Part shown: piece by piece, positions 1-64,000 of the stretch
Layout of the letters: every line of letters begins with the position of its first letter
Numbering within the stretch: the stretch's first letter is position 1
Assembly (NCBI GenBank): GCA_964187785.1
Contig: OZ076409.1
Span: 30,382,001-30,446,000, forward strand
DNA from: Amphiscolops sp. MND2022
Lineage: Eukaryota
DNA: 64,000 nucleotides
Direction of reading: 5' to 3'
Program-made: the position numbers and the translations under genes
The notes under the pieces: generated by a model
The model's database searches: none
What the model was told of the DNA's origin: nothing
Seen by the model: only the letters and a program-made list of their open reading frames with translations

Positions 1-2675
1 CTAGTGAGACTGAGATGTCCCTGAGCCTCATTAAGGATGTAGGTGACATGACTTCGAGCCTGTCGTCCAAAATCTTCGTTATTGCATTTAGTCAACTCTT
101 CCAAACTAAGCCCTGTGGTCTTTTTGTCACGGCTATCTCTCTCGGTCCTCAAAATACACGCCGTGTCCAATTTCTGCCCCTGCTTAGATTTGGTCAAGAA
201 CTCAGTCACTGTCAAAGCAGTAACCCGGGGGGTGCCAAGCTCGAGGATCTTGGAAGGCTCTGAACTAGTCGGAAGGCAGTCTGGATTGACATAGCGGCGG
301 GCAATCCTTAACAGATATTGGCAAAACTGATTATATGCGTAAAAGCCACCGTCTCGGCACTCAGACAGACTGTGAAAGAAACTCGTAGAATCTGAACATA
401 GTAAACCATGAAACACTTGTAAATCAATGCATACCCAACTAGTCGTGCAACATTACTAACAATCCCGGACAAGTCTCAGAAAGAGCTCGAGTTTAGTAGT
501 GAAGAAGTGATCCTTTATGATGGACCACTCGGTATTCACCGAGACTGTATCAAAATTACCTGTTTTCGTTCTCCTTGTCCCTCTTGGTACATTGAATCCT
601 TGTGAGGTACCTAATGATTGAAGACCAATTAGTCAGCAACTCGTGACACAGAACTGGCAACTTCGGGAAATCCAACTGGCAACTGATATTCTGTGAATAT
701 AACGTCTTAATGGTCATTGGGTCCCACTTTAGGACAAGACGAAGACGCGGCACAAATGTTAGTCCTTCCAGAAACGAATGTGCAATAGCAATAGCGGGCC
801 TTGACGTTCAAACTCAATGGCGTAACACCCGTTGGTGATCGCATGGGTTGCAATGTCTTCAATTATGACGCAGAAAAGATGGCGAAAGAGGTCTTGAAAC
901 AAATGTAGAATTGATAAGACTACCTTCAACTCAACCAAAGACCTTACGTCACCAAGAGAGGAGGAGGATCATACTGCAGTGTTTATGTTATAAAGATGAA
1001 TTAACTCAATATCATCCGTTCCTTTTCCCAATTGAAGTCGAAGAAGAGGGCTTGGTGATTTACCACCACCCCGACGTCTTTCCAGAGTTTTCTAAGTAGG
1101 GACAGGTTGCCACATGATGGGAGGAAGCTGAAGCCATGTAATCATGACCGGCCATGAATTCGTCAAAATATGAGAATTTCTTCCCAATATCGACCAGGTT
1201 GACGCCAATGAAGTTGGGCAGTTCAGCAACCAGCTGTCGAGGATCCAAAACTTTTCAATCCTTTCCCTCACTTGGTGCCTGACTACCTTTGTGACAGGGT
1301 CGTCAATGGCAAGATGTTCATAACGCCAGCGCTGGTCATTCCTCAGGAGGAGTTCAGTGGCGTATTGTCAAAGTATTCCTCGTGGTCCTCGTCCATAAAT
1401 TGAATCGTTACCCGTACAAATCTGACAAAAGAATTTGTAAGGGTTCCACGTCGAGTCCACAAGCCCAGAGACGAACGTGCGGGTCCAATCCATGCCCTTG
1501 AAATTTTCTTCCCGCATGATTTTGCATGAACGGGGAACTGCTTTGCTAGGATTTTGTGCCTTTAGGACAGGCAGTCGCGATGGACGATTACAAGATTTCT
1601 CTCTAACAACTCTTTAATATCGGCGAGAGTTTGAGCTCCTGGATTATCGGCCTTAGTCATTGTATCTTGGGACCCAGGGTTAGCGTGACTGCAACCTGGT
1701 AAAGCTGGCTGGCTGATCTGCACGACTGAAGAAGTACTTTGAGGATTTTGGTATGTATAACCAATTCTGTTAGTCTCATCGTCACTCTGATAGTTTTGGC
1801 TGGCAACACTATACCTCGTCCCCATAGTTCTGGTAGACCCGAGCTCAGTTTTCGCATCTGATAGTTCACCATCTAATCCAGATCTCACAAGCTTTTTGGC
1901 GGCGTTCGATGTTTTCCCTGCATTAAGGTTCAATTCACTTGCCCTTTCAATGAAGCACTCTATCATCTCAAATGATGCCTTGGCGCTCTCGTCCGCAGCT
2001 ATCCTGAGTACGTGTCCAATCTGATCTTGAGTAAGAGCGATAGTCCCTGAGGAAGCAAAATGGGTTTTGTTTCGTTAAAAGATTTCCTGATAATTTCGCT
2101 GCTACTAATGGACAGGCAGCCAATCCAGAAGGCTCTACAGGAGGATCATCGACGGTAACTTCACTTGTTTCATCAGAATAGTGTAAATCGTTCTGGTCCT
2201 TCCGAGGAATCAAAGCTTGTGCTAGTGTACCCTTTGATAATTGAAAATCATGATTGGCGGCGGCTGGTGTAAAGACTAACCCCTCACTAACACTGATATT
2301 ATGTGGTGGTTCAAAATCTTCTTGCAATAACGATGAATTGTGCTCTCCCATTGCTAACAATCTTCTTGCTATAAAGGCACTGCAATTCTCTTCCGATCCA
2401 CTACTACTTATGCGTTGATCAGTATTAGGGGGAGATTCATCCTTCTCCTTTGCCGTCAGACTGGCATTGGGTCCATTCTCATTTGGCTTAGGGTAGTGCT
2501 GATTGAGCCCAGGATCAGATTTGTTTTCAGATGTTGGGGTCTGAGTTGGTACTGTAACTATACTTGGAGTTGTGTCCATTTCTTCCTCTGGTTGTTGAGT
2601 CGATTGGCCACTCGGTTCATTATCTGAACAAAAAAATATGAATGTTCGCGGTTCACTTCCTGCAAAAATATCCAT
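1..2675 (-). pseudogene. Antisense accessory gene of giant Gypsy element A (zinc-finger/hAT-like protein), decayed, runs off the window start
   Basis: A low-complexity N-terminus (ORFs 1968-2675 and 1562-1966) is followed by hand-translated TFVSGLVDSTWNPYKFFCQICTGNDSIYGRGPRGIL*QYATELLLRNDQRWRYEHL (~1310-1490) and LVAELPNFIGVNLVDIGKKFSYFDEF. These align with ORF 25217-26647 (HLRRDQRCVYEHL; AKEIPQFIHMELVDIEERIPFYEDF). Confidence 0.75.
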
Positions 2676-4094
2676 CTTACCTCGTTAACGACTTTCGTAT
2701 TTAAGTTTGAAATTCAACCTATTCACGCTTAAGTGATATCATTTCATGATGGAGGAAGTAAGTTAGTCAATCACGAACCCTGATCAAGTTTCGAGTTGAC
2801 AAAATAAGAAGAACCAACCTGATCTTCTTTCCTTGACGAAGGGACAGATTTTGCGTACTCAGACCAGAAGAATGGAGTAGATTGGCTCAAATACTGACTC
2901 CTAATTCCAACTGGGCTTTCCTGAATTGCTGCGGCCGTCTGGACTCAAAGTCTCTGAGCTAGAGAAAGTATGTCAGTTAACTCAACTGAGTAGTGAAGAG
3001 GAGTATAGCGAAAATTGCACAGTTTACAATACGAGGTAACGTCGAATTGACTGCAGTTCCGAAATATAATTCTGCTAGTGGTGCTTCTTGGAGAATTAAA
3101 TAAAAGGAATAAGAAGAATTTGGAAACAACTGTTGTGTCTGAAGGAACTCTCAAATAATATGACCACCAATGGATAAAGGTGACACAAGAGCGACTGATT
3201 ACAAAATACTTTGGGAATTCGCATGAGTCAGCAATCGCTAGATGTAGAACAATTCGAAAATTGACTTTGTGACGTCATCAACGCTGTAGAACCTGTGATA
3301 CTTTGGACAACATAAAATGGACTCTGATACACTTATCAATGATTTCCCCAACCATTCCGACTATTTCACTTGTCTCACCCCATTTGATTTACCAGCAGTA
3401 CTGTTACTATTGATCTAAAAGAGAGCCGTGGCTGCATAAAATTTAATACTGCTTACACTACTACTTCAAACCACGACCCTTTACTTATTAAAAGATCTCG
3501 ATGAGAACAAGTACCAAACCTGCCAGTGACGTGCTTATTCGAGGATCCTTTGTCTAAAGTTAACCTTCATCATCATCATCAATTCAATTGTTCCACCCTA
3601 TCACTATAATTCTACTTGTGATCTTCCACACCATTTTACAGAGATTCGCAAATTTACTTTCATATTCATTCATATTTCACTTATATTTATGAAACCAATC
3701 TAATTGGCCAGACCAACTACTGCGGTCGGGCTGACCGACAATCTTTGATGGAGTTTGTTGACAGAAAGTTAGTGATCGTAAACACTCTAGCTGCTTGTCA
3801 ACGGCTCTGAAGATGAAAAAAAAACAATCTCAAGTGGAATTGTTTCATGATAAAATTGGTAAAAGTTCACTGACGATTGCACTTTTATTGAGAGCCGACA
3901 GCCGAAATTGGAAATTTAGTGAAATGATTTGGAAGATTTTGCGCTTCTTTCCCCTGCAAACTCTAAAGTCAGACCTTAGGTCAGGAGTTCTGCATAACTT
4001 CATTCATTTCAAAAAACTACTAAAAATTAGTTGCTCTAACTTGAATCAAATCAACATTGCAAAGAAATTTTTCCTCAATCGCTACTGCGGTAAT

Positions 4095-4624
4095 ATGTCC
4101 CTACAGTTCGAAGTAGTAGAACATCCCAGATCACTGGTCAGCTTGTCTTATGCATCATCAGAAGAAGATATGGAAGTAGACTCAGTCACATCAGTACAAG
4201 ACCTATTGGACAGGGAATCAGAAGATACTCAAGTGTTGGCGTGTTATTATGAAAACCCACCATTCCCGCCACAACTTGCTGCCGGAAGAGCAATGACAAC
4301 GGACTTGACCCAATGTCTCAACGACCTGAATCTACCCTCGGAAGCTTTCGTAGGAAACGCGGATACCTTCACAGAACCTCCTGTATGTTGATCAATTGGA
4401 TTATAGGTAATCCTTCTCCTACCTACGTCAATCGAGCTGTTAGTGAATGTCCAATCTCAGAAGGCAGTCAGCTAAACCCAGTAGTTGAATCGCCAATTTC
4501 ACCCCAACTGGTAGATCAAGTACCGTCATATCACTTTGATCACTATGAAAATTACCAGCAGAATGAACTAAACAAGGACCCATGGGCGCACATTCCGCAC
4601 ATCACCGGATGTAAAGTAGACTAA
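4095..4624 (+). pseudogene. Short acidic sense ORF (ORF3) of element A, frameshifted, overlapping the 3' LTR start
   Basis: ATG at 4095 begins MSLQFEVVEHPRSLVSLSYASSEEDMEVDS and continues in ORF 4313-4624. Its position matches 45159-45907 in element D. Confidence 0.45.
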
Positions 4625-6007
4625 AAGGCCAATTTGTTAATTGACTGCAGTGTTATTTCAATGTTTTGACCAAATGCCACTTTGACGGCAGCTCATTACT
4701 TAAACTATTTTGAAAACCGTGCTTAGTATCATTTCATTTGATTATCTGTTGGGTAACTCCAATACCTTGACGGTGCGGCAAATACGTCCGGTGCAATAGG
4801 TTGTGGTTCAACATTAAACGAGGCAAAGTGGTGCTTTACCAACTTGTGAAGCATGCTAGGGTGTTGGGAACGCGTTCAACTAACTCGTTGTTGCAGTCAA
4901 GTTGACGCGTGGTCCAAAAATCTCAAGCAATCAGAGTGCAGAACGAGCCACGTATTGCAGTCATGCTGACGTTCAGTCAGAATTGTTCTTTAATTGAATA
5001 ATGATGCTGCCGCTACTTTAAATGTTGTTTTAATCTAGAATTAGTAACATGTAAGGTAATATAACGCTAGTTAGATGCTGTTTAAATCTCCCGTCCCAGA
5101 ATGACGCAACGTCTATCTTTCTAATCTGTTTTTAGAACTTGTGTCCTAATAACTAGGCTAGAGCTAAATTTAGACTGAGTTCATCCTAAATTTAGCTACC
5201 TGACGCACGAATTTGTGTGTGTCATTCTGTTTTGACTATATATACACGGAATTGGTTGCAAAACGATCATTGATAATATACACTGCTGACACGTGATACA
5301 CGATATTGCTTGTTTGTTATCCTGACAATTCATTGTTGAAGTCAAATCTCTCTTTTGGATATGCCTCCAACTAGAAAACAGAAAGCGAAGGAAAAGCGTT
5401 CCAGGCAATCTGACGTAATGTCTGATATTAAAAATCTCGATGTTATGTTAGGAAATTATCAAAGAGGTAACAGCGAAGTGCGAGAAGGTAATAGCATTAA
5501 CGGAATTGACTCAAGGTTGAGTAGACAAGAAAGAGAATGGAATCGAAAAGATAGTGGATTCAGGTCTTACTTGAACATTGACCTTAGCGAGAATAGTGGT
5601 TTGACAGTAGAAACTAGTAGAAAAATTAGTTCGGAATTTCTTCACGGATGTCTAGGAAACTTGAGGAAATGACAGATGACCTAAATACACGCATATGAGA
5701 TGCGATTGACACTGCAATTGAGAAAAGAGTGTTACCGAGCATTAGAAACGCTGTTGGAAGCCAAACCTCATCTAGGAAAACAAAGTTGGACTTTCGGTCA
5801 GATGGACCGCATCCGAGTAATTTTAGTCAAGTACATCCCCAGAGGGACTTTCGGTCAAATGGACTGCATCCGCAAGAGGTTAGCCAAGTGGCTCAGGATG
5901 CTCAGAAAGATTTTCCGAGATTAGTAGCGGTGAGTAGTAACCGAATAAATCACCATAGAGAAAATTCACTGGATTCTAATAAAGTGATGATAACAATGGT
6001 TATGACA
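4524..6007 (+). mobile_element. 3' LTR of giant Gypsy element A (left boundary approximate)
   Basis: It ends ...GGTTATGACA at 6007, and CGTCATA at 4524 is a 6/7 inverted match to that end. It contains the LTR-borne Gag-leader ORF and lies downstream of an antisense gene, as in element D. Confidence 0.6.
5361..6007 (+). pseudogene. LTR-encoded Gag N-terminal leader (MPPTRKQKAKEKRSRQSDVMSDIKNLDVMLG...)
   Basis: ORFs 5355-5672 and 5729-6043. Homologous to the leaders starting near 10547, 34939 and 36508. Confidence 0.65.
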
Positions 6008-6332
6008 GGCTGTAAAAATGCAGTCAGGCAAATCTGCGAGTAGGCCTGCTCAGCATGTTTTTCAGCGCAACCAATCACAGCTTCACTTGACTCTAAATCA
6101 CCGCGTTAAACGTTAAACATTTACAATTTAGCTGCCGCCATTTCCCTACTTCCATCTTCCTCTCAAAAATGTAATTCAATTTCCTGTTGCAGTTTTGCAA
6201 GTGTTTTTTGAATATAAGCTGCACGCTAGCACTAGAGTGATTGAAACGTGTTTTGTTTTTGCAGGTGTTTTTTGAATATAACCAGCCCTATAGTTCTAGA
6301 GTGATAGTTAAGCGTGATATCTTTGCAGGTGT

Positions 6333-6798
6333 TTCTAGTCGCCGCGTTTTGTAGGAAAACGCAGACAACAGTAGTGACTTCTTTTTTTAGGACCAACGAA
6401 GTGACAGATTTTTTATGCTTTACAAGCTCGCTTCCACTAACTGCCACACTAATGTAACTTCTACTGCTTCTGGGTTTCGTGGATTTTTTTGAGATCTTCC
6501 AAGCAGAAGGACGTGGGTTCGAGTCTCGCCCTTGACCAAAAGTTTCTTGCATGTTATTTTGGCCTCTGAGACTTTTTTTCGCAAATGTCTCCAAAGGGTC
6601 TCGCTTCAATTTTTTTCTGTTTTGCAAAAGAATGGATGTTCAAAAACACTCAAAGGCCCACTTTTAAATTTTTTTACTCTTACCCGCGACTTCAGAAAAG
6701 TCGAAAAAAAATCGGAAAGTGTTTTCCTCATGCGGTACTGTAGAAGAGAATACTTGACACTTAGATATGGCGCCGACTTGTGCTGTTCCCGCCTTGTG
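6333..6798 (-). mobile_element. Helentron/DINE-1-like non-autonomous repeat, reverse copy
   Basis: It ends TTAGATATGGCGCCGACTTGTGCTGTTCCCGCCTTGT, the reverse complement of the start of the 7346 copy. Confidence 0.5.
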
Positions 6799-7043
6799 TA
6801 AATACAAACAACTATGTAGCCCTATTGTGATTGTTAGGCGTTAGTCATAACGCGACAATTTGTTATCATTGGACAGGATCAGGATCAGAGTAGAGAGCAA
6901 AATCAGTCCAGTTATTCTCAAAGTTTAGTAAATCAGGTGGTTTTGAAACTGAAAAACGACAAAAAGTTGTTATAGCAGAAAGAAACTCGTCAATGCTGAA
7001 ATTTATGGGACATAGATAAGTTTTTTAAATAAAACAAGTTTTT

Positions 7044-7310
7044 TTAGTAATGAAGGAGTCTACAGTACTTACAGGGAACTTCATCGAGTGTGTTTCCATC
7101 ACGATGCGTACTTTCATCAACAATTAGATGTTGTAAGACCCAATTGGAGAACATCTCTAGACATTCATTTTCTCTGGCGCATTTACTATACATTAGAAGC
7201 CAATATGCTTTTGCAAAGTTAAAATTGCTTAGCACAAAATGACAAAGACACTTGAGGGATACTTTTGTTCCAACGAACGAGTTACTGTTTTCAGTAAGGT
7301 GGCGATACAA
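7044..7310 (-). pseudogene. Degenerate LINE apurinic-like endonuclease fragment (duplicated at 8586-8852)
   Basis: LQHLIVDESTHRDGNTLDEV resembles the PTHxxGNTLDL motif of CR1/L2-type APE endonucleases. Confidence 0.5.
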
Positions 7311-7345
7311 TCAACCGAAACTTCGTAACGACTTAGATATTTCAG

Positions 7346-7930
7346 AACAAGCCGGGAACGGCCCAAGTCGGCGCCATATCTAAGGGTCAAAAACAGCAAA
7401 AGGACTTCAAAGTGTCAAGGTATTCTCTTCTACGGTACCGGAAAAACCCAGAAGTTGAACCGAATTGGCGCACCAGAGGGGACACTTTGAGATTTGTCAT
7501 CCATTCCGTCGCAAATCATCAACAAAAATTGAAGGAGGGGCACTTTTGGTGAAAAGAATTTTTTGAAAAAAGTCTCACAATGCCGAAAAAACTAAAAGGG
7601 ACCCTTTGGGATTTTTCAACATCCGTTCTGTCGGAAAACTCCGAAAAATTGAAGGGGGGACCCTTTGGGAAATTTTTTTTCGAAAAAAAAGTCTAACAGA
7701 GCCGAAAAGTATTCAAAGGGAGTACCCTTAGGTACCGTGGAGTTTTTCAGATGATGTATAAAGACGTTGCTAACTTTTGCGCCATTATCAAGTGATTTTC
7801 AAAAAATTAGGAAATTTGTAAGAAAAATGGACCATTCAGAGTGAGATTGTCAACTGAAAAAAATTTTTAAAAAACTACTCACTGTAAGAGTCGGGCTTTT
7901 TTCCTTAAGGGAAAAGGCGCCGACTAAAAA
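7346..7930 (+). mobile_element. Helentron/DINE-1-like non-autonomous element
   Basis: It starts AACAAGCCGGGAACGGCCCAAGTCGGCGCC and ends in the hairpin AGTCGGGCTTTTTTCCTTAAGGGAAAAGGCGCCGACT plus an A-run. The subterminal inverted repeat is AGTCGGCGCC/GGCGCCGACT, with internal degenerate A/T-run repeats. Confidence 0.55.
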
Positions 7931-8887
7931 CAAGTATTTTTAGAACAATCATTTTTCCACTTTACAAGCTCGCTTCCACTAACTGCCACACTAATGTAAC
8001 TTCTACTGCTTCTGGTTTTCGTGGATTTTTTTGAGATCTTCCAAGCAGAAGGACGTGGGTTCGAGTCTCGCCCTTGACCAAAAGTTTCTTGCATGTTATT
8101 TTAGCCTGTGAGACTTTTTTTCGCAAATGTCTCCAAAGGGTCTCGCTTCAATTTTTTTCTGTTTTGCAAAAGAATGGATGTTCAAAAACACTCAAAGGCC
8201 CACTTTTAAAATTTTTTACTCTTACCCGCGACTTCAGAAAAGTCGAAAAAAAATCGGAAAGTGTTTTCCTCATGCGGTACTGTAGAAGAGAATACTTGAC
8301 ACTTAGATATGGCGCCGACTTGGGCTGTTCCCGCCTTGTGTAAATACAAACAACTATGTAGCCCTATTGTGATTGTTAGGCGTTAGTCATAACGCGACAA
8401 TTTGTTATCATTGGACAGGATCAGGATCAGAGTAGAGAGCAAAATCAGTCCAGTTATTCTCAAAGTTTAGTAAATCAGGTGGTTTTGAAACTGAAAAACG
8501 ACAAAAAGTTGTTATAGCAGAAAGAAACTCGTCAATGCTGAAATTTATGGGACATAGATAAGTTTTTTAAATAAAACAAGTTTTTTTAGTAATGAAGGAG
8601 TCTACAGTACTTACAGGGAACTTCATCGAGTGTGTTTCCATCACGATGCGTACTTTCATCAACAATTAGATGTTGTAAGACCCAATTGGAGAACATCTCT
8701 AGACATTCATTTTCTCTGGCGCATTTACTATACATTAGAAGCCAATATGCTTTTGCAAAGTTAAAATTGCTTAGCACAAAATGACAAAGACACTTGAGGG
8801 ATACTTTTGTTCCAACGAACGAGTTACTGTTTTCAGTAAGGTGGCGATACAATCAACCGAAACTTCGTAACGACTTAGATATTTCAG

Positions 8888-9471
8888 AACAAGCCGGGAA
8901 CGGCCCAAGTCGGCGCCATATCTAAGGGTCAAAAACAGCAAAAGGACTTCAAAGTGTCAAGGTATTCTCTTCTACGGTACCGGAAAAACCCAAAAGTTGA
9001 ACCGAATTGGTGCACCAGAGGGGACACTTTGAGATTTGTCATCCATTCCGTCGCAAATCATCAACAAAAATTGAAGGAGGGGCACTTTTGGTGAAAAGAA
9101 TTTTTTGAAAAAAGTCTCACAATGCCGAAAAAACTAAAAGGGACCCTTTGGGATTTTTCAACATCCGTTCTGTCGGAAAACTCCGAAAAATTGAAGGGGG
9201 GACCCTTTGGGAAATTTTTTTTCGAAAAAAAAGTCTAACAGAGCCGAAAAGTATTCAAAGGGAGTACCCTTAGGTACCGTGGAGTTTTTCAGATGATGTA
9301 TAAAGACGTTGCTAACTTTTGCGCCATTATCAAGTGATTTTCAAAAAATTAGGAAATTTGTAAGAAAAATGGACCATTCAGAGTGAGATTGTCAACTGAA
9401 AAAAAAAATTTAAAAACTACTCACTGTAAGAGTCGGGCTTTTTTCCTTAAGGGAAAAGGCGCCGACTAAAA
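8888..9471 (+). mobile_element. Second copy of the Helentron-like element (made by the tandem duplication)
   Basis: Nearly identical to 7346-7930. Confidence 0.55.
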
Positions 9472-9602
9472 ACAAGTATTTTTAGAACAATCATTTTTCC
9501 ACTAGGGCGTAGAGCTATAGCAAGTGCAAAGTCGCAGTCATCCCGGTTATTTGCATCAGCCTAAAAATTAGAAGTATTGCGAAAGAAATCTACGCCACCA
9601 CT

Positions 9603-11158
9603 TGTCGCAGGCTGCCGCCTGTGACGGCAATCTTTACCAAATCACATTGGAAGGAGACAACTCTAACCCTCCTCCAGGAGTGCTCCCCATTTAAAGACTG
9701 CCAATGACCAAAAAGTAATATAAACTGCATGTATTTTGTTGTTTTTCTTATTACTTTTAGTTTCACCGTAAAAGACTCATGGTCTATACGGCCTAAGTGC
9801 GATTAATAATTTTAGTTTACAAGGATGTATTTAATCGTTTAGTAAATTATCCTGTGCCTGTTTTATTAATGGAATGTTAAAGCAATTTAGCAAATGGTAT
9901 GTAAAATCAATGAAGTAATACAATGCAATTGTATGCGGAAAAGGAAACGCGTTCAAATGAGCGTTTCTTCTAGTTTATTGTACTCGCTGTACAAGTATTT
10001 TAGTCCAATCGGAATGCAGTATATTAGTGACGCTCCGTGGACAGAATGTCTGCCACGGTGGAATTAGCGCGCAAGTGCTGCTAGTGCTGTATTTGAACGT
10101 GGCTACGCGGACTTAAAGTCCGCTACGGTGAAATATTGTGATAACATGAAATTACGTTTTATGGACACATGTAGTATTGTATATTAGTAATGAATCTACT
10201 TACAGGGCACTGTAAACATTTTCCTACTTTGTCGGCTTAACCGTCAAAGCCCCCCATCCTTCTCTTTGATGCAATGACGTCATGGTGAAGTGTCCTAACA
10301 TGATGCTATTTTTAGTTTATCATATCTATATTTAGTAACATGACACGCAATTTCTGTGTTGTCACCTCCTCCCAACTATAAATAGGGGGAGAGTGAGACC
10401 CAAAGGACAATCTTTCAATAACCTGAACTACAAACAAGTTGCTAAATTTGACCAGTTGAATCTGATATTGCGTTTGTCTTGACCGTTTCATACACTTGTA
10501 CTACTCGTTCTTTAATTCAATATTGCTAGTAGTAGTATTTCTTCAATGCCCTCTACAAGAAAGCAAAAGGCAAAGGAGAGACGCTCTAGACAACTAGACA
10601 TCATGTCTGATGTAGAAAATGTAGATGTAATGTTGGAAATTACTCAAGGAATGATCAAGAAAATGACCATAGTGAAAATGAGATAAATTTGGACTCTGAG
10701 TCAAGTAGGCCTCAAAGAACCTCTAATGTAACTGAAGAAGTCTTTAGGTCATTACTTACAAACAATAGAGAAAACAGTGAGATCACGGTTGAAACAAACA
10801 GAATGATAAATGAGGATATTTCAAACCAGATGTCTAGGAGACTTAATGAGATCAAAGCAAGTTAAATTCACAGATACAAGACGCAATAACTGTCGCAATA
10901 GCTGATACTGTGCTTCCTTCTATACAGAATGTATTAGAAATGCCGGGAAGATCAAAGCGGACCGAGCGTCCAACGGGACACATCCTGGACCAAGGACAGG
11001 TAATTTCACCGTGGAGGGGCGTCAACGGAACCCCGAAGTAGGAAATTCTCAGAAAACATGGGAAAATCGTCCCAAAACCTGTTTTGTGCAGGAAAATAGT
11101 AGACAGAGGTCTAGAGAGAGCTCAGTAGACTCTTATATAGGCGAACAAAATCGCGACA
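9603..11158 (+). mobile_element. Solo LTR (1556 bp) of a giant Gypsy family
   Basis: TGTCGC...GCGACA termini with a perfect 5-bp TSD CCACT (9598-9602 and 11159-11163). TATAAATA lies at ~10377, and the Gag-leader MPSTRKQKAKERRSRQLDIMSDVENVDVML starts at ~10547. Confidence 0.92.
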
Positions 11159-12008
11159 CCACTCTTCCTGCCGTAATTACCAAGAACTATGTGTAAAAAT
11201 GCGATGCACAGTGTAGTTAGTCAAATTGCTTAAACTAGTCATATGGTGGAAACTAGTCAATTACTGTACTGTCCAATGGTGTATACTAGTCAACGTACGA
11301 AGCTGTGTCAACTAGTGTAACGTCCTATCAATGCGCGTAATGTGTGACAAGTGTAAAACTTCCAAAAAAAATATTCGCGCTCTGATTGGACAAAAATCGA
11401 ACTAGCAGGATCCTGCTAGTTCGTACCGGCATGTGTATCGTAATGTGTATAAGGTCATACCGAAGTTCCAAAAGTAATTAGCCGGCGCTTCATGAAGTGA
11501 AACACGACAATTATAGTGACTCTTTTTTCCAATCCACACGAACTGACCAAAATAGTTCTACAAAATTTTATGGTCCCAAATTGAAACATTTGTTCTAGCG
11601 AACTGAATCAAAAACGGTTTTACTCTTTTTCCACGTAACATACAATACCGGGCCAGACTAAAGCGCCCCTTTTCAGTTTTTCGGCATTGTGAGTCATGCT
11701 TCAAGATCACGAGTCTACTAATCTTGCCAAAAGACAATTAACCCAGGTAGTTTATTCACCAGATCGTAAAATCTTTTATCTTTGTTGGTATACTATCATC
11801 TGATGAACCTTACATACATGGCGCCAATTTAATGACGACTCTCTTGCCAACTGAGAATTGATGACAAATTTGAAACTATAACCAGGATACTAATTTGGTC
11901 CATTCCGTCTTGTTTCACTTATATTACGGTTGTTCCAGGTAAAGTAATGAGTAAGATTGGATTAAAATGAGTACAAAAACATTAAAAGTGATGCTCATAA
12001 AAAATCCA

Positions 12009-12545
12009 TCACTGTTCGTCTCCAGAATCTTTGTCTATGAGTGGTTGCTCGATTTTCCGCTTCAGTTGAACTATTTCCGTTTCTAGTTCAGAAACTTGTT
12101 CAGCTTTATCTTCCAATTCGCGATTGAGCTTCTTGACCTGCGTAGTATGAGAGTCATTTTCCTCTAAAGCTTCCATGGTTTCTTTCTTCAGCATTTCAAC
12201 TCGGCTTCTCAATAGTTTCACTTCATTTTCGGACTGGCTACAGCGTCTTTCAATCAACTCCATGTCTCTTGTTTTGTCAGCCAGCTGCTTCTTGCATTTA
12301 GCTTCGGCGTGTTTGGAGTTAGTTAGTTGCAATTGCAGTTGTTGAACCTGACTTTTCAGCTCCGTCACTTCGGCTTTTGGTGTACCTGGCAGCGACGCCT
12401 TCAATTTGTGAGTTGCCACTACTTGCTGAAAAATGACGACCGATTCAGCTTTCTTAATGTTAATTCTTGAGTAGATAGCTAATGTACGTGCATTATACGA
12501 CCTATTAACAGGTTGTGCTGAAGGAACGAATGTTGAAAAATTCAT
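12009..12545 (-). CDS. Uncharacterised coiled-coil protein ORF (178 aa)
   Basis: Intact ATG-to-stop ORF with a heptad E/K/Q/L-rich C-terminal two-thirds. No family was recognised. Confidence 0.45.
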   Translation of the reverse strand: MNFSTFVPSAQPVNRSYNARTLAIYSRINIKKAESVVIFQQVVATHKLKASLPGTPKAEVTELKSQVQQLQLQLTNSKHAEAKCKKQLADKTRDMELIERRCSQSENEVKLLRSRVEMLKKETMEALEENDSHTTQVKKLNRELEDKAEQVSELETEIVQLKRKIEQPLIDKDSGDEQ

Positions 12546-12699
12546 GTAAAGAATGAAATACTAGATGCAGTGGGCATCAATTCGTTTTTCAGTCGGCGCT
12601 GTTTTGAGAAAACCAACAACAGCAGTGTTTTTAAGACCATCGATCTATACAGAGTTCTATGCCTGACAGATTTATTCTATTACTAAAAATATTAGTTTA

Positions 12700-12920
12700 A
12701 AAATATTACGCTATAGCCGAATTTTTGACGTTATGTCGGAACTAAATTGCGTTTTTGGAGGCGGAGGCTCGAAAATATTGCTCAATATCCGAGTTGTAGA
12801 CCTTATAGTCGAAGTAAATAGTGTTTTACTACGTAGGAGGTTCAAAACGCTCCCATTTGGCTCAGCAAGCTATATTGGAATTTTTGACGTTGTATCTGAG
12901 GTAAATTGCGTCGTTTTACT
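12700..12920. repeat. Degenerate short tandem units (...TATA(T/G)CCGA...TTTGACGTT...AAATTGCG...)
   Basis: Three diverged copies at ~12712, ~12785 and ~12870. Similar to the arm of the palindrome at 37667. Confidence 0.5.
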
Positions 12921-13055
12921 GCAGAGGAAGGAAGGAAGTAAACTTTGCATTTATTTCAAAATTATAAACATTCATTTGAATACAGGATGATCCTCTTCGA
13001 GATCTGCTCATCAAAATACCAATTAGCGGCGAGTTTTCTATTTCAATAAGAATTT

Positions 13056-13858
13056 TTTAGTAGGCGCTTTCGTAGAAAGAGCAGTCCATAGTAGTGACTT
13101 TTTTAGGACCAACGAACTGACAGATTTTAAAAGCGGTATAAGCTATTTCTTACTTGTAACTTCTAACAATCGGATTAGAGGGAACCCAACGGTCACGGGT
13201 TCAAGACCTTGCTTCAGTTAGAAACTTTTTCGTGCATTTGAAAAACCGGACGAAAATAAGGGGTCCCTCTGCTTGACTTTTTTTCGTGAGACTTTCAAAA
13301 ATTTTTCAGTGTCTCCAAAGAGCCCCCCTTCAATTTTTTTGGCAATTTCGTATTAAATGGGATTTTCGAAAGGCCCAAATGGTCCTCCCTTTTACAATTT
13401 GCTATAATATGAGATTTTAAAGAATAATCATTTTTCGTCTTGAAATTAGGTTGTCTGAGCACGCTATATCCGAATTTTGTTTTTTTAACCGGTTTTTTCC
13501 ATGCGATTTTATTTCTAATTTGTTTTTATCAAAACCCCCTCAATTTTTTAATGAACGAAACGTTTTGCGAGCATAGAGGACTCCTTGAGGTTTTCGGCAT
13601 TAAGCGAGATTTTCTGTAGAGCAAGAGATTTTTCTGTAAAATTGGGTGATTGTTGTTGTCTCTAGTTGGGAAAAAGTAGTTTTCGAACCTTATGCGTATT
13701 CCTTGGGTTATTGGCGCTGTAATAATGATGAAAGTTTAATAAAAGTGTCCTTTTGCATATTTAAATGGTCCGTTTCCGGATGAATTTTTAACGAAAGTGT
13801 CTTTTTGCATATTCAAATGGTCCCTGCCCGTACGACTTGGTCCGTTTCCGGTTTGCTG
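13056..13858 (-). mobile_element. Diverged Helentron-like repeat, reverse copy
   Basis: GTAGTGACTTTTTTAGGACCAACGAACTGACAGATT is shared with 6371-6410. It ends CGACTTGGTCCGTTTCCGGTTTG. Confidence 0.45.
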
Positions 13859-14009
13859 TAAAGATGTATGGAAAAAATTGCAATTTACCGGATGTTTCCA
13901 AAGAGAATTTCAGAAAGTGGTTTCGAGGCGTGAATAAAAATGTTCATTCAATTCAGAGCATCCAACAACGTAATTAAAGCAGATTTTTTGATGAAGTAGT
14001 TTATTTGAT

Positions 14010-14243
14010 TTAGGCTTTAGTTGGCAATGTCACGAGTATGAGGTTAAACTTTTCCAACCATTTGTTGCAAACTCTGATGGCCTTCATAACTATTTTCTTT
14101 TTTGCGACAGCTCTACAGTAGGTTGATGGATATAGGCCTTGTTGTGCACTGCGAATTTCATTAGGGTAAATATCATTAACATTGACGAAAGTATCAAGAG
14201 GACAGTTCCCTGTAAGTTGCGAAAAAAAGACTTCACTAAGCAA
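14010..14243 (-). pseudogene. Possible very old LINE reverse transcriptase remnant
   Basis: PLDTFVNVNDI and CNKWLEKFNLIL...TK weakly resemble the PLLFxxYxNDI and WxxxNxLxLNxxKT motifs of non-LTR RTs. Confidence 0.25.
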
Positions 14244-14626
14244 CTTATTTATATGAAGTCCAGGCTGTTAGAGTTTTGTATTAGGTCAGAACTATAGATA
14301 AGCTTCCAGTATATTTTTTGAAAAAAAATAACACGGAGTATTCGTCATTCAACTGTTTCAATCAGTTTGGGGATCAATTTTGCCGCACTTCCACATACTG
14401 GCGGACCATATGAGCTGATAGACCTTGCACATGAAAGATCATCAACAGACATCCTTTAGGGTACCGATGTCTGACTTTGTTTATAAAATCGAAAAATTAA
14501 TTCAGCTTTCGTATAACATGGGCAATATGGTTGGTGAAACGTATAAAAGTGTACTATTAAGGAGGGGCAGAAGTTCAAAAATCAGCACTCTTATTTGTCC
14601 CAGTACGCTATTTGAACCTCTGACGT

Positions 14627-16205
14627 TGTGATAATCGGCTTCCCCTCTGTTTTCATTTATTATGATAGTGGCATCTAAAGTTTCATTTACGACGCCTAAA
14701 GGGGTTGTTGGTTGTCTTAATTCGTCCATATCTGAAGATGGGAAGTGATTATCCTGAATTCTGTTTTTATTGTTTTTGGTGCTTGATGCGTGTTTTTTCT
14801 TGAGATGTTTGTTCCGTAAACTTGAAGGACCAGGTTCGCAGTTCTCACCATCTTCTCCCCGTCTTGGGCTTTGTTTGCTCTAATTTCTTTCAATATTTCC
14901 TCGAATTTACTGTTAAGATGTTCTTTGATTTGTGACATTTTTGTGTTTTGTTCAGATAGCTTTTGGGAAATGACTTCTATTTCGTTGCTGACTTGTGATG
15001 GTTCCGTTAATTCACTACCTAGATTCCTGTCAAAAACATTATCAATGTTTCCGGGAACATTAGTTAAAGTTGCATTACCTTGAACGATGCTTGTTTCTGA
15101 GATGTTTTCTTCTACATCTGACGACTGAGACTCAGCTCTTCTTAGTCTCCTGTTTCTTTTATTTCCCATGATGAAAAAAGAATTTGGGTGCGAAAAACTT
15201 TGAATTTCGAAGATATTATTGGAAATGAAATTGTGGGGATTATCTTTACAGAAAAGAAACTGCAAGGTTTGAGAAATGTGTGGTTGTTTGATCAATTGAG
15301 TGACTGTATTGTGTGGATGTCTTTTTCGAAAGAATGTGTGGATATCTCATACAAGGGGTCTCTCTCCAAGTAATTTTATTGGGTGTTATTTTCAGTAGCA
15401 TGACCAGCATTTTTACCTAAATCATCATAACGTCATGTTTCTAGGGTCAAAAGTTAAAAATAATCCATTACATCACATCCCTAGAAAGTCTAAATATAGA
15501 TCAATAAGAAATGCGAATCACTGAGAAATATTATGCAAATTATGCTGATTATCGTCACAATCCTGCATATACTGTTTCATGAAAACCGCATAATGCAGTA
15601 TAATTAGCTAGCAACGCTGTATGAGTATTTATGCTGTTTTCAAGTCAAATCATCATGCTGTTTCTACTTTATTTCCGCATATGCTGTTTCCTCAGAATTT
15701 CCGCATATGCTGTTTTAGTGTTACTACCGCATATGCTGCATTATAGAAACCGCATAAAGCAGTATAATTTGCGTTCATAAGCACGTATAAATGTATTAGG
15801 ATGCTTTTTAATCAAACCGTCATACTGTTTTCAGACAATATACACATAACTATGTTAAAGCGTTCTACATATGTATAGATTCTCAAACACTTTAACGATA
15901 TTAAAAACAGGGATTCAGCTCCAGATCACATACCTGGAATATTACTCTTTTTGGTTTTCATTTGATCATTGCACCTTTTTCTAGGTGAAAGAAACTTCAG
16001 CAACAATTACCATCGTTTAGATGGAAACAAATCAAATTAACAAAACGAACAAAATGACAAAATTGTTTTGAAACAATCATTAAGTTTCGAATGTTTGTTA
16101 TTCCTTTTCTCTGGGTATAACTTGTCGGCATTGTTGGTGATGAGAGGCACTGTCTGCTTCAGCGGTGTTGCACTCCGGACATCTCGCACGGGTAGGCCTG
16201 CGACA
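14627..16205 (-). mobile_element. Gypsy LTR (~1.58 kb) with Gag-leader ORF
   Basis: TGTGATA...CCTGCGACA termini. The minus-strand ORF MGNKRNRRLRRAESQS...NENRGEADYH ends at the LTR edge. There is no TSD match, so this is probably a 3' LTR with a short internal stub. Confidence 0.7.
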
Positions 16206-16239
16206 GTCCCGCGTTCTTGAAGCAGATCAGCGCCGCTGA

Positions 16240-16243
<4 letters not shown>

Positions 16244-16275
<32 letters not shown>
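16244..16275. repeat. (AT)n microsatellite
   Basis: About 16 AT units. Confidence 0.95.
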
Positions 16276-16284
<9 letters not shown>

Positions 16285-17286
16285 ATGAACGAAATAACAT
16301 TCTAGTTGTGTTTTATAAAACAGAGTATCGTTTCGTTTCGTTTGATAAGTTCCTTGAAAGGCACGTACATGACTAGGGTAAACGTTCACTACTGATACTG
16401 CATTTTATTGGCGGTGTCAACGTCATCAAAGCACTTTAGGATTTTACCTTAATCGGGCTGAGGAAAATACATCGACTAAGTATGAACAGCAATAAGTACC
16501 AATATCACAAATATCCTAATGGCATTAGAAATATGTGTCAACATCTTTAACCATGCGCCTGGGCACGTAAAGAAATGCATATCCGGTTAAATATTACAAT
16601 ATACTGATTTCATGTTTTAACCTTAGTGTCAAATTGGTCAAAACTGGACCATATGCGAGAACGAACATATCGCTTATTACAAATGATCCAAGGACCGACA
16701 CAGCCAAGATAGCATCTCCAAATAATAAATCATTACTTGGTAGTCCTTATTCACAGTAATACACAAAAGAAAGCAACTTAAGTACTTTTTGGGCAGGCCT
16801 TTATTCTTATTAGTAAAGTAGCTCACTACACGGGATTAAAATAATAGATGGCCGAAATCGGCCATTTTACTGGTGTTAATTTATGTATCAGCTCTATTGC
16901 GCAACTCGGCCGTAACCACTTCATATTAATAGAACTCTAAAACAACACTGAAAGTACTGAACCGTGATTGGTTAAATTAGCACTGGTAGGCAATGCTGCT
17001 GAGAAATGACGTTTCCGAATTTGAACACGTTTCCTGTCTACTGCTTTTAGCATTCATCTCATCTTTGTAATTCCCAATCTTTGAAATAATTTTACAGTGA
17101 ACTTCATTAAGTATCAACGGGTAACAGACTTATAATATAACTATAGCGACAGTGTTTCCAAAATGACTCAACAGGTAAAATTGATTAGCTATGAGATTTC
17201 ACTAGGTTTGTATTTCAATAAACGGGGAGCGTTCCAGGCGCTATTTCCTGACCATATGTGGTTGCGGTTGTCCTCGTGCCATCACA
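16274..17286 (-). mobile_element. Partial 3' LTR of giant Gypsy element C
   Basis: Collinear similarity to 35075-35698 and 36640-37647, for example GTCAACGTCATCAAAGCACTTTAGG and TTAGTGTCAAATTGGTCAAAA. Confidence 0.8.
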
Positions 17287-18759
17287 CACGCGGATACCCT
17301 CGTGGTTACCCTCGTGCCGGTGTTAAGAAGAGAAACGAACCTGCATTCAGACCACTTTCATAGGCCTTCCTTCTGCGTTTCGTCACTTGTTCCGGTTTGT
17401 CCCTTGGTGTCAACCTTTCCATGTAGAAATCCACATTTTCTTCCTTGATAGCATCAACAGAACGGCCACAAACTAAACCACCCCGTGTAAAGGGTCTCGC
17501 TTATATTCTGATAGGGTCTTGTATTCTGTATCTGGTAATTGGCCCTAAAGTCTTAGTTTTAAGTCAATTCGATTAGAGTTTCTTTCGACGGCCCTCTCTC
17601 GTGAGGCGGTGGAGACATGGGCGAATCAGCGACTGGATTTTTCGTTTTGCACAATTGAATTCATTGCAATGCGTTCTCCTTCTTAGGGGCAGAGCACAAT
17701 CTTTCATCGAAATAACTTGGCCTCAATTTGGGAGTGACATCATTGTGCATGGTAGTGCTTGGGCCAGCCACCATTTCTTCCTCTTCTTCTTCGACGGTCA
17801 TTTTTCTGCCGCCGGTCAGCATGGGCTTGCACAAACCTCTCTCTCAATTCTTTTGATCAATTGTTCAGTGTCCGTTGAAATATAAATTACAGACTAGCCA
17901 GATAGATCAGAATCCAAATTGTTTCTGTCAAACAATCTTCCAGATGAGTTGTCTTTCTGCACTATGATTTTCTTTGCATTTTTGAAACTTCAAGGAGCAA
18001 TCAGGAACCTGCTGATGTTTCTGAAGCAAGCTGAATCGGGCTTTTCCCGGCAATTTGAATTTGTCTGTTTACCACTTGGCAATTTGCCCTGAGTCAGCCT
18101 AAATTTTTCAGAAAGGATATTACTCCCATTGTCGGTCTCTTTGAATATCAATTGTTTATCGGTCATCAACATCCACTTCGAGAGGGGTGTAAGGAGATTT
18201 AAATTGTTATTGTCGACCAATTTTAACTCACAAAGGTAATTAACCGCTCTGTTCGGGTGATTAACGGCACGCGCCGCAAAATTTCTAGAGATAGTTTCAA
18301 CCAATAGAATTCGCTTGCTGATAAAACGAAAAATTAAAAATGAAATGGCGGAAAATAATAACTCAAAATAATTCAAAATGGCTAATTCTAACTAGTAGAT
18401 AATGAAGGTTAACGGAACGAAACGATAAACCGAACCAAGGTAAAATGGTTACACTGACCTTAATATTCAATTGAGTTGTAAATAGAGAAGTAATCTTTGT
18501 ACATTTCGCTAGCAGACTCCATGTACATTTTAAATATGTAAACAGTGTTATATTCTAGACTTTTAGGATAAAACAGTTTACTAAAGTATCACTTTTCTAT
18601 GGCTCAACGTATAGCATAGTACAAAATAACATAAAGTGATATAGCACAGTTTTATATCTAATGTTTCTTGTTTAACAATACTAGCAGGTATTGTCTTTGA
18701 CCGAAACTCAGTAGAGGTTAACTGTCTAAGTTGGTAACTGGCGGATGAACCGTATAACA

Positions 18760-18773
18760 TGTCCTCCTCTCTC
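18760..18773 (-). promoter_or_regulatory. Polypurine tract of element B
   Basis: Minus-strand GAGAGAGGAGGACA directly before the 3' LTR. Confidence 0.8.
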
Positions 18774-18999
18774 GGACTTCTTTAGTATTGTGCTGAAGGG
18801 CCGGGTGGTGTCATGTCGCCCTGGAGAAAATCCTGTGGCTTCTGCATCAATTCCGGCAGCGGTTGAGAGGTGCATTTTGTACGGCTCCAACGGGGTCCTG
18901 TAACATCAATGTTTTAGTCAATTACAAAAGTTTCTTTGGTATGGCACACTACCGTATCTATGCGGTTTGTTCAGTTTTCGGTTTGACCGCTTAATATTT

Positions 19000-21900
19000 A
19001 GTTTTGAATTCTCACCCTGAGGCACTTCTCCGTCAGAATGCAAATGCAGGGTATCGTTCTGGGGATCGGTCCGGGTTGGTTCGTATCTTCCGTTTCTCTC
19101 CGACGTATCCTATACTGTTCCAGCTTCTACCGGCAGCTCTTCTTCTTCGTCGTCAACATCATCATCTTCCGAATCGGTTTCGGTGCGCTTTTTGTTCTGG
19201 ATTATTCCAAGCTTGCGTTCAAGATGTCGCGTAGGATCTCGTCCCACTTCCCGTACTTGCCATCTAGTCTTCTCAGGCAACGACGGTTTTTTGATGTGAT
19301 TTCCGCTGATACTGCGGGTACCGTCTCTATTCGGTCTCTTTTCTTGCGCTGAAACAGAGGTCCCGACATTAGTTCACGTTGTATAATTTTCCGGTGTCTG
19401 TTTTTACGGTATTATCAGTCCCGCTTATTGCGATTTGCTTTCTTGATCGAAATGCTCCTTTTAGGGATTTTCCGTTGTGTCTCTTTTCAACAAAGTTGAA
19501 AGGATATCTATCCGGTATCTTTGTCTTCGGTGACTTCATCTCTGAGGCCAGTTGCCGTTTCTCGGTCTTGGTACGGACCATCACTATATAATTGGTTATT
19601 TCTCCTTCGGCATCCCTTCCGACATAAATCGGTATTTTCGGCTTGATAGGTGCTAAATTGGACAATTCTGATCAATCTGATAAAAAGGATTTCCCGTCTT
19701 TTATTATCTTTGTTAGTTCCGTTCTTGGTTTTCTATCGTGATTTAGGTCAAATGGCGTTTTTCTCAGTCCCGTTTGTACTGTAAATCGCATCACTTTTAA
19801 TGCTCGGTTTACGCTTTCGGTTAAATTATTTCCGTCTTCCGTATTTGCTAATAGTAAATTCTTTATGGTTTGTATTGCTCTTTCTACTGTACCGTTCCCG
19901 GTGTGCATTCGTGGTGGGCGGTTTTGAATTTCTATATTCCGGGATTTACAAAATTGTTTGTATTTGGTTGATATGAATGCTCCCCTTTTATCAGATTTTA
20001 TCCTCTCTGGGATTCCGTAGAAATTGAAACATTTTTTTAGAAAATTTAAAACATTTTTTGGCTCGGCTGTTTCTCACATATTTGCTGTCAGCCATTTGCT
20101 AAACCGATCTACTGCGATTTGTATTTGAGGTTCTCCGTTTAATTCTTTATTATGTAATTTTCCAGTAAAATCTATTTGTAGATCTTGTCCCAGTTCGGTT
20201 AACTTTTCTGATTTTCAATGTTGGTTTTTTTTGGAATTTGGTATTCAAGGTTCTTACCTGTGACGAGGCATGCGGTACAATCTTTGACTTTTTGCTCGAA
20301 TTCTTTCCACATCTCCGGCCACCAGAAGCGTTTTGCGTCTGATAACATTTTTGTTGTGCCTGCATGACCGAAATGTAGTCATTCAGTCAGTTTCAATCAG
20401 TCTTCTTCTCAGATTAATTGGTACAGCAATCTGGTTGTTTACCAATACTAGTCCCCACCGGCTGGATAATTTGTCAAAGACCAGTCTGTACCCTTCCGGG
20501 GACGTGTCTCTTTCCTCTCTCCACATGCTTGTCAGCTCCGGGTCAATTGCCGTTTTCGAAATAAGGGTTTTTAAATCCAACATAAAATTTAATTCAGCCT
20601 TCTGTTTTCGATGAGTTTCTTAATTTCGGTCAGTTTCCAACTATGTGATTTATCTGTAAATAGTGTGCCTATTTTCCGTCAGTGTGGTATTTGCTCAAGT
20701 CGACGATCGGTAGGTTGTCGCCCCGGATAATGACACTGTCTTTTTCGGTATTCACCGTATTTTTGTCCGCTTGTACTTCTCTTTCTTCCGGAGCTTCCGG
20801 TTTTTATTCTTCTTTGATGATTTCTATCGGTTGATAGCCCCACCTATCCGGTTAGTACGGTGTGTGAGTTCGGCATCGATTTAGGCAATTTCTTCCCGAC
20901 TTCTTTTATTCGGTCTAGACGGTGCCAATGTCTAGACGATCTTTGGGATTGTGGGTCGTATCTTCTGCACTTAGTCCCTGGTCTGGCCAGCATTTCTCTC
21001 CGTTCCACCAGTCTTCGGGTCTCCAGGCTTTTATTTTTTTTCGGATGATTTCCATTATCTCCCGGGAGGCTCCCCAATGGTAGAGATTTTCACAGTTCCT
21101 TTCGTTTAGACTGTTTTTTACGGTGTTATTATCAGACTGATCGGATGTAGTGTTCTCGTTTGTGTTAAAATTGTTCACGTGATTTTTGTTCTGGAATGTT
21201 GTATTTGTTTGCGATTGGTTCTTCTCTCGCTCAGTTTCATTCCAACTCCGCCTTCGTTTCTTCTTGGTTTCTACTGTTCTTGTTTTTGATTGGCTGTCGA
21301 ATAAACAACCGTATTTCACATACAATTCGGCGTGTTCCCTTAAGATGTTGATTACGTATTGTTCATCGTATTTGTCTTCTATCGCGACTCCCTGTACCGG
21401 ACTTCTGCTGAGAAAAGTGGTACATTTTAAGTTTTTGCCGGCGAAATGTTGAACTGCGAAATCGAATTGTGCTAATCTATCTTGTCACCTTGGGCTATTT
21501 TGTTGGTTGCTTCAGTTGCGTTTTGTTAGTGGTTCTAGTGCTTGGTGGTCTGTATATAGATGTACTTTCTTTTCGTAAAGATAAAATCGGAAGATTTGCA
21601 TTCCCCAAACTACTTTTAGCAACTCGAGTTCACCGATGGAGTAGTTCTTTTCGGTATCGTACACGTTCTACTACCGAATGCGATCGGTTTTATATCTTCC
21701 GCTATCTTGTTTCTGCCAAAGTGTGATTCCGAATCCGGTTTTACTTGCGTCTGTTGTGACCAGATTTCCTCTGTCTTTTGCATAATGCCCCAAGCATAGT
21801 TTTTCGGTTAGCATCCGTTTTTTTGTATAAAATCTTCTTCTTGGTCATTCTGCCATTTCCATGTTTTGTTCTTTTTCAGCAGCTTTTTGAGTCTGTCAGT

Positions 21901-24063
21901 TTTCTCCGATTGTTTCGATAAGAAATTTGCTAGGTACTGGATTGCACTGATGAATGATTTCAGTTCTTTTGTGTTGTTTGGTGGATTCATTTTCAATATT
22001 GCTTCCACTGTTTCTTCATTCCGTTTTATTCCGTTCTCATCAATTTGGTGTCCAGCCATTTAGTTTGTTTCATAATGAATTCTGACTTTCTTTTACTTGC
22101 TCGGTATCCGGCGTTTTCAAGTTTGTTTAGGACATCGAATAATTTTTTCTCGTGTTCTTGTCTCTGACCCCGTGTTACGATTATTATGTCATCAAGCCAT
22201 GCCGGTGTACAATATGCTAACGTAGGGTCAATTTTTCCTTGAAATACTGTGGGTATGTCGACGAGTCCGTAAAACCCTTTTTCGAACTGGTAGTATCCGC
22301 TGAATTTAGCTCAGGTAATTGCGAATACACATTGTCGGCTTGTTTCCTTTGATAGTTTCTTTTGTCTGTATGCGTAGTCTAGAACAATTTTTGAAAAAAA
22401 ATAGTTGGGTTTTTTGGTCTTGGGTGATTTCTACCGATATTTGGTTCAATAGCTCCTCCAAGTTCGGCATATGCAGTTTCCATTTAATACAACTATCATT
22501 TAATTTTTGGGAGTCAAGTGCTATCTTTGCCGATTTGTCATTTTTTATTGTTTTTACCACTGGTCACACAAAGCAATCTTCATCCACATTGTTCACCTTT
22601 TCGATGTGCCCGGTTTTTATCAATCTCTCCATATCTCTCCCTACGTTTTCTTGAACGTGTAGGGGAATTGGTCGAGTTTTTTGTTCTGGTGCATAATGTC
22701 CGAGTTTCAGCTGTATGTTTATTTCGGTCTCTTTTTTTGTTTTGTTGTTCTTGAATAGGTCCGGGAATTTGTTTATTATTCTTTTTTTTCTGATTGGTTG
22801 GTTTTGGCCAATTGAATTCTCCCGATAGCTAGTCTAAACTTTTTCATCCAGTCCATTCCCAAGAAGTGGAATTAAATCCGTTCTTTCGGTAATCAAAATT
22901 TCCATTTTCTGTTTGTTGTTTTCGTATTATATGTTCAACGGTATTTTTCCTCGGAATTTCACTTCGTTTTTATGGATCTCTTGGTATCGATTTGTTGTTT
23001 TGTTTATTTCGGTTTGGTTCACTATTCGCTCGTCAAACGGCATTGTCGTTACTGGAGATCCAGTGTCAATTATAAACTCTTTTTGTATCCCGTTTCTTTT
23101 TATTTTCGCTGTGTAGTGTTTCAATTTTGCTTCAATGTTCTTTATTTCTTCTTTATGGTGTATCATTTCATCCAATACGCTGAGGGATTTGTTTGTTTCA
23201 ATTGCTGTTTCTTCGGTAAGATTTTTCACTTTCCTGTTGTTTTTTAATTTTTGTCGGCATGCCGTTGCGTAGTGTCCCTTTCTTACGCAGTTGTTACAGT
23301 TCGAATCTAATGCGGGACATTTATGTAGTGGGCTCCTGTTCGGGCGATTGCAAAATCTACATGGTCGTGTTCCGGTAATTTTTGTTTTTGATCTGGTACC
23401 GAATTTCTCAATTCGTTGTATTGGTTCTTCTTTGATTAGTTGATTTCTTTTGTTGTGATCAAATCTTCGGGTATTGTATTCTTTTTTTCTCATTTGTGGT
23501 TTGCTTTACCAATTCAATCGCTTTCTTCTTATCGAAGGTTTTTTTTTCATAAATTTGTCCCATAATTTTTTCATCGGTGATTGCCGTCATGTATTTTGAA
23601 ATCATTAGTTCTTCGGGTGATATGGTATTAAAGTTGCATTCTTTTTCGATGTCGATTATTCTTCTCCACAATTCTTCCGGTGTTTCATTTTCTGATTGTT
23701 TGGCCCAGAAGAAATCTCCGCGGTTGTGGTATGTATTACGTTTCGGTAAGCAGTGTTCGATGTATACCCGGATTAAATCTTTTATTTTCATACTGTCCGG
23801 ATCCGTTTTGTATTCGACTTGGGTTATTTGGTAAAGGGATTCAGGTCTCACTCCCCAATTGAAATCTTCTTGGACTGCCGTTTCCTTCGTGGTCCAATTG
23901 GTGTCCGTAATGTCTTCTCCTTCCAGTAGTGGTGTAATGTCGATTTTATGTTCCCGTTTCGTAAACTGCCGGAATTTTTCCAAACACTGTCTCGGTGGAA
24001 AAAATTGTGTTTCCATCCAATGCTTTGGCTTCTAAGTTTGGTACAATGTTTTTTTTCTGCATG
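19000..24063 (-). pseudogene. gag-pol of element B, with many stops and frameshifts
   Basis: Tandem zinc knuckles CRFC...HKC and CNNCVRKGHYATAC, protease IIDTGSPVT, RT (AWLDDIII by hand at ~22180-22203; GHQIDENGI), and integrase HTGNGTVERAIQTIK. Confidence 0.9.
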
Positions 24064-24094
24064 GTTGCGGTTTAAGAAGTTTCGGTTCGTTTAA

Positions 24095-24113
24095 AATCTT
24101 GCTTACTGTGCCA
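24095..24113 (-). promoter_or_regulatory. Primer binding site of element B (tRNA-Ser-like)
   Basis: TGGCACAGTAAGCAAGATT abuts the 5' LTR and resembles the complement of tRNA-Ser 3' ends, allowing for G>A decay. Confidence 0.6.
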
Positions 24114-24347
24114 TGTTGTATTCTAGACTTTTAGGATGAAACAGTGTACCAAAATAACTTTTTTCTATGGCTCAACGTATAGCATAGTACAAATTAACAT
24201 AAAGTGATATAGCATAGTTTTATATCAAATGTTCTAGCAGGTATTGTCTATGACCGAAACTCGGTAGAGGTTAACTGTCTAATTTGGTAACTGACGGATG
24301 AACCGTATAACAAATAGTTTCCACAAAATTTAAATCTGATAATTTCG

Positions 24348-24682
24348 TCAGCCGCGAACTCCAATTCCTAATTTCCAGTTACATTATCCATTTCCAAATC
24401 CATTATCACTAGCATTCTACATTTGTAATTCCATTTATTTCAATTGTCTTCGACTTTCGTTGCTGACTCTTCTTCCTCTCTGGGTCGATCCAGTATCTTC
24501 CTTCTCCAGCCGATCTTCAGCCGCGAACTCCAATTCCTAATTTCCAGTTACATTATCCATTTCCAAATCCATTATCACTAGCATTCTACATTTGTAATTC
24601 CATTTATTTCAATTGTCTTCGACTTTCGTTGCTGACTCTTCTTCCTCTCTGGGTCGATCCAGTATCTTCCTTCTCCAGCCGA
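24348..24682. repeat. Direct tandem duplication, 169-bp period
   Basis: TCAGCCGCGAACTCCAATTCC occurs at 24348 and 24517, and the copies look identical. Confidence 0.95.
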
Positions 24683-24740
24683 CCTCGGCCAGTTTCTATC
24701 ACTATCAGGACTGTTGCTCAACCGCCGACAATTCACCAGC

Positions 24741-27700
24741 ATGTCTTCACACTTATGTTGGTCTGGATCTTACTTTTGAACTAATATAACTTGATCAAGG
24801 TCAAATTTTGTTCATAAGCGTTTCCTGTTTCCTTCTGCTTAGGTGAACAGAATACTGAGAATCTACTAGCACCAGAAAATACTGACGTCTCTTTTGTTCC
24901 GACTGCTGATCTCAACCTGATGACTCAACCAATGAGGCCAAACCCAACAATCAACAGGAAGTAGGGACGTCGATGTCACAATGATTGCTGATGATATGGT
25001 CACCATTATGGAAAAAACAGAAGCCGCTGCCTCAAGATCTTCAGAATGATTTGATCAGGGGAGATCTACACGAGAAGCCCCAACACGTTCTCAATGTCGA
25101 GAACTTGATCATACCACTTCCTTAGTACAATCAAGTACGCCTTTTTTGTAACCTGGTAACCTGCTGGCACCCAAACTAACCTCTCAGCCCTGGAATCTGG
25201 ACTACGGATAGCAGAGTTGTCCAGGACCCCGCTACAGGAGCTGATGCCCATATCGGACTCCTCCGCTGAAGCGTCAGTTGCAACAGTTTTGCAACAAGAG
25301 GTTGACACCGCTTCGTCAAATCATGATGATCCCCCACTGCCACGTTTAGGCGATAAAGGTAAATTCCTTGTTGACCCCAGCGAGAACTGGAGGACCGGGG
25401 ACGAGAAAAGCCTCCCTCACTGCCCTCTTTTCTATTCTGAAATTCCCCGGTGTTCAGATTCAGGCACAGAGGGTGGAGACGAATTTGGTTTTGACCCCTT
25501 CCCGCGTGACCCAGCAGGGCCATCAACCTCAACTGTTCGACGTCCGGATGCCATGATGCATGAACTCTCAGGGCGGAGCAGAGCCCTTTTGAAAGAAAAA
25601 TTTGAGAAGACAAAGCCCTTCGCGCTCCCCATGGGCCATCCTACTTTGGCATTCACAGAGTCACAGATAAACAACTTGCTCGACAACGAGACCATGAGCC
25701 TCACTTATTTGACCTTTGAGCGAATGATTTTGGATGCTTTGAAAGTAACCGCCGCAACGGCTCAGTCCAGAACTGACGACTTCAAGTCTGAGGCAAGAAC
25801 GCAAACACCAATGCGCAGAGTAGACAGCGATTCGAGTTTTGCCTCTCATACTGACAGTGAGGTAATCAGTCAACCAGAACTGGAAGTTGGCCCAAGAGAT
25901 GTGACCAGCTGTGGAGATAGTGATGGGAGCACTGAAATGTCCTTAATTTCTGAATCATTTTGGAAATCCACCGCCATTGATGCTGTCCTTGTAAAGACCA
26001 CTACCTCTGCTTGTCGCGTGTCTTCAGAAGGATTCGAGTCCTCGAGACCTACCAGCCAGGATGTAAACCTTTCCGAGATTCCAGAAAGAAGACAAGACGA
26101 AAAGTGCCTGGGAGAACCAAGGTCCAAAATATCAAAAAAGACCAGGAGAACACCACAGCGCATTAAAACAATTGAAACAATGGGCACAATGGAGATATCA
26201 AGACACCATCGTACTGAAAAGCACCTGCGACGAGACCAGCGGTGTGTGTATGAGCACCTCAAGTCAACCGACCACATTACTGGAAAAGTGCAACATCAGG
26301 TCAGGGGGCGAAATGGTAAACTCCTCTCCAAAATCCTACTAGCAAAAGAGATACCCCAATTCATCCACATGGAGTTGGTGGATATAGAGGAAAGGATTCC
26401 TTTTTACGAGGATTTCGTTCGAGGGCACGCCTCAGCAATCGTCACTCCGGAGTCAAGAGCTGAAACTCAATTGAGCATCATTAGAGACTTCATCAAGACT
26501 TACGGAGCTTTCACCGTACTTGGCAACCTCTTGGGCCGCATCGATTCCTTTACAGACTTCCAAGCCCCTCTCTGTGACTTAGACTGGGGAGATAAAAAAC
26601 TCACCGTAAGTATCATCTGTATAAGTATCCAGCTGACAGATTTATAAGGTTTTAAGTATCTGTTTTGCTTAGGCGATTTTCCAGCATTTCTTCGCAATGG
26701 CAATGGAGGATGTCGCTGAAAAGGTCGCAGTTGAGCAGTGCTTCGCTGTAGAATTTGAGGACGTGATGACTTTCCGATACATGTCTGTTCGATTCTGGAA
26801 AGACAAGGACCTTTCCGGACTTTCGTTTGCCGAAGTGAGCTGCCAACCTCAGATCTAACCGGAGAGCTGGTTCTCTGGCCAGGCTGTTTTCAGTTACTTC
26901 CACTAACGCAGATTTAGTCCCCTGCTCCGGATGTCCAGTCACATTGATCCAAACCGTCAATAAGTCAGCCTTCTTTTCTTGAGGTGTACAGTGCTACTTT
27001 AGGTTTGAAAATTTAAAGCTTGCAACATTAATGCACAACCCTAGTTACAGTGTGTTTGGAAGGATTGATTTTTTCTGTCCGCGAAGCCTTGATGGTCTCC
27101 TTGTGCGGATCTCTTACTGAGGACTGGGTACCTATTCTGCCTGAGCACTTGGAAAGTGAGGAGTCATAGGAATCATTGAATTAGTTAACAATAATTGATA
27201 TTATTTAGGCCATTAGCAGCTGCTGCAAGTTTGTCATCTCCACCTTGCCTATACTCTGCCGGGAGCTGATAACCGAGTGGAAGTTTGTATTGAACTACTT
27301 GACAGTACACGCCCCTAGGCAAGAAGGACAGGGAGAACTCAGCCGGGTAAGATACTGCTTTGTCATGTTCCTCGATTCAATCACAGTCATTCACCTAGGC
27401 TCATGTCCTAGCTAAGATTATAAGAATTACTGGCAATTGCATTTGGGTTTTTCTTTCAGGTCCAAAGTTACAAGTGGTCCTTAATATGTGATGAATTTTT
27501 TGTCGCCAAGCTCGATTTCTTCCGCATTATTGTCAGTGACTGTTAGTATCAACACGGTGCTTTAAATTTCGATTCATGTACCCGTCTAGGATAGCATCTT
27601 TCTTTGTTTGTATATGTCGCAAGTTTCCATGCTAATCTCCAATCTAGACGAAACGCCTCCTTTTACCTCTGTGGTGAGATCAGCAAGTTTGTCCACAAAC

Positions 27701-28750
27701 TTTGCGTCCGATGCTACTCCAGCGACACAGTGCCTTTAGAGAATGCCTAGTTCTTGCTCCTAGGTTTCAAATCCACAGACGGCGTTTACATGGATGATAT
27801 TTTTGCTCCGACAGAAATTGACTTACAAAGTTACTATGGCAAGCAAAAGTAAGTCAGAAGGTATTCACAGTTGGAGAAGGGTAGATCAGACTACCATAAA
27901 GAAGACTGTAGACAATTTAAAAAAAGGGTTTGCTTCCGAGGGACTCCGATTTCTCAACTACCTCATCGAGAAGGTATTGCTGCAGCCAGGATTTGATTCA
28001 GACCTTAATAAAGGCTTGGCTTCTTTTGATTCCCTAGTCCTTTTCAAATGACGTACAGAAGTTGCCTTGCGACCTTTCGAGCATTTATACACCACCTTCC
28101 AATTACGGTCATGGGTCATGAAAGATGAAGAGTCCGAATACCGCGATGAGTATCTGCAGCTAATCGAACACCTCCAAACAACGTATCCTCCTGGTTTCAA
28201 TATAGAAGACGTCTCCCCGGATCTGATCTGTTCCCTTATGAGACTTGAGTTCTTCGTGCATCTCTACTATTTGTTTGAGCTTTGCTGCTTTTGCAACACT
28301 GTCCCTAGTCCAAGTTACCCTGCTCTTGCTATAATCAACAGTACTACCTACAATTCTGATGATCGATTCACGGAGGTTATTCTGTCAGGCCAGAGTTACA
28401 TGGCTGGTGTACCTGATTCCGTCACTCACTGCTGTAATGAGACCAACATGGCTACGTTTTCCCTCTTGTCCACAGACTTCGCCGATGACTACGATCCCTG
28501 GACTTTCGTTGATGCTTTTGGGCGGCCTCAAATTTACAAAACTTTGCTATGCTCCTGTATAAAACAGTTATGGTTGGGCCAAAAGTACGTTCCTCTCACA
28601 GTTGAGCTCCAAAGACCCCGAGTGTATCGGGTAACCCAGCCGTGTCTGTACCTAGTAGATCTAAGAGGGGACAATCAGGCAGTAGTGTTTCTGGATTGAC
28701 CAGTTCATCCGTAGTCAGCCTTTGTGCCCCAGCAATTTCTAAAGATTAAC
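24741..28750 (+). pseudogene. Antisense multi-exon accessory gene of element C
   Basis: ORF 25217-26605 retains ISRHHRTEKHLRRDQR, with the CxxC half of the finger deleted. A phase-0 intron GTAAGT...TTGCTTAG at 26606-26672 leads into AIFQHFFAMAMEDVAEKV...CFAVEFE. ORFs 27794 and 28067 (HLYYLFELCC, YDPW) are homologous to 49045-50077. Confidence 0.8.
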
Positions 28751-28959
28751 ATGTACATATGTATTTATGTACTGTAAACTGAACTTTTGGTAATCTTATT
28801 AGTTTTCGTTGTATTTATGTATTTCTGTGTTGTCAATTTGTTGATCCCTGCTTTATCTGTTCGAAAGGGTCCCCATCTGAACGTCCCCATATTCATTCAA
28901 GATACACAAGTGGGAAAGAAGAAAAAACAAGAAAAAAGAACCAACGCTCATATCGGGGC

Positions 28960-31900
28960 GTAATTTAACTCTTTTCTAGAATCTGAAGTCTTCTGAGTAG
29001 TTTGGGTTGGGGTTAGTTCTGAGATTATATTTTCTTCCTCTAGGGCTCAGATTTTCATATCTATCATCTTTTTGGGATATTTCAGGCACGAAAATATCAT
29101 CCACCCTATTTGGAAAAATCTGTGCAACGTTTATATTAAAAGATTTTTTCCATCAAAATTTGCGCAATTTCCGTGTCTTTTGGACGAATCCGGCGAAGAT
29201 TTTTCTTGATTTTTGTGGTAAACGGCCGAATCCGGCCAATCAGTGTTTTCATTTTCTTCAGCTTCAAAAGCTCCATTTTTCTTGCTGAGGTCATCGCGTA
29301 GTCTTTCATTCCGTCGTTGTGCCGCGTCGTTGACGTCATTCAGACCATCTGTCGTAGTTATGTAATCCACTTAAAGTTTCGTCGCCGTCACTTGGTTCGT
29401 CGTTTGACGTAACCGGCTGTTCGCCATTCGGTAAGTAAGTCGGAATAAGCGTGTTGTCTCGTGCTTCTTACTGGTCACCAAAATTTGTTCCCCACGTTAT
29501 GGTATACAAATCATCTTGCGAAATGATAATTTCCTCATCCGGCTGTAATTTCCCTTCTCTGTAACTATCTTCTAGCGGCTGAATGAGACAATTTTTTGAA
29601 TTGGGTGTATTATTTGACTTTTGTTCGTATTGAGTCGGCGTACTATATAGTTTTCGTTAGGTAAAATTTTTTGCTCTATGATTGGTCCGACTCAACGGTA
29701 ACCCTTAAAGGGGATCTTTGACCCTTGGTGATCTGCCTTCGGCTGTAATACAAAGCAATAGTCGTTTTTCTTGAGCGGAGCTGCCTTTGCTTTGCGGTCG
29801 TAGTACTCCTTATATTTGAGGTAGAACTGCATAAAACTTTACTTCGTTTTGTCAATCAAAATTTTCGCCCGATTTTGTACCTCTTCGGCAAATTCGGTTT
29901 TAGGTAAAAGTTTCTCGTTTGGGTTATTCCCAAGCTGTAATCCAAAATATTATACGTCCATGGAATACCCGTGTTGTTTCACAGCCAATGCTCGCATGAT
30001 AGCTCGTTTTGTGATTCAGGACTGCTAATGGCAAATATTTGTGCCATTGTCGGCGATATTCCCCACATGCCATTTTGAGATTCGTGTTCGGGAAAGCATG
30101 TGTTCGCTCTAGCTTCCCGATAGTTTGCGGATGATGTTTGATAGTTGCACATTTAGTGTGATACCCAAAATTTGTTGATCGTGAAAGTGAATACAGTTTC
30201 TTCGTCCGTGATAAGTGTTGACGGTAGATAAGCATGTTTGGTCATAATGTCAATTATAACTTTTGCTACATTGATTGCTGATGCGTCCCTAAGAGGATAA
30301 GGAAAAAGATATCGTGAAAAGACATTAATTGCAGTGAGGACAATTTCGTAGCTTCCACTTGCAGAAGTTTCGGCAATATGTCGATTTGCATGGCATCTTC
30401 GGGTCCAAGGTCTCTTTCCGGCAAATTGAGTAGTTCAGGCTTGATTGTTGCATTCGGGACTCGTTTGTCCTTCGCGCATTGTTCACACCCTTCTAATTAT
30501 AATTTTAGGATATTAATACCTCTGTCTCATCTCCTGTAACAGTTTTGATAGGCCAAGGTGCTCATGTGCTGTCCCGTGAAAGGACTGAAGTAGTTCCTGG
30601 AGTAAATGTTGTGGGAGGATACTTCGATGGTATTTTACATTCCCAGTTCCGTCGGAGTATTGCCGGATTAGGATGCCGTCCCTAAGTACGACTCGTTCTA
30701 AATTATTAGCGTAATGGCGGTATCTAGGATCCTGTTGCAGTATATTTTTCTGAACATTCTTCGTGGAGGAGTTTGGCCTTCAATTGATGTAATAATGCGT
30801 CTTTGGATTGTTCGATGATCATTTGAGTTTTTGTAATCGGTTTTGTATTTCTGGTTGTTGTTTGATGAGGTTTGTTGAAATAGATGGAGTGGTTATAGTA
30901 GGTTCAGCTATGGCGGGGTTTGCTTCTTTTCTCGCCAAATACTGTTCTTCGCTTTCGTCCTCATCAGTAGTTCAGAAGATTTGTTCTTCTTGTAACACTC
31001 CTGCTGATTGGACATTGATTTCGATTGGTAGGGTTTGCACATTCTCGCGGATCTTCATGATTAATCTGTCTTTTGGATCCAATTTTAGACAAGATTAGTA
31101 ATCGCTGTCGGGTTTTGTGCTCCCGGGATGTGGGCTTTGACAAAATTGATAAGAATGACATAGTCATAAGCGTTCCACAGGGCTTGGGGAACAATTTTTG
31201 AAAAAATCGAGTTACGGCTGTATTGTCAGGGAGGATTATGACCGATTTAGGCGCTCCCGAGAAGATATGCCCAAACACTTTGAATGCGAAGTAAATCGCA
31301 AGGAACTCTTTTGTGTACATGGACATTTTTATTTCGGCTTGTGTGAACGTTTTTGATCCATACGCCACCGGTACGTATGATTTGCAAAGTAATGTAAATT
31401 TCTGATTCGAGTCATCCTCGATGAGTACAAAATATCCTGCAGCAGCAAAACTTGCATCTGTCATTAGGGCAATCTGCTTGTTACGAAGAGGTTGTTGGAG
31501 GTCTAGGTCGCATTATTTATCGAGTGCTTTGTTAATTTCTTCGAATTGTTGAACCAAAATTGTCAATACTAGGACCTTTTAGTCCCTTTTGAGCATCTTG
31601 TAGAATGGCGCTAGGCGTTCAAACCGTCGTGGTAAATAATTGCGATAATAGTTCAGAAATCCCAAATAACGCTGTAAAGCCGTTTTCGTCTTCGGGAGTT
31701 TGGTATTTTCGAGAAACATTTGTATGTTTTTTTGGGGTTTTATGCCTTGAGGGGTGATGGCTCATCCAAGGAAGTCAATTTCTGTAGCACCCAAATGACA
31801 TTTGTGCATTGTCAATTCAACGCTTGCCTCCTGATGCATTTGAAAGTTGCTCCCAGGTTGGCTATGAGGTGGTCGGCATCATTGACTGCTATGCCGATGT

Positions 31901-34371
31901 CGTCCACATACAGAGCGCACTGATCTGTTTTGATGAAATTATCAAGGTATTCTCTCATAAAGCTTGAGAATGCGGAAAGCGTCCTGCTAAGGCCTTATGC
32001 TAAACCTCTGTATGCGAATGTGCGACTAGCCAAGGTAAAGGCCACCATTTCAATTGAACGTTGGTGAGCCATCTGTAAGCAATGATAGGCTTGTGAACAG
32101 TCCAACCACCGTTTGTGGTTGGGGCATTTTTGTGCAGCATGGCTAGTTCAACTAGAATGTCTTCTTTGAAGTTGATCGGTGCTAGACGAGTTTGACTGTA
32201 AGCTGGGGAACCATCCTTAGGTGTCAGTTTCATCTTGAATTCCTCGTTCATGCCGATGTCAAATCGGTGTCTTGCGAAGATGTCATGGAATTCTACTAGT
32301 TGTTCTTCAATCATCGCTAGTTCATCAGTTGCATACGTGGAATCTTTCCAGTCGACGTTTTCTGGGAACTTGGCCCTGGATTCTTCATCCTTTGTGGGAT
32401 CAAGGCTCTCCACGTCTTATAGGGCCTGTAATCGACGTAAAAATTTTTCCTGGATAAGCGTGTGTTCGTCGGTGTTTCCAGGTATTCTCTTGAGTTAGAA
32501 ACCAGACAATTTCACAGTTTTGCGGATTCACAGTGATGATGAGACTGCTAACGTAGTGGGCTGCTTGATACTAGTCATTTTCTAATAAAAGCCAAGTTGA
32601 AAATGAGTCGACCAGGTTGACCTATTTCGTCTCTTCCGGTGTCTTGACTGAGAATTTAGCAATATGCAGTCCCTTCTTGAGTTTATAAGGGTGGTCCGTG
32701 AAAATTATTCACTGGTATTTGAATATCGCCGTCATTCAATGTGATCAAGGCCGGGCAAAATGTTGTGTCGCCCTCTTCATGTAGAAATTTACTGGGCTCG
32801 AGGATGCCTGTTATTGCATTCTTTGGATAGAGTAGGGAATTTGTCCTGACTAGGACTTTATCATTCGGCGAAATGGTTATTTCAGTCGGATTCAGGATTG
32901 GTTCCAGAACATTAGAGTATCGATGATCTGCTGTTTTGAGCTGCATCGGAAAGAATAGGAAATTCAAAATGCCTTGCCTCATGTCCAGAACTGTATGGTT
33001 TCTCTGAAGGAACAAGAGTCCAATCATCAGTCGCCAATCATCGGTGCTGTGAGGTTCTCCTTAATTATGAATATTTTATGGGACTCGATGAGTTTGTTGT
33101 GTAATCAGGGTGCCAAGCAGGAATTGGTTTTTGGTATAAATGGGCGTTATTGTAATTGACGAGGGTTGCTTTTTCCATCTGTTGCTGCTGTTGATATTCG
33201 TGGAATACCTTTGTTGGTATTGTCGGACTGATACTAGATCGTTGTGTTGGAGTCGTGGCGAAGTTAGTTTTTTGAGTCGTCCTTTTTGGATGTGGACTGG
33301 GAGCTAGACGATGTTGAGTGATATTGCGGTTTTTGTACATTGGGGTCCGGATTGTTATCCGATGAGTCTTCAGACCTACTGTGTTTAGGCTAAAGATGTG
33401 AGCCTGCGCCTTGCCAACATCGTTTTTCAGGCTGATTTTTCTTGCCACAAGTTCGCACTCAGGGTGAACATTCTTCTGTGTCGATTTGCCTTTTTGGCCA
33501 TCCTTCTCTTTCTTCCTTTTAAGTTTCTCACAGTCCTTGACCATGTAATCTTTTTCTTTGCAATAACTGCAGACAATGTCGGAAGATAGCCCATTGGAGA
33601 GAAGGCTCCTCTTCTTGGAGGTTGAAGAGATCATTGTTGCCATGGGTAGGTGCTCTGACTCTTCAAGCGCATTGAGCTCTAATTCTCTCTCGAAATGGGC
33701 CACAATTTCGTCGTAAGAGCCGTTCTCTAATCTAGCCATGTTGACTGATCTTTCCAATTTCGGTGGCAGTTTTGCGTAAAGGAGACTGTCAATCAGTTTT
33801 CGAGCATTGTCACCAATTGTTTTTCTGCCTCTTGATTCAGTTCTTCGAGGAAGTCTGGTAGATTCATCGTGTTAGGATCAAATACCAAGCGGTTCCATTT
33901 TTGTTTGGCAGTTGCTTGAGATTCTGGTTTGACGTAATTGCGTCTGAAAATGATTTATACGTCTTCAAGAGTTTGTCGGTTGGCTGTCCTGATGTTTCTG
34001 AACGTTTGTAACGCTCCCTTTCTAAGACGTGAGTAGAAGTGATTGATTTTCATCTGCTCAGACTTCTCTGGATGCATCTTGACTGTCGTATAGATCTTCG
34101 AGCAGCTCAACTTTTTCACTTTTGCCATCGAAAGTCATTGTGCCAAGCGAGCTGTTGGGCTGTTGGACGATTCTAGAGATTTGCCAAGACGTCAGGTAAT
34201 CTGTTGATCGGCCCTTGTTCGGCTACTGGCATGACTCTTTCTTGTGCTGGGATTGTTGTATCCAGCATTGAATTGTGGTCATCGTGAGATTGGTTGAGAG
34301 TTGTCTGGATGGCACACGTCCCGTGAGAAACTCAGGAACCAGAACTAGAGTTTCTTTGTCTCCTTTCACAA
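28960..34371 (-). pseudogene. gag-pol of element C (Ty3/Gypsy order), decayed
   Basis: Gag knuckle CSYCKEKDYMVKDC, RT CALYVDDIGIA (~31890-31922), RNase H MTDASF...KEFLAIY, and integrase HPQTIGKLERTH. Closely parallel to 50700-56648. Confidence 0.9.
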
Positions 34372-35700
34372 TGTCATGAGCATTGTCTGTATCTTCATCA
34401 CAAAGACGTCTACGGAAAGGCTCACTTCTAGAACTACTCCTGGTTTCTGACTAAGATTTTCTTCGGAGTTACGTTCCGGTCTCTCAGCCGATATATTCCA
34501 TCCTTTCTATGTCATCTCTCCTGAACTGGTCCTGAGGGCGTTCTGAATTTTTGGCAAAACTTGATTGCTTATTGCATCATTAATAGCCTTTTGAATTAGA
34601 ACACTGACACTGTTCATCACCTCATCCACCTCTCTCAAGATCCTGGAATTGAGCTTACCTGATACTTTTTTAAGCTCAGCACTAGAGTCTGTGCCAGCTG
34701 AATTGTGGCCAAACTGTTACTCGATCTATTTCCGCTAGGATTAGGGTAACAATTTTCCTCGTTGTTTCCTGGGGCATTGTACCTCGGACTACTGGGCTTC
34801 CTACTGGAGTCACTAAACTCGCTACCTTCCCGTTCTGAATGATTACCTCCCAACATGATATCTAGATTTTCTAAATCAGATAACATTTCTGCTCTTCGAG
34901 ATTTTCTAGCTTTTTTCTGTTTTCTAGTGTGGTAGGCATCGAGAAATCCTGATTGTAATATTTTTTTAGAAAATCAGATTTGAATATTTTATAGCGTGTG
35001 AATCGTAGTAGAACTAAACAGATTGTGTCTCAAATATATATATATGTCTTTAAAGGAGTGACATTCACGGTTTTTATAATGTTGTCTGAACGAAATAACA
35101 ATCTAGTTGTTTTTACAAAACTAATTGTCGTATTGTTTCAGGTGATAAAGTCTTAAAAGGCACATGACTAGGGTAAACGGTAAAAGTTCACTACTAATAC
35201 TGCATTTTATTGGCGATGTCAACGTCATCAAAGCACTTTAGGAATTTATGTTGATCGGGCTGAGGAAAATACATAGTCTAAGTATAAACAGCAATAAGTA
35301 CCAATACCACAAATATCTTAATGGCATTATAAATATGTGTCAACATCTTCAATCACGCGCCTAGGCACGTAAACAAATGCATATCCAGTTAAATATTGCA
35401 CTGATTTCATGTTTTAACCTTAGTGTCAAATTGGTCAAAATAGGACTATATGCGAGAACGAACATAACGCATATAACAATTGATCCAAGGACCGACACAA
35501 CAAAGATAGCATCTCCAAATAATAAAGCATTACTTGGTAGTCCTTATTCACAGTAATACACTATTTGTCAGCTCTATTGAGCCACTCGGGCGTAACCGGT
35601 TCATATTATTAAAATACTAAAATAAAACTGAAAGTTCTGCATCGTGATTGGTTAAATTAGCACTGGTAGGCAATGCTGCCGAGAACGGACGTTTCCGCTT
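34372..35700 (-). mobile_element. 5' LTR of element C, truncated copy
   Basis: TGTCATGAG edge next to a degenerate PBS (TTGTGAAAGGAG on the minus strand). Gag leader MPTTRKQKKARKSR...MLSDLENLDIMLGG. Confidence 0.8.
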
Positions 35701-35705
35701 AAAAG

Positions 35706-37664
35706 GTCTTCAAGCGTTTGTCTGTTGGCTGTGCTGATGTTTCTGAACGTTTGTAACGCTCCCTTTCTAAGAAGTGATTGATTTTCATCTGCCCAGACAT
35801 CTCTGGCTGCATCTTGATCGTTGTATGGAAAATATCTTCGAGCAGCTCAACTTTTTCACTTTTTCCATCGAAAGTCATTGTGCCAAGTGAGCTTTTGGGC
35901 TGTTGGACGATTCTGGAGACTTGCCAAGACGTCAGCTAATCTGTTGATCGGCTCTTGTTCAGCTACTGGCATGACTCTTTCTTGTGCTGGGATTGTTGTA
36001 TCTAGCATTGAATTGTGGTCATCGTGAGATTGGTTGGGAGTTGTTCTGGATGGCACACGTCCCGTGAGAAACTCAGGAACCCGAACTGGAGTTTCTTTGT
36101 CTCATTTCACCATGTCATGAGCATTGTCTGTATTTTCATCACAAAGACGTCTACGGAAAGGCTCACTTCTAGAACTACTCCTGGTTTCTGACTAAGATTT
36201 TCTTCGGAGTTACGTTCCGGGCTCTCAGCTCGGAATACTGGGCTTCCTACTGGAGTCACTAAACTCACTTCCTTCCCTTTCTAAATGCTTACCTCCCAAC
36301 ATGATATCTAGATTTTCTAAATCAGATAACATTTCTGCTCCTCTAGATTTTCTCGGAATACTGGGCTTCCTACTGGAGTCACTAAACTCACTTCCTTCCC
36401 TTTCTAAATGCTTACCTCCCAACATGATATCTAGATTTTCTAAATCAGATAACATTTCTGCTCCTCTAGATTTTCTAGCTTTTTTCTGTTTTCTAGTGTG
36501 GTAGGCATCGAGAAATCCTGATTGTAATCTTTTCTTAGAAAATCAGATTTGAATGTTTCATAGCGTGTGAATGGTAGTAGAACTAAACGTATTGTGTCTC
36601 AAATATATATCCTTGAAGGAGTGACTTTCACGGTTTTTGTAATGTTGTCTGAACGAAATAATATTCTAGTTGTGTTTTACAAAACAGAGAGTCGTATTGT
36701 TGCAGGTGATAAATTCCTAAAAGGCACATGACTAGGGTGAGCGGTAAACGTTCACTACTAATACTGCCTTTTATTGGCGGTGTCAACGTCATCAAAGCAC
36801 TTTAGGAATTTATCATGATCGGGCTGAGAAAAACACATCATCTGAGCATAAACAGCAATAAGTACCAATACCACAAATATCATAATGGCATTAGAAATAT
36901 GTGTCAACATCTTTAACCACGCGCCTAGGCATGTGAACAAATGCATATCCGGTTAAATATTGCACTAATTTCATGTTTTGACTTTAGTGTCAAATTGGTC
37001 AAAATAGGACTATATGCGAGAACGAACATACCGCATATCACAATTGATCCAAGGGCCGACACATCAATGATAGAATCTCCAAATAATAAATCATTACTTG
37101 GTAGTCCTTATTCACAGTAATACACAAAAGAAAGCAACTTAAGTACTATTTGGACAGATTTTTATTATTATTAGTAAAGTGGCACACTACACGGGATTGA
37201 AAGAATAGATGGCCAGAATCGGCCATTTGACTGGTCTTACTTTATTTGTCAGCTCTAATGAGCCACTCGGGCGTAACTGGTTCATATTAATAGAACTCTA
37301 AAATAACACTGAAGGTACTGCACCGTGATTGGCTAAATTAGCCATGGTAGGCAATGCTGCCGAGAAAGGACGTTTCCGCATTTGATCACGTTTCCTTTTT
37401 GCCGCTTTAGGCATTTATCTCATCTTTGTATTTATCAATCTTTGCAATAACTTTACAGTGAACTTAATCATGTATCAACAGTCAACAGACTTATAAAATA
37501 ACTATAGCAACCGTGTTTCCAAAATGACTCAACAAGTAAAATTGATTAGCTATAAGAGTTTACTAGTTTTGTATTTCATTAAATGGGGAGGGTTCCAGGC
37601 GCTATTTTCTGACCATCTGCGGTTGTAGTTATTCTTGTGCCGTCACAGGCGGCAGCCTGCGACA
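35706..37664 (-). mobile_element. Duplicated gag 5' fragment (35706-36112) plus LTR (36113-37664) of family C
   Basis: 35706-36225 repeats 33961-34487. The PBS reads TGGTGAAATGAG. The right end GCCGTCACAGGCGGCAGCCTGCGACA is the reverse complement of the solo LTR start at 9603. Confidence 0.85.
36229..36476. repeat. In-frame 123-bp tandem duplication inside the LTR Gag-leader ORF
   Basis: CTCGGAATACTGGGC occurs at 36229 and 36352. ORF 36225-36455 repeats MLSDLENLDIMLGGKHLERE... Confidence 0.95.
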
Positions 37665-37666
37665 AT

Positions 37667-37845
37667 ATCCGAGCTTTTGACGTTACATCCGAAGTAATGG
37701 AGACATCAGAGGATCGAAGTTATTGCGCTATACTAGCTTTGATATTTTATCCGACCGTCGGATAAGATATCAAAGCTAGTATAGCGCAATAATTTCGATC
37801 CTCTGATGTCTCCATTACTTCGGATGTAACGTCAAAAGCTCGGAT
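37667..37845. repeat. Long palindrome with 89-bp arms and a 1-nt centre
   Basis: ATCCGAGCTTTTGACG...TCCGAC-C-GTCGGA...CGTCAAAAGCTCGGAT, with two mismatches. Confidence 0.97.
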
Positions 37846-38180
37846 TTTGTGACGTTCTGCTAAGGAGCAGCTGGAGGTTTGAAAATATTGCGCTGTATCC
37901 GGAAGCAATAGAAGGGTTTGAGGTCTAAAGGGGTCTTTGAGAATTTATTCAAAGAGAATCCTTGACGCTTACAAGTACCTTTGCTCTTTTTGAGCATTAA
38001 GTGTGGTGTCGACTTTGGTCGTTCCCGGCTTGTTTGTAACTTCTATTGAACATTCACTTCGACATGTGAACATCATAAATGAAAAGCCAAACATCATACT
38101 CACTCCGGGTGATGCCTTTATTTGGTGGTTAAACTGAACTTTCAATTGATCAATTGGTCGTTTTGGATGAAATTATATAA

Positions 38181-38677
38181 TCATTTGCTTCCTACCTCGG
38201 AATCTGCAAGCAGCATTTTGAGTCTTTTGATTTCTCTCTCCAGTTGAAACTTTTCTGTCTCCAGTTGTTCCCTCCTTCCCCACTCTTCTGTATTCAGCAC
38301 CTGTAGGGCAGCGCCACGTCTATGTACTACAGTAAGTCTTATTGAATTCAACCTTCTTCGCTCATATTTTTTCGGAATATTGAATGGTTTCAAAGAAGCG
38401 CTCCTGATTCCGCGTAACTTGTTAAATGCTAGTTAATATCTGACATTATTGAAAAACTCTGAAGAGTTGAAGTAGTTAACAGCGCGACATGACGATGTCG
38501 TACCTGTAATTTCTCCATCTCTTCGCACATTGTAGTTATCTTGATTTCGAGGTCGTTGCATCTGTTTTGAGAGTCTTCGAAGTCACTGCTCATTGTCGAT
38601 ATCTGATTGTCATGGTTCTGTCGGGCTGTTTTGAGCTCGAAGCTAAAAACCAATGATTTAACTTCAATTGTCCACAA
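38181..38677 (-). pseudogene. Disrupted coiled-coil coding remnant
   Basis: ORFs 38429-38677 and 38181-38393 show heptad-like sequence (EQLETEKFQLEREIKRLKMLL). Confidence 0.3.
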
Positions 38678-38742
38678 TTCTAAAGTCGCAGGCTAAGTGA
38701 AATGATATATATGTTTCCTGAGAAAGACGTTCCTCAGCAAGA

Positions 38743-39003
38743 AAACAAGACTAGAAAGTCTAAAGTCGGCGCTATATCTAAGGCGCAAAAAGCACAAAGT
38801 TTTTAAAATATACCCAGCCCATAGTTTTATGAAAAGCTCAGAAACAGTTTCGAGACACCCAAAGGATGCCTTTTATGCTCGATAAGACTCGGAAACCACT
38901 TTTTCCACAACTGGAAACAAAAATGTTTTTAAAAATGTCGGATTTTTTTTCTTTCGGGAAATTCCGCATAGTGCCGAAAAAAATAAAAGGGCGGACCCTG
39001 ACC
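38743..39003 (+). mobile_element. 5' part of a Helentron-like repeat, interrupted by the LTR at 39004
   Basis: AACAAGACTAG...AAGTCGGCGCTATATCTAAGG and GCCGAAAAAAATAAAAGGG match the 7346 family. Confidence 0.5.
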
Positions 39004-41790
39004 TGTTACGGTTTACTAATGGAGTGTTGCTTGGGACAGTCGTTTTCGTTTTGATAGCGGTCGAAGTTAGAGTCATGAAGGCAAGTTTAGCTTCAGAGTC
39101 GGAATCTCCGATGTTTAGCAGATCAACTATTTCCTTGGCAGTAGGATCTATCCGTTCAACTTCTCCGTTGGATTTTCGGCTGAGATTTTAGTGAGATCAG
39201 ACATGATTCCCATTCTGTGGGACGTTTTAATCTTGTCGAGATTTTCCAGTTGTACTCCTGGAGACTTGCTGCGACCGGCTATCAGATTTTCAGTAGGATT
39301 CTTTTCGGTTATTGGAGTTTGAAGATCTCCTGAGACTAGTTCCTCAACACCTTTGCTTTTCTAACTTCTAGTTGTCTCTTTCAAAGAGAAGTAGGTTTTT
39401 TTCGCAAGTTTGAAGTCAACTTTGACGTTTTGTCTACGTTAAGAAAACAATTAACAAAGGTAGTTAACAGTGTCTGAACTTTTTCTCCAGGTATAAATAT
39501 CTTCCCACCATCATTTGTTCCTCACTTGAAATTCCTAGGTACCCTAAAAATTGGATTAGTTCACTTAAAAACCTAGCTGATTCATATCATTTCAGTCCTG
39601 CATCCCACAATCAGGTATTGAAATTCTTAGTTGCGGCGATTATTCGTCAACTTTGTTGAAATCCAAATTGTTGAAAAGTCCTTACTTCCTGTTTGTACAG
39701 TATATTGGCGGTGAAATAAAAATCGAGTTAGACTGCCCTCATTAAAAGTACGCTGGCGTGAACGTGAGCAACTAGTCAACTTCCAGTTTGAGAAACCAGA
39801 AGGATCGAGACAAAAGTGTGATTAGCAAAGTTTGTCACGAGACTAAAACGGATGGGAAGGAAGGTTGTCTCGAAATTTAGGTTTAGGAAATATGGAGGAA
39901 GAAATGATGCTGAAGTTAACTAGGCATCCATTAAGAGGCATCCGTTATAATTATTTGCTTAGATTACATACTTGTATTCTGACAACTACTTTCAACCAAA
40001 TTTGTTGTACCATTTTGGGTGTTCTTTTTCTTTCAGGCAGTATGATATCCGTTGGGATTACGGATCTAAATATTGTTTTAAAAATTTTTTTAGGTTGAAG
40101 AGTTATTTTCCTTGTTGGATTTCATGTTCTCCTTTTGAGATAGATATTGGCAAGGAGATTATCCAAGAAACAAAACCGGAAACGAAAATAACCGTGCATG
40201 AAATGTGAGACCGGAAGTTTCAGTTTGCAAACTTACTTGATTCGAATTCTGCGTTGCGTTTACGTTACTTTTTGTAGTCTAAATTCCCTTACGAAGGTTT
40301 TAGCTGTGCGGTAAGTAATACTTAAACTAACTTACAGCACTTTACAGTTTTCATGGTCCCGCTATGCATTCTTTCTATGCGGACCATATTGGCAGCAAGT
40401 GCACCAGCCAGGAGCATGCTGTGACCGGGTGCCTCTCGATATCGTTATGATTGACCCAACACAATGAGGGATTTCTCCCATTACCATAACTGGGCGCTTC
40501 CTGTTCCTTGTCAGTCTTTGTGACGAAGAATGAATTTGACGTCCACCAAACGTACATTTCGTGATCGAGCCTTCAAGAAGAATTCCATAGACCCTTTCTA
40601 TCTCCGTGATAGTGGGTTCCATCAAGTCGTCTAGTTTGTCTACTTCGTTTAGTGGGACTTCGAGCAATTTGCTTTTAACTGCAAATGTCTCCCTTCTTTC
40701 ATATTTTTCGGGACTACATCCACCCAAAATTCCTCGGTGATTCTTAGGTTTCGAAAGAGGACGCTAACAATTTCGACACATTCAGATCGAAGAATAAACT
40801 GGCTAACTCTGCTTCACTCCCTTTCAAGGCTTCCGTAGACGATTCGCTTAAATCAATTGTCCTTACCATGTTCAGGGTTAGAACTTTTATGGGGTTCTTT
40901 GTCGATTATCTTCTTCATCTGACGGGATGTCGACGACGAATATTGATTCACTCATTTCACAGAATTAGTTTGATGACAGCTTTGATGGTTAAGACGACTG
41001 TTTTCTCTGGTTATTTGAACGTCAACTGGAAAGTCAATTTTATCGCTTGCCGTATTTTTGATAGCTTCAAATTGACTCATTTTCTTTCTCGTTTCCCTTT
41101 GTTTTCATTCTGAAAGCGTCTTGCTTTCGTCTTTGCTGGGATTGGCTGAGGCGAAGAGAAAATATTCTATTTGTTCTTTTCCTTTCCTTCTCAGCTATGT
41201 CGTTATGACGTTATAAAGTTTTCACATCGAGGTTGCGCCAGTATGACGTCATAACTCCCACAATGGTTTTCTTTTATTTTTGTTTTTACTTCTTCAGATT
41301 TCTTTGGTTCGAAAATGGAAGATGTTCTCCGATCAACTGCAGCTAGTTTTTTTTAGTGGCAACGAAACTGTCTATTCCTGGACTGAGTACAACGTCCAAC
41401 AGTCTGACGTTTAAGTTTCGCGTTCTGGGCTGAAATTTTTCAGACTTTTATGGGTAAGTGGACTTTTTTTTGGTGATCAGCTTTTTAGTCTTACCCGTAT
41501 TCCTGCCGCGTCTGATTCGGATCTTGGTATCCGATAACTCAACCTGTTGAATCTACTGTCGAACCGGGATGTAAACTTGGAGACTCTACGGGTACTGCTG
41601 CTCCTTCTGTTGCTGCAGGTTTTCCTTCCGTGGAGTTTGTTGCTGAAAGCTCCGGTTCTGTGGATCTACCAGAAACTCAGGGAAGGAGTTGAGACTAATC
41701 CCCCTGCTAATGAGGAAAGAAGTTGGTGGCGGCGGCTTGTGAGACTTTCTAGTATTGTTTGACGGTTGACGAAGAGATAACAGCGACCTC
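39004..41790 (-). mobile_element. Truncated giant Gypsy element F: 3' LTR (39004-40426), ORF3 remnant and 5' exons of the antisense gene
   Basis: TGTTACGG...GCTGTGACC ends resemble element D. The LTR Gag-leader remnant aligns with 56658-57054. On the plus strand there is TTCTTCAG|..ATG at 41315, a donor GTAAGT at ~41454 and an acceptor at ~41488, mirroring 46361-46632. Confidence 0.65.
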
Positions 41791-42947
41791 AGAAAACCAT
41801 TCTAGTTCTCTAATTAGTCACAACACAAAAGCATTCTCATTAGATTGAGCGCAAACATCTCGACCATGCGACAACGCTATTGGTCCGCTAGGCAAGTAAT
41901 ACAAAAGATCAGCCTCAGAGCGTGAGGCATGCATTACGTTGAAACTATTTGCTTAGAATACATATTTGTGTTCTGACAACTACCTTTAATCAAATTTGTT
42001 GTACTATTTTTTATGTTATCCGTTGGTATTACGAATCTAAATGTTGTTTTCAAATTTCGCTCAGGTCGAAGAAGAAGTAATTACATTCTTGGATTTCATG
42101 TTCTCATTTTGATCTTTAGATTAGAATGTAGAGTATCTATCCAATCAATAAAACGGAAAATAAAATAACTGAAAGTGAATTGCCAGGCCAGAAGTTTTAG
42201 TTTGAAAACTCATTTAGTTCCAATTCCGCGTTGCGTTTACTTCAACTTTTGTATTCTATATTCTCCTGCAAATTATTTAGCTACGCTGTGAGTAAAATTT
42301 AAACTAACTTCAAAGGGTTTAGAGTTTCCATGGCCCAACTTCTGCATTCTTCTATGCAGACCTTGTTGGCAATAAGTGCACCAGCCGGGACCGGGCTGTG
42401 ACAGGGCACCTCTCGATATTGTTATAATTGACCCAGCTCAATCAAGGTTTTCCCTCATAATCTTTATCAGGCGCTTCCTGTTCCTTGTCAGTCTTTGTGA
42501 CGTAAGTGCACTCCACCTCCACCACCTGTACTTTTTGTAGTCTTGCATCTTTTTCTATCTGCATGATTGAGTTCGATCAAGTCTTCTAATTTTTCTACTT
42601 TGTTTGGCGGGACTTTGGTTAGGGGGACGTGTTTGTAACGTCCCTCAGAGTAGTGACTGGGGGCAAAGGAGGTAGAAAACGCGGGTTGTCAAGCTCCTCA
42701 AAATAATCGTCATCAGCAGTTTCAGGCAATTGGCTTTCAAGTCCAAATGTCCCCTCTTTGTCTATTCTTTTGACGAGAAGATAGTCGATAAGGTGTAGAA
42801 AGTTGGAATTTGAATACAGACTGGCTTTTGCAATCATTCGAAAACCATGATGAAGCCGTTGACCACTCGCTGCCCGAGTGATACCCGATTGAGCTTGATA
42901 TGTGTATTGCATGTAAGGCTGAAAATGTACTCAGCTTTAGTAGTTCT

Positions 42948-45292
42948 TGTTACGACTTACCTTCGTGTCAAGGTCGTAAATTTTGAGGAGAGTTGATTCG
43001 TACTGTTTTCGTCGGGGTGAGGAAGCTTTTTTCATTTTCCGTTTCATCTACCGTGTTATTTCGTTCATTTTCTCCTGTTTCAGAGCTCAGAAGCTTCAAA
43101 ATTTCTGTTTGAGATTCTAAGAGGATTTTTTTAAATCTCAGAAGTAATTTCTTCCTTCAAGGAGTCTCTCAAACTCTCCAAGGAGCTATTTTCTATCCTA
43201 GGGGACTTTGGTCTTGACGGACCTGCTACGTCTATATCCAGATTTGATGAACTCGAGTTCTCCATATCTATTGGTGAAATGAAACCTTCACTTACGATGT
43301 CTTCAGCATCTCGCTGAGTGTTTTTTTGGGTTCTTGTTGTTGACATATTGATGAAGAAAGTTTGGATTGAAGAATTCAATTTTATTATTCAAGATTTTTC
43401 AACAAGGTTTAGTTGGATTGAAATAGATGCAAATGAGATTTAGAAAAGACTGAGTCCCTTAATCATCAAATCCTATCATATATATTTATACCCTCCCAGC
43501 ATCATATGATCACGACTAGAACCCTAATTTTCCTCGAACAGTTAGTCATTTCCTGTTTCATGGATGCAAAAATCACGAAGATCCCAAATTTGCGACAACA
43601 ACTCGTCAAATTTTAAGACACGACGGTTTTATTCTAGCATCAGTCATCGACCATGATCATATCATTTCATCCCGGCGTCCTTTTGCTTCCTCCCAAGCAG
43701 GAAGTAGATATTACTTGAAACTGTCACACCGGAAATGCTTCCCTGTTTTACTGCTTTGGTTCGCGGGAAATTGACGCTGAGATGACACTGACGTGAACAA
43801 CTAATACCTGATTTTGAAATTCAGCATGAGGAAAATATGACTAATTTCAAAATCATGATTACTTGAGCGGTGCTAGGAACGATAATTTTATGAATTTGGA
43901 CTCTTTCTTTTCGTTAGGAATAAAATTAGGATTACGATATTAAAACATTCATTAACAACATTTTGGCCTTGTCGCGACAAATGCGACAAGTTGGCAACGT
44001 AACTTTAACAACATGAAACTTTAAATACAGCAACATAATATTAGTACATTCTGGTGTTAATAACTGTGCTCACAGAACAATGGTAAATGTTGTACAAAAC
44101 CAGGTCAATAAAAATCAATGGATAGCGAATACTGGTCCTCAAGCATTTGGTTTACAAAAATACTACGGGTATTAAAATACATTCATTTCTCTGTTCACAA
44201 GGGCATAAACTGTGACCTTTATGATTAGTGGATAACAAAATCCCAATTAAAGTTCATTTCTCACTGTAATTTTAGGTGTACGATATTTTAAATGACGAGC
44301 CACTGACGCAGATTCGTTAGGACACAATCTTTTAATTAAGATCGTAATAAAATGTGTATTTCCTCCGTATTAGTTTCATTTAGATGAGAAATCCATTTTC
44401 CTATCCTGGAAAAGTTAAACAACTGAAATTGGTAAGTTTTGACATCGTTTTGGCGTAGTTTTCTTAACTCCATCGAGCGGATTTGTCTAATTCCTCTAAT
44501 TTCATGAACTTGTCGTCGTCACTAGGACGCATTTTCTTGGCATAACTAAGTTCTGCCAAGTTTCCCGCATCGTTGACGCATATTTTAGGACAAGTATTCA
44601 GTTAGTTACCAGTATCGTGACGTCAAGTTGGCGGAAAATTCTACTGAGGCCTTTAATAAAGGCGGTTGATTGGAACGATTTTCTGGTAAGCATATGCGAG
44701 GTACTGACGTCACACGATATCTCTTCAAAACTTGTCTACGCCTTGTTGACGACAAACGTACAGGTATACTTATTTCTACTGCTGTTTTGTTTACTTAGCG
44801 CAGTGCCGTCGTTCTAATCCGCATTAATTGCCGTTCAAAGTGCAATTAGGTTATCTTTCTTAGAAAAGGCTAAATCTCTTCTGCGTGCCATCTCAATGTA
44901 TTTTCTATTTTAGATCTGATTAATGTTACTTTTGGAGATGATTTTGGAGATGTTTTCATTTAGATTAGTATATGCTCTCTTTGTTTTAAAGCATGTTTAG
45001 ATTTAGTTTTCAGGTGGCGAATGTTACTATTTTGACGTGACTCAAACGTCTTACCGTAAATGTGTGAGAACATTTTAGCTCATTTCATTCTCTATCTTCT
45101 TTTTTCATTTTGAAAGTTGCGCGAAGCGGACGTATGTTTCCGTATTTACAGTCACAGTTTATTTTAGTATTAGTTCGAGAGTTTTAAGGTAATATCCAAA
45201 ATACCACCTGGGGAATCTCAGACTACACCCGTGCCCTCTTCCGATTCCCACTCGTTTGCAGTGACAGTCCAGACCGGGAGCGGGCTGTGACA
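42948..45292 (-). repeat. 3' LTR of element D (2345 bp)
   Basis: Collinear with 56649-59047, with scattered substitutions and indels. Confidence 0.95.
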
Positions 45293-45907
45293 GGGCCACT
45301 CCTCTGGGGAAAGCACTTCTCCAGGGTTGTCGTGGCATGAACGTCAATGGAGTTAGTCTCGACTCAAGGTCTTCTGAGCCACCAATGCTGCGTTTCTCTT
45401 CGAGATCGTTCAAGGGGTTTGCGGGATTAAAACTGATCTTGCCGGGGGTTCCCGGCGGTGTAATAAAATAAGAGGCAGAGTCTTCTTGTTATAAAAGTAT
45501 TCCGCCACCCTGCTGCTCGTTTTTGATTCTGCATTATCTGGCGATTCTTCTACGACAAATACGTCGGAACACATGCTCTCGTCAGGGCTTTCCGGGCTGT
45601 CTGGCAAGTCTTCATTCTGTCTTTCTGTGGGATTCTTTTGTGGGGCGTACGTCTCCGGCTCAATCGATTCTAGGCTAGAGTTAAGCCTCAACTTTTTGCA
45701 GCTTGACTCGAGGGAGTCCGTCGAAATGTCGAAACATTCCTCTTCGTCTGCTGTAGCTTCGGCCGATGAATGGGACACTTGTAGTATTACCCTGTAGCTA
45801 GGGATAATTTCACGAGGAAGGGGCGTAGAGGCGCGTTCCAGAGTTCTTTCCTCATCCTCGCTTGAAGAGATGTCTATAAGCTCCTAGACGTTTTTGAGGC
45901 TATTCAT
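45159..45907 (-). pseudogene. Acidic Ser/Glu-rich sense ORF3 of element D, running into the 3' LTR
   Basis: MNSLKNV*ELIDISSSEDEERTLERASTP... continues as ORF 45410-45778 and then 45159-45413. Confidence 0.5.
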
Positions 45908-46379
45908 TTTTTGTTGCTTTTGCTGATTCATAGGCTGCAGAGCTGCTGAATTTCACTTGTTGATTGTTCCACAATAAATTTAGGATTAATTGGGATTAAG
46001 GAGACTATGGGACAAATCCTTCCATTCTGATTGGTTAATCAATCTTTTTAATCCTTTTATTCTGCAAGTGTTGACGTTATGTGGACATCGCATTTTTATT
46101 GGCTGCAAATTGGGATAGTTCACTTAGCCAAACTTGTCAACGTTTCGCTGACGTCACTTTCGGTAGCTTAGCTAACTTTTAGAATTTGTGACCGTTATGA
46201 TGACGTCATTGTAGGTTACAGGATTAGTTTCTTAACCCTAATAACCTTTTTGTCGACGTTATGCCGACGTCAATTTCGTTGGTAATTGCCAACTTTATGT
46301 TTCGTCACCGTTATGATGACGTCAGTTTCGGGTGTTTTCCATCTGTAGTTTTGTTTTTCAGATTTCCTGTCACTTTGCA

Positions 46380-49300
46380 ATGAATCGCAATTTTCCTCCT
46401 GTTCGTCATGACGCTGGCGCGCAGAGTGGGAACGAAACTCAATATCTGTTTTCGGAAGCAGATGTTTGAGACAGCGAGACTGACCTTTTCAGTCGACCAG
46501 TACTTGGTAAGCTTGTTTTCCCCCTGTCCTTTAAGTTTTTCTGAATTATACCGTTAGCAGTTAGGCCTTTCCTGTCTTGGTATTTCCACAGCTTAGATTT
46601 TCTTGACTCGTCGATGTAGGGGTTTGTTTTAGCTGCTGTTTCTACATCTTCTCCTGTCTCTGGTCCTTCCGCTCCTGGGATGGTCTTTCTTCCGGCAGAT
46701 CTTTCCGACATTGGAGTTGTTCCTCTTGAAACTCCAGTTGTTCCTGAGGATGGTGCGTTTGCTTTGGCAGTCGATTCTGTTGTTGACAAGCCTGTGGTTT
46801 CCCAAGATGAGGACCTTGATGTTCCTTTGGCCACCCTGGATAACAATCTTGTGGCAGGAGTCTCGCCACGTGAGGTTGGACGCGGTGGAGACGAGATCGT
46901 TGGAGTCACAGAGACTCATGTAGGTGAGGCTCCTCCCCGGCCTTCGAGAAAGAGAAAGGAGGAGAGGGACAGAAAGACGATGTTCCTGTCGCAGGTGTGA
47001 ACCAAGCTGAGTCTCCTCGATTTTGTTCATACCTCCCCGACTTTGAGCGGACATTTGGGAGTCGCAATAACTCTCCTACTGTTAGGCGCGGTTAGTTGTA
47101 CCTGCGTTTCCTTCTCTGTCTTGTTATATCTTCTTTCTTTGTTTCGCTCTTTCCTTCATTTCTACTGAGGGGGGAGGGGGGTCTGGTGAATGGAGTTTTG
47201 CAGGTGGTTGATAGTGTTTGTATTATTTTAGTGCATTTAGTCACTTCTGGAGAAGAATCGTCATCCAAGCGACGTCGGGTTCAGTTCGAGCCTCCACTTG
47301 CTCCTGCGCGGGATATTACTTTCAGTGTTGTAAGCACTGATGAAGAAGCAGCTTGTACTCCTGTGTTGCCTTGTACTCCTCAGCAAGCTGTGAGACTGGG
47401 AGAGGTGGTTGCATCTGAATTGGAGAGTCGGACTGTGGAACCCTTTGTTGTTCGTGAGTTCTCTTTTAATCTTCGTTGGCCTTGTTGTTGGGTGCGTTTC
47501 GTTGTTGAAGTTTTATCGGGGGGTTTATCCGTTTTGGTACTGGGATAATTTCGAGTGATTGTTGTAGGTTTCCAAGAGCTTGTGAGTCGTGTGGAGGCAA
47601 GTCTTGAAGAAGCAAGGACGCAACACCGGCAGCGTACGAGGGTCTATAGTTCACGAAATTGACCTCGGCGAGACATGCTCGAAGATAACCCGATTTTTGA
47701 GCTATTTGTGAGTGGTTCCAGTCCTGGCAGCGATAAGCACTTCTACTGCATGATATGTCATCGCGATGTGTCTATGGAGTCCCATGGTGCTGGTGAGTTC
47801 AGTCGTCACTTCTTTGGGAAGCGGCATTGGTTGCTGGACATTACCTACCGGGTCCAGAATAATATGCCCACATACAACCGCCTGATGGACCCTATGGAAT
47901 TGAGTGCAGCGAAGATCAACGAGTATATGAAACGTCCTCGCAAAGGGAAAGCTGAAGGCTGTACTCAGGTTGATTCATCTATTCCTCTAATGACACTGAT
48001 AAACTGTTTGTTGGAGCTCCTTCGCAGTGGTGGCAACTACACCCTTTTAAGGAAATTGTGGGGCTGTTTTCGGGCAATGCTGGGACCCGAAGATCTCTTG
48101 TTCATTTTGAATTCGAGCCGCCCAGAATCCTTGATTAGTGTGTTCTTTTGATTGTTTGGGGGGAAGGCGAAGAAGAAAAGAGAAAAAAATTGTCATTTTT
48201 GGGTGTAATTGTGTGGTGGTGATTGGGGTGGGGTGAAAACTGGCACCTAATTGTACTTGTTTTGTTTGTTTTAGTCGCTCATCTGTCAAGCATTGTTCCC
48301 TCGAGCATTGCGTTCTCTTGTTGCAAAAGTTTCTGCCTTCCGGGATTACAGCATGTTCTTCATTGACGATAGCGAGACGCATAGTTGTATTGTGCAGACA
48401 TGGGACGAACATGAGTTGTTTTGTGTATCCGTGCATGTTGAAGCATCTGGTTAGTGTGTCCCCATTGCAGAGGTGGCTGGCTTATCCCGCGTTGTGGATA
48501 GTTTGGCGTCATGTCAGTTGCCCGTGTCTTGTCAAGGAGGAAGCCCGGCCTTGTTACGTGTTCTCAGTGAGAACCGTATTGATGGTCGTCAATTTGTGCA
48601 CTACGAGACATTTTCTGAGGTAGTCTTCTTGCGTTGTTACCGAGAAGCTCATCAGGAAACCTTCGGGATGCTCGAAGTGACTTCAAAAGTCAACTTCTTG
48701 ATGTTGCGGTTGCGCGGAGCCTTGCAAGAGTCTTGGATGACCGATGTGCCAACTCTTCGTCGTTGTGTTGTCGCCGGCCGAGTGTCATTTGTTGATCTGC
48801 GTGGAGTCGTCGCTGAGTTGATTCCTATTTGGAAGACAGTTCGGGAGTATATGTGCTTCACTGGTTCTCCACATCTCAAGAGTTCAACTGACAGGGTAAG
48901 TTGTGTTGGCTGCTTTGTTTTCTCGTTTTTCCTTTTCTTAAGATATTTGGCCGGATTTCTTTCCTGTTGCCGGTAAGGGATTCTAGTGGGGGGGGTATCC
49001 TTTTTGGTTTCCCTGTGGGTTATGATGTGTTATTTTTGTTTTAGATGCGTGGCATAGACTGGATGGTCTACAGTGAGAATACGAATATTCTTCGTCTCGG
49101 GCTGCTTGACCATGTACTTGCTCTCTGTGAGTCATCAGTTTGTATTGCGTCTTTTTGTTTTGGGTCTATCAGGTGTTGTTATTCATCGCCGTATTTAGAT
49201 GCAGTGTGTTTCACGAAACAACAGACTGGCAGGAGTGATTACAGCTTTCACTCGTATATGGAGTTGTGTCAGTTTGTTTATTGTTTGCTTTCACGGAGTT

Positions 49301-50445
49301 GCAAAGTGCCATCATTGCCTGATCTCAATTCGTGGGAAGCTTTTATGGACGTCTCAAAGATAGCTTCCTTTGACTCTGTTTCATCAGCCGAGTTTTTGCA
49401 GAATTATGACTTTGGATCAACTGTGTGTCAGTTCAAGGGTGGCAAGGGCCCTGATTTCTTGGAACGTTGTCGGGAGTTTTTCGATCGTCTCGTGCAATTG
49501 ATTTTGGCGCAACCCTGCGTCTCTGCCGACTCTATGTGTGGACTGTACTGTTTCTGTCCCGGGTTGTTAATGGAAGGCGATGATAAGCACGTTTTTGATC
49601 TTTTCCGGAAATTAGTTCGAGTGCTGGAACGTAACAGTGCGATTTCTGATATTGAATCGAGCTGTGCTGTTGAAGAGTTCCTGACTTACGTGGTTGACGC
49701 CCGTTCTCGACATGTCAAAATCCAACCAAAGCGCTGAGGAGGTTGAAGATGTCGTGGCTCATCTTTTGGCGGACTACAGTTTCCTTGCTCGTAAGAATTT
49801 GTGCCGGGTCTTCAAAGTATGTTGTCTTGTTGCAGTGAAGCCTCGGGGAAACTTTCCTGCAGTAGAGATTGATCTCAGTGACTGCGAGGTTCCCAAATTG
49901 ACTGTGTTGTCTTGTATTCGTGGCGTGCAGAGTTGCGTGTTATCGGCCATTTATAAGCAGAAGTCGTTCTTCACGAAGCATACTATGGATCGAGTCCGGG
50001 ATGCTGTGTCAAAAGCGCGCAATTTTATGTCTTTGTCGTCTTTCAATCCATGGGAGAGGATTTGCGGAGATGGGTAGGGAGTGTTCGTGTCTCGTTACAT
50101 GAAGCTGTCCAATGACTATGTTGCCCTTCAGAAAGGAGATTCTTATGAGCGTCTTCGTTCTGCGAATAAGCGTGACCGTAAATTGCAGTCTGCCGGTGGC
50201 GATTCTTCGACATTGTCGTGTTCTGGGAGTGCTTTATCCTCAGTTGTCGGACACCCGTTTCTGGAGTTGAGGGAGGATCTGCTGCTGGGCCTTCCAATAG
50301 TCGACGCCTCCATAGCCGTATAGGATCATTGCTTGGTCGATCGCGGAGTGAGAAGAAGAATGATGGAACAACTACCGTAGTTGATAAGAAGAAGTCAAAC
50401 AACTCTGCCTCGAAAAAAACTGTTTCTGAATCCATAGGAAAATAA
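46380..50445 (+). pseudogene. Antisense spliced accessory gene of element D: BED/hAT-like zinc-finger protein
   Basis: ATG at 46380. Phase-compatible introns at 46507-46632, 46924-47240, 47454-47567, 48134-48274 (donor mutated to ATTAGT), 48896-49044 and 49127-49198. The finger reads FYCMICHRDVSMESHGAGEFSRHFFGKRH. A few stops and frameshifts remain. Confidence 0.85.
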
Positions 50446-50699
50446 ACTCTGTCGCATTGGACTCATCTTTAGTTGTATTTTAGTCCATTTGTAAAATGAT
50501 TTATTGTAGTCAGATTGTTACTGTCCATTTGGTCTTTGTGATTGTGATTTATGGATGCTATTAGTTTCAGAACAGTTCGGAAAAAAGGATATTGTTTCTC
50601 CTCAGTGAAGTTACGCTAGTGCAGCCTTCGGGAAAAGAAGACAACAAAAAAATCCAAGTGTATGAAGGAGTTGTAGAATACTCTTTAATTGAAAAATCG

Positions 50700-53600
50700 T
50701 CAGATCGGTTCGGTCTGGACTCCTGATAATCTATTTTCATATTGAGCCGTAGTCATAGCGTCAAGTCGTCTAAAGTCAGGGTTTGCGTTAGTTTTAGGAT
50801 TAGGTCGCAGGTTACAATTCGCTGTTTTCCTCGGATTATATCCAACAACTGTAGGCGGTGGACTTGGTGGAATAGGTGGACTTTCAGTGGGTGGGGGCCG
50901 ACGTGTATATGGATTATCTCCCACGTCTGTAGTAGGGTTTGAAAATTCCGGAGACGGCGGCGCCACGTCATTTGTGACTTCGATGTAATTTCAAGGCATT
51001 TGTGGCGTCGTGTCTTCGTCATTCCTATTTGTCACTTCTTGTATTTCTACGTGTTGGTTTTTTTCTGTACTTTTTGATGTTTTGTGTTCACCAATCTGCT
51101 TTCCAAAATCCATTTCCCATGATACCGCGTACCACTCATTGTGCGACACCTTAACGCCTGGATCGGGAAGATATTCGTTTGCTCGTACTGTGACGTCAGG
51201 CATGCGTTGTTCTGGCACGTATGGGCGTATTCGAATTCTATGTAGCGTCTGTGTTTATCTCGTGCCAAGTTTTCGTATTGTTAAGTTGTTATTTGATAGT
51301 ACTTTTATCACGATATACGGTCTTGTCCAGATGCAATCTTGGAACGCAAACTTTGTCCATTGGTTGTCAGCTTTCGGGTTGAGAATATAGCAGTAGTCGT
51401 TTACTTTGAGCGGAGCCGCCGACGCTTTGCGGTCGTAATGTTTTTTGTATTTGAGGTAAGACAGCATGATATTGTCCTTTGACGTTGCTCGCACTTCGTC
51501 AATTTGTTTTTGTAGTTGCTCTGCTATATCCGAGTTAGGCGTTGTTTTCCACTTTGGCTTGATGCCTAACTTTAGGTCTAGAACGTTGTAGGGTATGCGT
51601 CGGTGGAATACTGTAGATGGTTCACAACCTACGGTTTCATGATACGTTGTATTGTATTTCATGACTGCGATTTGGACGTATTTGTGCCACATTGAGCGTC
51701 TTTCACCCGTCGATATTTTTGGTACAGTTTTGATTGAAGCGTGCGTTCTTTGTAGAATTCCAATCGTTTGTGCATGCTTTGTAGACGCGTAGCTAATTTG
51801 GAATTCGAGTATTTGCGTTATTTCTGCGACAATTTCTGACCTGAATTGTGAGCCTTTATCTGACAAGAATAAGGTTGGTAGACATGCATGTCTTGTCATG
51901 ACGTCTACAATGCATCGTCCAATTGTTTTCGCTGTGACGGTCTGCGTTGGATATGCAAATAAATAACGTGAGAACACATCGATCATTGTGAAAATGTTCT
52001 GATATCCTGCAGAGTTTGGTAGATTCGGCAGTATGTCGATTTCGAGTATGTCTTCCGGTCCCAATACGTGTTCTGTATTGGTGATCCTTTACGGGCGGAT
52101 TTGGCTGTTGTTGATTCCTTTGTACTTGATGCAATCTTCGCAATGCAATACCCATTGTTTGACTTTTTTTGCTAATCCAGGGTAGTAATATTTCGATCTG
52201 CATTCTTGGATCATTTTGGTGACTCCTGGAGATGCTTTCCCATTTGTCCGTGGATGGCTCTCAGCAGTCCTGTGATCAGGTGTTCGGGGATTAATATTTG
52301 GTGATGTGGGACTTGTCCACATTCCCCGTAGTATTTTCGCATTAGGATTCCGTCTTTGACTATTAGCCTATTTTCGTGGACTAAGAGGCGTTTAGTTTTC
52401 GGGTCTATTTGTAGGAGATGTCTATCATATTCTTCAAAGATAAATTTTCTTTTGATTGCCTTGAAGACCAAATCTGAGTCTTGTTCAACTCTGATGAGTG
52501 CGTCTTCTTTGATTGCCCCAAAGGTGTATGATGCCTTGTTTATTGGGATTGGGGTAGTTTCTTTGATTGATAGTTTTATTTTTGCCATCTCTTCGTCACG
52601 TGCATTTTGCCTCGCTCGTTCCTTCTGCAGGAGGATCTCTTACTGTGGATTGTAGGTTTACTTGTATTGGTTGGGTCGTAATGTCGTTCCTGATTTTTAG
52701 TTCGACTCTTCCCTTATGGTTGAGGTCAATTCTCGATAGGAAATCAGCTGCGATGTTTTGCGTCCCCGCCACGTGCATGATGTGAAAATTGAATTGCAGT
52801 ACGTAGTCACATGCATTCCATAGTGTAGGGGAAAGCGCTTTTGTTTGGACAAACCTCGTTACTGATCTGTTGTCAGTCATTACAAGAGTTGGTAGGGTTG
52901 TTTCCCACAATATGTGGCTGTATTCTAAGAATGCGTGATAGATTGCCAGAAATTCTTTGCAACAAAGTGACAGCATCAGTTGTGCTGGTGAGAATACTTT
53001 TGATCCAAATGCTACAGGAGCAAAAGATATCTTTTTGGAATTGAGTTTTTGTCGTTCTCTTCTTCGATCATTAGCGCATATCCCGAGGCGCGAAAACTAG
53101 AGTCTGTCATTAGGACGTATTGTCGTCCTGTGATTTGTTCTTTGAGAGCCAATCCGCATGCCTGCGCCAGCGCTGCGTTGATCGCTTTGTAGTTATTTAG
53201 CAATTCCTCTGTGACCTTGATTTGTTTGTCTGCTTAGAGTAGCTCGTAGAAACCGAGTAGTTTTTCTGACAACCGCGGAATATAGTTGCGGTAGCAGTTG
53301 ACAAAGCCTATGTATCTTTGTACCTGTTTCTTTGAATTCGGGAATCGTTGGTAGGGTTTGCTAAGAATTTCTGGATTTTGTGGTCTTGGGGGCGATTGCT
53401 TGTGGGGTGATCGTTCTTCCAAGGAATTCGACCTCGGTCACTCCAAAATGGCATTTGTCGATTTTTAGTTTAAGTCCTGCTTGTCTGATGCATTCAAACA
53501 CAGCTCGGATGTTTCGGATCAGTTGCGTCATGGAGTTGGCAGCTATTCCAATATCGTCTAGATATTGCGCGCACTGGTCAACTTTGATTACTTTATCCAG

Positions 53601-56600
53601 ATATTCTCTCATGAAGCTTGAAAATGCTGACAAAGCTCTGCTTAGTCCTTGTGCCAGTCGTTTGTATGCGAAGGTTCTGCCTGCAAAGTTGAACGCTAGC
53701 ATTTCGATGGATCTTTGATCCGCCATTTGTAGGCAGTGATATGCCTGAGAGCAATCTAATTTACAGAACATTTTTTTCAGCTAGGTGTTGGGCTGCGTCT
53801 GACAGGGTGCTGACTGGACGATTGTTGTTGATGTAGTCGTCAGATTTCAGTGCGTTGATTTTTCGTAGGTCGACAAGTAGACGTAGTTTACCATTTGGTT
53901 TACGTTGTGCGAAAATCGGGCTGGCATATTTTGAAAATGGTAATGTCGTGATTATGCCATACCTATGCATGAGCGCTAGTTCGACTGTTAGGTCTTCTTT
54001 CAGGTTGACTGGTACTGGTAGGCTCTGTGTATACATGGGGCGTTCGTCTTTTGGCGTCAGTTACACTTTGAAGCTGTTGTTGATGCCAATGTCAAGTCTG
54101 TGACGCGCAAAAATGTCGTTGTATTCAACAATCGTTTGCTCAAGTTGTTTTCTGTCATTTCCCTCAATCTGCGATCCTTCCCATTTGAACATGTCGAGGA
54201 ACTCTTTCCTTCATTCTGGATCTTTGGTGGGGTCGAGTTGTTTTTTCTTTATAAGTTCTCTGATTTCTTTTAATATTAGCCGTTGTATCGGCGTGTGTTC
54301 ATCTTCGTTTCCCGGGTTTTCGGGTGTTAGGAACCAGAGCTTTTCGTCGTTTTGTTCGTTATTTGTGGATTTCATGAGCTCATTTACATACATGTGCGTG
54401 TCATCTGGGTCTTGTAGCGTGGTTAGTGTTGCAACATCTATGGGTCGTATCTGTTTGTTATCCTCTGGCTTAAGGATTTGCAATTCTGCCAGTTTGGTAT
54501 GGTTTTTTATGGTGTGAGGGAAATCTGTCAAGTTGGCTATTCGGAGGTTGATACAATTGTTATGAGCTGTGGCCAGTGCTTGTGCAACGATGATGGTGGC
54601 TGTTTCATCAAACTATGGTAGCGGTTGTACTACGCCTGTGATGTCGGTTGCATTGGTGGTAATGACTTTTGCATTTACTGTTGTTGTTTGTTGTGGTAGC
54701 AGCGTCTGATTTCCTTCGGCCATGATTTGGAGCGGTTTGGGGTTACATTTTTTCTTTTCGTCCTGTTATGGCTAATGTCATTTCAACGTGTGGGAAGGTG
54801 ATGGTCCCGTTGGCAGTATCTATCACTGCTTGGTGGTTTCTCATGAAATTCAGATTATGGGGAATGACGTCTTTGATAGGATGACAAAGGTGTCGGTGAA
54901 CGTGTATGTTCCATATTGAATTGAATATCAGCAGTGGCAATAGGTTGTTCTGGTTGGGCGTTTGCGCATTCGATCTTGAAAGGAGGTTGTGGGTATTACT
55001 TTATCACGCAATTGTCACTGTTCATTTTAATGGCGTTGTAATCAGACCATGACATGGCGTTGATGAACGCTCCTGAGTCAACGAGGCCGTCCATGATTAT
55101 TTCGCCGAATTCGAGTGGCAAATACAGCATTCGTCTTCTGTTCTTGAGGACTATAGTCGAGTGCAGAGGTATGTAGGTATCCCCATCTTTTTCGGTTATG
55201 TATTCTTTGATCGAATTAAGTGAGGTGGGGATTTCGTCGTGTAAGATAGATAACCTTGTGGGGCCGTGGGTATTTGCTTCTTTCGTTTGTGGCGGTGGGT
55301 GGTCGTCGGTGACATTTTCATTTTGGTCTATTTGGGTTGTAGCTGTTTGTTCTTTGGTGGGGCAAGGGAATTGTACGATGGGGTTTGCATTACGTGTACG
55401 GTCGTCTCTGTAGTCTTTGTCTTGAGTGTAGGTTTCTTCCCTTTCTGGTTGTGGTATTGGTCTTCTTTTTGAGGCGAGTGCTTGTTGTCTCAACCAGTCC
55501 TCTGTTGGAGTGCCGACGCACTCTATTGTTGAGTAATCTGTGTAAGTAGTGGGGGGATCTTTTGGTGGGTCTATTACGCAGGCGCCCGAAAGGCAGGCGC
55601 GACGTAAATAGTTTTTTGATTCGTCTCCGAAATTGGTTGTCGATTGTTGGGTGGAAGTTTCCGTGTTCCTTTTTCTTTGGAAGTGTCGTTTAGGTCTCGG
55701 ATCGTTTGCCGAGTTGGCTCCATTCCAGCAATCTTCCGTTTTGTGAGGTTTTCCGCATGTATCACATTTAAGTGTGGTGCCTGCGTTATTTTTACTTTGG
55801 CCGTTGTTTTTCCTTGTCTGTTGCCATTTATCCCTTCTCAGTTTTTGACATTCTGCTTTGAAGTGGCCAATTTTATTGCAGTAGAAGCAGTATCTTTTTT
55901 GGTGTTCTGTGTCGTGTTCTCGACTTGTTTTGCCTCTTGTTTTGTTTGGGCAGGTTCTATTTTTTTTGAGTGGTACCAGAGTCACTTCATCTGGCGCTCC
56001 AAGGCCGTTGAGTCGCATTTCCCGCTCCAAATGGAGTACTATATCATTGTATGGTTTGTCCTCAAGATACGCCCTGTTGAGGATTTTCTTTACATGATCT
56101 GGCATTTTCGCGTAGATTGCTTTGTCAATAAACTGTTGAGCTTCCGAACCGAAAGCCTCTTTCGCCATTTTTGGAGTACGTCCAGAAATTCATGTAGTTT
56201 TTGTGTTGCAGGATCAAATTTGAGTGAGTCCCACTCGCATCTGGCTTTTGCCATTGACAGATAATCTCCAAATCGACGTTTAAAAATTGTCACTATTTCG
56301 TCTAACGAGTCCTTCTTGGAGTCTTCAATGTTGCCGAACGCCTGGAGGGCGTCTCCTCTTAGCAACGATTGAAAGTAGTTGATTTTTGTGGTTCCGTGAG
56401 GTGCGGATACATTTTTATGTTGTTACGAAACAAGTCTTCAAAAAGGTCGAATTTGTCGGATTTCCCATCGAAAGTTGGGAGTGATGCCGTTAAAACTTTT
56501 GGCATGGGTAGTGTGGTGGAGTCAGTCTTTTCTGCTCGGAATAGTGTTCTGGCCACCGTTGGGCGTTCTTTTGCCGCTGGTTGACCCTGGGACCTTATTT

Positions 56601-56649
56601 TCGTCGTCTTTGGGTGGTTTGTGGAGTCGGTTAGGACTCCTGTCACCAT
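50700..56649 (-). pseudogene. gag-pol of element D
   Basis: Knuckles CFYCNKIGHFKAEC and CDTCGKPHKTEDC, protease LVDSGA, RT QYLDDIGIA, RNase H LMTDSSF/KEFLAIY/TDN, integrase HHCC plus D,D(35)E (E>Q) and a GPY-like WTRPY. There are multiple frameshifts. Confidence 0.96.
56636..56648 (-). promoter_or_regulatory. Primer binding site of element D (tRNA-Leu-like)
   Basis: TGGTGACAGGAGT follows the LTR terminal CA directly. It is one mismatch from the tRNA-Leu-type PBS TGGTGTCAGGAGT. Confidence 0.7.
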
Positions 56650-59047
56650 GTTACGACTTACATTCGTGTCTCAGGGTCGTTTTTTTGTGTAGAGTTGATT
56701 CGTACTGTTTTCGTCGGGGTGTGGAAACTCCTTGTTTCATTTTCCGTTTCATCTACCGTGTTATTTCTTATATTTTCCCCTGTTTCAGATCTCAGAAGCT
56801 TCAACATTTCTCTTTGAGATTCTAGGAGGAGATTTCTAATCTCAGAAGTAATTTCTTCCTTCAAGGAAGCTCTCAAACTCTCAAGGAGCTATTTTTTATC
56901 CTAAGGGACTTTGGTCTTGAGGGACCTGTTACGTCTATATCCTGATTTGAAGAACGCGAGTTCTCCATGTTTATTGGTGAAATGAAACCTTCACTTACGA
57001 TGTCTTCAGCATCTCGCTGAGTGTTTTTCCTTTTTTGGCTTCTTGTCGTTGACATTTTGATGAAGAAAGTTTGGATTGAAGAATTCAATTTTATCTTTCA
57101 AGATTTTTCAACAAAGTTGAGTTGGATTGAAAATAGATGCAAATGAGTTAAATAGCTACTGGTTTCTGCAATTTAGAAAAGACTGAGTCCCTTAATCATC
57201 AAATCTTATCATATTTATACCCTTCCAGCATCATTTGACGACAACTAGAACCCTAATTTTCCTCAAACAAATAGTCATTTCCTGTTCATCAATGAAAAAA
57301 TCACGAAGATCCCAAAATTGCGACAGCAACTCGTCAATTTTAAGACACGACGATTTTATTCTAGCATTAGTCAACGACCATGATCAAATCATTTCATCCC
57401 GGCGTCCCTTTGCTTCACCCCAAGCAGGAAGTAGATATTTTTTCAGTCTGTCAAACCGGAAATGCTTCCCTGTTTTACTGCTTTGGTTCGCGGGAAATTG
57501 ACGCTGCGATGGCGCTGACGTGAACAACTAACACCTGATTTTGAAATTCAGCATGAGAAAAATATGACTAATTTCCAAATCATTATTTTTGAGCGATGCT
57601 AGGAACGATACTTTTATGAAATTGTACTCTTTCTTTTCGTTAGGAATAAAATTAGGATTACGATATTAACATTCATTAACAACATTTTGGCCTTGTCGCA
57701 ACAAATTCGACAAGTTGGCAACGTAACTTTAACAACATGAAACTTTAAATACAGCAACATAATATTAGTACATTCTGGTGTTAATAACTGCGCTCACAGA
57801 ACAATGGTGAATGTTGTACAAAACCAGCTCAATATGAATCAGTGGATAGCGAATACTGGTCCTCAAGCATTTGGTTTACAAATATGCTCCGGGTATAAAA
57901 ATACATTCATTTTTCTATTCTCAAGGGCATAAACTGTGACCTTTATGATTAGTGTATAACAAAATCCCAATTAAAGTTCATTTCTTACTGTAAGTTTAGG
58001 TGTACGATATTTTAAATGACGAGCAACTGACGCAGATTCGTTAGGCCACAATCTTTTAATTAAGATTTTAATAAAAAGTGTATTTCCTCCGTATTAGTTT
58101 CATTTAGATGAGAAATCCGTTTTCCTATCCTGGAAAAGTTAAACAACTGAAATTGGTAAATTTTGACATCGTTTTGGCGTAGTTTCCTTAACTCAATCGA
58201 GCGGATTTGTCTAATTCCTCTAATTTCATGAACTTGTCGTCGTCACTAGGACGCATTTTCTTGGCATAACTAAGTTCTGCCAAGTTTCCCGCATCGTTGA
58301 CGCATATTTTAGGACAAGTATTCAGTTAGTTACCAGTATCGTGACGTCACGTTGGCGGAAAATTGGAATGATTTCTACTAAGGCCTTTAATATAGGCGGT
58401 TAAATGGAATGTTTTTCTGGTAAGCATATGCGAGGAAGTGACGTCACACGATATCTCTTCAAAACTTGTCTACGCCTTGTTGACGACAAACGTACATGTA
58501 TACTTATTTCTACTGCTATTTTGTTTACTTAGCGCAGTGCTGACGTTCTAATCCGCATTAATTGCCGTTCAAAGTGCAATTAAGTTATCTTTCTTAGAAA
58601 AGGCCAAATCTCTTCTGCGTGCCATCTCAATGTATTTTCTATTTTAGATCTGATTGATGTTCCTTTTGGAGATGATTTTGGAGATGTTTTCATTTAGATT
58701 AGCATATGCTCTCTTTGTTTTAAAGCATGTTTAGATTTAGTTTTCAGGTGGCGAATGTTACTATTTTGACGTGACTGAAACGTCTTACCGTAAATGTGTG
58801 AGAACATTTTAGCTCATTTCATTCTCTATCTTCATTTTTCATTTTGAAAGTTGCGCGAAGCGGACGTATGTTTCCGTATTTACAGTCACAGTTTATTTTA
58901 GTATTAGTTCGAGAGTTTTAAGGTACTACCTTACCTTATATTAGTAATATCCAAAATACCACCTGGGGAATCTCAGACTACACCCGTGCCCTATTACGAT
59001 TCCCACTCGTTTGCGGTGACAGTCCAGACCGGGAGCGGGCTGTGACA
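56649..59047 (-). repeat. 5' LTR of element D (2399 bp), including the Gag leader from 57054
   Basis: Direct repeat of 42948-45292. Minus-strand TATAAATA lies at ~57212-57219, and the ORF MSTTRSQKRKNTQRD... reaches the LTR edge. Confidence 0.95.
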
Positions 59048-59759
59048 GTTCTCCCTGGTTGTTAACTTGCTTGGGGATTGTACCAATGAATTCATCATCG
59101 GAGATATCCGGGTTATTAATTGTAAACCTTCAAACTAGAAGATAATTGTCCTGCGCCGTCGATAGAACGGCCGCGTTGGCGTTTTCGCGCTAGAGAACAA
59201 AGTGTTCGTTCTACGTTTTGATCACCTCGTACGTCCTGCCAATATGATTTGAGGATTTTTTTCTCCGTTATAGGTGTCGATGACGGAGTTGGTTGTCCCA
59301 GCGGTATACCCAATGAGTCTTCTTCATCGCGAGCGAGCAGGAAACAGTCTCAATTTATTTCGGAATTGTTCATAAATTTAATTGATAATGCGAAGGAAAG
59401 TTAATATAAGTGCTTCGTTTGAAGTATAATACCGGAATGAGAAATCCTTTTGATGAAAAACATTCACCGCGCATGTGTGATTGGGAAGGTTTTAGCTGGC
59501 GGGCTGATGACTTCCATTACGTCAAAGTATTAGTTATTGAGAAGAGTTCTTCTTTGGTATTGTTTCTTCTTTGACTAATTTTTTGAGTGTACTGTATCCG
59601 AGTGTTTGCTTGCGAAAAACTACATGGCAGAATCGACAGATTAGGATACGGCTCAGTTTTTTCGATCACAGAAAAGTGAAGTGTTGGAGAGTAAAGTTGA
59701 GTCAGTAGTGAGGGATAGAGAAAAAGTGGAGTAGAGAATCGACAGCAGTTTTTTGAAAG

Positions 59760-62700
59760 ATGGGTATCGAAGCTGGTCTGCAGTGCGATGATGATGGGTC
59801 CCCTGCATCCAGTATGCCTGCAGGCTTCCGCGAGAAGGACTATTATGACGGCGATGATGACACTTAGCAACAGGAGCGATGATGACAATGGTGACGGTGT
59901 ATCCGTGTACTCATATGTTAGTGATGCCAGACACACACTCGACTATTTACAAGAACGACAGATTAGGCTTTCCAGATATTTGTTTTTGATCAGTTAACAA
60001 TTTTGATCCTAACGTTCGGACGCCTCCTGTCCAGTTTCTGGTTGTTTGTTGAGGTCGCAGTGAGGATTCAAAAAATGAACGTTTTGTTCCTGGTAGCTCT
60101 TCAAAGACACCCACTGTTCACCGCAGCAAACGTCTGCATTCGAAACGCCAGGAAGTTTCTGCAAAGCGCACACTCGGTCCGTTGGTTTGGACGAATCAGG
60201 GGATGAAAGTGAATCCGAGGGTTTTCTGAGCGACTGCCTGAAACCATTAGGTATTCTTTCTTGTCTCGGTGCTCTGTTTTTTGCCTATGTCATGAGTGTG
60301 TTGGGTATTGTTCCAGACGTTTCTCCTGCCTTGCCTTGTGGGAACATGCTTCAAGATCTGGGGCTTGGTTCCGGCAGTGATGTCGTGGAGACGCACATTC
60401 CTGGTGGAGATGCTTTGGATTGAATCCCGTTCAGACTCATGAACGTAGCCGAAGGCGAACCCAGCATAAACGTCCCACAGAAGGGTCGGAGCGTTCTGTC
60501 TTGCTCAAAGGTTATTAATTGTTTTATCGTTTTCAAAAGTGGTTTATAATCATGGGTAACCGTCTGTTTTGCACAATTGATTTCTTATTACACGGTCACC
60601 GCCTTCTTCCAGCTGAATTGTCTGATGACCCTACTGGTTCTGTGTGTATGTCGTCGGCTCAGGCTTTTGTATTCGGTTAAGCTGCAGTTCGCCTGGAGAG
60701 GAGTCATTCCGGGCTCCTGGAGCAATCCTTGTCTCGCCGTAAGTGTTGAAATTTGTTACATTGTCTTTTTTCGTTGTATTTCGTGTTTTTGTTTCTCATT
60801 TGCCTTTTTGTTCTGCAGAATCGATCCTTGTCGTGTTTTTTGTTATGACGGTTTGTGTGTGCTGCAGGGACTGACGAGATGCGAGCTCTCTTGAAGAGTA
60901 AAGGCATCAGAATTTACTGCTCTCAGTCGTCTGTTGATATAGTGGAAGTGGTTAAGATCAAGCTGTATGCGAACTATGAGAAACGCAGGAGAAGGCAGAC
61001 AAAGAGGCATATTGTGATGAAAAAGATGGCAGAGCATCTGTTACGGCAGCCATTCGTTAGCCAGCGGTCCGACAAGATCCCTAATGCCTTCAAAAGCGCC
61101 ATTTGTCGAGATTTTTCTGAGTCGAGTCGAGGCGAACCAGACACTTAGCTGCATTATGGCAGTAAAATCTGTTTTCTGAAGAACCGGCGTTACTGACTAG
61201 ATCTAGAAGATGTCATCTACACCGCACGGTTTAAATAAGTTAAATAAGTTGATGTTCCCTCAATTTCAACTGAGCTGCACGCTGAAATGGAACAGGCTCC
61301 TGCAGTTGTCCTTGAAAAGAGGAATCCTTTTAAGGGGGATGAAGTCGATACTCGTGAGCGTATGTTCAAATGTGCTATCTTCCATACTTGTTGGCGGGCT
61401 GTTCCAGTTGCTTCGGAGTGGTGTGTCTCATAGTATCTTGAGACGCTTATGGAATCAGTTTCGCATCTCATTACAAGATGAGACGAATTATGTCCAGGCT
61501 ACGTCGAGGAAGATGGAAACGTTAGTCATCGTGAGTCAGACGCTCTATTCACGTCTTTTGCGCCGAGTTCAAAACTGGTGTAAAAACTTGTTCTTCAGTA
61601 TCAACTTCCGCGATGACGGCGATGGAGTTTGCTGTTCGTGGCGGTGTTTGTCAGCTAGTGCCCTTCGTGTAGTGTGCGTCTTTTGGGAGACGTTTTCTGC
61701 TGGCATCTGTGATGACGCGGGTCCTTGCTTTGCTCTCTCCTGGATAATCTCACGCGTCTCTCTTGCGTTGCTCCTGTCCATTCAACGTGTTTAGCGTTCG
61801 GCTTGAAGAGCATGAGGTGCCAGTGCCCCTGTTTATTGTGGAGTGTTCACCAGAGTCTTCTCAAGAGCATGTGAGTGGGGCTGGGTCAATCAGGGCCCAT
61901 TCTTTGGATGCTTTCCGCCGTACTGAAATACCTGTTGCTGGCGACTCACTAAGACAATCAACCAACCGTGGATATTGAATTTGGCTACTCTGCGTACTTG
62001 TGTACAGCGGCATCCGATCATGTTCGAGTCTTTTCTTTGTGTGATGTATTGGATGAGTTGGTTCGTCGTTGGGACAATATAAGGTTGTTTTCGAAAGAAA
62101 GTGGAGCTGTGCCCGCGCCCCGAGCAAAAAATTCAATTGATAGTCGCTGATACCTATGTCCTGCCGCGGCTCGGTCTTCTGTTTCGGACAACAGCCTGAA
62201 ACCAGTGCTACAAACTACAATGTCACGCCGATTTTTTTTACTGCAGCCTCTTGTGCAAGATAGTTGTTCGAACAATGCTTATGTGTACAGTTTAACTTCA
62301 GTATCACACACGTGCACTATAGTGTAACCTTCAGAATAACGCACATATTTTGTGCCCCCGTGTTTGGTTTTCATCATTTGGTCTTTTTCGCTTATAACAC
62401 ACACTTCAGAATAACATACTTGAGCGTTTTCTCCCAACGAGGTGTGTAATACTGAAGTTAAACTGTAGTTTCTCAGGAACGAGCCGGTTGTCGCGTTAGC
62501 TCTGGGCAACCGTGGGGATGCTGTCCGTCATAGTTTCCTTCGCGAAGGTCATAGCTTCCTGATGGAGTTCCTGAATGTTTTGAACTTCTCTCGTTTTTCA
62601 AATTCGCGTCTGCTATCATGACTGAGCTGCTTTTCCCTGATATTCTCTTACAAGCTGGCGAAGTATATACTGTTTCATTATTTCGGGATTTAACTGCTTG

Positions 62701-63468
62701 TCTTCAAGAGTGTGGGCGTCTTTTGTGGATCGTCGGCGTCGGAATCAGCGAGTCATCTCGACTGTTAAGGCTAACTTCGCTTTCTGGCATCAGACGGAGT
62801 TCTTGGGTTGTCGAAGTTGCTTGACTCAGGTAGTGCAGCTTATTTCTGTCGCGGTGGTATCTCGGGGCGCTAGTTATCCTGCTGTAGATATTTAGGTGAG
62901 CGGTTGTGCCCCGGAATATTTTGACTTCCTCAATTCTTGCTGTGCAGTCATACATTTCCCATGGTAGTTTTTTCTCTGGATAGTTACTCACAGAGAGGAT
63001 TTGTCTAAAGGAATTGAAGGTGAAATTGCCCGCTGACAAGGCGTTTATGGAGGATGCGTCGTTCACGCGTTGGAGGCCATTGTACGAGCATGGACGCAAG
63101 GATTTTTACCAGGGTCTGCGTAACAAATTCAATACCTACTATCTGGAGCAGGTTTCTGAGAGCGGAAAAGTGCAGGCTTGAGCGTTTTTGTTGGTCTTGG
63201 GTCACCATCCAAGTCTCAGAACGCAACTGATCCGCTTTCTCATGGTCTTCCTCCAGTTGTTTTCATGCGGCCGCTTCTGTGTCTCAGTCTCTTGTTGTCG
63301 AGGGTTCATGCGAGATATCTGTGCTTTCATACTGTTCCAGTCGGTCTTGTGATATCACCCGAGTTCTGGAGGAGAAGAGAACAACCCGGAGGGGTAAAGG
63401 TTCGACCAGTACCACAAGGGGGAGTTGGGCCACTTGTTCAAGAATGCGCGGGACGAAAAAATAGTTGA
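59760..63468 (+). pseudogene. Antisense accessory gene of element E, heavily decayed
   Basis: PFVSQRSDKIPNAFKSAICRDFSESSRGEPDT*LHYGSK is a finger homologue. LFQLLRSGVSHSILRRLWNQFR matches LLELLRSGGNYTLLRKLWGCFR of element D, and FPDILLQAGEVYTVSLFRDL matches CPGLLMEGDDKHVFDLFRKL. Confidence 0.75.
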
Positions 63469-64000
63469 TGATCACATAAGGTTCAACTGAACATTTAGTC
63501 TTGTGATTCCAGTTTCTTTGTGCGTATTTTAGTTCTGTTTTTCAGTCTTCGCTAGCCAGAATTGCTGACAGCTCGAATGAAAGAAAAAAACGGAAAAAAA
63601 AACAAAACTGCGGATGAAGGGTTTGTTTGCATTATATTCTTTTGCTCCTTGAATTGTTTGTTTTGAGTCTTGGGAGAAGTGAGTCATTTGTAGGTTCTGG
63701 AGGATATTGGTTGGTGTACCATACCACGAATTCTTAAAATGCGTTTGTTTTGCGAATTGATTGCTACCGGATTGTGATAAGCGTTTCCCATTTGAAAAGA
63801 GGTTGCTGAGTGAACTGTATTTTCCTTTCCGCGGGAAATAGGATTTTGACTAGGATTAGGTTCGGGATTAGTGTGTCCTTCTGAGAGGTAGTGCGTGATT
63901 GTATCTGGCGTAATTTCTTCAGTGACGTTTTCTGCATTTGTTGTATCACCAGGCTAGTAGAAGACTCTGGGTTTAGCTGGGGTGTTGCGCCGTGATCAAG

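Follow-up and report, generated by a model that had tools for sequence, protein, structure and literature searches.

Background

The usual description of LTR retrotransposons is that of gag-pol machines devoid of introns. The locus studied here, part of a window (the whole stretch of 64,000 nucleotides that was analysed) from Amphiscolops sp. MND2022 (GCA_964187785.1, OZ076409.1:30382001-30446000), raises the question of whether such an element can carry, and maintain, an intron-bearing gene of its own on the strand opposite gag-pol. A first-pass annotation had described one 16.1-kb Gypsy unit bounded by LTRs and a TSD, with a plus-strand, multi-intron zinc-finger gene of ~4 kb regarded as a stable accessory module of a little-described lineage, and had likened this gene to the antisense ORFs of plant Grande/Retand elements.

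Antisense genes have been reported in two kinds of LTR-bearing elements. In plant Ty3/Gypsy elements of the Retand, Grande and RIRE2 type, additional antisense ORFs coding for TRP28 proteins occur, according to excerpts of two sources, in almost every recently active copy and are suspected of encoding a nuclear regulator (PMC11963269, PMC7264820). In HTLV-1 and HTLV-2, the minus-strand proviral genes HBZ and APH-2 are described, again in excerpts, as giving rise to a spliced transcript and playing a nuclear regulatory role (PMC11963269, PMC10186651).

Structure of the element

A 16.1-kb Ty3/Gypsy LTR retrotransposon spans positions 42948-59047 of the window (Table 1). The single unit described in the first-pass annotation was confirmed, as its LTRs are 94.6% identical in a global alignment (2206 matches, 127 mismatches, 15 gap events) and GTTCT is found on both sides. 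Both the direct TG..CA LTRs with a short TSD and the pol order protease - RT - RNase H - integrase, with the integrase last, are those of Ty3/Gypsy elements. A D-S-G protease motif is visible in the translation of 54996-56189, no chromodomain was detected by Pfam in the integrase, and Ty3 is the best solved relative of the intact pol of a sister copy (7q5b, E 3.3e-37). Neither tRNA genes (ARAGORN) nor Rfam matches at the gathering threshold were found in the window. The gag-pol frame of the window copy is broken by at least four frame changes, and the window element as a whole has decayed and lost its function.

The host is an animal, as indicated by 146 7tm_1 matches over the cut-off, on which ground a plant host was rejected; WRKY gave no match, but the WRKY control matched nowhere.

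Table 1. Coordinates of the element and its genes, numbered from the first letter of the window
Feature	Position	Strand	Basis or remark
TSD left, GTTCT	42943..42947	.	same pentamer at 59048-59052
3' LTR of element, 2345 bp, TG..CA	42948..45292	-	LTR comparison
ORF256, sense accessory ORF, 256 aa, acidic, serine-rich	45192..45919	-	ORF + tblastn
Non-coding block separating ORF256 from the antisense gene, conserved; putative bidirectional internal promoter	45960..46379	.	conservation, motifs
Exon 0, start ATG 46380, in-frame stop in window copy, then 90-nt GT..AG intron	46380..46506	+	homology
Exon 1, low-complexity Ser/Pro/acidic; stop and frameshift in window copy	46597..47090	+	homology
Exon 2, contains basic KRRR stretch	47232..47453	+	homology
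Exon 3, CCHH zinc finger and conserved LLRSGGS..LLR.LW motif	47568..48133	+	homology
Exon 4, best-conserved part; one in-frame TAG in window copy	48275..48895	+	homology
Exon 5, 27 codons plus 1 base	49045..49126	+	homology
Exon 6, all-helical domain and Ser/Lys-rich basic tail	49199..50445	+	homology
gag-PR-RT-RH-INT, Ty3/Gypsy, split over several frames	50742..56670	-	ORFs + Pfam
rve	51255-52088	-	Pfam
RT_RNaseH	52596-53096	-	Pfam
RVT_1	53361-53780	-	Pfam
zf-CCHC	in 54996-56189	-	Pfam
Retrotrans_gag	56090-56422	-	Pfam
PBS-like, reads TGGTGACAGGAGTCC on element's strand	56634..56648 (about)	-	TGG start, abuts 5' LTR
5' LTR of element, 2399 bp, TG..CA	56649..59047	-	LTR comparison
TSD right, GTTCT	59048..59052	.	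pairs with left copy

Comparative support for an intron-bearing gene opposite gag-pol

The plus-strand gene sits between INT and the 3' LTR, opposite gag-pol, and the limits assigned to it in the first-pass annotation, 46380-50445, are exactly those that homology gives for the start ATG and for the stop codon, the latter overlapping an AATAAA at 50441. Comparison with other copies yielded a model of seven exons and six GT-AG introns with a product of ~1130 aa. For exon 0, an identical ATG, phase 1 and a 90-nt intron were found in 6/6 sequences (the window copy and five others, from two families), the junction being open in the five copies other than that of the window. In the window copy, exon 3 has lost 10 codons, is interrupted by one in-frame stop and shows AT in place of the GT donor, exon 6 has a frameshift near 49717 and further stops, and the exons joined straight contain 35 stops; this copy of the antisense gene is a pseudogene.

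Several observations bear on the introns. In a set of 43 distinct copies, 35 of which were scored per side, exon 4 is preceded by AG in 34/35 and followed by GT in 35/35, with pyrimidine tracts present, and the ten other splice dinucleotides are all kept in 7/7 sister copies. An uninterrupted spliced frame was recovered in two of eight copies (L016, 1085 aa, and L018, 1080 aa, both without exon 0), the exons of which are 89-95% identical with gaps that never break the frame, whereas their introns are 79-85% identical and show gaps that are not multiples of three; between families, introns can be aligned over only 25-50% of their length. A continuous 890-aa protein, P0249, is collinear with the spliced model over 788 residues at 30% identity. 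P0227 and P0223 are collinear with the model too, with no insertion at the junctions in any of the three. One further copy, L053, reads two introns through in frame. The multi-intron structure claimed earlier was borne out by evidence of a comparative kind, namely splice sites, frames and collinear homologues, which supports an intron-bearing gene with predicted splicing, start and polyadenylation sites.

Distribution of the antisense gene and selection acting on it

The exon 4 protein query returned 6184 first-look candidates in the genome, and all of the 150 that were scored have E <= 7.8e-83. For at least 57 of the 86 full-length INT matches in the genome, an exon-4 match is found on the other strand at a distance of 2.3-3.3 kb, a lower bound given that the exon-4 side took in 221 places among the matches listed; the one INT place checked of the 29 unmatched (L055) also has exons 4 and 6. 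The layout is identical in families whose exons are down to ~70% identical in nucleotides and 60-63% in protein, and is shared by an intron-poor clade in the same genome.

Between L016 and L018, dN/dS is 0.15 for exon 3, 0.235 for exon 4 and 0.195 for exon 6, values which, between repeat copies, reflect selection on the active lineage only; opposite-strand frames gave 0.66-0.76. Between families, pN is 0.13-0.25 and pS is saturated. No terminal inverted repeats of its own were found around the antisense region, where the two short pairs detected are at chance level; the reading of the region as a nested DNA transposon was rejected. The comparison of genomic copies shows the antisense gene to be a regular, selected part of the lineage, under purifying selection. 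The stable accessory module postulated in the first-pass annotation is thereby upheld: the gene is present, at a constant distance from INT, in most full-length INT matches, lacks terminal repeats of its own and evolves with a dN/dS below 1 (0.15-0.24).

Two alternative explanations of the gene deserve consideration. The exon blocks could represent one decayed open frame, or chance frames opposite a coding sequence, as the stops and frameshifts of the window copy and the in-frame reading of two introns in L053 might suggest. We consider this very improbable in view of the GT/AG dinucleotides and pyrimidine tracts at constant places, the in-frame joins in two of eight copies and the faster change of introns than of exons with gaps that are not multiples of three, besides the continuous homologues, which skip exactly the proposed introns. 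Slighter still is the chance that a host gene or another mobile element landed once in a Gypsy copy and renders no service to it. Gene transduction by LTR elements is indeed known, according to an excerpt of one source (PMC7264820), and known retroelement genes include no relative of the protein; against such a passenger stand the layout common to diverged families and the intron-poor clade, the constant distance to INT, the purifying selection and the absence of flanking inverted repeats. We retain, with a rough probability of 0.85, the reading of the unit as a decayed copy from an animal Ty3/Gypsy lineage in which two accessory genes separate pol from the 3' LTR.

Sequence and fold searches with the antisense protein

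In the protein, a low-complexity N-terminus with a basic stretch is followed by a CCHH finger, then by an alpha/beta core and an all-helical domain, and finally by a basic tail. The zinc finger, already noticed in the first-pass annotation, is real: it has the form C-x2-C-x16-H-x5-H and its four ligands are invariant in 7/7 aligned sequences. The alpha/beta core modelled for exon 4 has the predicted order strand-strand-strand-helix-strand-helix, and the predicted structures of exon 6 alone and of the L053 read-through ORF (exon 4, intron junk and exon 6) reached a pLDDT of 54 and 57, respectively.

No Pfam family was found for any exon, for 45 exon-6 homologues or for either continuous form of 890 or 910 aa (E <= 0.1 to 1), and searches of the PDB by sequence or profile returned chance-level rows only (E 0.5-7, the best 0.5-0.9). 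In the Atlas, the best score for exon 6 was 0.87 with a low shared-feature count, and that for exon 4 was 0.90, to CATCHR-type C-terminal domains of tethering complexes (144 shared features), which we take as a lead only. No homologous proteins of greater length were found for exon 6. Judged from these searches, the antisense protein is an orphan, with no known family or matching solved structure. The homologues found are all unnamed ORF fragments.

Three known protein types were considered in particular. None of the Pfam scans run on the antisense gene, exons and ORFs alike, returned PF04195 (TRP28, Transposase_28), and a relative of TRP28 was rejected accordingly; no bZIP match was found by Pfam in the antisense exons. 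Fold matches to RNase H-like proteins and to the Hermes hAT transposase were weak, with scores below the noise level of the tool. Pfam matches to zf-BED, DUF4371 and Dimer_Tnp_hAT were lacking in the antisense exons and their homologues, so that the BED finger and dimerisation domain of hAT elements such as Hermes are not recognisable by sequence; no inverted repeats flank the region, no acidic triad is conserved, and the CCHH finger has a spacing other than that of the hAT BED finger. In exon 4, the only invariant columns are C52, R101, L144 and R145, the site after the first strand varies between D, E, S and N, and no conserved D, D, E catalytic residues were found; since no invariant acidic residue occurs where a DDE enzyme needs one, transposase activity appears unlikely. 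Descent from a catalytically dead hAT-like transposase is conceivable, although we regard it as doubtful.

The sense ORF and the block between the two genes

The second accessory gene, ORF256, extends across the region of the polypurine tract and terminates within the 3' LTR, the last ~100 nt of which, beside the internal region, encode its C-terminus; its tblastn match extends to 45192, with a second occurrence at 58947-59048. In the window copy, ORF256 contains one frameshift; it has no Pfam match and shows a dN/dS of 0.10 between L016 and L018.

The block separating the two genes is 80% identical between families, as compared with ~70% for coding exons, and is non-coding, with 11-20 stops in every frame. 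It contains TGACGTCA sites at 46149, 46201, 46266 (7/8 bases) and 46317, within two ~120-bp repeats, and ATTGG (CCAAT on the other strand) at 45989, 46030, 46098 and 46109, motifs which we take to be CRE-like and CCAAT sites by their consensus sequences. An invariant TTTTCAG lies directly upstream of the ATG of the antisense gene. From this conservation and these motifs we infer that the block acts as a bidirectional internal promoter.

Relation to other antisense and accessory genes

The parallel with plant Retand and Grande elements drawn in the first-pass annotation stands as an analogy and fails as a statement of membership. As far as the excerpts of the sources go, the plant elements and the present one are alike in their great length and in having an antisense ORF that separates pol from the 3' LTR. 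The hosts of Retand and Grande are flowering plants, in contrast with the animal host and the lack of PF04195 here; the word 'intron' is absent from the main text of PMC11963269 and PMC7264820, whereas the present gene has six; and, unlike in Retand and Grande, a second, sense accessory ORF shares the putative internal promoter block. With HBZ and APH-2, as excerpted, the likeness lies in a protein encoded on the antisense strand that could be made only from integrated DNA, with splicing predicted and a nuclear regulatory role putative for the present gene. HBZ is a small bZIP protein with its promoter in the 3' LTR, while the present protein has ~1130 aa and a zinc finger, and its first coding exon and the conserved CRE/CCAAT block, a putative promoter, lie outside the LTR.

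Spumaviruses possess an internal promoter and 3' accessory genes, and nef-type ORFs overlap U3. ORF256 resembles these in running in sense orientation downstream of pol into the 3' LTR, beside an internal promoter-like block, but bears no sequence relation to them, and the block beside it lies between ORF256 and a divergently oriented antisense gene. Full-text searches of the literature, the source consulted on this point, revealed no LTR element of animals that carries a spliced gene in antisense, and the designation of the lineage as little-described, advanced in the first-pass annotation, refers to that literature.

How the antisense gene might work

In the mechanism that we propose, the introns would not be removed from genomic RNA because they face the wrong way in it, and would be copied into each new insertion, the antisense gene being expressible only from integrated DNA. 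The CRE/CCAAT block, which also faces the sense ORF, would be the place where expression begins, with splicing to follow and with polyadenylation at the AATAAA, ~300 nt short of the pol end. Domain composition and analogy tentatively suggest, at slightly less than even odds, that the protein is a nuclear nucleic-acid- or chromatin-binding factor acting in trans for the propagation of the element itself. Such a factor could control transcription of the element or oppose its silencing by the host, much as regulatory accessory proteins do in complex retroviruses.

Other roles have to be weighed against that of a factor favouring propagation. The protein might instead restrain the element as a self-limiting repressor, or the antisense transcript might mainly form dsRNA with genomic RNA, given that convergent transcription with pol would yield complementary RNA over the ~4-kb gene and that regulatory antisense transcription is discussed, in excerpts of three sources, for plant elements and retroviruses (PMC7264820, PMC11963269, PMC10186651). 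A dN/dS of 0.15-0.24 over ~1000 codons would be left unexplained by RNA alone, a difficulty that a repressor protein would not meet with; we find restraint of either form unlikely. A somewhat weaker candidate role is that of a partner which, instead of regulating transcription, would assist integrase or Gag in integration or chromatin tethering, a role with which the zinc finger, the basic tails, a possibly transposase-like architecture and an integrase devoid of a chromodomain in Pfam would agree, but for which there is no known precedent.

The propagation-favouring factor might also belong to a wider programme of this invertebrate Gypsy lineage like that of complex retroviruses, in which an internal bidirectional promoter would drive both the LTR-overlapping sense ORF and the seven-exon antisense gene. 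The latter would derive from a dead hAT-type transposase and now be necessary for spread, and introns 3-5 would have been gained, or lost through cDNA recombination, in a gene travelling only by reverse transcription of the opposite strand. As a whole, this scenario is speculative and rather improbable.

Conclusions

A very abundant animal Gypsy-type lineage can maintain an intron-bearing accessory gene of its own. Thousands of copies of the element in one animal genome come with a large, selected, intron-bearing antisense orphan gene, and offer a demonstration from nature that introns placed in antisense are protected during retrotransposition. The occurrence of an intron-poor sister form in the same genome makes intron gain or loss in a mobile gene datable copy by copy. 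For annotation, it is also of importance that gene prediction programs will mistake these exons for host genes in thousands of cases. The antisense protein represents a new family whose role in the retroelement, be it regulation, escape from silencing or targeting, is testable.

Organization of the element

Long direct repeats were found in the window as one pair, at 42948-45292 and 56649-59047. Both begin with TG and end with CA, and their global alignment has 2206 matches against 127 mismatches (94.6%), with 15 gap events. The pentamer GTTCT flanks the element directly outside both LTR ends, and TGG..., read on the element's strand, stands just inside the right LTR, in a PBS-like position. 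Among the stop-to-stop frames of the minus strand, Pfam recognised Retrotrans_gag, a CCHC knuckle, RVT_1, RT_RNaseH and rve, in this order from right to left, and the best solved relative of the intact pol of one sister copy is Ty3 (7q5b, E 3.3e-37). When intact sister proteins were used as tblastn queries, at least four frame changes were needed to read the pol of the window element, which is broken. The unit is therefore an old and decayed Ty3/Gypsy element of 16.1 kb in reverse orientation. Beside its 3' LTR, the polypurine-tract region (45293-45315) has only a moderate purine content on the element's strand (AGAGGAGTGG) and falls within the coding frame of ORF256, the sense accessory ORF running into that LTR.

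Exon-intron structure of the antisense gene

Sequence comparison predicts seven exons and six introns for the plus-strand gene located between the integrase and the 3' LTR. In the sister copy L016, the coding blocks are joined by GT...AG introns bearing pyrimidine tracts (90, 113, 174, 148, 123 and 66 nt), the last junction being fixed by an acceptor common to both families, that of the window and that of the sister copies about 66% identical to its DNA. An upstream coding exon (exon 0) was found in a conserved 'intergenic' stretch, with identical ATG, phase and 90-nt intron in all six sequences examined (the window and five copies, from the two families) and a junction that is open in each of the five copies outside the window. 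Its ATG is exactly the position, 46380, at which the first-pass annotation had placed the start of the gene.

The spliced model without exon 0 forms an uninterrupted frame in L016 (1085 aa) and in a second sister copy, L018 (1080 aa); with exon 0, the added exon lengths give a product of ~1130 aa. The six remaining sister copies carry frameshifts or stops, yet keep all ten splice dinucleotides. Exon 4 was matched in 43 distinct copies, and in the counts drawn from these it is preceded by AG in 34 of 35 (the exception, L005, has GG) and followed by GT in 35 of 35. The exons of L016 and L018 share 89-95% identity and are devoid of frame-breaking gaps, and their introns share 79-85% identity with gaps other than multiples of three; between families, exons 3 and 4 can be aligned end to end, and introns over one quarter to one half of their length. 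A further locus, L053 (G000:C12:12142800-12147200), reads at 1770-3977 from exon 4 through the intron region into exon 6 as one 735-aa frame, in whose translation exon 5 is not recognisable and the intron part is hydrophobic filler.

Exons of the antisense gene in the window copy, located by homology
Exon	Position	Strand	State
0	46380-46506	+	stop present
1	46597-47090	+	stop present
2	47232-47453	+	
3	47568-48133	+	stop, ten codons missing, donor AT
4	48275-48895	+	stop present
5	49045-49126	+	
6	49199-50445	+	stop(s), frameshift near 49717

Distribution of the antisense gene in the genome

The genome searched comprises 1.07 Gb (window at C1:30382001-30446000). It holds 146 above-cut-off matches to rhodopsin-type receptors and no match to WRKY, but the WRKY control likewise gave no signal anywhere; the host of the element is an animal. 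Window DNA from 47600-50100 yielded 50 genome matches, namely copies at 85-91% identity and a large group at ~66%, the latter with long open frames, and at the loci examined the plus-strand frames and an opposite-strand integrase are arranged tail to tail, as in the window. A protein search with exon 4 produced 6184 first-look candidates; all 150 that were scored reached E <= 7.8e-83, nearly all spanning residues 1-205/207.

In the reverse test, the L016 integrase gave 25263 first-look candidates, of which 92 were scored, and the resulting 86 full-length places were compared with a list of 221 distinct places for exon 4. At least 57 of these 86 are paired, at a distance of 2335-3262 bases, with an opposite-strand exon 4 among the places listed; of the 29 left unpaired, one, L055, also contains exons 4 and 6. 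These results uphold the earlier proposal that the antisense gene is a stable accessory module, and are at odds with its being an independent insertion or missing from most copies, as is the lack of inverted repeats bounding the antisense region of the window element. The giant Gypsy element with an antisense multi-exon gene described in the first-pass annotation is confirmed, and its interpretation is supported. At another locus (L003/L004, G000:C11:4157899-4163851), the antisense region is present twice, in the same orientation and 3.47 kb apart, which suggests a tandem or rearranged element.

ORF256 and the block between the accessory genes

An acidic, serine-rich sense ORF of 256 aa adjoins the 3' LTR in seven of eight copies of the 66% family (217 aa in L017). 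Its window counterpart (45192-45919) carries one frameshift, and its last ~100 nt are placed inside the LTR because they have a second match at 58947-59048. The block separating the ATG of ORF256 from that of the antisense gene is 80% identical between families, as against ~70% for the coding exons, and is closed in every frame, exon 0 aside. Two ~120-bp repeats in it contain four TGACGTCA-type sites; the block also has four ATTGG boxes, and the TTTTCAG ahead of the antisense ATG is invariant. From the likeness of these motifs to CRE and CCAAT consensus sequences we infer a putative bidirectional internal promoter in this block.

Nature of the encoded proteins

No Pfam family matched the antisense protein or ORF256, no solved structure matched the former by sequence, and every homologue is an unnamed ORF fragment in an ENA record. 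A C-x2-C-x16-H-x5-H finger and, with it, an LLRSGGS..LLR.LW motif show no variation across the range from the window family to forms of 30% identity. The mean confidence of two AlphaFold models was low (54 and 57); the second, built on the L053 frame as a natural joined template, includes a confident helical part (pLDDT 86-97) and gives exon 4 as helix, three strands, helix, strand, helix (pLDDT 60-72). A Foldseek search returned no hit at E <= 0.001; the weak hits, with scores under the tool's stated noise level, were mostly to RNase H-like folds (integrase cores, the C-half of UvrC, Ty3 and MLV RNase H, Argonaute, Hermes transposase). A wide VIA search gave generic helical matches only, also under the stated noise level, and no conserved acidic triad was found in the antisense protein. 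Descent from a dead hAT-like transposase is no more than a lead of fairly low probability.

Continuous homologues and the age of the accessory gene

An exon 4 profile compared with 1.84 billion representatives recovered 348 clusters at E <= 0.001, including the continuous proteins P0249 (890 aa, 4-kb contig), P0227 and P0223 (245- and 369-kb contigs). P0249 aligns with the spliced model over 788 residues at 30% identity with small gaps only, none of which substitutes for a proposed intron, and so checks the junctions independently. This intron-poor form is abundant in the window's genome: there were 11115 first-look candidates, each of the 51 that were scored reached E <= 1.1e-260, and open frames measured 862-918 aa. 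In one such locus, L054 (G000:C3:52201900-52210600), a 910-aa continuous frame runs antisense to RH-INT, the two meeting tail to tail; an intron is kept at the exon 2/3 position, introns 3-5 are absent, and farther out from the antisense frame there is an acidic upstream frame, and also a sense ORF. The accessory gene therefore predates the split of intron-rich and intron-poor clades, with introns gained or lost within it.

Neighbouring repeats

A second, older element of the same layout occupies 16309-37379, with LTR pieces at 16309-17018, matching 35111-35698, and a tandem extra copy at 36675-37379. Its gag/RT/RH frames are on the minus strand (30964-33871). For its plus-strand frames, 25160-26647 and 28052-28699, similarity is weak both to exon 3 (E 0.001 by BLASTP, and E 3e-4 when compared with P0249) and to exon 6 (6% probability and E 0.006 in hhalign). 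Nested inside it is a small Gypsy-type element (18546-24233) with direct repeats at 18546-18665 and 24114-24233 (91% identity), minus-strand frames (19672-24031) judged by eye to be gag-like (Cys/His knuckle-like) and integrase-like, and, at its edge, two tandem copies of a 169-bp unit (24345-24682, 99% identity). Direct repeats of 74-84% identity and ~1977-bp spacing (39943-40525 and 41937-42502) lie just beyond the left LTR of the 16.1-kb element.

Selection and proposed working

Nei-Gojobori estimates of dN/dS between L016 and L018 were 0.53, 0.33, 0.15, 0.235 and 0.195 for exons 1, 2, 3, 4 and 6, respectively, 0.10 for ORF256, 0.07 for the integrase and 0.04 for RT; the opposite-strand frames of the antisense exons gave 0.66-0.76. 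Between families, pN was 0.13-0.25 and pS was saturated. Our comparisons show that the antisense gene is a constant component of the lineage that is under selection and has conserved splice signals.

The plant elements Retand, Grande and RIRE2 have their extra gene at the same position and in the same orientation (PMC11963269, PMC7264820); they differ in their plant host, in their TRP28 protein and in that no introns are reported for them. HTLV-1 HBZ follows the same spliced antisense logic; its protein and LTR promoter are not shared. No animal counterpart with a spliced antisense gene was found in the full-text literature searched. Because the genomic RNA would carry the introns in reverse, they would be retained through every copying round. 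The antisense gene would be expressed from integrated copies only, starting at the internal block, and its message would be spliced and end ~300 nt before the end of pol. The likeliest role of the product would be that of a nuclear nucleic-acid-binding factor in the service of the element.

What the first reader, a model, noticed from the sequence alone, without database searches (positions are those of the whole stretch)
47675..50077. Antisense protein looks like a catalytically altered hAT-transposase derivative
Seen: a CxxC-x18-H-x5-H finger with the pattern C..C...(V/F)S....G......H.....H. A helix then leads to YSMFFIDD/FAVEFED/YAIEFER/FSINFRDD and a beta-strand-like segment. The C-terminus has RKNLCRVFKVCCLV/HLYYLFELCC. 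Known: hAT transposases have an N-terminal BED-type finger, an FSxxxD first catalytic strand and a C-terminal PNLxxLxxxxL dimerisation region in this order. Inference: this is a DNA-transposase fold captured by a retrotransposon, with the catalytic Asp apparently not conserved. It may serve as a DNA-binding regulator, anti-silencing factor or targeting factor. The resemblance is by eye only.
Basis: inference. Interest (0 to 1): 0.8.

Follow-up and report, generated by a model that had tools for sequence, protein, structure and literature searches.

The report
Retrotransposons carrying a disarmed hAT transposase
A large group of copy-and-paste jumping genes in this genome carries, on the opposite strand, a conserved gene whose protein is predicted to fold like a cut-and-paste (hAT) transposase but lacks the cutting residues, and likely serves the element as a DNA-binding helper.

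Summary
The stretch is part of a spliced gene lying antisense between pol and the 3' LTR of a 16.1-kb Gypsy-type element (LTRs 5.4% diverged, 5-bp target duplication). This copy is broken, but relatives fill the genome in four families or more, always opposite the integrase where both were seen (46 of 46; 12 of 12), under purifying selection (median dN/dS 0.05-0.15). One family has an intron-free ORF that confirms the exon joins. An AlphaFold model matches Hermes best among 48,161 chains (Z 11.4, next 6.0), but sequence and profile searches show no significant hAT link. The second Asp, the Glu and the CxxH motif are absent; the first Asp is not conserved. No TIRs. The finger is C-x2-C-x16-H-x5-H (not x18), and BED identity is unproven. 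Function is untested; no RNA data. Closest known: plant antisense extra ORFs (Retand TRP28, Grande). The scan reported the same system twice before on other DNA of this genome.

The parts
42948..59047 (-). Full-length Gypsy-type LTR retrotransposon, decayed coding regions
   Evidence: LTR pair 91.5% alike with gaps, 127 substitutions in 2333 columns; identical 5-bp target duplication on both sides
56649..59047 (-). 5' LTR (TG...CA); contains the start of gag; followed by a TGG-starting primer-binding-site-like sequence
   Evidence: PBS reading is inference from sequence
42948..45292 (-). 3' LTR
50753..57097 (-). gag-pol in pieces: zinc knuckle, RT, RNase H, integrase in Gypsy order
   Evidence: ORFs; Pfam RVT_1 9.5e-20, RT_RNaseH 1.2e-9, rve 2.1e-10, zf-CCHC 0.0012
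46380..47453 (+). Predicted exons 1-3 of the antisense gene (about 46380-46506, 46633-47090, 47232-47453): acidic, Ser/Thr/Pro-rich N-terminal part; broken here
   Evidence: splice-like flanks and tblastn to relatives' frames, 71-83% identity; splicing of these three is inferred
47568..48133 (+). Exon A: basic stretch, C2H2 finger (47747-47827), helical region; 10-codon deletion and destroyed splice donor in this copy
48275..48895 (+). Exon B: predicted RNase H-like strands 1-4 and start of the helical insertion; in-frame stop at 48452-48454
49045..49126 (+). Exon C, 27 codons of the helical insertion
49199..50445 (+). Exon D: helical insertion, C-terminal RNase H helix, basic low-complexity tail; frameshifts near 49730 and 50255, premature stop 50075-50077
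46149..46324 (.). Three TGACGTCA (CRE-like; name recalled) palindromes upstream of the antisense gene, candidate promoter
   Evidence: two to four copies at this place in most family-1 loci that reach that far; function inferred
45410..45883 (-). Acidic sense-strand ORF between the antisense gene and the 3' LTR, head to head with it
   Evidence: similar 256-276 aa frames in L166, L171, L173

Best explanation
A lineage of Gypsy-type LTR retrotransposons carries, antisense between pol and the 3' LTR, a conserved gene whose product is predicted to fold like the hAT transposase Hermes without its cutting residues, and which likely acts as a DNA-binding regulator that keeps the element's own copies transcribed. 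Shown: position, orientation, exon order, purifying selection, inheritance with the integrase at family level, absence of acidic residues where the second Asp and the Glu should be. Predicted: RNase H-like core with a long helical insertion. Inferred: an ancestral element captured a hAT transposase gene once; the TIRs and catalysis were lost; the gene is transcribed from its own promoter next to the 3' LTR; its introns persist because they lie on the strand opposite the genomic RNA; the protein enters the nucleus (basic stretches), binds element DNA through the finger and helical domain, and activates or de-silences it through the acidic N-terminal part. Odds: hAT-derived and catalytically dead about 0.85; this particular regulatory role about 0.45.
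For: Fold; ESM Atlas features give Dimer_Tnp_hAT clusters for exon D at 0.82 and Spin-doc/BED finger clusters for exon A at 0.83-0.85, leads only. Weak profile alignments fall in the expected register for strand 1 and the C-terminal region. Catalytic columns: no Asp before the conserved Gly of strand 4 in 36 of 36 rows; none in 12 of 12 family-4 rows; Glu helix without any acid in the window's family and in family 4; His of CxxH is Phe in 36 of 36 and Tyr in 12 of 12. In 91 Tip-type hAT controls the first Asp, the Glu and CxxH are invariant. Selection: median dN/dS 0.053-0.146 in five exon sets. Linkage: 46 of 46 and 12 of 12 opposite the integrase; the same three clades in both trees, identity correlation 0.83 over 1035 non-independent pairs. 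Fast lineage-specific change: exon D 47-58% identical within families where integrase is 91-95%, as expected of a sequence-specific factor. Plant analogues are nuclear or predicted DNA binders (PMC7264820, PMC11963269; passages).
Against: No Pfam, PDB-sequence or profile match to hAT reaches significance; one of 20 block-shuffled templates outscored the true Tip template. Foldseek E-values are 0.07 or worse. The model has mean pLDDT 60.8, a 26-row alignment and read-through introns, and Hermes is the only hAT that appeared in the results, so subgroup and exact register are open. The first Asp cannot be placed to one residue: Asp or Glu occurs one position further on in 20 of 36 rows. The finger's best structural matches are U1/matrin-type, RNA-associated fingers at weak Z 4.0-4.4. 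No binding site, localisation or function was tested. Most pairs were saturated and dropped from dN/dS (used: 23 of 325, 94 of 528, 147 of 780, 3 of 91, 29 of 406, 0 of 15).
Confidence: 0.6

Rival explanations
1. Same origin, but the protein is an integration cofactor: it binds cDNA ends or chromatin and steers or assists the integrase.
For: Transposase scaffolds bind DNA ends (established knowledge); the gene travels with the integrase at family level; the whole core fold is kept, not only the finger.
Against: It is on a separate antisense transcript, not in the polyprotein; it diverges far faster than the integrase it would partner. Insertion-site bias was not tested.
Confidence: 0.2
2. Same origin, but the protein binds RNA, for example exporting or protecting the unspliced genomic RNA like Rev-type factors.
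For: H-x5-H finger resembles U1/matrin fingers of TUT4, TUT1 and SF3a (Z 4.0-4.4; Pfam SF3a60_Prp9_C in 4 of 38 at E 0.17). A C. elegans LTR element encodes an export factor (PMC10309623, search listing only).
Against: These matches are at background level; the rest of the protein is a DNA-transposase fold.
Confidence: 0.12
3. The protein descends from another DDE transposase with a helical insertion (Mutator, P, Transib or an unsolved superfamily), not from hAT.
For: No sequence support for hAT; identity to Hermes 7-9%.
Against: Tn5 Z 6.0, ISCth4 5.4 and P element 5.1 against Hermes 11.4; the Hermes match spans 300 residues, from the helix before strand 1 to the C-terminal helix; conserved Trp at the TRW-like place.
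Confidence: 0.1
4. It is a hAT DNA transposon nested passively in the retrotransposon, or a still active transposase with an unusual catalytic site.
For: The genome holds many hAT elements (150 scored PF05699 matches); families 2 and 3 keep acids in strand 1 (Glu at position 28 in 18 and at 30 in 19 of 36 rows) and an Asp or Glu one turn before the Glu position (18 of 31).
Against: No bracketing TIR among 28 short inverted pairs; fixed place and orientation in four families; selection on the frame; those acids are not shared across families.
Confidence: 0.05

Closest known systems
Antisense additional ORFs between pol and 3' LTR of plant Ty3/gypsy elements (aORF-3R: maize Grande gene23, rice RIRE2, Retand TRP28/PF04195; PMC7264820, PMC11963269, passages read)
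   Same: Same place and orientation; kept in nearly all copies of a lineage; presumed nuclear regulator of unknown function; own antisense promoter shown for Grande.
   Different: No PF04195 hit here. The cargo is a near full-length DDE-transposase fold with a zinc finger, about 730 aa in the conserved part, and is split by introns in three of four families. Those papers give the origin of most aORFs as unknown.
hAT transposases (Hermes, PDB 8edg/4d1q/2bw3; five key residues D180, D248, R318, W319, E572 per PMC6027215, passage read)
   Same: Order finger - helical domain - RNase H strands - helical insertion - C-terminal helix; Z 11-14; conserved Trp.
   Different: D248, R318, E572 and CxxH equivalents absent; D180 equivalent not conserved; no TIRs; no Pfam hAT match; resides in a class I element.
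Extra ORFs captured by bdelloid LTR retrotransposons (env, DEDDy, GDSL; PMC5408684, passages read)
   Same: Capture of foreign domains into the pol-3' LTR region of animal LTR elements.
   Different: 'Transposase' does not occur in that paper; different cargo.
Host-domesticated hAT genes (ZBED, ZMYM, GTF2IRD2) and VANC anti-silencing proteins (all recalled; no call)
   Same: Transposase-derived or element-encoded DNA-binding regulators; VANC evolves fast with its targets.
   Different: Here the domesticator is another mobile element; VANC is unrelated in sequence and sits in DNA transposons.

Membership tests
hAT transposase | RNase H-like core interrupted by a large helical insertion | tested here: met
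   AF2 model of relative L008; Hermes Z 11.4, rmsd 5.6, 300 aligned; only chain of 48,161 with Z>=8
hAT transposase | N-terminal BED zinc finger | tested here: inconclusive
   C2H2 finger present; zf-BED in 2 of 38 at E 0.096; BED structures at Foldseek E 3.3 and 6.4; U1-type fingers rank as high
hAT transposase | First catalytic Asp (D180) in strand 1 | tested here: inconclusive
   At the hhalign-matched column Asp in 0 of 36, Glu in 19; Arg in 12 of 12 family-4 rows; but Asp/Glu one residue on in 20 of 36 and 11 of 12; register uncertain by about 2
hAT transposase | Second catalytic Asp (D248) after strand 4 | tested here: not met
   0 of 36 and 0 of 12 at the residue before the conserved Gly; Asp anywhere in positions 83-91 in 3 of 36; position placed by secondary structure and motif
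hAT transposase | Catalytic Glu (E572) | tested here: not met
   One Glu among 31 rows over positions 238-247; none in the family-4 helix core (12 rows); control 91 of 91
hAT transposase | R318/W319 and CxxH | tested here: not met
   Trp kept (28 of 30 ungapped rows; 12 of 12); no Arg before it; His replaced by Phe 36 of 36 or Tyr 12 of 12; CxxH as a hAT feature is recalled and seen in the 91 controls
hAT transposase | Pfam Dimer_Tnp_hAT (PF05699) at the C-terminus | tested here: not met
   0 of 33 exon-D rows, 0 of 12 family-4 proteins; Atlas lead 0.82 only
hAT DNA transposon | Short TIRs and 8-bp target duplication around the gene | tested here: not met
   No bracketing TIR in 45294-50800 (window copy only); the unit has LTRs and a 5-bp duplication
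Ty3/Gypsy LTR retrotransposon (host element) | TG...CA LTRs, short target duplication, PBS, RT-RH-IN order | tested here: met
   no RT tree against named clades was built
Antisense aORF-3R class | Conserved antisense ORF between pol and 3' LTR | tested here: met
Antisense aORF-3R class | TRP28 (PF04195) domain of Retand | tested here: not met
Antisense aORF-3R class | Antisense transcript from own promoter | not testable with these tools
   no RNA holder listed

The most novel reading that the evidence does not exclude
A retrotransposon lineage has domesticated a DNA-transposon enzyme, as hosts do: a dead hAT transposase became a standing accessory gene that reads family-specific DNA motifs and switches on, shields or targets its own family. 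This would give a traceable origin and a testable function for the unexplained antisense ORFs of Gypsy elements.
Probability: 0.45. Interest if true: 0.8.

Novelty: new variant of a known kind. Interest (0 to 1): 0.65.

Why it matters
Antisense extra genes of LTR retrotransposons are known from plants, with origin and function described as unknown (PMC7264820). Here the cargo has a recognisable source, a class II transposase fold, and has been kept under selection across at least four families of a very successful class I lineage. It is a case of one mobile element class domesticating another's enzyme. The intron-free family gives a natural full-length protein for binding and structure tests.

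Tried and rejected
Pfam on window pieces and on 33, 38, 36 and 12 aligned relatives: nothing near a cut-off. PDB sequence search with four profiles: nothing relevant. Word-index search for longer relatives of exon D: none among 5721 candidates. hhalign to 91 Tip-type hATs: probability 0.5-3.7%, P 0.01-0.11. With the exon-block profile the score was 27, against 16 for the reversed template and 17.6-34.6 for 20 shuffled ones, so not significant. Own profiles against 3928 frames of own-genome hAT loci and 111 hAT proteins: no hit under E 0.05, so no donor was found. PF14291 search in the own genome rang nowhere and is uninformative. Finger fold search: no Foldseek match at E<=0.001, best Z 4.4. 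Metagenome scan: 327 pattern matches, none confirmed. Representative search: 1344 proteins at E<=0.001; the best 150 are single-exon length. The 10 clusters looked up carry no names and nearly all members are ENA-only, so range beyond this genome is unknown. No RNA holder listed. Homodimer prediction of family-4 residues 25-440: no answer, score 0.00, own fold uncertain. A fragment-mixed alignment (45) misaligned and was dropped. Literature: three searches gave 0 papers; five others listed none whose title or abstract start describes a hAT-derived gene in an LTR element. Subscription journals, Repbase and supplements were not seen. Rejected: chance frame; shadow of a sense ORF (the sense frame sharing third positions gave higher dN/dS, 0.07-0.24, other frames about 0.9 or more); nested DNA transposon.

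Full report
Setting. The window is C1:30382001-30446000 of a 1.07-Gb eukaryotic assembly; no call named the host. The finding lies inside an LTR retrotransposon on the minus strand, 42948-59047. Its LTRs of about 2.35-2.40 kb begin TG and end CA, differ at 127 of 2333 aligned positions and are flanked by the same five bases. Pfam finds RT, RNase H and integrase in Gypsy order. The flagged frames are on the plus strand, tail to tail with pol, between pol and the 3' LTR.

Observation. Every motif quoted is in the window, but spread over four copies of the gene. The finger is C-x2-C-x16-H-x5-H. The gene is longer than flagged: about 46380 to 50445, with seven predicted exons. This copy is dead: an in-frame stop at 48452, frameshifts near 49730 and 50255, a stop at 50075, a 10-codon deletion and a destroyed donor in exon A, and breaks in the upstream exons. 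Against its nearest relative the first half of exon D shows dN 0.069 and dS 0.115, consistent with recent decay; against a more distant one dN 0.06 and dS 0.54.

Family. Own-genome searches gave 132 scored matches of 7100 candidates for exon D, 151 matches from 4280 candidates for the copy at 28 kb and 150 of 1121 for the copy at 61 kb; these are lower bounds, not copy numbers. Of 59 loci examined, 48 had an integrase hit, 52 an exon-D hit and 46 both; all 46 were on opposite strands. Integrase and exon-D trees give the same three clades (22, 18 and 6 rows); exon D used FastTree only and has long branches. Median identity within families is 91-95% for integrase and 47-58% for exon D; between families 52-72% and 19-31%. 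A fourth family has one open frame of 870-927 aa holding exons A to D; 12 of 12 loci fetched, chosen for long frames, lie opposite an integrase. L271 shows weak A, B and D hits in order, opposite an integrase, and may be a fifth.

Splicing. No RNA run was listed, so splicing rests on comparison. In 22 family-1 relatives the donor after exon A is canonical in 19 of 19 mapped, the exon B acceptor in 21 of 22 and the exon C acceptor in 22 of 22 (my coordinates there were off by one or two bases at some junctions and were corrected). The exon-block profile aligns with the intron-free family over 710 columns (probability 100, 29% identity) with one or two gap columns near each of the three joins. 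One family-2 subgroup lacks the intron before exon C. Introns can persist because they are on the strand opposite the replicated RNA (inference).

Selection. Nei-Gojobori median dN/dS: family 1 exon A 0.064 (23 of 325 pairs usable), B 0.129 (94 of 528), D 0.146 (147 of 780); family 2 A 0.053 (3 of 91), D 0.100 (29 of 406); family 3 none usable of 15. Most dropped pairs were saturated at silent sites. Only stop-free exons were used, which biases towards low values, and pairs are not independent. Other frames gave 0.9-7.3, except the opposite frame that shares third positions, 0.07-0.24, which was higher than the gene's frame each time.

Fold. Exons B-D of relative L008 (85% DNA identity) were folded through their in-frame introns with X at stops: mean pLDDT 60.8, strands at 26-32, 35-44, 47-57 and 85-87, a long helical insertion, and a helix at 539-554. 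Foldseek ranks Hermes chains 1-11 with E 0.07-0.5, none significant. VIA-align over 48,161 chains gives Hermes Z 11.4, rmsd 5.6, 300 aligned (model 1-560, Hermes 152-609), then Tn5 6.0 and retroviral integrases 5-6; six Hermes entries score 11.4-14.1 in the second look. The tool warns that helical proteins can reach such Z by chance, but here the runners-up are DDE enzymes aligned from strand 1 to the last helix. Sequence evidence is absent: Pfam, PDB-sequence, hhalign and HMM tests were all non-significant. The Atlas gave hAT-type clusters at 0.82-0.85, below its 0.9 mark. The finger folds with local pLDDT 84-95 and resembles U1/matrin fingers as much as BED, all weakly.

Catalytic residues. 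Hermes needs D180, D248, R318, W319 and E572 (PMC6027215, passage). No residue-level superposition was available, so positions were placed by secondary structure, motif and one weak hhalign. First Asp: 0 of 36 Asp at the matched column (Glu in 19 rows), Arg in 12 of 12 family-4 rows; acids one residue on are common, so this site is inconclusive. Second Asp: none in 36 + 12 rows. Glu helix: no acid in the window's family or in family 4; families 2 and 3 have Asp one turn earlier. The His of CxxH is aromatic throughout; the Trp is kept and the Arg lost. In 91 Tip-type hATs the first Asp, the Glu and CxxH are invariant. No TIR brackets the gene. So it works from a hAT-like scaffold, but it is not a member of the active hAT transposases.

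Mechanism. Most likely a single old capture of a hAT gene into the pol-3' LTR region, then loss of ends and catalysis and retention as an accessory gene. Retained parts are a basic stretch, the finger, the helical domain and the core fold, preceded by a long acidic low-complexity region. A cluster of TGACGTCA sites lies just upstream in family 1. The protein changes with each lineage much faster than the integrase while staying under selection. I read this as a family-specific DNA-binding activator or anti-silencing factor (about 0.45), ahead of an integration cofactor (0.2) or an RNA-binding factor (0.12). None of this was tested.

Prior art. Plant Gypsy elements carry antisense ORFs at the same place, with origin and role described as unknown; Retand's has Pfam Transposase_28 (PMC7264820 and PMC11963269, passages). 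Bdelloid elements captured other domains (PMC5408684, passage; PMC5718144, passages). Eight searches listed no paper on a hAT-derived gene in an LTR element, judged from listings; Repbase, subscription journals and supplements were not seen. Two earlier notes of this scan on other DNA of the same genome reached the same reading; mine was recorded before I saw them, and they are not independent evidence.

Verdict. Real; a new variant of a known kind; interest 0.65.

Noticed in passing
window 62286-62467: A MITE of about 182 bp with near-perfect 20-bp terminal inverted repeats sits in the family-4 copy; 40 other scored matches at 98-100% identity, so it is young and abundant.
   Followed up: partly
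window 56649-57100 and 42948-43400; L167, L168: The gag frame starts inside the LTR, so both LTRs carry its first few hundred bases.
   Followed up: partly
window 45410-45883 (minus); L166, L171, L173, L167, L176: A second extra ORF, sense strand, acidic, about 250-310 aa in relatives, lies between the antisense gene and the 3' LTR, head to head with the antisense gene. Not characterised.
   Followed up: no
window 25160-28700 (+), 1-2700 (-), 60900-63200 (+): Three more decayed copies of the antisense gene, one from each of families 2, 3 and 4.
   Followed up: yes
L273-L284: Family 4 lacks all introns between exons A and D, while families 1-3 share most intron positions and differ at some: intron gain or loss inside a retrotransposon's antisense gene.
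   Followed up: partly
L003/L004, L161, L046: Tandem duplications of the antisense gene within single loci, and one exon-D frame running directly into a pol fragment.
   Followed up: no
L230:6065-6522, L232: A 7-kb unit 99% identical at two places carries an Ac-type hAT C-terminal fragment near a Gypsy-like integrase of another kind; many 69-aa and 59-aa frames with the same score recur.
   Followed up: partly
L207-L212, L214: Long ORFs of ordinary Ac-type and Tip-type hAT transposases with recognisable catalytic motifs exist in this genome; none is detectably related to the antisense gene.
   Followed up: partly
L271:5421-8785: A more distant Gypsy element with weak A, B and D hits in order on the antisense strand, possibly a fifth family.
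   Followed up: partly
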